Positions 1 to 32,000 of a stretch of DNA of 32,000 bases are shown piece after piece. The first letter of the stretch is position 1. Every line of letters starts with the position of its first letter. This stretch comes from Candidatus Electronema halotolerans (GTDB lineage: Bacteria; Desulfobacterota; Desulfobulbia; Desulfobulbales; Desulfobulbaceae). The position numbers and the translations under genes are program-made. The notes beneath the pieces were generated by a model. It searched no databases. It saw only the letters and a program-made list of their open reading frames with translations, and was not told the origin of the DNA. The DNA lies in NCBI GenBank assembly GCA_942493095.1, contig OW818675.1:120001-152000 (forward strand). Reading direction: 5' to 3'.

Positions 1-461
1 TGGAGGCGGTCTGCGCCAAGATCATGGAAAACGAGCTGCATGGCAAGCATTATTCGATTGTCGTGGTTGCGGAAGGAGCCAAGGCTGAGGGCGGCCAAGT
101 GGTCAGTCAAGGCGCGGGCGAGACAGGCCGGACTGAACCGCTGCTGGGCGGCATCGGCAAAAGGGTGGCTGAGGAAATCCGGCAGCGGACTGGCAAGGAC
201 ACCCGCGACTTGGTCTTGGGGCATCTGCAGCGCGGCGGTTCCCCCACCACCTTTGACCGGCTGCTGGCTCTGCGCTTTGGCGCGGCAGCCGTGCGCATGG
301 CTGAGGCTGGCAAGTTTGATCAGATGGTGGCGTGGATTCCGCCGGACATGGCGGCAGTGTCGCTGGAGGAAGCGGTCCGCAGCCGCAAGTACGTTGACCT
401 GAACAGCGACAAGATACTGACCGCCCGCTCCATCGGCATCTGCCTTGGCGACAAGGAATGA
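1..461 (+). CDS. pfkA: ATP-dependent 6-phosphofructokinase, C-terminal fragment (5' end lies outside the window)
   Basis: The reading frame is open from the window edge. Translation (..YSIVVVAEGA.., ..GHLQRGGSPTTFDRLLALRFGAAAV..) matches the conserved C-terminal half of PFK-A family enzymes. The TGA stop at 459-461 overlaps the next gene's ATG (ATGA). Confidence 0.8.
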   Translation, partial: EAVCAKIMENELHGKHYSIVVVAEGAKAEGGQVVSQGAGETGRTEPLLGGIGKRVAEEIRQRTGKDTRDLVLGHLQRGGSPTTFDRLLALRFGAAAVRMAEAGKFDQMVAWIPPDMAAVSLEEAVRSRKYVDLNSDKILTARSIGICLGDKE

Positions 462-1120
462 GCACTGCCGCTGTTCTGCGCGAAATCCACGAGCTTCTGC
501 TGGCCCGCTTTGGGCAGCAGCACTGGTGGCCGGGCGAGACTCCCTTTGAAATCATGGTCGGGGCGGTGCTGACCCAGAACACAAGCTGGCAGAATGTCGA
601 AAAGGCGATTGCCAACTTGAAAGAGGCGGGGCTGCTCTCGCCAGCCGCCTTGACCGCCCTGCCGCCCGAAGTTTTAGCCGAGCATATCCGGCCTGCTGGC
701 TATCACAATCTCAAGGCGGGCAGGCTGAAGAATCTGCTTGCCCTGATTGCGGCCCAAGGCGGCGTGGAAGCGCTCTTAGCCCAGCCGACCGCCGCTCTGC
801 GCCAACTGCTGCTGGCCGTGAAAGGCATTGGGCCGGAGACTGCTGACTCCATTGTCCTGTATGCGGCAGGCAGGCCAGTTTTTGTGGTTGATGCCTACAC
901 GCACCGTGTCTGCTCCCGGCACGGGCTGATTGATGAGCAAGGCGATTACTTTCAGCTCCAAGAGCTGTTCATGGACAATATGGCAGAGGATGTCGCTCTG
1001 TTCAACGAGTATCATGCCCTGCTGGTGCGGCTAGGCAAGGAGTTCTGCAAAAAATCCAAGCCGCGCTGCAAAGACTGTCCGCTGGCGGCCTTGGGCGGGC
1101 AAGAACTGCGGCTTGCCTGA
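458..1120 (+). CDS. Endonuclease III-like HhH-GPD base-excision repair protein
   Basis: 220-aa ORF. It has the N-terminal motif WWPGETPFEIMVGAVLTQNTSWQNVEKA, a helix-hairpin-helix segment (LLAVKGIGPETADSIVLYA) and a C-terminal Cys-containing tail (FCKKSKPRCKDCPL) typical of the endonuclease III-related family. The start is ATGA-coupled to pfk. Confidence 0.8.
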   Translation: MSTAAVLREIHELLLARFGQQHWWPGETPFEIMVGAVLTQNTSWQNVEKAIANLKEAGLLSPAALTALPPEVLAEHIRPAGYHNLKAGRLKNLLALIAAQGGVEALLAQPTAALRQLLLAVKGIGPETADSIVLYAAGRPVFVVDAYTHRVCSRHGLIDEQGDYFQLQELFMDNMAEDVALFNEYHALLVRLGKEFCKKSKPRCKDCPLAALGGQELRLA

Positions 1121-1259
1121 ATCACCGCATCACCGAGGTGGATTGATCACCTTGACCGCAATCTGGCCTGTGGCAGGCTTGGCCCAGAGCAGTCCGGGCT
1201 GCCTGAATAAAGCAGGCGGCGGACGGTTGCACTATGGTGGAGCTGTGGTTTCCACTATA

Positions 1260-1287
1260 GTAGGGGCGAAAGATTTTTCGCCCCTAC
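1260..1287. repeat. Perfect 28-nt hairpin (12-bp stem, 4-nt loop) GTAGGGGCGAAA-GATT-TTTCGCCCCTAC, copy 1
   Basis: Read directly from the sequence. An identical copy lies at 1448-1475. Both copies are followed by a similar ~15-nt tail (c.gccc..g.tcattc). Confidence 0.9.
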
Positions 1288-1328
1288 CTGCCCCGTTCAT
1301 TCTATTCCCTCCAAGATGCCCCGGATGC

Positions 1329-1443
1329 CGATAGGTGCCTTGCGCTGAGGACGATAGGAGCCTATCTCTGTTGGCGATAGGTACCTATGAGTTTTGGCGA
1401 TAGGAGCCTATCTCTGAAAGACATAGGTTCCTATCTCTCCGCC
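1329..1443. repeat. Five head-to-tail 23-bp units, each carrying an ATAGG-NN-CCTAT palindrome (consensus CGATAGGNNCCTATCTCTGNNNG)
   Basis: ATAGG cores start at 1331, 1354, 1377, 1400 and 1423, an exact 23-bp period. Unit 1 is degenerate, and units 2 and 4 are identical over 19 nt. The array lies in the intergenic space between convergent genes. Confidence 0.85.
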
Positions 1444-1447
1444 GTCT

Positions 1448-1475
1448 GTAGGGGCGAAAGATTTTTCGCCCCTAC
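1448..1475. repeat. Perfect 28-nt hairpin, copy 2, identical to 1260-1287; possible terminator or REP-like element for the CHAT gene
   Basis: Identical 28-mer located 10 nt beyond the stop codon (1486-1488) of the minus-strand CHAT-STAND gene. No U-tract follows it on either strand. Confidence 0.85.
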
Positions 1476-1485
1476 CCGCCCGCGC

Positions 1486-4400
1486 TCATTCCCTGCCGCT
1501 GTACGGCGCAAAGGCCCGCTCCGCCTTGGCGCGGTATGCAATAGCCCGGCTGCTGTCGCCCTGCTGGTCGGCGATGCGGGCAAGAGTATTGTAGGTCTTC
1601 CATATCTCCGCTGCTGCCGGGTCAAGGGCTTCGCTGATGGCCAAGCCTTCCTCAGCCAGGCTGCGGGCCTCGTCCAGGCGGGCCGGGTCATCTTTCAGCA
1701 GGTTGGCAAGGTTGTTGAGGGTGCGGGCTATACCGGGCCGGTCGTCCGCTGCTCGGCAGACTGTCAATGCCTTGTCATACCACTGCTCCGCCTCTGCCTT
1801 GCGACCTGTGAACATGCAGACTTGGGCGAGCTGATCCCAGCTATTGCCAGCACTCACGCTGCCTCCCAGCATTCCCTGCTCCTCCTTGAGACGGGCGGCC
1901 TGCCGATATGCCTGCTCCGCTGCCTCCCACTGCTCTGCGTCCTGATAGACTATGCCTAACTGGTGCCAGAACACAGCCTCGCTTGCAGGCTCATTGATGC
2001 GCTGAAACAGCGACAGGGCTTCCTTGAACCGCTCTGCCGCCTCAGCCAGCTCGTCCTGCATATAGGCCAGGGTGCCGAGCTGTCCCTTACTTACCGCAAC
2101 GGCCCGCGTGTCTCCCAGCTCCTCAGCAATCTCTAAGCCTGCCTGATAGGCTTCCTTGGCCTGGTCATACTGTCTCTGGTCACAGAGCACATCAGCCAGG
2201 TCGGTCCAGGCAAAGCCGGTCAGCCGCCGCACTCCGTCGCTCTGCTCCAACTGGGCCAGTTCCTCCAGCTCCTGCCGGTAGAGCTGCTCCGCCTGCGCAG
2301 GCTGGCCTTGTGCTCTATAGCAGCGGCCCAGCCTGTGTAAGGTGATGCAGCGTTCATAACTGGGAGTCTCCCCCAGTCCCTTGAGGATGTCAGCAAAGAC
2401 TGCCTCAGCCTGCTTGGGCTGGCCGCTGTTCAAAAGCTGCTCGCCGAGGTTGCTGCGGGAGAGATACCACGCCTTTGAGCCGACCACGCCGCCTGCCTTG
2501 CCTGCCGCCTCAGTCAATTCCTCAGCGTCCCGCCGTAGCCCGAAGTATCGGAGAAAGAGATTGACGTTATTAGCAAAGTCCACGCCCTCCTCGCTTCTGC
2601 CTGACTGCAAGGCGGCATGGACAGCCCGGAGCATATTCGGCAGCTCGTGCCGGGCAACAGCGCGGGCTGCATGGGGATTTGTTCTATCCAACCTGTACAG
2701 CTCATTGGAAAGCTGGTAGTACGCCTGCCAATAGCCTTCCAGTAGCTCGTCCTGCTCCTCCTTGCCCAGCTTCTGCCACAAGGCCAGGGCCAAGGTCGGG
2801 TGGAAGCGCAGGAAGGTCTTGTCAGCCACCGGCACCCGCTCCGCCTGCATCAGTCCAGCCCGGAGCAGATGGCTGCGCAGCTCGTGCCAGTCTGCCTCCT
2901 CAAAGCCTGTCACCATGCAGACCATCTCCTCCAAACATCCCCCGGCGAAGACTCCCAGCCTTGGCAGCCACTTCCTGCACTGCTCCGGCAGCCGCTCAAT
3001 GGACAGCTCCAGCGAGGCAAGCAGGCTGCGGTCTTCCCGGTTCAGCGGCTGCTCCTCCAGCAAGGCCTCCAGCCGCCCGCTCACGTCCGCCGGGCCGCGC
3101 ACCTTGAGCTGCTGGGCCAGCAGGCTGATGGACAGCGGATGAAAGCCGACCTTGTCGAACAGCCTGATCAGGACATCGCGCCGGGGCCGTTCCCGTTCAG
3201 CCTTGGGCGGCAGACGGCGCAGCTCGTCAAACCAGTCCACGGCATCGCCGGGTTGCAGGCCCTGCAAGGCAAGGGCTTGATGCGCATAGCTGCCTGCCAG
3301 CGGATAGCTCGGATGGCGGAAGTCCGGCTGGCGCGAGGTGAGGAGGACGCGGCAGCCCTCAGCCGCTGACCATTGGGCTGCGGCATCCAGCAGCTCATGC
3401 AGCCCGCGCCCCTCAGCCAGGCTCTCCAAGTTGTCGAGAATCAGCAGGGTCGGCGTGCTGTCCAGCGATGCCTTGACCGCCGCCTCATCCGGCAGATTCT
3501 CGGCAAAGACCGCCTGCATCGTCGCCACCGCCATGCTTGCCGGGTCGCTGCCCTGATAGGCGGCATAGCTGATAAAGCAGACCCGCTGAAAGAGCTTGGT
3601 GCGCAGGAACCAGCGGCCTGCTTCCACGGCCAGCGCGGTCTTGCCTTGGCCGCCAAAGCCGGTGATGCTGAAACGGCGGCAGCCCTCCACGGCAAAGGCA
3701 CGCTCGATCCGCCACAGCTCCCTGCTCCGGCCAAAGAAACCGGACTCCTGCGGCTTAGGCAGATTGGCGGGCGGCTCGGCTTTGGCCGCCAGACTGTCCG
3801 CGCCCTCGGCACTGAGCAGCGGCTGATCTGTCCCGCTCTGATACAGGGTCGGCAAGAACCAGTCGTGCAGGTCCAGCTTGAACTCCTCGGCCAGCCCTGC
3901 GCCGCGCAGCCGGATGCCGCGCTCCGGGTTGAAGCAGAGACGGTGCCGGGCCTCGTCCAAGGAACTTGCCGGGCTGCGTCCCTTGAACAGGCTGCGGTAG
4001 AACTCGGCAAAGAGCTGCTCCGCCGTGCTGACCAAGACGCTGTGGCTCATGGCGATGACCGCAGGAATGCCCGCATGAACCAGCCGGGCCGCTGCGCTGC
4101 TCATCGGGTCTTCGCTGTTCATCATCGCCGATTGGCAGGCCGACAGCACGACCAAGCCCGCATGGTTGCGGAAGAGCAGCTCGCCGAACTCCTGCGCGGA
4201 AACCAAGTCCTTGCCGCCGTCCTTGTCCTCAAACAGGAGCCAGCCCTGCTTCTTGTCCGCCGCCGCGCCGCCTTCCTTGCTGTACTCGCCCTTCCCGGCT
4301 CTGTCCAAGCTGCTCTCGCTGGCAAAGCTGCCGTGGCCGTCAAAGTGGATAATATCGACCTTGGGCAGGCGGGTGTCCCGCAGCCGCTGCCTGAGCCGCT

Positions 4401-5025
4401 CCAGCGTGGCAGGCCGGAGGAACTCCACCTCCACCCGCACCTGCTTCTGTTCCCCCAAGGCATTCAGCACCGCCTGAGCATCGCTGCGCGGATTGATGAA
4501 CCCGGCTCCCTCTGGCCTGCTGATGAGAAAGAGGAGATGCAGGGCAGGCTTGGGCGCACGCTCATGCGGACTGCGGCCCTGTCCCGCGCTCGGCAGGCCC
4601 CGACGGATGGAGATAGACGGGTTCTCGTTGAAGAGATAGGAGCCGCCCGGCGTGGCCAGCAGCTCCCACGGCAGGGAAAGCACCGCCGGGTGGTCGGCAG
4701 CAATACTGAGTACCCGGCCTTCCTCCTCCGCCTCCAAGAAGCGGTCAAAGAGCTTGGCCGCCTTGCGGTCGCTGTCAAAGACGGCGGAGAACAGGGCTGC
4801 TCCCCAGACCGGCAGCCGCGCCTTGACTGCGGCAGCCCGCGCATCGTCCGGCTCGGCAGCATACTGAGTACCGTAGTCCTCCACGTACCAGCGCAGTTCC
4901 TTGAGGTCGTCCTCTGTCAGCGGACTGGTGAACTCGGCTGGCTGGCTGAAGTCGGGCGCATTGCCCAGCAGGGCAACGCTGACATGGGCGGGGTCGGGGA
5001 AGGTGAGACGCAGTTCTGTGGGCAT
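1486..5025 (-). CDS. CHAT (caspase-like) protease - NB-ARC/STAND P-loop NTPase - TPR repeat protein, 1179 aa
   Basis: I set the start at ATG 5025-5023 (MPTELRL..), which is preceded by AAGGAGG 7 nt upstream. The longer track ORF (to 5343) would run into the tRNA terminator. CHAT dyad candidates are ..VDIIHFDGHG.. (His ~231) and ..LVVLSACQSA.. (Cys ~297). The P-loop is ITGFGGQGKTALA (~aa 455-467) and Walker B-like is TLLILDNLE. The C-terminal ~400 aa consist of repeated A/L/Y/G-rich 40-aa TPR-like units (..LGTLAYMQDELAEAAERFKEAL..). Confidence 0.85.
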   Translation of the reverse strand: MPTELRLTFPDPAHVSVALLGNAPDFSQPAEFTSPLTEDDLKELRWYVEDYGTQYAAEPDDARAAAVKARLPVWGAALFSAVFDSDRKAAKLFDRFLEAEEEGRVLSIAADHPAVLSLPWELLATPGGSYLFNENPSISIRRGLPSAGQGRSPHERAPKPALHLLFLISRPEGAGFINPRSDAQAVLNALGEQKQVRVEVEFLRPATLERLRQRLRDTRLPKVDIIHFDGHGSFASESSLDRAGKGEYSKEGGAAADKKQGWLLFEDKDGGKDLVSAQEFGELLFRNHAGLVVLSACQSAMMNSEDPMSSAAARLVHAGIPAVIAMSHSVLVSTAEQLFAEFYRSLFKGRSPASSLDEARHRLCFNPERGIRLRGAGLAEEFKLDLHDWFLPTLYQSGTDQPLLSAEGADSLAAKAEPPANLPKPQESGFFGRSRELWRIERAFAVEGCRRFSITGFGGQGKTALAVEAGRWFLRTKLFQRVCFISYAAYQGSDPASMAVATMQAVFAENLPDEAAVKASLDSTPTLLILDNLESLAEGRGLHELLDAAAQWSAAEGCRVLLTSRQPDFRHPSYPLAGSYAHQALALQGLQPGDAVDWFDELRRLPPKAERERPRRDVLIRLFDKVGFHPLSISLLAQQLKVRGPADVSGRLEALLEEQPLNREDRSLLASLELSIERLPEQCRKWLPRLGVFAGGCLEEMVCMVTGFEEADWHELRSHLLRAGLMQAERVPVADKTFLRFHPTLALALWQKLGKEEQDELLEGYWQAYYQLSNELYRLDRTNPHAARAVARHELPNMLRAVHAALQSGRSEEGVDFANNVNLFLRYFGLRRDAEELTEAAGKAGGVVGSKAWYLSRSNLGEQLLNSGQPKQAEAVFADILKGLGETPSYERCITLHRLGRCYRAQGQPAQAEQLYRQELEELAQLEQSDGVRRLTGFAWTDLADVLCDQRQYDQAKEAYQAGLEIAEELGDTRAVAVSKGQLGTLAYMQDELAEAAERFKEALSLFQRINEPASEAVFWHQLGIVYQDAEQWEAAEQAYRQAARLKEEQGMLGGSVSAGNSWDQLAQVCMFTGRKAEAEQWYDKALTVCRAADDRPGIARTLNNLANLLKDDPARLDEARSLAEEGLAISEALDPAAAEIWKTYNTLARIADQQGDSSRAIAYRAKAERAFAPYSGRE

Positions 5026-5158
5026 TGGGGAACCTCCTTGGGCATTGAGATGGCTGCGAAGAACGGAAAATATACCCTGCCCGCAGCGCAGAGGCAAGCA
5101 GCCTTGCGCAGTACCCGGCGCAGAGGCGTATATTTCCTTCATGTACACACCAACAAGC

Positions 5159-5201
5159 ACTTGGTGTCTCCACCAAGTTTCGGTTGGTGGAGACACCAAG
5201 T
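5159..5201. repeat. 18-bp perfect inverted repeat with a 7-nt spacer (ACTTGGTGTCTCCACCAA gtttcgg TTGGTGGAGACACCAAGT) upstream of the CHAT gene
   Basis: Read directly. It lies 134-176 nt upstream of the proposed CHAT-STAND start and downstream of the tRNA terminator. Its function (operator, RNA structure or REP) is unknown. Confidence 0.8.
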
Positions 5202-5310
5202 CTGCGCCGAAGCACTTGAGCACTGACTCGTTGCTCAGGTCGCCCCACTTCTGCCACTGGGTGTGCGGATGCTTTCTGCTGCATGCTGCCGGGAAGGAAC
5301 GGACTGGGGA

Positions 5311-5349
5311 ATAAAAAAAGGACTTAACGCTGTGCAGCGTCAAGTCCTT
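5311..5349 (-). terminator. Rho-independent terminator of the tRNA-Val/tRNA-Asp transcription unit
   Basis: On the minus strand, AAGGACTTgACGCTG-cac-CAGCGTtAAGTCCTT is followed by TTTTTTTAT. It starts ~9 nt after the tRNA-Asp 3' end. Confidence 0.65.
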
Positions 5350-5357
5350 GATTTTAC

Positions 5358-5434
5358 TGGCGGGGCCGACCGGGCTCGAACCGGCGACCTCCGGCGTGAC
5401 AGGCCGGCATTCTAACCAGCTGAACTACGACCCC
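5358..5434 (-). tRNA. tRNA-Asp (anticodon GTC)
   Basis: The reverse complement GGGGTCGTAGTTCAGCTGGTTAGAATGCCGGCCTGTCACGCCGGAGGTCGCCGGTTCGAGCCCGGTCGGCCCCGCCA folds by hand into a cloverleaf. The anticodon loop is CTGTCAC, the T-loop is GTTCGAGC, and CCA is encoded. Confidence 0.92.
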
Positions 5435-5440
5435 GGAATT

Positions 5441-5516
5441 TGGTGGGCGAAACAGGGTTCGAACCTGTGACCCTCGGCTTGTAAGGCCGATGCTCTCCCA
5501 ACTGAGCTATTCGCCC
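5441..5516 (-). tRNA. tRNA-Val (anticodon TAC)
   Basis: The reverse complement GGGCGAATAGCTCAGTTGGGAGAGCATCGGCCTTACAAGCCGAGGGTCACAGGTTCGAACCCTGTTTCGCCCACCA folds into a cloverleaf. The anticodon loop is CTTACAA, and CCA is encoded. Confidence 0.92.
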
Positions 5517-5534
5517 TGCAAATGATGTTCTGCT

Positions 5535-5563
5535 TATTTACCATGCCGCCGCCTGTCCGTCAA
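5535..5563 (-). promoter_or_regulatory. Putative sigma70-type promoter for the tRNA-Val/Asp unit
   Basis: The minus strand reads TTGACG - 17 nt - TAAATA, ending ~19 nt upstream of the tRNA-Val 5' end. The -10 element is weak, so this is tentative. Confidence 0.3.
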
Positions 5564-5593
5564 TCAGAAAAATGCAGCAGGAGAAAAAAGTTT

Positions 5594-8011
5594 TCAATGA
5601 CCGAGCTGCCGGGCCGGGCTGTTGTGGGCCGAGATGCTGACATCATGATAAATTGCCTCCAAGGTGATCTCCCGGAACAACTCCTCGCCGTCCCGGAGAA
5701 GCAGGGCGCGGCTGAGAACTTCATCCACATGCTCAACCAGAATGATCTCCAAGCTGCCGCGCACATGTTCCGGCACATCGGTCAAATCGCGCTCGTTCTC
5801 CTTGGGCAGGATCACCCGGATGATGCCGCCCCGGCGGGCTGCGAGCAGCTTTTCAGTCAGGCCGCCAATCGGCAGCACCCGGCCCCGGAGGGTGATCTCG
5901 CCGGTCATGGCCAGCTGGCGGTCCACCTGCACCTTGAGCAGGGCCGAGACGATGGAGGTGGCAATGGTGATGCCCGCAGACGGCCCGTCCTTGGGAATCG
6001 CCCCCTCCGGCACATGGACGTGAATATCCACTTTCTGGTAAAAACCGGCATCCAGCCCCAGGCGCATGGAGCGGGAGCGGACATAGGCCAGCGCAGCCTG
6101 AGCTGACTCCTGCATGACCTCGCCCAGCTTGCCAGTCACCGTCATCTTGCCAGTGCCGGGCATCAGGGCGGTTTCAATCTGGAGCAGCTCGCCGCCGACT
6201 TCAGTCCACGCCAGCCCGGTCACCAAGCCGATCTCGTCCCGCTTCTCAGCCAGCCCGTAGCGGTGCTTGGGCACGCCAAGATATTTGGCCACAGACTCGT
6301 CCGCGAGCTGGTATTTCTTCTCCGGCTCCTTGTTTTGCAGCCGCTCGCGGGCCACTTTGCGGCAGATTGAAGCAAGGGTGCGCTCCAAGTCGCGGACTCC
6401 GGCCTCGCGGGTGTAGCAGCGGACAATCTCCAAGACAGCCTCTTCAGAGAAGACAATGTCGTCTTCGGCAAAGCCGTTGCGCTCCAACTGCTTGGGGGCA
6501 AGATGATCTTGAGCGATGCGCAGCTTTTCCTCCTCAGTGTAGCCGCTCAGGCGAATGATCTCCATCCGGTCTTGCAGGGGCAGGGGAATGCCGTGCAAGT
6601 TGTTGGCCGTGGCAATAAAAAAGACCTCGGACAGATCATAGTCCAGATCAAGATAATGGTCGTTGAAGGCGTTGTTCTGCTCCGGGTCCAGCACCTCCAA
6701 CAGGGCTGAGGAGGGATCGCCCCGGAAATCAACGCTCATCTTGTCAACCTCATCCAAGCAGAAAACCGGGTTGATCACCTCGGCCTTTTGCATGGAGTGC
6801 ATGATCTTGCCGGGCAGAGCACCGATATAGGTGCGGCGGTGGCCACGAATTTCCGCCTCGTCCCGCACCCCGCCCAGCGAGAGGCGGGCAAACTTGCGGT
6901 TCATAGCTCTGGCAATCGACTTGCAGACCGAGGTTTTGCCCACGCCGGGCGGCCCGACCAGACAGATGATCGGCCCTCTGATTTTCTCCACCTGCGCCTG
7001 CACGGCCAAATACTCCAGGATGCGCTCCTTGGCCTTTTTCAAACCGTAATGATCCTGATCAAGGATGCGCTCCGCCTCCTCAATGTCAATCTTGGCCTCG
7101 CTCTTCTCAGTCCACGGCAGACTGATGATGGTGTCGAGATAGTTGCGCACTACTGTGCTTTCCGCCGACATGGGCGGCATGGCCCGGAGCTTGCTCATCT
7201 CCCGCTCCGCCTTTTCCCGCACTGCCTGTGGCAGCTCCTTCTTGTCCAAGGCTTCTTGCAGCTCGCTGTAGTCGTCCGCGCCCTGGCCCATCTCCTGCTG
7301 GATTTCCTTGACCTTTTCGCCAAGATAATAGTTGCGCTGGTTGTCAGCCATCCGTTTTTTAACTTTGACCTCAATGGACTTTTCCAGCTCGTCGATCTCA
7401 AGCTCACGGAAGAGCAGCTCCACAGTCCGGCGCAGGCGCTCTGGCAGCGAAACGGTTTCCAGCAGCTCCTGCTTCTCCTCAGTGCGCAGCTGGATATGGG
7501 CGGCAATCAGATCGGCAAGGCGAGCCGGATGCTCCATCACCGCCGCAGCCTTGACTATTTCCGCAGGAATCTTTTTCCGACTGATCTTTGCGTATGCTTC
7601 AAAGGCATGGCGCAGCTCGCGGATATAGGCAGGCAGCTCCGGGCTGTCCTCGTCTGTGTCGGCCAGCTCCCGCAAATCCGCCCGCAGTATCCAATCGCTG
7701 AACTCCAGATAGGCGGAAACCTCGGCCCGCCGCTTGCCTTCAACCAAGGCTTTGAGACTGCCGTCCGGCAGGCGCAGGAGCTGGATGACTGAAGCCAGCA
7801 CTCCGCAACGGTGCAGGTCGCCGGACTGTGGGTCATCAATGCCCGCCTCCTTCTGCGCCACCAGAAAGATCAGGGAACGCTTCTCCATCGCATATTCCAA
7901 GGCGCGGGCCGAGTTTTTCCGGCCCACAACCAAGGGGGCGATCATGCCGGGGAAAAGGACGATATCCCGCAGCGGCATGACCGGATAGCGGATCAGATTG
8001 AATTCAGACAT
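5594..8011 (-). CDS. lon: ATP-dependent Lon protease (LonA), 805 aa
   Basis: It has the LonA N-terminal domain ([20 protein letters not shown]), Walker [10 protein letters not shown], and the proteolytic Ser motif [14 protein letters not shown]. Full-length colinearity with LonA is evident. Confidence 0.97.
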
Positions 8012-8243
8012 ATATCTTTCTTAGTAATCAGTTATGCGTGGCCAGCTTGGCCTTGCGCAGAACAGCTGTGCAAAGTATGAAGGTGCGGACAATGCTTTGC
8101 CTTTGCCTGCATGTCGCGTTTACGTTTTTCATCTTTTAAGTCGGCAATGTATTCGGATAAATGCTCAAGAAACTGTTCTTTAAGCTATTAACATTCGAGC
8201 ATTCTCGATAAAGTGACAACAGCTTCAACTGGCGGCCCGCAGG

Positions 8244-9941
8244 CTATTCCTGCTCCTTCATCTGGCGCAGTTGCTCAAGGCAATGCTGCTCGCGCAGGGG
8301 CATGGAAAGCTGGCGGTACATATCCGCCGCCTTTTGCCAGCATTCTTCCGCCTGCGGAAACTGCTGTTGCGCCTGATGCAGCTTGGCGATACTTTCCAAG
8401 CAATCGGCCACGCATTCCGGGTTATGGGTGCGTTCATTTAGAGCCAAGAGCTGATCATAATAATGCTTGGCGGCAATGAATTCGCCGATCTTTACGGACA
8501 AGTCTCCGAAGGCTTGCAGGCAACCGGCTTCGCCGACACCTGCTCCAGCTTCTCGATACAGATGCAGGGCTTTTTTGTAACACCGCCGCGCTTTCTGAAA
8601 TTCAGAAGAATGGAAATAGACTTGGCCAAGATTAAAAAAGCAGGAAGCCACACCCATCCGCACACCTGTTTTTCGACATAATTGCAGTGCTTCTATTGCG
8701 CAACGCCGTGCTTCGTCGAATTCAGAAAGATCAAGATGCACATAAGTAAGGTTTTGCAGACAGGCGGCTTCGTCTATCAGACTACCTGTCTCCCGACTTA
8801 ACCGCAGGGCTTTTTTGTAGAAGAAATGCGCTTTCTGAAATTCAGAAAGACGTTGATGCACAGAACCAATGGCCTGTAATGCAACAATCTCACCTGATTT
8901 ATCGCCTGTTTCTTGGCATAACTGCAATAATTCCTCGTAACACAGCAGTGTTTCTTGATATTCCAAATGACTATAATGCACCTGGCCAAGCAGCAAGAGG
9001 CAGTTTGCTTTACTCTCCTGATCGCCTGTTTCCAGAGATAGCTGCAAGACCTCTTTAACATACTGCTTGGCCTCCAAGAAATTGGAGAGCCAACAATGCG
9101 CGATGCCAATCTGAAATAAGCTTCGGATTTCTTGTTTCTTATTGCCCGCTTTTCGGCTTACCTGCAAGGCTTGTTCATAGCACCGTTGGCCTTCTTGGTA
9201 TTCGCAAAGAGCTACATGCACGCGGCCAAGCTGTAAAAAATAGCTGATGATTAACTGATCATCGCAATTAGTTACATCTGCGAGGTCGATTTTTTGCAAA
9301 GTCTGCTTGGCATCATGGAAACTTCCCGATGGAAAGACCTTCATTTTGGCTTGATTGAGCCAAAAATAGTATATCGCTTTTTTAGGCAAGCGGTTCAGTC
9401 GCACATGTTCCTGCACGGCTCGCAGCAAACTTTCCACTTTATCAAAAGGAAAATTGGAAGGTTTGAACCATTCAGTACATGTATCATGGAAGGCCCTCGC
9501 TCCATCATCGGGATATGCTATCAACTGATGATATACTGTTTCAATCCGCCACGTTATGTCATTCTGATCTTGCTTTTTGCAATACACAAAAGCACGGCAG
9601 GAGATTTCCCGGTACAACGCCTCATCTTCCTGCCAGAGCTTTTCTTGTAGCAGCTTGCGGCTGCGCTCATGGACATTGAACCGCCCTTCGCCGGGATACG
9701 GCTCAATGTACGACAGACCGGTGAGTTCGGCAAACTGTGCCTCATCCAAGGGCTGGTCCAGCAGGACGTTGAGAAAGGCGCGGTCAAAGAAACGCGGCAC
9801 AACGGCTGCCTGCACAGCGGCCCGCAGCGGCTCCGGCAGCCGCTCCAGCGTGAAGTGCATCAGCAACCGCTCGCGCTCGTCCTGATTTCCGCAGGCTTGC
9901 AGCTGCTCCAGCAGGACTTGATGAGCAGAAAATTCAGTCAT
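8244..9941 (-). CDS. TPR-repeat protein with a helical, winged-helix-like N-terminal region; proposed sensor half of a split STAND NTPase, 565 aa
   Basis: The ATG lies 6 nt after the stop of the upstream NTPase gene. The N-terminal ~230 aa are helical (..RFFDRAFLNVLLDQPLDEAQFAELTGLSYIEPYPGEGRFNVHERSRKLL.., a pattern seen after the NTPase domain of STAND proteins). About 8 consecutive 40-aa TPR-like units follow (e.g. LSEFQKAHFFYKKALRLSRETG, SSEFQKARRCYKKALHLYREAG). Confidence 0.8.
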   Translation of the reverse strand: MTEFSAHQVLLEQLQACGNQDERERLLMHFTLERLPEPLRAAVQAAVVPRFFDRAFLNVLLDQPLDEAQFAELTGLSYIEPYPGEGRFNVHERSRKLLQEKLWQEDEALYREISCRAFVYCKKQDQNDITWRIETVYHQLIAYPDDGARAFHDTCTEWFKPSNFPFDKVESLLRAVQEHVRLNRLPKKAIYYFWLNQAKMKVFPSGSFHDAKQTLQKIDLADVTNCDDQLIISYFLQLGRVHVALCEYQEGQRCYEQALQVSRKAGNKKQEIRSLFQIGIAHCWLSNFLEAKQYVKEVLQLSLETGDQESKANCLLLLGQVHYSHLEYQETLLCYEELLQLCQETGDKSGEIVALQAIGSVHQRLSEFQKAHFFYKKALRLSRETGSLIDEAACLQNLTYVHLDLSEFDEARRCAIEALQLCRKTGVRMGVASCFFNLGQVYFHSSEFQKARRCYKKALHLYREAGAGVGEAGCLQAFGDLSVKIGEFIAAKHYYDQLLALNERTHNPECVADCLESIAKLHQAQQQFPQAEECWQKAADMYRQLSMPLREQHCLEQLRQMKEQE

Positions 9942-9947
9942 AGGGAT

Positions 9948-10709
9948 TCAGCAGAGTCGGGGAAAAGTTTCGATGAAGGTGCTGATCTGGCCGGGCGAGC
10001 CTTTAGTGAAATCGCAGAGGCAGGCCAGATAATCCAGCGGATGTTCTGAAGGCACTCGGAAGCCGCGCTCCTTAATCACTGGGAGCCAGTCTTCAGGTGT
10101 CGGCACACCTTTCAATTCATACTTGCAGCAGAAGTCAACCCATTCATCGCCGGTGTCGGTGTCTGGCACCTCCTGTCCGGCGATGACGATGCGCAGCAGC
10201 TTGCAGGCGCGGGGCAGACGGACAATGACGCTTTCCAGCCAGCTTTGCAGATCAGCTCCGGCCTTTTCGTAGGTGTCCACAACCAAGAGCAGGGGCCGGT
10301 CAAACTGGCTGAGATCGCGCAGCCACGCATCAGTCAGCCAGACTAACCGCTCTTTGCGCTCCTGCTCGCTGCCGCTGCCGAGCACCACGCTGATCTGGTT
10401 GCCGCTGCCCTCAATTTGATTGCCGCTGATCTCCACGTTGTGCTGGCGGAGACATTGACTGAAGGCGGGCAGCCTGCCGGAGCGGAGACAATCGGCGGTG
10501 CGGCTGAAGACTTCGGCGGGATTGATGCCGTCCCGCTTGCAGTCCACAAAAATTTGCTGCGCATCATCCAGCGCGGTCTTGCGGCAGATTCGCAGTAAAC
10601 TGGTCTTGCCGCAGCCCGACTGGCCGACAAGGAGTAGAATAGGCACTTGGCAGAGCGGCTCCCGCAGACGGGCGAAAGCGGTTCGCTCATTTTTGTAGTT
10701 TGCCAGCAT
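9948..10709 (-). CDS. P-loop NTPase (stand-alone nucleotide-binding module, STAND/AAA_16-like), 253 aa
   Basis: Walker A is LLLVGQSGCGKTSLL and Walker B-like is RPLLLVVDTYEKA. Between them is an unusual insert, VEISGNQIEGSGNQISVVLGSGS. The start lies 9 nt after the stop of the small upstream ORF. Confidence 0.75.
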   Translation of the reverse strand: MLANYKNERTAFARLREPLCQVPILLLVGQSGCGKTSLLRICRKTALDDAQQIFVDCKRDGINPAEVFSRTADCLRSGRLPAFSQCLRQHNVEISGNQIEGSGNQISVVLGSGSEQERKERLVWLTDAWLRDLSQFDRPLLLVVDTYEKAGADLQSWLESVIVRLPRACKLLRIVIAGQEVPDTDTGDEWVDFCCKYELKGVPTPEDWLPVIKERGFRVPSEHPLDYLACLCDFTKGSPGQISTFIETFPRLC

Positions 10710-10718
10710 GGCGGCGCG

Positions 10719-10979
10719 TCAACTCATAAGCTGGTTCTTACTTCCCTCAATTTCAGCCGTATCAATCTGACCGCCGTTCGTGGCCTTGAGACTGTTCTCA
10801 TCGCCTTTGATTTTCACGCCGCTGATGCGGGTGACAGACGGCTCCTGCGTGTCCATGGCTACAGTGACACCCTCTTTGCTGACATTCACCTTTGTGCCCT
10901 TCAGCCTGTCTCGCAGAATCCAGATCACGGCTGCCGCGCCAGCGGCGATGATCAGGGCAATCAGCACGTTGTCGCTCAT
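10719..10979 (-). CDS. Small membrane-anchored protein, 86 aa (one N-terminal TM helix plus a hydrophilic tail)
   Basis: I set the start at ATG 10979-10977, preceded by AGGAGG. The longer track ORF (to 11111) would overlap the clpX 3' end. The N-terminus NVLIALIIAAGAAAVIWIL is hydrophobic. The tail is charged with I-x-G-x-x-N repeats. I recognise no family. Confidence 0.55.
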   Translation of the reverse strand: MSDNVLIALIIAAGAAAVIWILRDRLKGTKVNVSKEGVTVAMDTQEPSVTRISGVKIKGDENSLKATNGGQIDTAEIEGSKNQLMS

Positions 10980-11029
10980 ATTTCCTCCTGCTGTGCAGGG
11001 GCAGGGCAATTCATAAATTACCCATACGT

Positions 11030-12298
11030 TTAAACCGCCTTTTTGTTTTCGTCGCTGCGGATGACCTCTGGGTATTTGCCTTCGCTGATGACCTCCTCGC
11101 TGATCACGCATTCCGCCGCATGTTCATCCGAAGGCAGCTCATACATCACCTCCAGCATCGCGTTTTCCATGACCGAACGCAGACCTCTGGCCCCGGACTT
11201 GCGCTGCATGGCCTTCTTCGCGGCAGCCAGCAGGGCCTCGTCAGTGAAACGGAGGCTGATGCCTTCCAGCTCGAACAGCTTCATGTACTGTTTGGTCAGG
11301 GCGTTTTTCGGCTCCTTGAGAATGCGGATCAGGTCTTCCTCAGCCAAATCCCGCATGGGCGCAATCACTGGCAGACGGCCCACCAGCTCCGGGATCAGGC
11401 CGAACTTGAGCAGGTCTTCCGGCTGGACATCAGTCAGCAACTCGCTGTCTTCCTTGACCTTGTCCAAGGAAATTTTGGCCCCGAAGCCTATGGATTTGGT
11501 ACCAGCCCGGCGTTTGATCACCTTGTCCAAACCGACAAAGGCTCCGCCGACAATGAAGAGAATATCGCTGGTGTCAAGCCTGATCAGGTCCTGCTGCGGA
11601 TGCTTGCGCCCGCCTTTGGGCGGCACTGAAGCCACAGTGCCCTCGATCATCTTGAGCAAAGCCTGCTGCACACCCTCGCCAGACACGTCGCGGGTCAGGG
11701 ATGCGGAATCTGACTTGCGGGCGATCTTGTCGATTTCATCAATATAGATGATGCCGCGCTGGGCACGGTTGACATCATAATCCGCCGCTTGGAGCAGGCC
11801 GACCAAGATGGTCTCCACATCATCGCCGACATAACCGGCCTCGGTCAGGGTGGTGGCATCGGCAATGCTGAACGGCACATTGAGAATGCGGGCCAAGGTT
11901 TGGGCCAGCAGGGTCTTGCCGCTGCCGGTCGGGCCGATGAGGATGATGTTTGATTTCTGGATTTCGACATCATTGGCCTTGCCGCTGCGCGAGCTGATCC
12001 GCTTGTAGTGATTATGCACGGCCACGGCCAGCACCCGCTTGGCCAAATCCTGGCCAATCACATAGTCATCTAAATGAGCATGAATCTCTTTGGGCTTGAG
12101 CAGGCGGGGCGGGGCGGCAACCTCGTCTGTTTTTCCCTCCTCCACAGGCTCTTTGATCATGCCGCTGCAAATTTCCACGCAGTCATCGCAGATATAGACA
12201 TCAGGCCCTGCGATCAGCCGGGCCACCTCCGCCTCCTCCCTGCCGCAGAACGAGCAGGCGCGGGTGCCTGAGGAGCTGCCGGTCGCGTCGCCGCTCAT
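11030..12298 (-). CDS. clpX: ATP-dependent Clp protease ATP-binding subunit ClpX, 422 aa
   Basis: It has the N-terminal zinc-binding module (CSFCGR..YICDDCV), Walker [22 protein letters not shown], and the pore loop GYVG. The start overlaps the clpP stop (ATGC..TGA region 12295-12298). Confidence 0.97.
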
Positions 12299-12891
12299 GC
12301 TTTGGCCTCCTCCCTGCGCTCCAGCACCTTGTCGATCAGGCCGTATTCCTGGGCTTCCGCCGCTGTTTTGAAGTTGTCACGGTCAGTGTCCAGCTCAATC
12401 TGCTTGATCGGCTTGCCAGTGTGCTTGGCCAAAATTTGATTCAAATCCGCCCGCATCCGCAGAATTTCCTTGGCATGAATTTCAATGTCCGTGGCCTGGC
12501 CTTGGAAACCGCCGAGCGGCTGATGAATCATGATCCGGGAATTGGGCAGGGCGTACCGTTTGTCTGCCGCGCCAGCAGCCAAGAGCAGCGCGCCCATTGA
12601 GGCGGCCTGACCCATGCAGAGCGTGGCCACGTCGCAGCGTATGTACTGCATGGTATCGTAAATGGCCATGCCAGCAGTCACTGAGCCGCCGGGCGAGTTG
12701 ATGTAAAAGGTGATGTCCTTGTCCGGGTCGTCCGCCTCAAGAAAGAGCATCTGGGCGACAATCAGGCTGGCCACGTCATCTGTGACCGGCGTGCCGAGAA
12801 AAACAATGCGCTCCCGGAGCAGACGGGAATAAATATCAAAAGCCCGCTCGCCGCGCGGACTTTGCTCCACCACCATAGGCACAAGATTCAT
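12295..12891 (-). CDS. clpP: ATP-dependent Clp protease proteolytic subunit ClpP, 198 aa
   Basis: Conserved ClpP sequence with the catalytic Ser context GQAASMGA, the His context IMIHQP, and [11 protein letters not shown]. Confidence 0.97.
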
Positions 12892-12905
12892 AATTCAGCT
12901 CCTTC

Positions 12906-12941
12906 AAAGAAAAAGCCGGGCAGAGCAGCAGTCTGTCCGGC
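12906..12941 (-). terminator. Hairpin plus U-tract between tig and clpP (terminator or attenuator)
   Basis: The minus strand reads GCCGGACAGA-ctgctgc-TCTGCCCGGC followed by TTTTTCTTT. Confidence 0.45.
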
Positions 12942-12969
12942 TGGTTGGCAAAAAAAGAATAGTTTCAGC

Positions 12970-14298
12970 CTAAGCCGACTGCTCTTCCGCTGTCGGTTCC
13001 TCCGCTGTTGCCGCCGCCTCGGTGATTGTGGCCGCATCGAGCAGGAAACGGAGAATTTTCTCGTTCAGCAGCTCGGCGACAAAGGGCAGTATCTCCTCCC
13101 GTCGCTGAAAATACTGCTTCACTTCCGGCACGCTCATGCGGTACTGGCTGGCAATTCGCTCATAGCCGCGTTCAAGGTCCTCATCCACCAGCTTGATCTC
13201 CTCCAATTCAGCAATCTTTTTGAGGAGAAAATCACCCCGGACCCGCTTTTCCGCCAGTTCCCGGTTCTGTTCGGCCAGCTCCTCCACCTTGATGCCAGCA
13301 GTCTCCAAGCTCAGACCGTTGCGCTTGAGCCGCTCCTCAGTCTGATTGATCATCTCCTGCACCTCGTAGGCCACGGCCCGTTCCGGCACTGGGAAGGGAT
13401 TCAGCTCAATCAGCTTCTGCATCAGGCGGTCGGTCAGGGTGCCTTCAAAAGCCTCCTGCTGCTGCTGGCGCAGCTCCTCGGCAATGCCTGCCCGCAGGTC
13501 CTCCAAGGTATTGTACTTTTCATCCACGTCCTTGGCAAATTCATCATCCAAAGCAGGCTTGACCCGCTCCTTGATTTCTTTGACATCAACCTTGAATTCA
13601 ATGGTCTTGCCCGCCATGACCGGATTCGCATAGTCGCCCGGAAAAGTGGTCTCGTAAAGGGCAGACTCGCCTTTTTTCAGGCTCAAGAGCTGCTCCTCAA
13701 ACTCCGCGCCCAGCCGCTTGGCTCCGACATCAATCGAGTAATTCTCGTTATGAACCTGCTTCATCGGCTTTTCATTGTGAAAGCCCTGAAAATCAACCGT
13801 GACAATGTCGTCCTCAGCCACGACATGATCTTCCGGCGCAGTCCTGAGCACAGCGTGCTTGCGGCGCAGCTCCTCAATTCTCCGGTCAATGTCGGCATCT
13901 GTCACTTTGACGGCAGGCTTTTCAATCTCCAAGCCTTTGTATTCACTGATCTCAAAGACCGGCTTGATATCAACCAAGGCCGCATAGACAAAGGCACCGT
14001 CGTCAGCAAAAGTGGTTTCCGATATTTCAGGATGAACCACCACCTCCAGCTCCTTTTTCTCGACCGCGTCAAAATAGGTCTCCTGCACTAATTTTTCCGC
14101 CACCTCAGCCCGCACTCTGTCGCCGTAGTTCTTCTCCAAGATGGACATTGGGGCCTTGCCCTTGCGGAATCCTTTGAGATGAACATCCTTTTTCAGCTTG
14201 CTGTAGGCTTTGTCCAGCTCCTTGCGCACAGTCTCAGCAGGCACGCTGACAGTCACTTTCCGGGTCAGCTCGCTGAGTTCTTCGACTGCTATTTCCAT
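12970..14298 (-). CDS. tig: Trigger factor, 442 aa
   Basis: It has the N-terminal ribosome-binding motif (..GFRKGKAP..), a central FKBP-like PPIase region, and sits in the canonical position upstream of clpP-clpX. Confidence 0.95.
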   Translation of the reverse strand: MEIAVEELSELTRKVTVSVPAETVRKELDKAYSKLKKDVHLKGFRKGKAPMSILEKNYGDRVRAEVAEKLVQETYFDAVEKKELEVVVHPEISETTFADDGAFVYAALVDIKPVFEISEYKGLEIEKPAVKVTDADIDRRIEELRRKHAVLRTAPEDHVVAEDDIVTVDFQGFHNEKPMKQVHNENYSIDVGAKRLGAEFEEQLLSLKKGESALYETTFPGDYANPVMAGKTIEFKVDVKEIKERVKPALDDEFAKDVDEKYNTLEDLRAGIAEELRQQQQEAFEGTLTDRLMQKLIELNPFPVPERAVAYEVQEMINQTEERLKRNGLSLETAGIKVEELAEQNRELAEKRVRGDFLLKKIAELEEIKLVDEDLERGYERIASQYRMSVPEVKQYFQRREEILPFVAELLNEKILRFLLDAATITEAAATAEEPTAEEQSA

Positions 14299-14427
14299 TG
14301 ACTCAAATACCTTGGTTCGGGTTGCCTGCCCTGGGCAGAAGTTGTCTCAATAAATTCTCAATCTAAGGAGGAGCGTTTCGGTTCATGCCGCCCATTTCCT
14401 GAAAAGGGAGCGTCTTGACTGAGGAAT

Positions 14428-14511
14428 TGGTGCGAGAGGGGGGAGTTGAACCCCCACGCGCAAGGCGCTGGATCCTAAGTCCAGTGCGTCTGCCAGTTCC
14501 GCCACTCTCGC
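14428..14511 (-). tRNA. tRNA-Leu (anticodon TAG), long variable arm
   Basis: The reverse complement is GCGAGAGTGGCGGAACTGGCAGACGCACTGGACTTAGGATCCAGCGCCTTGCGCGTGGGGGTTCAACTCCCCCCTCTCGCACCA. The anticodon arm is CTGGA-CTTAGGA-TCCAG, and CCA is encoded. Confidence 0.9.
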
Positions 14512-14709
14512 GTTAATTGAGTAGTATTAATCAATGAACAGCTCTTCGTCAAGGGAGAGACGGTAAAAAAAAGACGATCTGCCGTCCAGAGCCTTGTCTT
14601 TTCCATCTGTTGCACGGTCGGCGGAATTCCGACAGAGTCCCGCAAAATTTTCTTGCCTTTCCTGCGGAGGCGAGGTAAGTTTTAGAAACTTGTAAAACTT
14701 GCACACGGA

Positions 14710-15219
14710 ATGGACAGGGACGGACAGCAACAAGTGGCTGAAGCCCGGCTGCGGCTGACAGAGACTGGAGCGCGAATATCGCAGGAGCTGGGCGGCGGTC
14801 GGATTGTCGGGCAGGTGCTGGTTCATCTCTATCTGCAACCGGAGGCGCAATCTTTAGACAGCATTGGCGAGGCCCTGGCCTTGAGCAAAGCCTCTATCAG
14901 CATTGCGGTCCGCCAGCTAGAGCGGCTTGGTTTTGTCCGCCAAGTCTGGATCACCGGCGACCGAAAAAAATATTATCGCAGCGCGGACAATATCGGCAGC
15001 AGCATCCAGCAGGGCCTGCTCTCCCTTCTGCGCCAGAAAATTGATCTTTTTGGAGCAGAGTTAGACAGCGCGCTCTGTCTGCTGGATAATGAGCAGACAG
15101 GCAGGGCGGATATGAATTTTCTCCGGCAGCGTATAGGCAGAGCAAAAAAACTGCAAAGCATTGTGCATAAACTGCTCGGCAGTCCTTTGGTCAGTTTTTT
15201 GGCGAAAAATATCAAATAA
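14710..15219 (+). CDS. Winged-helix transcriptional regulator (GbsR/MarR-like), 169 aa
   Basis: ..GRIVGQVLVHLYLQPEAQSLDSIGEALALSKASISIAVRQLERLGFVRQV.. is a typical HTH plus wing pattern of the GbsR/MarR group. It is the first plus-strand gene ahead of wzm. Confidence 0.6.
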   Translation: MDRDGQQQVAEARLRLTETGARISQELGGGRIVGQVLVHLYLQPEAQSLDSIGEALALSKASISIAVRQLERLGFVRQVWITGDRKKYYRSADNIGSSIQQGLLSLLRQKIDLFGAELDSALCLLDNEQTGRADMNFLRQRIGRAKKLQSIVHKLLGSPLVSFLAKNIK

Positions 15220-15224
15220 GCAGG

Positions 15225-16091
15225 ATGATGCAACAGGCGGCAGGAACGGACACAGCACAATGGGACTTTATTATCAAGCCGAAAACCGGCTGGTTTGATA
15301 TTGACTTGAAGGAGCTGTGGCGTTATCGTGATTTGATCACCATGTTTGTCATGCGTGACTTCGTCACTGTCTATAAACAGACGATTTTAGGGCCGCTGTG
15401 GTATATCATTCAGCCGCTGTTCACTACAGTTGTTTTCACCATTATTTTTGGCAAGGTGGCCAAAATTTCCACAGACTCGCTGCCGCCTTTCCTCTTTTAT
15501 CTGTCAGGCAATGTGATCTGGGGCTATTTCGCCTCCACCCTGAGCTCGACTTCCAACACCTTCAACAACAACGCGTATATATTTGGCAAAGTTTATTTTC
15601 CACGCCTGACTGTGCCTCTGGCGACCGTGCTTGTCAATTTTTTGCAATTTTTTATCCAGCTATTCCTGTTTCTTGGTTTTTACCTGTATTTTCACCTGCA
15701 CGGTGCGCCAGTGCAGCCGACTCGCTGGCTGTTGCTTCTGCCCCTGCTGATGGTGCAGATGGCCTTGCTCAGTCTGGGACTTGGCGTTCTCTTTTCATCC
15801 ATGACCACCAAGTATAAAGACCTTCGTTTTGCCATGAGTTTTTTGGTGCAGCTCTGGATGTATGCAACCCCAGTGGTTTATCCCCTCAGTCAGATACCGG
15901 ATTGGCTGCTGCCTTGGTATGCGCTGAATCCAATGGCTGCAATCGTTGAAAGTTTCCGTTTCATGTTTTTTGGAGTCAGCTCAGTGCAATGGAGTCAAAT
16001 CGGCATAAGTTGGCTGGTCACTGTGTTGCTCTTGTTTGCAGGCGTGATGCTGTTCAGCAGGATTGAAAAAACATTCATGGACACAGTCTAA
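15225..16091 (+). CDS. wzm: ABC-2 type polysaccharide export permease (Wzm-like), 288 aa
   Basis: The N-terminal motif is LWRYRDLITMFVMRDFVTVYKQTILGPLWYIIQPL, and about 6 hydrophobic segments follow. It is directly followed by the cognate ATPase. Confidence 0.85.
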   Translation: MMQQAAGTDTAQWDFIIKPKTGWFDIDLKELWRYRDLITMFVMRDFVTVYKQTILGPLWYIIQPLFTTVVFTIIFGKVAKISTDSLPPFLFYLSGNVIWGYFASTLSSTSNTFNNNAYIFGKVYFPRLTVPLATVLVNFLQFFIQLFLFLGFYLYFHLHGAPVQPTRWLLLLPLLMVQMALLSLGLGVLFSSMTTKYKDLRFAMSFLVQLWMYATPVVYPLSQIPDWLLPWYALNPMAAIVESFRFMFFGVSSVQWSQIGISWLVTVLLLFAGVMLFSRIEKTFMDTV

Positions 16092-16106
16092 AACAATGCA
16101 ATTGTC

Positions 16107-17408
16107 ATGAATGTTATTCAGATAGAAAACCTCTGGAAGGAATATCGGCTTGGTGTTATAAGTCATGGCACCTTGAGTCGTGACTTGCAGTCTTGGTGGG
16201 CAAGGCTGCGGGGCAAAGAAGATCCGAACAGCAAGCTCCAGCCTATGCTGGCCGGGCAGGAAAAACAGATTGAAGGAGATCACTTCTGGGCTTTGCGGGA
16301 CATCAACTTGGAAGTGAAAGAGGGTGAGATGCTCGGCATCATCGGCAGGAATGGAGCAGGCAAGTCAACATTGCTGAAGCTGCTTTCCCGCATCACTGCG
16401 CCGACAAAAGGGCAGATCAAGGTCAAGGGCCGAATTGCCAGCTTGCTGGAAGTAGGCACAGGGTTTCATCCTGAGCTTACTGGCCGGGAAAATATTTTCA
16501 TGAATGGTGCCATTCTCGGCATGTCCAAAAAGGAGATCAAAAGCAAGCTGGATGAGATTGTCGATTTTTCTGGAATTGAGCAGTTCATTGACACTCCAGT
16601 CAAAAGGTATTCATCCGGCATGTATGTCAGGTTGGCCTTTGCTGTGGCTGCGCATCTTGAGCCGGAAATTCTTGTAATAGATGAAGTGCTGGCCGTTGGT
16701 GATGCGGATTTTCAAAAGAAGTGTATCGGGAAAATGGGAGAAGTCACCCAAGAAGGACGGACTGTGCTTTTTGTGAGTCATAGTATGTCAATGATCAGCA
16801 CGTTATGTGAAAAAGGCGTTCTATTGATCGATGGAAAAGTTGCCAAATATGGTCAAATATCGGATGTTGTCTTGGCTTATTATGAAAGTATTTCTGATAC
16901 GAAACGCACTTCAGTTCAAGCTGAATTTTTTAGTGATGGAAGCTGTCGTTTTGTGTCAGCTGCAATTGCCAGCAAAAATAAGATAGACACGAGAGAAGTC
17001 GATCTCGGCAGTGAAATCAAAATAATAATGATTTATGATCTGCTGAAGGAGACGGAAAACTTATATATTCCTAATTATCATATATTTACTGCTGAAGGTC
17101 AATATGTTTGCTGTGTAAATAGCCCCAGGGTGAAACCTATGAAATTAGGTCGTTATCGTGCGCAATGTGTCATTCCTCCTTTTCTTTTGAACGAGGGGGC
17201 ATATACAGTTGGAGTTGCTGTAACTTCTTTGGATTTATATTGCAGTGATTTAAGAGGGCAACAAACGGTTCACTTTTATGAAAAGGATATATTGTCGTTC
17301 AACGTGGTGGACAGTAAAATTCCAGATGACTGGAATTATGGCGTTATAATGACAGTGCCAGGTGTTGTCCGACCCCGGCTTTCTTGGACAATAGAAAAAA
17401 CAGCTTGA
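16107..17408 (+). CDS. wzt: Polysaccharide ABC transporter ATP-binding protein (Wzt-like) with a ~180-aa C-terminal extension, 433 aa
   Basis: Walker A is GRNGAGKST, the signature is YSSGM, and Walker B is ILVIDEVL. The NBD ends near aa ~250. The remainder (16857-17405) is an extra domain. Confidence 0.9.
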   Translation: MNVIQIENLWKEYRLGVISHGTLSRDLQSWWARLRGKEDPNSKLQPMLAGQEKQIEGDHFWALRDINLEVKEGEMLGIIGRNGAGKSTLLKLLSRITAPTKGQIKVKGRIASLLEVGTGFHPELTGRENIFMNGAILGMSKKEIKSKLDEIVDFSGIEQFIDTPVKRYSSGMYVRLAFAVAAHLEPEILVIDEVLAVGDADFQKKCIGKMGEVTQEGRTVLFVSHSMSMISTLCEKGVLLIDGKVAKYGQISDVVLAYYESISDTKRTSVQAEFFSDGSCRFVSAAIASKNKIDTREVDLGSEIKIIMIYDLLKETENLYIPNYHIFTAEGQYVCCVNSPRVKPMKLGRYRAQCVIPPFLLNEGAYTVGVAVTSLDLYCSDLRGQQTVHFYEKDILSFNVVDSKIPDDWNYGVIMTVPGVVRPRLSWTIEKTA

Positions 17409-17414
17409 AGAAAA

Positions 17415-18188
17415 ATGAAAGCTGTCATCTTGGCCGGAGGTCTTGGCACCCGCATTGCCGAAGAGACTCATCTGAAGCCCAAGCCGATGATTGAGATAGG
17501 TGGCAAGCCGATTCTTTGGCATATCATGAAAATTTATTCTTCCTACGGCATTAATGACTTTATTATCTGTCTCGGCTATAAAGGGTATATTGTTAAAGAG
17601 TACTTCGCCCACTATTTTCTGCACATGTCTGATGTCACCTTTGATCTGAAAAAAAACGAGATGCAGGTGCATCGGCAGCATGGGGAGCCGTGGCATGTGA
17701 CACTTGTCGATACCGGAGAGTTGACCATGACCGGAGGCAGGTTGAAGCGGATCAGACCGTATTTGATGACTGAAGAACCTTTCTGCTTTACTTACGGTGA
17801 TGGTCTCGCAAATGTCAACATCTCAGAATTGACAGCTTTTCATAAAAAGAAAAATACGCTTGCCACAATGACAGCCGTGCAACCGCCTGGACGTTTTGGC
17901 TCTCTTGACATGCAGCAGGACAAAGTTATCCGTTTTGAAGAAAAGCCGGATGGTGATGGCGTATGGATTAACGGCGGATATTTTGTCCTGTCTCCAAACG
18001 TGTTCGATTATATTGAGGGAGATCATATCTGCTGGGAAAAGGAACCACTGGAGCGGTTGGCAAGAGAAGGGCAGCTTTCCGCCTACAGACATCGGGGCTT
18101 CTGGCAGCCAATGGACACGCTGCGGGACAAGAATTTACTCGAAGAACTGTGGAATAGCTGCACTGCACCGTGGAAAACTTGGGAATGA
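17415..18188 (+). CDS. rfbF: Glucose-1-phosphate cytidylyltransferase, 257 aa
   Basis: [58 protein letters not shown].. is highly characteristic of RfbF/DdhA. Confidence 0.9.
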
Positions 18189-19240
18189 CAGCTCGTCCTG
18201 ATGCTGACTTTTGGTCTGGCAAGAAAGTTCTGCTGACCGGTCATACCGGCTTTAAAGGCGCATGGTTGACACTTTGGCTCAAGCAGCTCGGAGCTGAAGT
18301 CACAGCTATCAGTCTGCCTCCTGCCGCTGCCCAGAATCTCTTTGAACTGGCTGATATTGCTTCGTTATGCGACAGTAATTTTTGTGATGTTCGCGATGCG
18401 GCGGCATTGGCTGCCTATGTCAGAAAGGCAGACCCTGATGTGGTTTTTCATTTAGCAGCCCAGCCATTGGTCCGAGTCAGTTACCGTGAACCGCTGGCAA
18501 CTTTTGCTGTCAATATCATGGGCACGGCTCATTTGCTGGATGCCCTGCGCAGCAGTTCAGCTCGTGTTGCGGTGATGGTCACCACGGACAAAGTTTATCG
18601 TAACAACGAATGGCTATGGCCATATCGAGAAGATGATGCTCTTGGCGGCCATGACCCCTACAGTGCCAGCAAAGCTGCGTCTGAGATGGTTATCGACAGC
18701 TATCGCCAAGCGTTTTTGGCCGAACAAGGTGTGGCTGTGGCCAGTGTCCGGGCTGGTAATGTGATCGGCGGCGGTGATTGGTCAGAAGATCGTCTGCTTC
18801 CGGATGCAGTGCGGGCTTGGCAGGCAGGCAATGTGCTGCATGTCCGCTGTCCAGATGCGGTGCGGCCTTGGCAGCATGTTCTTGAGCCGCTGGCAGGCTA
18901 CCTTGTTCTTGCGCAGCAACTCTGGACGAATTATAGTTTGTCCGGTGCTTGGAATTTCGGCCCGCCGCCCCATGAAGCAATTTCTGTACGTGAATTGATT
19001 GAATTAGCTCAAACGGCGTATGGCAGCGGCCAAGTGCGATGCAGAGATGCCAGCGAAGGTCGGCATGAGGCGGGACGGCTGGTTTTGGAAACCGCTAAAG
19101 TTCGGCAGCTGCTTAATTTTCATCCCCGATTTTCTTTGGCTGAGGCAGTGAGCCGGACAATAGCTTGGCACAAGGCTCAGCATGAGGGAACCGATGCCCG
19201 CAGTCTCTGCAACGAGGATATTGCTGTTTATACGGGATGA
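18185..19240 (+). CDS. rfbG: CDP-glucose 4,6-dehydratase
   Basis: [24 protein letters not shown].., the YSASKA catalytic motif, and the overall RfbG/DdhB pattern. I prefer ATG 18185 (ATGA overlap with the rfbF stop) to the track start at 18170. Confidence 0.88.
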
Positions 19241-19937
19241 TGAGCGGAATTACCAGTAGCTTGAAAGCAGGGCAAAGCAGCTCTTCTCTTGCTTACCGTC
19301 CAGACATAGATGGACTGCGTGCTGTTGCCATATTGTCAGTTGTTATCAGTCATGCTTTTCCTGAAATATTGTGGCTCTCCGAGTTTTTCTGTGGTTGACA
19401 AAATCGGGTGGTGCCCCTGTTGAGTGTTGCTGTCTCGAAAATTATGTGATACCGATTGGTTAGCATTACCGAGACAACTACTCTGTAAAGTGAGTTGTGG
19501 ATTCAACTCGCAAGTGCAATTTTTTTTGGTTATCCAAAAAGCATAGGTTGGCTGGCACTTTGAATACTTCATGTAAATTTTCAATTATTTTCTCACCAGA
19601 TATGATCTTTAAGCCAAGAAGCTGTGTATCTTTTCAGAATTATTTTATGCAAGTCATGCGTGGTGGTTTTAAAAGACGTACAATTGATAACTGCGGGATA
19701 ACTATAACTGGATTTCAAGAAAGAAATAATGATTATGATGAAATTTTGCTTTCTATATTGTCTAATTTTTCAAATATAAAAATATTCTCTCCAAGGGAAT
19801 TATTTCGTCAAGGAGATATGTACAGTGCGTACAAAAATGGATATTTTTTATATTGGAACAGTGATCATCTAACTCGTGAAGGAGCAGATATGGTTATCGA
19901 CGCTTTTTTGCAAAGTTCTATTGGGAAAAAAATGTAA
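19237..19937 (+). pseudogene. Acyltransferase family 3 (OafA-like O-acetyltransferase) gene, internally deleted and replaced by IS remnants
   Basis: The N-terminal 45 codons (..[26 protein letters not shown]) match the start of AT3 acyltransferases, then break at ~19371 into an ISL3-type end (TGGCTCTCCGA..). The frame stops at 19398. A C-terminal SGNH-like tail (..LYWNSDHLTREGADMVIDAF..) resumes after the 98-bp IS30-like repeat and ends at 19937. Confidence 0.6.
19497..19594 (+). repeat. 98-bp IS30-family end-like repeat, copy A (inverted partner at 24487-24584)
   Basis: GTGGATTCAACTCGCAAGTGCAA.. resembles the terminal repeat of the IS30-family element at 30453. By manual alignment, 97/98 positions are identical to the reverse complement of 24487-24584. 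Confidence 0.85.
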
Positions 19938-19944
19938 GGTGACT

Positions 19945-20481
19945 ATGTTTTTTATTCAAGTGTCGTTACCTGATGTGTTTTTAATCAAAAATGAGCCTCA
20001 ATCAGATTCACGTGGTTCTTTTTCTCGGACATTTTGTGCTGAGGAATTTAAAAAAAATAGCCTCGAAACACATTTTGTTCAGGCTAATATCAGTAAAAAT
20101 ATTTACGCAGGAACAGTACGGGGCATGCACTTTCAACATGTCCCTCATGCTGAGGTGAAATTGGTGAGTTGCATTTCAGGTTCAATCTATGATGTTGTTG
20201 TTGATATTCGCAAACATTCAGCCACATATCTTAAATGGTTTGGCGCAGAGCTGTCAGCTAATAACGGTTTAATGATGTATGTGCCGCATGGTTTTGCGCA
20301 TGGCTATCAGGTATTAGAAGATGGTGCTGTGGTTCATTATTTGGTCAGCAACTTTTATACTCCAAACGCAGAAGAAGGACTTCGGTATAATGATCCAGTG
20401 ATTGGTATCCAATGGCCACTCCCTGCATCTCATGTTTCAGCTAAAGACTCAGATTGGCCTTTGATAATTAACAACTCATGA
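19945..20481 (+). CDS. RfbC-family sugar-nucleotide 3,5-epimerase (cupin), 178 aa
   Basis: The family patterns DSRGSFSRTF, RGMHFQ, KLVSCISGSIYDVVVDIR and YVPHGFAHGYQVL are present. I set the start at ATG 19945 (MFFIQVSLPDVFLI..) rather than the track start, which lies inside the pseudogene tail. Confidence 0.8.
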   Translation: MFFIQVSLPDVFLIKNEPQSDSRGSFSRTFCAEEFKKNSLETHFVQANISKNIYAGTVRGMHFQHVPHAEVKLVSCISGSIYDVVVDIRKHSATYLKWFGAELSANNGLMMYVPHGFAHGYQVLEDGAVVHYLVSNFYTPNAEEGLRYNDPVIGIQWPLPASHVSAKDSDWPLIINNS

Positions 20482-21296
20482 AAAGGATTGCCCTTACTGG
20501 TGCCAGTGGTTTTGTTGGCCGACAAATTTTCAACGCATTATATGAAAAAAAATATAAATTGTTGTTATTTAACCATCGATCAAATTTTTATAGTGAAAGT
20601 TTTGCTGACAAGGTTGAATATATTGCAACAAAAGATATTTTTTTGGAAAAAATTGAAAAACTGGCATCAGTCCTACAGGGTGTTGATACTCTGATTCATT
20701 CTGCTTGGCATGTTGAGCACAGCAACTACTTGCAATCAGAAAAAAATTTTGATTGTTTGACTGGCTCAGTTGCTTTAGCAAAAGCTTGTGTGCAAGCAGG
20801 AGTTCGTCGATTTGTCGGCATAGGCACCTGCTTTGAGTATGATTTAAGTTATGGCCGCTTGTCAGTGGAGACTCCTTTGAAGCCGACTACACCTTATGCC
20901 GCAGCTAAGGTATCGACATTTTTTGCTTTGACGCAATATTTTCTGTCTAAAGGAGTTGAATTTGTGTGGTGTCGCCTGTTTTATCTGTATGGCGAAGGTG
21001 AAGATGAACGAAGATTGGTACCGTACTTGCGAAAACAATTGGCTAATGGTAAAATAGCAGAACTGACAAGCGGAACTCAAGTACGTGATTTTTTGGATGT
21101 CCGGGAGGCAGGTCTATTAATTGCAGAAATTGCGCAAGGGCAACAACAGGGACCAATCAACGTATGTTCAGGCAAGCCTGTTACTGTCCGGCAATTGGCA
21201 GAGAAAATCGCTGATGAATATGGTCGGCGTGATTTGTTGCGTTTTGGTGTTCGTCATGATAATATAATCGATCCGCCGCTTGTTATTGGTATATGA
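20478..21296 (+). CDS. NAD(P)-dependent epimerase/reductase (extended SDR), 272 aa
   Basis: It has the Rossmann motif IALTGASGFVGRQI and the catalytic YAAAK. It is ATGA-coupled to the epimerase gene. Confidence 0.75.
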   Translation: MKRIALTGASGFVGRQIFNALYEKKYKLLLFNHRSNFYSESFADKVEYIATKDIFLEKIEKLASVLQGVDTLIHSAWHVEHSNYLQSEKNFDCLTGSVALAKACVQAGVRRFVGIGTCFEYDLSYGRLSVETPLKPTTPYAAAKVSTFFALTQYFLSKGVEFVWCRLFYLYGEGEDERRLVPYLRKQLANGKIAELTSGTQVRDFLDVREAGLLIAEIAQGQQQGPINVCSGKPVTVRQLAEKIADEYGRRDLLRFGVRHDNIIDPPLVIGI

Positions 21297-21330
21297 TTAC
21301 TATGAATATTCTTCATAAGAGATTTCAAAA

Positions 21331-22095
21331 ATGGATATGAAAGTTGGTGTTTCGTCTAAGCATGATCAGATGATCGTAGAGCAACTTGTTGCTTTAGCTG
21401 AAAAACGTCCATTTGATGAAATAATGCAGGCGTTTCCTGGTTATATAAGAAGGCAGATTGTAACACGTTTTCTTGCTTATTATGAATTATTCAGGCTTAT
21501 TAAAGATATTCCTGGATGGATTGTTGAATGTGGTATCTACAGAGGGTTTAGTTTTTTTGCATTAGGAAAATTTCTTGAAATTTTTTGTATGGGGGATAAA
21601 ACGAGGAAAATAGTAGGGTTTGACAATTTTGAAGGTTTCACACCGCTTCATAAGGAAGATGGATTTGAAGATGAAAAATGCACTCGGCATGAATATGGAA
21701 CAAACCCATCTAATTTTAAAGATGATTTCTTCAAACTTCTCAACTTGGCAAATACTGATTGCTTTGCCCCGTGGAGTGAACGAATGATTGTAGTTGATGG
21801 CGACGCAAGATTTTCTATTCCTATTTTTTGCAGAGAAAATCCTGGTTTGCGTCTTTCAATGCTTCATATTGATATTGATATTTATGAGCCAGTAAAAACA
21901 GCTTTGGAAAATCTATACCCACGATTAGTACCAGGAGGTATAGTTGTTCTTGATGAATTTGCTCATAAAGACTGGCCTGGTGAAAGTTCGGCGTTAGAGC
22001 ATTGCTTTAAAGAAAAAAAATGGCCTTTGCCAAAACTTAGAACATTCGGTTGGGTTGGAACACCAACTACTTATTTTGTTAAAGAGGAATGGTGA
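21331..22095 (+). CDS. TylF/MycF-family SAM-dependent O-methyltransferase, 254 aa
   Basis: IVECGIYRGFSFFAL, GFDNFEGF and LHIDIDIYEPVKTALENLYPRLVPGGIVVLDEF match the macrocin-O-methyltransferase family signature blocks. Confidence 0.7.
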   Translation: MDMKVGVSSKHDQMIVEQLVALAEKRPFDEIMQAFPGYIRRQIVTRFLAYYELFRLIKDIPGWIVECGIYRGFSFFALGKFLEIFCMGDKTRKIVGFDNFEGFTPLHKEDGFEDEKCTRHEYGTNPSNFKDDFFKLLNLANTDCFAPWSERMIVVDGDARFSIPIFCRENPGLRLSMLHIDIDIYEPVKTALENLYPRLVPGGIVVLDEFAHKDWPGESSALEHCFKEKKWPLPKLRTFGWVGTPTTYFVKEEW

Positions 22096-23276
22096 ATAGA
22101 AAGAAAATCAAAGTTCTTCACATAACAACACATCTTGGTGGTGGTTTGGGAACTGCTATCAGTTCCTATATTGCCAATTCAAGTCTATCGCATACTGTAC
22201 TCGAACTTGAAGAAACAATAAATCCATGTCTGCTTTCTCATAATTTTGATATCATAACAATGTCAAGAAGAGAGGAACTGTCACTATTGGCAAGGAATAG
22301 TGATATAATATTGCTGCATTACTATTGTCATCCATTAGCGGCGTGGGCTTTGTTTGAATTAAATACTCTTCTCGAAAGAAAAATAGTCATCTGGTGCCAT
22401 AATAATGGAATAGATTTTTTGAGGCCATTACCTGATGCTCTTTCTGGTATGTCAGACGCTGTTATCTTGTCTGGATGTCAAGATAACAGGTTTGATGACT
22501 GTGATATAATACGTCCAATACCTCAAGTGGAGGTATTGGAAAAAATAGCTGGAAAATTGCAAGGAAAAGACAATAACAAGTTGTTATTTAGATATATTGG
22601 TAGTCTTAGTTATGATAAAATTTATGAATATGCAGAGAATTGGTTTATTTATCTATCTGAAAAATGGAATTTTCAAATTGTGACATTTGACATAGAACAT
22701 GATTTTTTTAAGTTTGATTTATTATCAGGGAGTACGGAGAGGTCATTGTTGTACGATTGTTTTTTCTGCGCAATTTATCCGCTTAAATCGACACATTATG
22801 GTTGTGGTGAATTAGGATTGCAAGAACTGCTGATGTTGGGTTATCCTGTAATTCTCAGGAGAAATAAAATAGAAACAGAGATCGTTAATAATTTGGAAGG
22901 TGTTTACTTCGCTGATTCTTTTACAGAGTTCTGTTCTGTATGTTCAGAGGTGTCTGTAAATTGGGACAAGATACTTTTTGAGTGGAAAAATCGTTCAGAA
23001 AAAAATATACAAGTAATCAGATCGAGATGTCCTTATGATAAACTTGACAGATTGATTTATAATGTATATCATAAAGATACAAAAAAGGAGCATATTTGTA
23101 GCTTTAATTCCCGTGACCTAATCAAATTTTCTTATAATCAGACAAGTGAAGAAGGTCTGAAGAAAATTTTTTGTTTATGGGGAAAAAATAAGCAATGGAA
23201 TGTTTCCAAAAAAGGATCTCCTGCTCAGTTTCAAAAATATTTTCCAGAAATAAACGACTTTACCTTGTGTAAGTAA
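22089..23276 (+). CDS. Hypothetical protein, possibly a GT-B fold glycosyltransferase, 395 aa
   Basis: It starts KIKVLHITTHLGGGLGTA, and a late segment GCGELGLQELLMLGYPVIL resembles the GT1/GT4 E-x7-E region. Otherwise I cannot recognise it. Confidence 0.4.
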   Translation: MVNRKKIKVLHITTHLGGGLGTAISSYIANSSLSHTVLELEETINPCLLSHNFDIITMSRREELSLLARNSDIILLHYYCHPLAAWALFELNTLLERKIVIWCHNNGIDFLRPLPDALSGMSDAVILSGCQDNRFDDCDIIRPIPQVEVLEKIAGKLQGKDNNKLLFRYIGSLSYDKIYEYAENWFIYLSEKWNFQIVTFDIEHDFFKFDLLSGSTERSLLYDCFFCAIYPLKSTHYGCGELGLQELLMLGYPVILRRNKIETEIVNNLEGVYFADSFTEFCSVCSEVSVNWDKILFEWKNRSEKNIQVIRSRCPYDKLDRLIYNVYHKDTKKEHICSFNSRDLIKFSYNQTSEEGLKKIFCLWGKNKQWNVSKKGSPAQFQKYFPEINDFTLCK

Positions 23277-23322
23277 ATATGCCAGATCAAAGTTTCACAA
23301 TAAAATTCACAGATACTTAGTA

Positions 23323-24084
23323 TTGATGCTTGTTATTGATCTTACCTCAAGAAATGCTTTGGTTACTGGAGGAACTGGCGAAATAGGACGTGCGATCGTG
23401 CATGCACTTGCTTATGCGGGTGCTAATGTCGCTATACATTATAAAAGTAATATAAACCAAGCAGATAAACTGCTTTCAGACGTGCAAGCTGCTGGTGTTC
23501 GTGGAATGACTGTGCAAGCTGACGTGACTGAATGGAATTCTGTTGCCGCAATGCGTGATCAAGTAGTTGGGTATCTTGGAGCGATAGATATTATTGTTAC
23601 AAGTGCAGTAATTCAATATAAATGGAAAAGTGTATTTGAACAAAAAATTGAAGATTACGAAAGTCAATTCCGTTCAAACGTTCTTCATAATATTTTTATG
23701 GCAAAGGCTTTTATACCTTCAATGATGCATAGAAAATGGGGTCGATTGATAGGAATTAATACAGAATGTTCGATGTTAGCAATGCCAAGACAATCAGCTT
23801 ATGTGGCAGGGAAGCGAGGGATGGATGGTGTGCTGCGAGTATTAGCTCGTGAGGTTGGAGAGCATGGTGTAACTGTTAATCAGGTGGCTCCGGGATGGAT
23901 TGTCAGTGAGGACAGCTTGAATGCCGCATCATCTGAAAATTATATCAAAAAAGTTCCTCTTCAACGTCGAGGAACCAATAAAGAGGTTGCCGGAGTTGTA
24001 GCTTTTCTTGCATCAGAGATGGCAAGTTTTATCACAGGAGTGTATATTCCTGTATGTGGTGGAAGTGTTATGCCATCTATATAG
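23323..24084 (+). CDS. Short-chain dehydrogenase/reductase (FabG-like), 253 aa
   Basis: It has the cofactor motif VTGGTGEIGRAI and the catalytic S..YVAGK. The C-terminal ITGVYIPVCGG is typical of classical SDRs. Confidence 0.85.
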   Translation: MMLVIDLTSRNALVTGGTGEIGRAIVHALAYAGANVAIHYKSNINQADKLLSDVQAAGVRGMTVQADVTEWNSVAAMRDQVVGYLGAIDIIVTSAVIQYKWKSVFEQKIEDYESQFRSNVLHNIFMAKAFIPSMMHRKWGRLIGINTECSMLAMPRQSAYVAGKRGMDGVLRVLAREVGEHGVTVNQVAPGWIVSEDSLNAASSENYIKKVPLQRRGTNKEVAGVVAFLASEMASFITGVYIPVCGGSVMPSI

Positions 24085-24355
24085 CCTTCAGGGGTAACCG
24101 ATCACAGGGTCAACTATCTGAAATTATTGAATCGATTTTTTATTAAATTTGGTTTAGCATTAGCGTTGAAAAGATAAATAGTTGATATTATAAATTTTAA
24201 CAATTCAACATGCCGAGCTTCCCGGTTTAACAAAAAAGTCTCTTTTAAAAGAGAATAAACAACAAGTTACAGTGAATTTCATACCCCGTGATCGCTTACG
24301 ATCACAGGGTATCTCTGAAAAACACTGGCGCTTGGCATCGTAACCGGATAAATTG

Positions 24356-24397
24356 TGGCTCTCCGATAATTTCCGGGGTTGTAATTCCAGTGCTTTT
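24356..24397 (+). mobile_element. Solo ISL3-family terminal repeat (42 bp, identical to the end at 31457-31498)
   Basis: TGGCTCTCCGATAATTTCCGGGGTTGTAATTCCAGTGCTTTT matches at 42/42 positions by direct comparison. No transposase follows here. Confidence 0.8.
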
Positions 24398-24398
24398 G

Positions 24399-24584
24399 GT
24401 GAATTCAAGTTCCAAGTGCAACTTTTTTTGGTTGCAAGAAAAGGCAGTTACGGGAGTGTCACAACTTTGCTTTTGTCGCTAACTAAGAGAAAATAATTGA
24501 AAATTTACATGAAGTATTCAAAGTGCCAGCCAACCTATGCTTTTTGGATAACCAAAAAAAGTTGCACTTGCGAGTTGAATCCAC
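24399..24584. mobile_element. MITE-like element (186 bp) with IS30-family-type terminal inverted repeats
   Basis: The left end is GTGAATTCAAGTTCCAAGTGCAACTTTTTTTGGTT. The right end (reverse complement) is GTGGATTCAACTCGCAAGTGCAACTTTTTTTGGTT. Both resemble the IRL of the IS30-family element at 30453. It has no ORF of its own. Confidence 0.7.
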
Positions 24585-24615
24585 ACCGTAACCGCTATAA
24601 AAGGGAGATTGTTTC

Positions 24616-25365
24616 ATGATGAATAAAAGATGCGATAGAAGAGAGCCTGTAGGGCTACTTCAAAAATATTTGACACGTTGTAACATACTAACTAAGTTAG
24701 CTAAACAAGATATACGTACCTTACTTGCTTGCAAGTGTCTTGTAGAAGATTATAAACATAAATTGAAGTCGATAACATTAGGAGCAGTAGCTCCAGTCGG
24801 TTGGTTTACATATCCATTCCTCGAGCATGTAGAAGGTTGTGACATGTCAAAATTAAGGGTATTTGAATGGGGTGGAGGAAATTCAACTATCATGTGGGGT
24901 TGCAGATGCAAAAGTGTTGTAACTGTTGAGAGTGATGATTCTTGGTTTGATTTTTTAAAAAAGAATACTGCTAATTTCAAGAATATTACATTATTTCTAT
25001 CAAAAGATATTGATTCATATACCAAATATATTATTTATCATATAAATGATATTGATATAATTCTGATTGATGGAAGATGGAGGTATGAATGCGCTGTAGT
25101 GGCATTGCAAAATATACCTCAAAATGTGATAATTATTTTAGATAATTCAGAATGGTGTCCAGAGACAAATAAGTTGTTTAGTTCACATGGTTATGCGAGA
25201 ATCGATTTTTCTGGTTTCGGCCCCAGTAACCAGTTTTCTTGGTGCACATCTATATTTTTTAAATCAATGGAAAGTCCTTTGTTGCATCCTGTAAAGTCTC
25301 CTTTTTGTATAGGTGGAATTTCACATGATGAATGTGGATATATGTTTACTGGAGAACATCTATGA
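24616..25365 (+). CDS. Hypothetical protein, possibly a class I SAM-methyltransferase fold, 249 aa
   Basis: GGGAG lies 8 nt upstream of the ATG. VFEWGGGNSTIMW and IILIDGRWRYECAV resemble nucleotide-binding blocks of small polysaccharide-cluster methyltransferase-like proteins. The assignment is weak. Confidence 0.45.
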   Translation: MMNKRCDRREPVGLLQKYLTRCNILTKLAKQDIRTLLACKCLVEDYKHKLKSITLGAVAPVGWFTYPFLEHVEGCDMSKLRVFEWGGGNSTIMWGCRCKSVVTVESDDSWFDFLKKNTANFKNITLFLSKDIDSYTKYIIYHINDIDIILIDGRWRYECAVVALQNIPQNVIIILDNSEWCPETNKLFSSHGYARIDFSGFGPSNQFSWCTSIFFKSMESPLLHPVKSPFCIGGISHDECGYMFTGEHL

Positions 25366-25396
25366 TCAGTTATAGCTCGATATCCTTATATTAAGA

Positions 25397-25999
25397 ATGG
25401 ATGAAATCGAAAAAGAGGATATAAATATGATACTCAATGAACATGTTGTCTGGCATGAAAGAGCTGTAAATTTTTTTCCGTCACACGGTGATATGTGTAT
25501 GCTTGGTAATCAAGAAAATCGTTCTAACTTTAATTTTGGCAGGAAAATTATTTCTATAGATCCTGATGGAGGTGATTTTAAAATTGATCTTTCTGATCCA
25601 AGAATTTTTGTTGTGAATCCTGACATTCATAGAAGATTTTCTGTCGTATATAACTTAGGAACTATTGAGCATATATGGGATATTCATACTGCATATGTCA
25701 ATGCTTCTGAGTTGTGTGATATGGGGGGAGTATTCGTAAATATAGTTCCGGTCAGCGGCTACGCATTGCATGGGATGCATGTAACAAATCATAAATATAT
25801 AGAAATTTTTTTCTTGAAAAATGGATATGATATATTAGACATTTTTTATACTTCAAAGGAAGGAGAATCGTATGAGGCACCAACACGTTGGTTTACTGGT
25901 GATATTCTTCAATGGATTGTAGCAAGAAAATGTAAATTTGTGGAGTCATATATTCGTCCACAAGAAATATTCGTTGGGGGGAGACGAGTTGAAGTTTAA
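25397..25999 (+). CDS. Hypothetical protein, 200 aa (weak methyltransferase-like block VVYNLGTIEHIWD)
   Basis: Long ORF in the operon orientation and compositional context. I recognise no family. Confidence 0.45.
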   Translation: MDEIEKEDINMILNEHVVWHERAVNFFPSHGDMCMLGNQENRSNFNFGRKIISIDPDGGDFKIDLSDPRIFVVNPDIHRRFSVVYNLGTIEHIWDIHTAYVNASELCDMGGVFVNIVPVSGYALHGMHVTNHKYIEIFFLKNGYDILDIFYTSKEGESYEAPTRWFTGDILQWIVARKCKFVESYIRPQEIFVGGRRVEV

Positions 26000-26708
26000 A
26001 AATGAATTGAACTTGGAATGGCTCAAATCGGCAGCTAAAAGTAAATATGCATCCAATTTTAATTGGATGGGCATTCCAATCATCCAAGTTCCTCAAGATG
26101 TACAAGCAATGCAGGAATTGATTTGGTCAGTCAAGCCTGATCTTATCATAGAAACAGGTATTGCTCACGGAGGATCGTTAATTTTTAACGCATCTATGTT
26201 GGCATTGCTTGATATTTGCGATGCGATTGAAACAGGAATGTCTATAAATCCAAAAAAATCAAAACGTAAAGTTCTTGGCATAGATATAGATATTCGCACT
26301 CATAATCGTGCGGCCATTGAAGCTCATCCCATGTATTCGCACATTCAGATGATTGAAGGTTCCAGCACAGCATCAGATGTAATTGCGCAAGTTAAAAAAA
26401 TTGCTGCTTATTACTCTCGTGTCTTAGTCTGTCTAGATAGTAATCACACGCACGATCATGTACTGGCTGAACTTGAAGCTTATGCCCCGCTAACCAGTTT
26501 GAATAGTTACTGTGTGGTGTTTGATACTGTGATTGAAGACATGTCGGCTGATATTTTCCAAGATCGTCCTTGGGGGCCTGGCAATAACCCTAAAACTGCA
26601 GTTTGGGAATATCTTAAAACCAACAATAAATTTAAAATTGATAAAAAAATTCAGCATAAATTGCTTCTTACAGTTTCTCCAGATGGATATTTAAAAAGAA
26701 TAAAATGA
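25938..26708 (+). CDS. CmcI (cephalosporin hydroxylase) family sugar O-methyltransferase
   Basis: NFNWMGIPIIQVPQDVQAMQELIWSVKPDLIIETGIAHGGSLIF is characteristic of the CmcI / rhamnosyl O-methyltransferase family. The ATG at 25938 overlaps the upstream gene by 62 nt, so the true start may be an internal non-ATG codon near 25974-25990. Confidence 0.75.
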   Translation: MWSHIFVHKKYSLGGDELKFKNELNLEWLKSAAKSKYASNFNWMGIPIIQVPQDVQAMQELIWSVKPDLIIETGIAHGGSLIFNASMLALLDICDAIETGMSINPKKSKRKVLGIDIDIRTHNRAAIEAHPMYSHIQMIEGSSTASDVIAQVKKIAAYYSRVLVCLDSNHTHDHVLAELEAYAPLTSLNSYCVVFDTVIEDMSADIFQDRPWGPGNNPKTAVWEYLKTNNKFKIDKKIQHKLLLTVSPDGYLKRIK

Positions 26709-27535
26709 ATTCAGCAGCACCAAGAGTTACAATTGGAATTCCAGTGTATAACGAAGAACAGTTTTTAGCAGAAACTATAATTTCAGCAATCAGTCAAGAT
26801 TATAAAAATATAAATATCATTATCACGGATAACTGTTCCATTGATAGTAGCTATGATATAGCTACAGAGTTTTCCCAAGAAGACGAAAGAATTCGTGTTA
26901 TAAGACATGAAAAAAATATAGGATTTAAAGAAAATGTTTGTGCTGGGTTAAATTATGCAGATACAGAATACTTTGTATGGCTTGGTGCTCATGATATTTT
27001 TAACAAAGATTATATCTTATCATCTGTTGATTATTTAGATAGAAATAGAAATGTGATTATGGTTTATCCGCAAAAAGCGATATTTATAGATCAAAAAAAT
27101 AAAAAATTGGATATTGAAGACGTTTGTTCTGATATCGATACTGGATATGAATTAAATGCTGCTAATCGGTTTTTTCATATTATAAAATCATTAAATTCAT
27201 GCACAAATATTCATGGAGTATTCAGGACAACTATTTTGAAAAAATTGCCTATTAAAAAAGTGATAGGCGGTGATCATCTTGTTTTGGCGATGGCAGGAAT
27301 TTATGGACAAATACATGGACTCCCTCTTGAAGGAATAAGAAGACGTGAATTTCGTTTTCAGTCTCATGGTGAAGCTATTAAACGATGGAAACAAGCTGGA
27401 GTATTTAAGGATGAAGGAAAAAATCCTTATCATAAGCTGATCAACCTTCATCTATATTATTTTTTAACAAGCAGAAAAATTTCTTTGAGAGAGAAATTTT
27501 TAAATTTTTTTTTATCTAAAGCATATTTTGTATAA
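26705..27535 (+). CDS. Family 2 glycosyltransferase, 276 aa
   Basis: The GT-A N-terminal signature is VTIGIPVYNEEQFLAETIISAISQDYKNINIIITDNCSIDSS. It is ATGA-coupled to the upstream gene. Confidence 0.85.
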   Translation: MNSAAPRVTIGIPVYNEEQFLAETIISAISQDYKNINIIITDNCSIDSSYDIATEFSQEDERIRVIRHEKNIGFKENVCAGLNYADTEYFVWLGAHDIFNKDYILSSVDYLDRNRNVIMVYPQKAIFIDQKNKKLDIEDVCSDIDTGYELNAANRFFHIIKSLNSCTNIHGVFRTTILKKLPIKKVIGGDHLVLAMAGIYGQIHGLPLEGIRRREFRFQSHGEAIKRWKQAGVFKDEGKNPYHKLINLHLYYFLTSRKISLREKFLNFFLSKAYFV

Positions 27536-27559
27536 TAAGTTCCTCTGTTTAAATGTGTC

Positions 27560-28426
27560 ATGATGAATGATTTGGTTTCGATAATAATTCCCGTATATAA
27601 TAGAACAAAGGAATTGCAGCGAGCAGTTTACAGTGTTTTGAATCAAACATATCAGCAGTTTGAGATTATTATTGTTGATGACGGATCTCATGAAAATATC
27701 AAGTTGGTTGTTGACAGAATATTTAGTGATCATTCTAAGATACGATATCTTCGTCATGAAAAAAATTTTGGTGCGCAGGCTGCCCGCAATACAGGTATAA
27801 AAGCAGCCAAGGGCGAGTGGATAGCATTTCTCGATTCAGATGATGAATATTTGCCAGACAGCATTGAAGTGCGGTTGAACAAGGCAAGTACGGCAAGAGT
27901 CCCTGTTGTTCACTCTGACTGCATTATAGTTGAGAGAAAAAAAACGGAACGTCGACGTTTATTTGGTGTACCTCCGGTTGAAGGCTGTATATATAATTGC
28001 TTGTTGGCCGGTCCTGGGCCTATGTACCAAGGATTATTAGTCGAAAAAGGCACGCTTTCTCAAATAGGCTTTCTTGACGAAAACATAAGGGCATATCAAG
28101 AATGGGATACTGCAATACGTTTATCTAAAAAATATTATTTTTCATTTGTCTCAGAACCAACTTTTATTTATTATTGTGTTAATAATGATACTATTTCCAG
28201 CAATCATAGCAAAGGAGGTTTTGGGTATGAGCAGGTTGTCAAAAAAAATCGATGGCAGATACTTTCTCGGCTTGGTCCGAAGGCAATGTCAGATCATTAT
28301 TTGAATATATTAAATTGGGAATATATTCATACAGCAGAAAGGGGAAAAAAATATTATTGCAAGCTCATGAGCATTCTCTATTGGCCTCCTTGTATATTTA
28401 GCTATCTCAAAAAAAATAAAAGGTAA
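27560..28426 (+). CDS. Family 2 glycosyltransferase, 288 aa
   Basis: It has VSIIIPVYNRTKELQRAVYSVLNQTYQQFEIIIVDDGS, ARNTGIKAAKGEWIAFLDSDDEY (DxD) and QEWD. Confidence 0.87.
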   Translation: MMNDLVSIIIPVYNRTKELQRAVYSVLNQTYQQFEIIIVDDGSHENIKLVVDRIFSDHSKIRYLRHEKNFGAQAARNTGIKAAKGEWIAFLDSDDEYLPDSIEVRLNKASTARVPVVHSDCIIVERKKTERRRLFGVPPVEGCIYNCLLAGPGPMYQGLLVEKGTLSQIGFLDENIRAYQEWDTAIRLSKKYYFSFVSEPTFIYYCVNNDTISSNHSKGGFGYEQVVKKNRWQILSRLGPKAMSDHYLNILNWEYIHTAERGKKYYCKLMSILYWPPCIFSYLKKNKR

Positions 28427-28621
28427 CTACTCAGCCACCGGATGTAGATTTATTTACGACTGAAACCACTGCATGTTGTATTTTTATGCAAAATAAGCTT
28501 GTTTTCTGGTAGCTTGGAAGTCCTGTTTTTCACCTGATTTCTTCGTGTTTTTCAGATAAAAACACAATATGTTGTGGTTTAAACGGTTCTATGTGTCGCT
28601 ATTTAGTGGCTGAGTAGTTAC
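28423..28621. mobile_element. MITE-like insertion (~200 bp) with 16-bp perfect terminal inverted repeats GTAACTACTCAGCCAC / GTGGCTGAGTAGTTAC
   Basis: The TIRs lie at 28423-28438 and 28606-28621. A 15-bp direct duplication AATAAAAGGTAACTA lies at 28415-28429 and 28622-28636. Subterminal inverted repeats (AAACCACTGCATGTTGT / ACAATATGTTGTGGTTT) are present, and there is no ORF. Confidence 0.6.
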
Positions 28622-28650
28622 AATAAAAGGTAACTATTGCCACTTTTATT

Positions 28651-29046
28651 ATGATTGACAGGATTGAACATAAAGGAATTCTTTTAGGGATGGTTATCCC
28701 ATTAAGCTATCGGGAAAATGGAGTGACCTTTTTCACCTCTAACGATCTTTCTCAGCAGCTTGCCTTTATGCGCCATCCATCAGGCAAGCAGATTCAGCCG
28801 CATATCCATAATCCTGTGCCAAGAGAAGTTCATTATACTCAAGAAGTACTTTTTATCCGCAAGGGAAAGTTGCGCGTTGATTTTTATACAAAAGAACAGG
28901 AGTACTTAGAGAGCCGTATTCTTGAAGCTGGAGATGCCGTTCTTCTGATTCAAGGTGGACATGGATTTGAAATATTGGAAGATGTGGAAATGATTGAAGT
29001 GAAGCAGGGGCCTTATGTTGGTGAACAGGATAAGACACGCTTTTAG
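28651..29046 (+). CDS. Small cupin-fold protein, 131 aa (function unknown; possibly a sugar-nucleotide isomerase/epimerase-type cupin)
   Basis: It has a His-containing beta-barrel-like pattern (HPSGKQIQPHIHNP .. EVLFIRKGKLRV .. GDAVLLIQGGHGFE). It lies immediately upstream of the aminotransferase. Confidence 0.5.
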   Translation: MIDRIEHKGILLGMVIPLSYRENGVTFFTSNDLSQQLAFMRHPSGKQIQPHIHNPVPREVHYTQEVLFIRKGKLRVDFYTKEQEYLESRILEAGDAVLLIQGGHGFEILEDVEMIEVKQGPYVGEQDKTRF

Positions 29047-29181
29047 ACTGCTGAATCCTCTGAACTGAAAACCAAATTTTCTTGCTTTGTTAAAAGTTTT
29101 GTATATATAAATCAAGTATGTTAGACGCATGGTGAAATGACTAGCTGATCGTCATGAGACATATAACTGCTATACAGCCTA

Positions 29182-30321
29182 ATGAGTCACTTTATTCCAG
29201 TGAATGAGCCATTATTGAATGGCAATGAAAAAAAATATTTAGCTGAGTGCATTGAGAGTGGCTGGATTTCATCAGAAGGCCCTTTCGTGGGTCGCTTTGA
29301 AGAAATGCTTGCTCATCGGGCGGGCCGCAGACATGGAATAGCTGTGTGCAACGGCTCGGTCGCGCTGGAAGCGGCTGTGGCGGCTTTGGGCATTGGGCAG
29401 GGAGATGAGGTCATTTTGCCAACGTTCACTATTATTTCCTGCGCTGCGGCTGTCATACGAGCCGGAGCCATGCCAGTCTTGGTGGATGCCGATCCGCTGA
29501 CGTGGAACATGGATGTGTCGCAAATTGAGGCCAAGATCACTTCACATACCAAAGCAATTATGGCTGTCCATATTTACGGGCTGCCAGTGAATATGAAACC
29601 TCTGCTGGCATTGGCTGAACGGCACGGGCTAGCTGTTATCGAAGATGCCGCCGAAATGCTTGGCCAAGCCTGTAATGGCCGTCCCTGCGGAAGTTTTGGA
29701 GAGATCAGCATTTTCAGTTTCTATCCTAACAAGCATGTTACCACCGGCGAAGGAGGTATGATCGTCACAGATGATCATGCCTTGGCCGAACGTTGCCGAG
29801 GGCTGCGCAATCTTTGTTTTCAGCCAAGCAAACGTTTTGTGCATGAAGAGCTGGGATGGAATTTTCGCATGACCAATCTACAAGCAGCCTTGGGATTGGC
29901 TCAACTGGAACGGCTGGATGAATTTGTCGTTCGTAAACGACGCATGGGGACAATCTACAATGAACTGCTTGCTGATTTTGCTACGATAGAAAAACCTCTG
30001 CCGAGGACTGATTATGCTGAAAATATCTATTGGGTTTATGGAGTGGTGCTAAAAGAAGATATTTTCTGCAATGCAGCGGAAATCATAACTCATCTTGGCA
30101 ATGAGGGAATAGGCACGCGTCCTTTTTTTTACCCAATGCATCAACAGCCTGTTTTTCAAAAAATGGGTTTGTTTAACAAGGAATGTCATCCTGTGGCGGA
30201 ACGTTTGGCTGAAAGGGGATTCTATCTGCCCAGTGGTCTTGCTTTGGAGGAAAAACAAATTAGACATGCGGCAGAGATCACAAAGTGTTCTTTGAAAAAG
30301 ATAATTCAAAATATTAAATAA
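29182..30321 (+). CDS. DegT/DnrJ/EryC1/StrS-family PLP-dependent sugar aminotransferase, 379 aa
   Basis: The N-terminus is FIPVNEPLLNGNEKKYLAECIESGWISSEGPFVGRFE (perosamine-synthase-like). The PLP lysine context is SFYPNKHVTTGEGG. Confidence 0.9.
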   Translation: MSHFIPVNEPLLNGNEKKYLAECIESGWISSEGPFVGRFEEMLAHRAGRRHGIAVCNGSVALEAAVAALGIGQGDEVILPTFTIISCAAAVIRAGAMPVLVDADPLTWNMDVSQIEAKITSHTKAIMAVHIYGLPVNMKPLLALAERHGLAVIEDAAEMLGQACNGRPCGSFGEISIFSFYPNKHVTTGEGGMIVTDDHALAERCRGLRNLCFQPSKRFVHEELGWNFRMTNLQAALGLAQLERLDEFVVRKRRMGTIYNELLADFATIEKPLPRTDYAENIYWVYGVVLKEDIFCNAAEIITHLGNEGIGTRPFFYPMHQQPVFQKMGLFNKECHPVAERLAERGFYLPSGLALEEKQIRHAAEITKCSLKKIIQNIK

Positions 30322-30322
30322 G

Positions 30323-30452
30323 ATGAAAACGCAACAGGATTTATCAGGGTTAATTCCAGTCTTTACAAAAAAGTTTGGAGAATTGAACAGAGATAAAATT
30401 TTTTATGTAATACGGCAGCCTGAACAGAATCGAGGTTTGTTTTCTTTATTTC
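30323..30452 (+). pseudogene. 5' fragment (~43 codons) of an unidentified gene truncated by the IS30-family insertion
   Basis: The ATG lies 2 nt after the aminotransferase stop. MKTQQDLSGLIPVFTKKFGELNRDKIFYVIRQPEQNRGLFSLF runs straight into the IS terminal repeat at 30453 and stops inside it. Confidence 0.4.
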
Positions 30453-31456
30453 GTGGATTCAAGTTGTAAGTGCAACTTTTGCTGGTTTGAAAAAAGAGTG
30501 AGTTGTGGTAGTATGATGGCTCATTTCTCACCACCAAGCAAGAGGAGCGCGCATGCACAGCTACACACAACTCACCGAATCAGAACGTAACCAAATTTAT
30601 GCTTTGAAGCAAGCAGGATTTAAACCATCCGCCATAGCCTTGCAGCTTAGTCGGCATCCGTCAACCATCTATAGAGAATTACGACGCAATCGTGGTCTTC
30701 GTGGATATCGTCCCCGACAGGCGCAGCAGATGGCTGACAATCGCCGCCGTGAAAAGGTGAAGCCGAAAATTCCTGAAGAGGTTTGGTGTATTGTCAATGA
30801 TCTCATAGAGAAAGACTGGAGTCCCGAACAAATCAGCGGCTGGCTGGCTGCTGAGAAAAATATGCGGATCAGCCATGAGCGCATTTATCAACACATCGCC
30901 CGCGACAGGAAGCAAGGAGGAAACTTGCATCTTCACTTACGCTGCCGAAAGAAAAGAAAAAAACGTTATGGAAGCACTGACCGGCGGGGTCAGATCAGAA
31001 ATCGTGTGTCGATAGACAATCGGCCTGATATTGTTGAAGAACGATCCAGAATTGGTGATTGGGAGGCAGATACGATCATCGGTCGTCGCGGCGGGGCTGT
31101 CCTTGTCACGTTGGTTGAGCACAAATCCCGTTTCAGCGTTATTGCCCTTGCGCCGGACAAACGGGCGGACAGTGTCACACAGGCTCTTGCCGGAGCACTG
31201 CTCCCATATCAGGAACAAGTTCACACCATAACGTGCGATAACGGCAAGGAATTTTCTTTTCATGAGGAGTTCTCCGCCGCGCTTCAGGCTGAATGCTTCT
31301 TCGCTCACCCTTATCAGGCTTGGGAACGGGGACTTAATGAGAATACGAACGGACTTATACGCCAATATCTCCCAAAAGGAACTGATTTCGACATGTTGAG
31401 CCAGCAAGACATCAACTTGATCATGGATAATCTCAACAACAGGCCAAGAAAATCTC
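30453..31456 (+). mobile_element. IS30-family insertion sequence, right end missing or interrupted
   Basis: The left terminal repeat is GTGGATTCAAGTTGTAAGTGCAACTTTT. A possible internal promoter reads TTGAAA-16 nt-TAGTAT. The transposase ORF follows. The element is cut at 31457 by an ISL3-family end. Confidence 0.8.
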
Positions 31457-31470
31457 TGGCTCTCCGATAA
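30553..31470 (+). CDS. IS30-family DDE transposase, extreme C-terminus replaced (305 aa ORF)
   Basis: It has an HTH N-terminus (LTESERNQIYALKQAGFKPSAIA) and DDE blocks DWEADT, TCDNGKEF and WERGLNENTNGLIRQY. After NNRPRKSL the expected conserved tail is replaced by ISL3-end sequence, giving ..ALR-stop. Confidence 0.85.
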   Translation: MHSYTQLTESERNQIYALKQAGFKPSAIALQLSRHPSTIYRELRRNRGLRGYRPRQAQQMADNRRREKVKPKIPEEVWCIVNDLIEKDWSPEQISGWLAAEKNMRISHERIYQHIARDRKQGGNLHLHLRCRKKRKKRYGSTDRRGQIRNRVSIDNRPDIVEERSRIGDWEADTIIGRRGGAVLVTLVEHKSRFSVIALAPDKRADSVTQALAGALLPYQEQVHTITCDNGKEFSFHEEFSAALQAECFFAHPYQAWERGLNENTNGLIRQYLPKGTDFDMLSQQDINLIMDNLNNRPRKSLALR

Positions 31471-32000
31471 TTTCCGGGGTTGTAATTCCAGTGCTTTTAA
31501 TGGATAATACGTTACCTATCCTTGTAACAAAATTGTTAGCAGAATCTCATGGGAATTGAGTTAGATTTAGAATTACCTGACGTTGAAGTTTTAAGAAGTT
31601 TTCGTGACAACAAAGGAAATTATGTCATTGAGCTTCAAAGCACAAAGAAAAGCGGCATCTGCCGAAAATGCGGTAAAAAGATACGAAACTTCAAAGGGTA
31701 TGGTGAATGGATTATGATCCGACATTTACCTATCCTTGGAAGGGAAGTTTATCTGAAAATCCGACCACGCCGTTATCAATGTTTAGAGTGTGACAATGAA
31801 CCGACAACAACAGAAGAATTTTCATGGCGTTCACCAGGAAAATCTTACACAAGGGCATATCAAGACCATGTCTTGCGATGTTTAATAAACAGCAGCGTGA
31901 AAGATGTCTGTTCAAAGGAAAATTTAGGGGAAAAGCATCTGGAAGCAATGTTGTCAGAGTCCTGTTTTGGTGAAAATCCGCTTGATCATATTTCATATAG
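31457..32000 (+). mobile_element. ISL3-family insertion sequence, left part (continues beyond the window)
   Basis: The terminal repeat GGCTCTCCGATAATTTCC.. is typical of ISL3-type ends, and the transposase ORF starts 92 nt inside. Confidence 0.8.
31549..32000 (+). CDS. ISL3-family transposase, N-terminal 150 codons (open at the window end; absent from the supplied ORF track)
   Basis: My translation is MGIELDLELPDVEVLRSFRDNKGNYVIELQSTKKSGICRKCGKKIRNFKGYGEWIMIRHLPILGREVYLKIRPRRYQCLECDNEPTTTEEF... This shows the zinc-ribbon C-x2-C .. RHLP..G..V.L....RRY.C..C pattern of ISL3 transposases. There is no stop up to base 32000. Confidence 0.8.
   Translation, partial: MGIELDLELPDVEVLRSFRDNKGNYVIELQSTKKSGICRKCGKKIRNFKGYGEWIMIRHLPILGREVYLKIRPRRYQCLECDNEPTTTEEFSWRSPGKSYTRAYQDHVLRCLINSSVKDVCSKENLGEKHLEAMLSESCFGENPLDHISY

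Follow-up and report, generated by a model that had tools for sequence, protein, structure and literature searches.

What are three extra genes doing between clpX and lon? The window, that is, the whole 32,000-nt stretch of DNA analysed here, derives from a cable-bacterium-like genome and carries on its minus strand, in this order, tig, clpP, clpX, a small open reading frame, an NTPase gene, a gene for a TPR protein and lon. The three genes in question form a cassette spanning positions 8244-10979, which the original prediction had read as a STAND ATPase split into two genes, with a separately encoded small membrane protein filling its effector slot. Re-analysis of the open reading frames reproduced the gene order, the reading frames and the spacing as they had been described, the three-gene cassette is confirmed, and the identical cassette was found on two independent Logan assemblies. 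The locus is laid out as follows:

12970-14298, minus strand, tig (open reading frame)
12295-12891, minus strand, clpP (open reading frame)
11030-12298, minus strand, clpX, upstream flank, outside the module
10719-10979, minus strand, gene for an 86-aa single-pass membrane protein, the putative effector (start codon ATG, AGGAGG 7 nt upstream)
9948-10709, minus strand, gene for a 253-aa STAND-type NTPase (nucleotide-binding domain and first helical domain; Pfam AAA_16)
8244-9941, minus strand, gene for a 565-aa partner protein (winged-helix domain, helical arm and TPR sensor; open reading frame, Pfam, AF2)
5594-8011, minus strand, lon, downstream flank, outside the module

The gaps measure 50 nt between clpX and the small gene, 9 nt between the small and NTPase genes, 6 nt between the NTPase and TPR protein genes and 232 nt between the latter and lon. 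Neither a terminator-like nor a promoter-like site was found when the 50-nt gap was scanned, as the original prediction had held for the terminator. Among the three cassette genes only the small one has a Shine-Dalgarno sequence, an arrangement that would fit translational coupling of the NTPase and TPR protein genes.

The second and third genes together encode the recognizable parts of a STAND ATPase, in which the following features can be placed:

10599-10625, minus strand, Walker A, GQSGCGKTS, aa 29-37 of the NTPase (G29, G32, G34 and K35 invariant)
10266-10292, minus strand, Walker B, LLLVVDTYE, aa 140-148 of the NTPase (D145, T146 and Y147 invariant)
9993-10001, minus strand, GxP-like motif G237-S-P239 near the C-terminus of the NTPase (G237 and P239 invariant)
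9666-9833, minus strand, winged-helix core, aa 37-92 of the partner (AF2 pLDDT 93)
8247-9254, minus strand, TPR array, aa ~230-565 of the partner, about 8-9 units (Pfam TPR_12, TPR_10 and TPR_MalT; AF2 helix pairs)

The NTPase matched Pfam AAA_16 with 38.8 bits (cut-off 32.6), nSTAND6, nSTAND1 and NACHT all remaining below threshold, and was modelled by AF2 with pLDDT 80-95. G237-S-P239 probably represents the STAND GxP motif that closes helical domain 1, and the assignment of the 253-aa protein as an AAA_16/STAND nucleotide-binding module that terminates after the GxP-like helix is supported. The N-terminal 235 residues of the partner were modelled confidently (pLDDT 93.3) as helices and a winged helix (helices at 37-46, 54-61 and 67-74, strands at 79-82 and 87-90), followed by the helical arm. 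The winged-helix core is closed by a near-invariant V-H-[ED] triplet (V90-H91-E92, nt 9666-9674), of which V90 and H91 are invariant in our alignment A3 and E92 is replaced by D in one member (L005); this conserved His just past the wing may be analogous to the MHD-type sensor His. The six best PDB fold matches of the N-domain were all STAND proteins (MalT, the closest match of the winged-helix domain, the Pyrococcus STAND-TPR protein PH0952, and Avs5), at marginal E-values of 0.011-0.3, and a search of PDB chains gave no sequence-level match beyond the P-loop. The remainder of the partner matched TPR_12 (6.8e-40), TPR_10 and TPR_MalT (51.9 bits, cut-off 45). When the two proteins were modelled as an artificial fusion, the model aligned to the single-chain STAND-TPR structure 6mfv across 725 columns. 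Likewise, in hhalign both profiles fell on a single 891-aa cyanobacterial STAND protein, that of the NTPase at aa 200-270 and that of the partner N-domain at aa 341-488 (E 1.1e-5).

The hallmarks of STAND proteins are thus present, i.e. a P-loop nucleotide-binding domain with Walker A and B, a winged helix with a conserved His and a C-terminal repeat sensor, but they are distributed over two genes, in the window and family-wide. These data support a STAND ATPase made as two proteins, split at the hinge where helical domain 1 meets the winged helix, and they bear out the original prediction in its motifs and TPR array, in its assignment of the N-terminal part of the TPR protein to the STAND winged-helix region and in the split itself. 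A profile search with the NTPase returned 1,491 HMM matches at E<=1e-3, 163 of them at E<=1e-30. In a census of the 133 full-length sequences found among the best 150 of these matches together with the window protein, 108 were standalone NTPases of about 250-270 aa (~255) and none of these 108 carried a TPR region. Because such standalone proteins make up 108 of the 133, the split into two proteins appears to be the norm for this NTPase family. The usual view of STAND/NLR receptors is that of switches made as one chain and activated by rotation about the HD1-WHD hinge. If the split holds, a large natural family cut at exactly this hinge would make the switch testable in trans, and could show what joins the STAND halves and what ATP changes.

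The small protein consists of a TM helix and a tail, with no globular domain. Its helix, whose existence as a single span had been correctly anticipated, lies between the acidic N-terminal residues MSD and the basic stretch RDRLKGTK on its C-terminal side, compatible with a predicted N-out/C-in orientation. Homologues are encoded upstream of the NTPase gene in 13 loci, and most of those aligned begin with M-[ST]-[DE]-N-V and a hydrophobic stretch, L012 and L013 deviating at the N-terminus. The tail carries two copies in tandem of a G/N-rich motif of ~19-20 aa (V-x-I-x-x-N-x-L-x-G-x-x-N-x-I-x-V-x-L), and the same motif occurs once in a surface loop of the NTPase, here called the slot:

10914-10967, minus strand, TM helix, aa 5-22 of the small protein (from the sequence; AF2 helix at aa 2-25)
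10776-10832, minus strand, tail repeat R1, aa 50-68 of the small protein, TRISGVKIKGDENSLKATN, one copy of the shared motif (PSSM 10.6)
10722-10772, minus strand, tail repeat R2, aa 70-86 of the small protein, GQIDTAEIEGSKNQLMS, second copy of the shared motif, ~20 aa from R1
10380-10436, minus strand, slot motif R0, aa 92-110 of the NTPase, VEISGNQIEGSGNQISVVL, in the loop between Walker A and Walker B (PSSM 42.7; G101, N104 and L110 invariant in the alignment)

In the window, the best Smith-Waterman match joins aa 71-84 of the small protein (R2) to aa 93-106 of the NTPase, and in eight of ten loci the best local alignment of the two proteins is likewise tail to slot. Tail and cognate slot matched at p<=0.003 against 1,000 shuffles in six of seven lineages. 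A PSSM trained only on slot sequences from 74 further members of the family scored at least 8 at just two positions in all six-frame ORFs of the window, R0 and R1, where the 99.99th percentile lies at 3.4, and its top position was R1 or R2 in 13 of 14 effectors. Cognate tail-slot pairing scored 300 versus 234 +/- 19 for permutations (p = 7e-4), although the co-variation is moderate, a tail seldom ranks its cognate slot first, and the lineages L013 and L029 are not individually significant. At one locus, L029, a 330-aa alpha/beta-hydrolase with a GxSxG-type nucleophile elbow is encoded upstream instead of the small TM protein, and its C-terminal tail bears two motif copies (PSSM 11.8 and 6.5). 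The putative effector of the module is usually a small TM protein and once an alpha/beta-hydrolase. We suggest that the shared motif couples effector to NTPase, as a candidate new sensor-effector wiring, and the placing of the small protein in the effector slot by the original prediction is supported by both the common tail-loop motif and the hydrolase substitution.

Cumulatively, these findings lead us to regard the cassette as probably a three-gene, NLR-like (STAND) conflict module, with a split STAND, an upstream motif-coupled effector and an abortive-infection-type function, belonging to a sizeable family that has no name. The original prediction had not recognised the architecture as a named defence system, and the defence HMMs of PADLOC-DB v2 gave nothing above noise (best, mad8 at 2.2e-4 on the P-loop, and generic TPR models) and no match at all for the small protein. 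Searches of phage and plasmid sequences and of IMG/VR revealed no homologue, and no housekeeping family was matched by the cassette proteins in Pfam, PADLOC and further searches. In the mechanism that we propose, the TPR sensor would bind an invader- or stress-derived ligand, upon which the two STAND halves would take up their ATP state and form oligomers. R0 loops clustered in this way would then capture or template the R1/R2 tails, predicted to be cytosolic, the effector TM helices would be drawn together to damage the membrane, and the affected cell of the filament would die or arrest, as in abortive infection. We infer both the defence role and the membrane damage, and the coupling of tail to slot may possibly be amyloid-like templating or plain strand pairing.

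A more specific version of the coupling, which we put forward as a tentative and rather doubtful idea, would make each G/N-rich unit of 20 aa a rung of beta-solenoid or amyloid type, the oligomerised R0 template ordering the R1-R2 tail of the TM executioner or hydrolase. The alternation of hydrophobic and polar residues, the G/N turns and the ~20-aa repeat period are compatible with cross-beta stacking. AF2 modelled the slot in the fusion as coil and a short helix, not as beta structure, returned a disordered tail for the effector (pLDDT below 40), showed no beta-solenoid and gave no confident tail-slot contact, the small protein entering the model with no alignment depth. If the rung reading were true, prion-like signalling would start inside the nucleotide-binding domain, and multicellular cable bacteria would possess the smallest amyloid-controlled death effector known.

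The strongest competitor, which we consider unlikely but deserving of attention, accepts the same split STAND and takes the small TM protein as a membrane anchor or co-sensor, the motif being a 1:1 beta-strand tether to the inner membrane and the true output lying elsewhere, e.g. in NTP depletion or an unlinked effector. This would suit a protein that is TM helix plus tail and an AF2 model devoid of a beta-solenoid, and single-TM 'constant components' of the EACC1 type have been proposed as membrane sensors (PMC7159879). It sits poorly with L029, where an effector-like hydrolase occupies the same position with the same tail motif, and with the distribution of the motif in the family. By the strict pattern, 61 of the 108 standalone NTPases have the motif (56%; 75% by a loose pattern), as against none of the 25 members having fused domains or a slot insertion. 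The fused domains are TIR (P0077 and P0166), a trypsin-like peptidase (P0096), caspase (P0115) and PNP_UDP_1 (P0093); EAD7 is found at the C-terminus of 11 scanned members, and in P0081 it is inserted exactly at the slot position. Since the slot holds either the motif or EAD7, and neither in members with fused effectors or a C-terminal EAD7, it would be a site within the ATPase domain at which adaptors are exchanged as modules, and the absence of the motif from the very members that bear a fused TIR, caspase, trypsin, PNP or EAD7 argues that it replaces effector coupling, not localisation.

Considering the fold matches, a non-immune, MalT/AfsR-type signalling STAND, sensing a metabolite or stress and regulating how cable bacteria respond physiologically, possibly at the membrane, is also conceivable, yet we judge it improbable. 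The winged helix is nearest to MalT, the array gave TPR_MalT and AfsR-type TPR matches, and one relative, P0054, carries an OmpR/SARP-type DNA-binding Trans_reg_C domain, so that not all family members need be death modules. The cassette itself, however, lacks a DNA-binding domain, its relatives bear domains that typify conflict systems (TIR, caspase, trypsin, PNP and EAD7), and its sensor is swapped, with a TPR part of atypical, foreign composition (GC3 0.495). Its genomic positions are also variable. The order effector, NTPase, WH-TPR protein, with tight spacing or 4-nt overlaps, recurs in 15 distinct fetched loci, with TA genes, an integrase and a replication protein among the neighbours. 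The flanks include clpX/lon in the window and in L003/L018, MurJ/EF-G in L009, HAD/PfkB in L005, HicB/AAA_35 in L007, lysS in L019, TA genes in L020 and RPA/HTH in L028, while L022 lies in a Thiotrichaceae genome. The named loci come from filamentous groups, namely cable bacteria, Thiotrichaceae and Anaerolineales.

The same survey bears on the alternative offered by the original prediction, a sensor or adaptor feeding ClpXP/Lon proteolysis, and more broadly on an accessory of the Clp/Lon protease operon that is co-transcribed with clpX and adapts substrates or regulates. The cassette begins 50 nt past clpX with no terminator-like hairpin between, and a related MAG has it in the same position (L003/L018). 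Among the loci examined, however, the clp/lon linkage is confined to these and the window, so the cassette is not universal there, and because the module recurs in at least nine other genomic contexts with neither clp nor lon genes, this role is not supported and we hold it to be very unlikely. Moreover, L018 has terminator-like hairpins after clpX and TA genes between cassette and lon, and the NTPase is less conserved (69% identity) than ClpX and Lon (83-84%). Hardly credible, finally, is one STAND gene with two nonsense mutations or TGA read-through/recoding to a single 900-aa protein: although the three ORFs of the window, and L003 likewise, lie in one frame divided only by single TGA codons with 2-3 codons between, this shared frame is a coincidence because other loci (L005, L007, L012, L013, L022 and L029) have 4-nt ATGA overlaps or a different frame, the 108 standalone representatives stop at the same point, and TGA is an ordinary stop in the window, e.g. 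at the ends of the cassette genes.

The conflict-module reading may be set beside known systems. Single-chain STAND-TPR proteins, i.e. MalT (8bob), PH0952 (6mfv) and Avs5 (9nc9), have the order NBD, HD, WHD, (arm), TPR, colinear with the two module proteins, but in the module this order is divided between two polypeptides with no fused effector or DNA-binding domain. In the two-gene, membrane-associated EACC1 conflict system, the 5' gene codes for a small protein whose one TM helix is conserved (PMC7159879, section 33). The module likewise has a small single-TM gene 5' of the gene for a core conflict component, whereas its partner is a split STAND instead of a caspase and its coupling would run through a tail motif; Pfam EACC1 did not match the small protein.

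Closer are the EAD-coupled STAND conflict systems of multicellular prokaryotes (Kaur, Burroughs, Iyer and Aravind 2020/2021; PMC7159879, PMC8195603). In both, separately encoded effectors are recruited (in the module putatively) to a STAND NTPase bearing a repeat sensor, via a homotypic adaptor carried by both partners, and adjacent adaptor copies are closer to each other than non-adjacent ones. EAD7, TIR, caspase, trypsin or PNP domains occur in members of the window's own NTPase family; Pfam finds no EAD domain in the window's three proteins. Unlike in the EAD systems, the adaptor of the module is a linear motif of ~19 aa and not a helical EAD domain, it lies inside the NTPase domain, and the STAND is split.

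The NLR-associated amyloid pairs, fungal NWD2/HET-S, bacterial Bell-BASS/NLR and E. coli Bab/Agp (bioRxiv 10.1101/2020.01.06.895854, 10.1101/2024.11.07.622273), offer the other close parallel. Here too the effector gene lies directly upstream, collinear and within 10 nt (9 nt in the window), a short G/N-rich motif of ~20 aa is common to the effector C-terminus and the receptor-side protein, often with two repeats on the effector side and one on the receptor side, and the effector begins with a hydrophobic helix and has an acidic residue at position 2-3. The module differs in that its receptor is split into two proteins and its receptor motif is internal (aa 92-110, between Walker A and B) instead of N-terminal. 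By sequence and AF2, its effector shows the hydrophobic helix, acidic position 3 and a tail but no helical bundle, and may lack a Bell/HeLo-like execution domain, and the motif is coil and helix in the AF2 monomer model, with no beta structure. Published amyloid-motif screens covered only NB-ARC/NACHT N-termini beside Bell-domain genes, so that an internal slot motif would have escaped them. Bab is only 109 aa long. With one TM helix and two motif repeats, the putative effector described here would be near the minimum for a regulated death effector, and for the same reason it is easy to synthesise and mutate. Amyloid pairs and module are alike, too, in being enriched in filamentous or multicellular prokaryotes, and if the conflict-module reading holds, the cassette would add to the evidence for NLR-like suicide systems in filamentous, multicellular bacteria.

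On the minus strand of the window, the gene order noted originally, with three further genes between clpX and lon, was reproduced from the ORF calls as follows:

12970-14298, minus strand: tig
12295-12891, minus strand: clpP
11030-12298, minus strand: clpX
10719-10979, minus strand: 86-aa ORF, small membrane protein
9948-10709, minus strand: 253-aa ORF, NTPase
8244-9941, minus strand: 565-aa ORF, TPR partner
5594-8011, minus strand: lon

The gaps between clpX and the small gene, the small gene and the NTPase, the NTPase and the TPR gene, and the TPR gene and lon measured 50, 9, 6 and 232 nt, as had been read from the sequence; the AGGAGG noted before the small gene is present there and before no other gene of the cassette, and a scan of the clpX-small gene gap for terminator-like or promoter-like sites was negative, in line with the earlier impression that clpX is not followed by a terminator. 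The cassette copy was identical on two independent assemblies.

In Pfam, the 253-aa protein matched AAA_16 above the curated cut-off, with sub-threshold scores for nSTAND6, nSTAND1 and NACHT. Word-indexed protein searches yielded just 25, 6 and 19 relatives and an exhaustive HMM profile search over 1.84 billion representatives was needed, which returned 1,491 family matches at E ≤ 1e-3, of which 586 reached E ≤ 1e-10 and 163 reached E ≤ 1e-30. Genome-contig and metagenome scans were dominated by matches to the Walker A pattern, a problem avoided with a C-terminal sub-alignment (A2). Among the 133 full-length sequences obtained from the best 150 of the 1,491 matches and the window protein, 108 are standalone NTPases of about 250-270 aa that stop at the same point as the window NTPase, and none of these 108 runs on into TPRs. 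The two-gene split is the norm of this NTPase family. Members that are not standalone carry an N-terminal TIR, trypsin-like peptidase, caspase or Trans_reg_C domain, or a C-terminal PNP_UDP_1 or EAD7 domain, and such fused effector or adaptor domains typify the NTP-dependent conflict systems of multicellular prokaryotes (PMC7159879, PMC8195603).

The C-terminus of the NTPase comes after an invariant G-x-P (G237, P239), and the 565-aa partner matches TPR_12, TPR_10 and TPR_MalT in Pfam. Modelling of the N-terminal 235 aa of the partner (alignment A6, 24 homologues) gave a pLDDT of 93.3 and a pTM of 0.88; in the model a winged helix (H37-46, H54-61, H67-74, hairpin 79-90) is preceded by two helices and leads into a helical arm. 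Directly C-terminal of the wing, at aa 90-92, lies a near-invariant V-H-[ED] of which V and H are invariant, and the position of this motif appears to equal that of the MHD-type histidine of NB-ARC proteins. When the N-domain model was compared with the PDB by Foldseek, the top six matches were all STAND proteins at modest or marginal E-values, the best being MalT (8bob; E 0.011, prob 1.0, TMq 0.47), with the Pyrococcus STAND-TPR protein 6mfv and Avs5 filaments also among them. Further, an artificial fusion of the three proteins, with X at the stops and a block alignment, was modelled with AF2 at a pLDDT of 77, the low pLDDT in the winged-helix domain (WHD) region resulting from partial misalignment of partner fragments by MAFFT; its best match was 6mfv, aligned across 725 columns. 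By hhalign, an 891-aa single-chain cyanobacterial STAND-TPR protein matched the NTPase profile at aa 200-270 and, further along the chain, that of the partner N-domain at aa 341-488. A PDB sequence search with both profiles matched the NTPase profile at the P-loop level alone and gave no matches for the partner profile, and no Pfam family was recognised in the alignment of the partner N-domain. Cumulatively, the AAA_16 membership of the NTPase, the MalT-, 6mfv- and Avs5-like WHD fold of the partner and the colinearity with the cyanobacterial protein support the original proposal that the two proteins together make up one STAND. Based on the G-x-P end, the WHD model, the fold matches and the colinear hhalign placement, we locate the cut between helical domain 1 and the WHD. 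The hinge between these two domains is the point at which STAND proteins such as Apaf-1, NLRC4 and MalT open on activation.

At most aligned loci the small protein follows one plan, namely M-[ST]-[DE]-N-V, a hydrophobic helix, a basic patch, a K-x-G segment, a Pro-containing linker and two repeats of about 20 aa (R1 and R2, spaced 20-21 aa); in two distant lineages (loci L012 and L013) the N-terminus departs from M-[ST]-[DE]-N-V. A segment similar to the repeat unit lies between Walker A and Walker B of the NTPase (aa 92-110 in the window protein, VEISGNQIEGSGNQISVVL; hereafter the slot), with G101, N104 and L110 invariant. Across 75 standalone members the slot reads V-[NE]-[IV]-[SD]-[GD]-N-x-[LQ]-h-G-x-[NG]-N-x-I-x-V-x-L, that is, alternating hydrophobic positions interrupted by G/N turns. 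When the small protein was aligned locally with the full-length NTPase, the top-scoring alignment brought the tail onto the slot loop in 8 of 10 loci, and alignment of the tail with its cognate slot beat 1,000 composition-preserving shuffles (p ≤ 0.003) in six of seven lineages. A slot PSSM, for which only the loops of 74 other members of the family served as input, was run over every ORF of 80 aa or longer in the six frames of the window (19,684 positions), where just two positions reached 8 or more, the slot (42.7) and R1 of the small protein (10.6), against a 99.99th percentile of 3.4; in 13 of 14 effectors the top matches fell on R1 or R2. The summed cognate tail-slot score over seven lineages was 243 vs 185 ± 18.5 for permuted pairs, equalled by 0.2% of permutations, and over nine lineages 300 vs 234 ± 19 (p = 7e-4). 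We regard this co-variation as real but moderate, because the true partner seldom ranked first. In a Ca. Electrothrix GM3_4 MAG (L011:4730-5086), the gene for the small effector ahead of the NTPase is broken by a frameshift, which either reflects an error of assembly or marks a pseudogene.

The strict slot motif was found in 61 of the 108 standalone members and a looser pattern in 81, and the strict motif was absent from all 15 members with a C-terminal EAD7 or PNP domain and from all eight that are extended at the N-terminus; the five of these eight that were scanned carry the TIR, trypsin-like peptidase, caspase or Trans_reg_C domains. In two members a whole domain is inserted exactly at the slot, and in one of these (P0081) the insert is an EAD7 (aa 110-171, 1.4e-14). 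An Anaerolineales locus (L023:3242-7259) encodes a 338-aa NTPase with a C-terminal helical extension, equal in length to the EAD7-bearing members; this NTPase has no loop motif and the upstream small gene is absent. The partner at that locus has 998 aa, with a second P-loop (GAPGSGKT) beyond the WHD/TPR region. At L029:2971-3963, upstream of the NTPase, the small membrane protein is replaced by a 330-aa α/β-hydrolase (Abhydrolase_6, CHSMGG elbow) that ends in a Pro-rich linker and two motif copies (PSSM 11.8 and 6.5). A whole-protein Smith-Waterman match between the P-loop and this hydrolase was spurious; the tail repeats were resolved by the PSSM scan instead. Based on the absence of the motif where domains are fused, the EAD7 inserted at the slot and the motif-tailed hydrolase, the slot motif seems to behave as EADs do, as a homotypic tag joining interchangeable effectors to the NTPase. 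The suggestion that a separately encoded small membrane protein fills the effector's place is thus supported by the motif common to its tail and the NTPase loop and by the substitution of the hydrolase for it.

Taking the gene architecture, folds, motif sharing and modularity as observed, we infer every function that we assign to the module. By the positive-inside rule the effector tail would be cytosolic. A ligand on the TPR sensor would cause the two STAND halves to assemble and oligomerise, the clustered NTPase loops would capture or template the two-repeat effector tails, and the effector TM helices so concentrated may lead to membrane failure and death of the affected filament cell. An amyloid-like version of this coupling is conceivable and we hold it rather doubtful. 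The NWD2/HET-S, Bell-BASS/NLR and Bab/Agp amyloid pairs have a one-copy vs two-copy motif arrangement like that of the module in the window, and are also alike in the period of about 20 aa, the G/N turns, the acidic residue at position 3, gene order and spacing, and filamentous hosts. A strict amyloid reading is spoken against by the internal position of the motif on the receptor side, by the coil and short helix that AF2 gave for the slot, and by the disorder of the effector tail in an AF2 model lacking alignment depth for it.

On homologue contigs the order small-protein gene, 247-269-aa NTPase gene, TPR-protein gene recurs, so that the three genes do co-occur elsewhere, in varied neighbourhoods (named host taxa rest on nine genome hits):

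L003/L018, Desulfobulbaceae / Ca. Electronema MAG: again between clpX and lon, hairpins after clpX
L009, another Electronema: between murJ and fusA
L019, complete Ca. Electrothrix YB6 genome: adjoining lysS
L007 and L020: beside HicB, HEPN or HigA-type genes
L005/L006: between HAD and PfkB genes
L022: in a Thiotrichaceae genome
L028: beside a replication-protein gene

The module was also found on several short contigs; searches for cassette homologues in plasmids, phages and IMG/VR gave no matches. Between the window and L018, ClpX and Lon are 83-84% identical and the NTPase 69%. The module is both conserved and mobile. The alternative role first proposed, a sensor/adaptor feeding ClpXP/Lon proteolysis, was not borne out, the same gene order occurring in many contexts away from clpX and lon. 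TA-like genes (PIN, UPF0175, DUF3368) lie between cassette and lon at L003:10374-11856 (= L018:10104-11586), an integrase gene follows lon there, and the stretch between clpX and lon resembles a hot spot of integration. In one Electrothrix locus (L007:3085-4701) the gene directly after the cassette encodes a 538-aa AAA_35/ATPase_2 protein that may be an additional conflict component. Read-through or pseudogene formation, raised by the common frame of the three window ORFs (one TGA each, with 3 and 2 sense codons, parts them, as in L003 and in none of the more distant loci), is rejected on the ATGA overlaps or frame changes between cassette genes at related loci, from which we judge the shared frame a coincidence, and on the uniform family length of about 255 aa.

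The TPR-encoding part of the partner (8244-9413, minus strand) has a GC3 of 0.495 vs 0.69-0.76 in neighbouring genes, the WHD part being intermediate at 0.60. In the L018 partner (compared region L018:8481-9587) the WHD is 78% identical to that of the window and is followed, beyond about aa 176, by unrelated 28-aa repeat units; across loci, partner length ranges from about 310 to 1,000 aa. The low GC3, the unrelated repeats and the varied lengths suggest recombinational swapping of sensors, as expected of an immune receptor.

Other features of the window are the following:

1486-5343, minus strand: single-chain NLR-like gene directly downstream of lon and two tRNA genes, with CHAT protease domain, NACHT-like P-loop and TPRs; ORF of up to 1,285 aa, true start probably later
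5358-5516, minus strand: tRNA-Val and tRNA-Asp
14428-14511, minus strand: tRNA-Leu(TAG), just upstream of tig
14710-15219, plus strand: divergent 169-aa ORF without Pfam match, preceding the polysaccharide cluster
15225-31470, plus strand: Wzm/Wzt polysaccharide export (ABC-2 permease and ABC ATPase with Wzt_C) and sugar-nucleotide/glycosyltransferase cluster

The 1,285-aa gene was considered as a paralogue of the cassette and rejected, the alignment being limited to TPR repeats. The GC content of the polysaccharide cluster is 0.33-0.39 at about 19-29 kb vs about 0.58 in the protease operon, and because of this drop the low-GC region was probably acquired horizontally.

No Pfam, NCBIfam or PADLOC model names the system; PADLOC and NCBIfam searches gave nothing specific, consistent with the initial view that the architecture is not that of a named defence system. 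The literature searched on split STAND or cable-bacteria defence systems contained no description of the cassette architecture, nor of a STAND split at the helical domain 1/WHD hinge with an adaptor motif inside the nucleotide-binding domain. A "Npun2340/2341 family", reportedly named by Leipe in 2004 and cited in PMC8195603, might denote a two-gene STAND. In working logic the cassette resembles both EAD-coupled and amyloid-coupled NLR systems. It differs from the former in having no EAD domain, from the latter in that its motif is not N-terminal and its effector apparently has no Bell domain, and from both in that its receptor is not a single chain; the cassette thus lacks defining features of each type of system.
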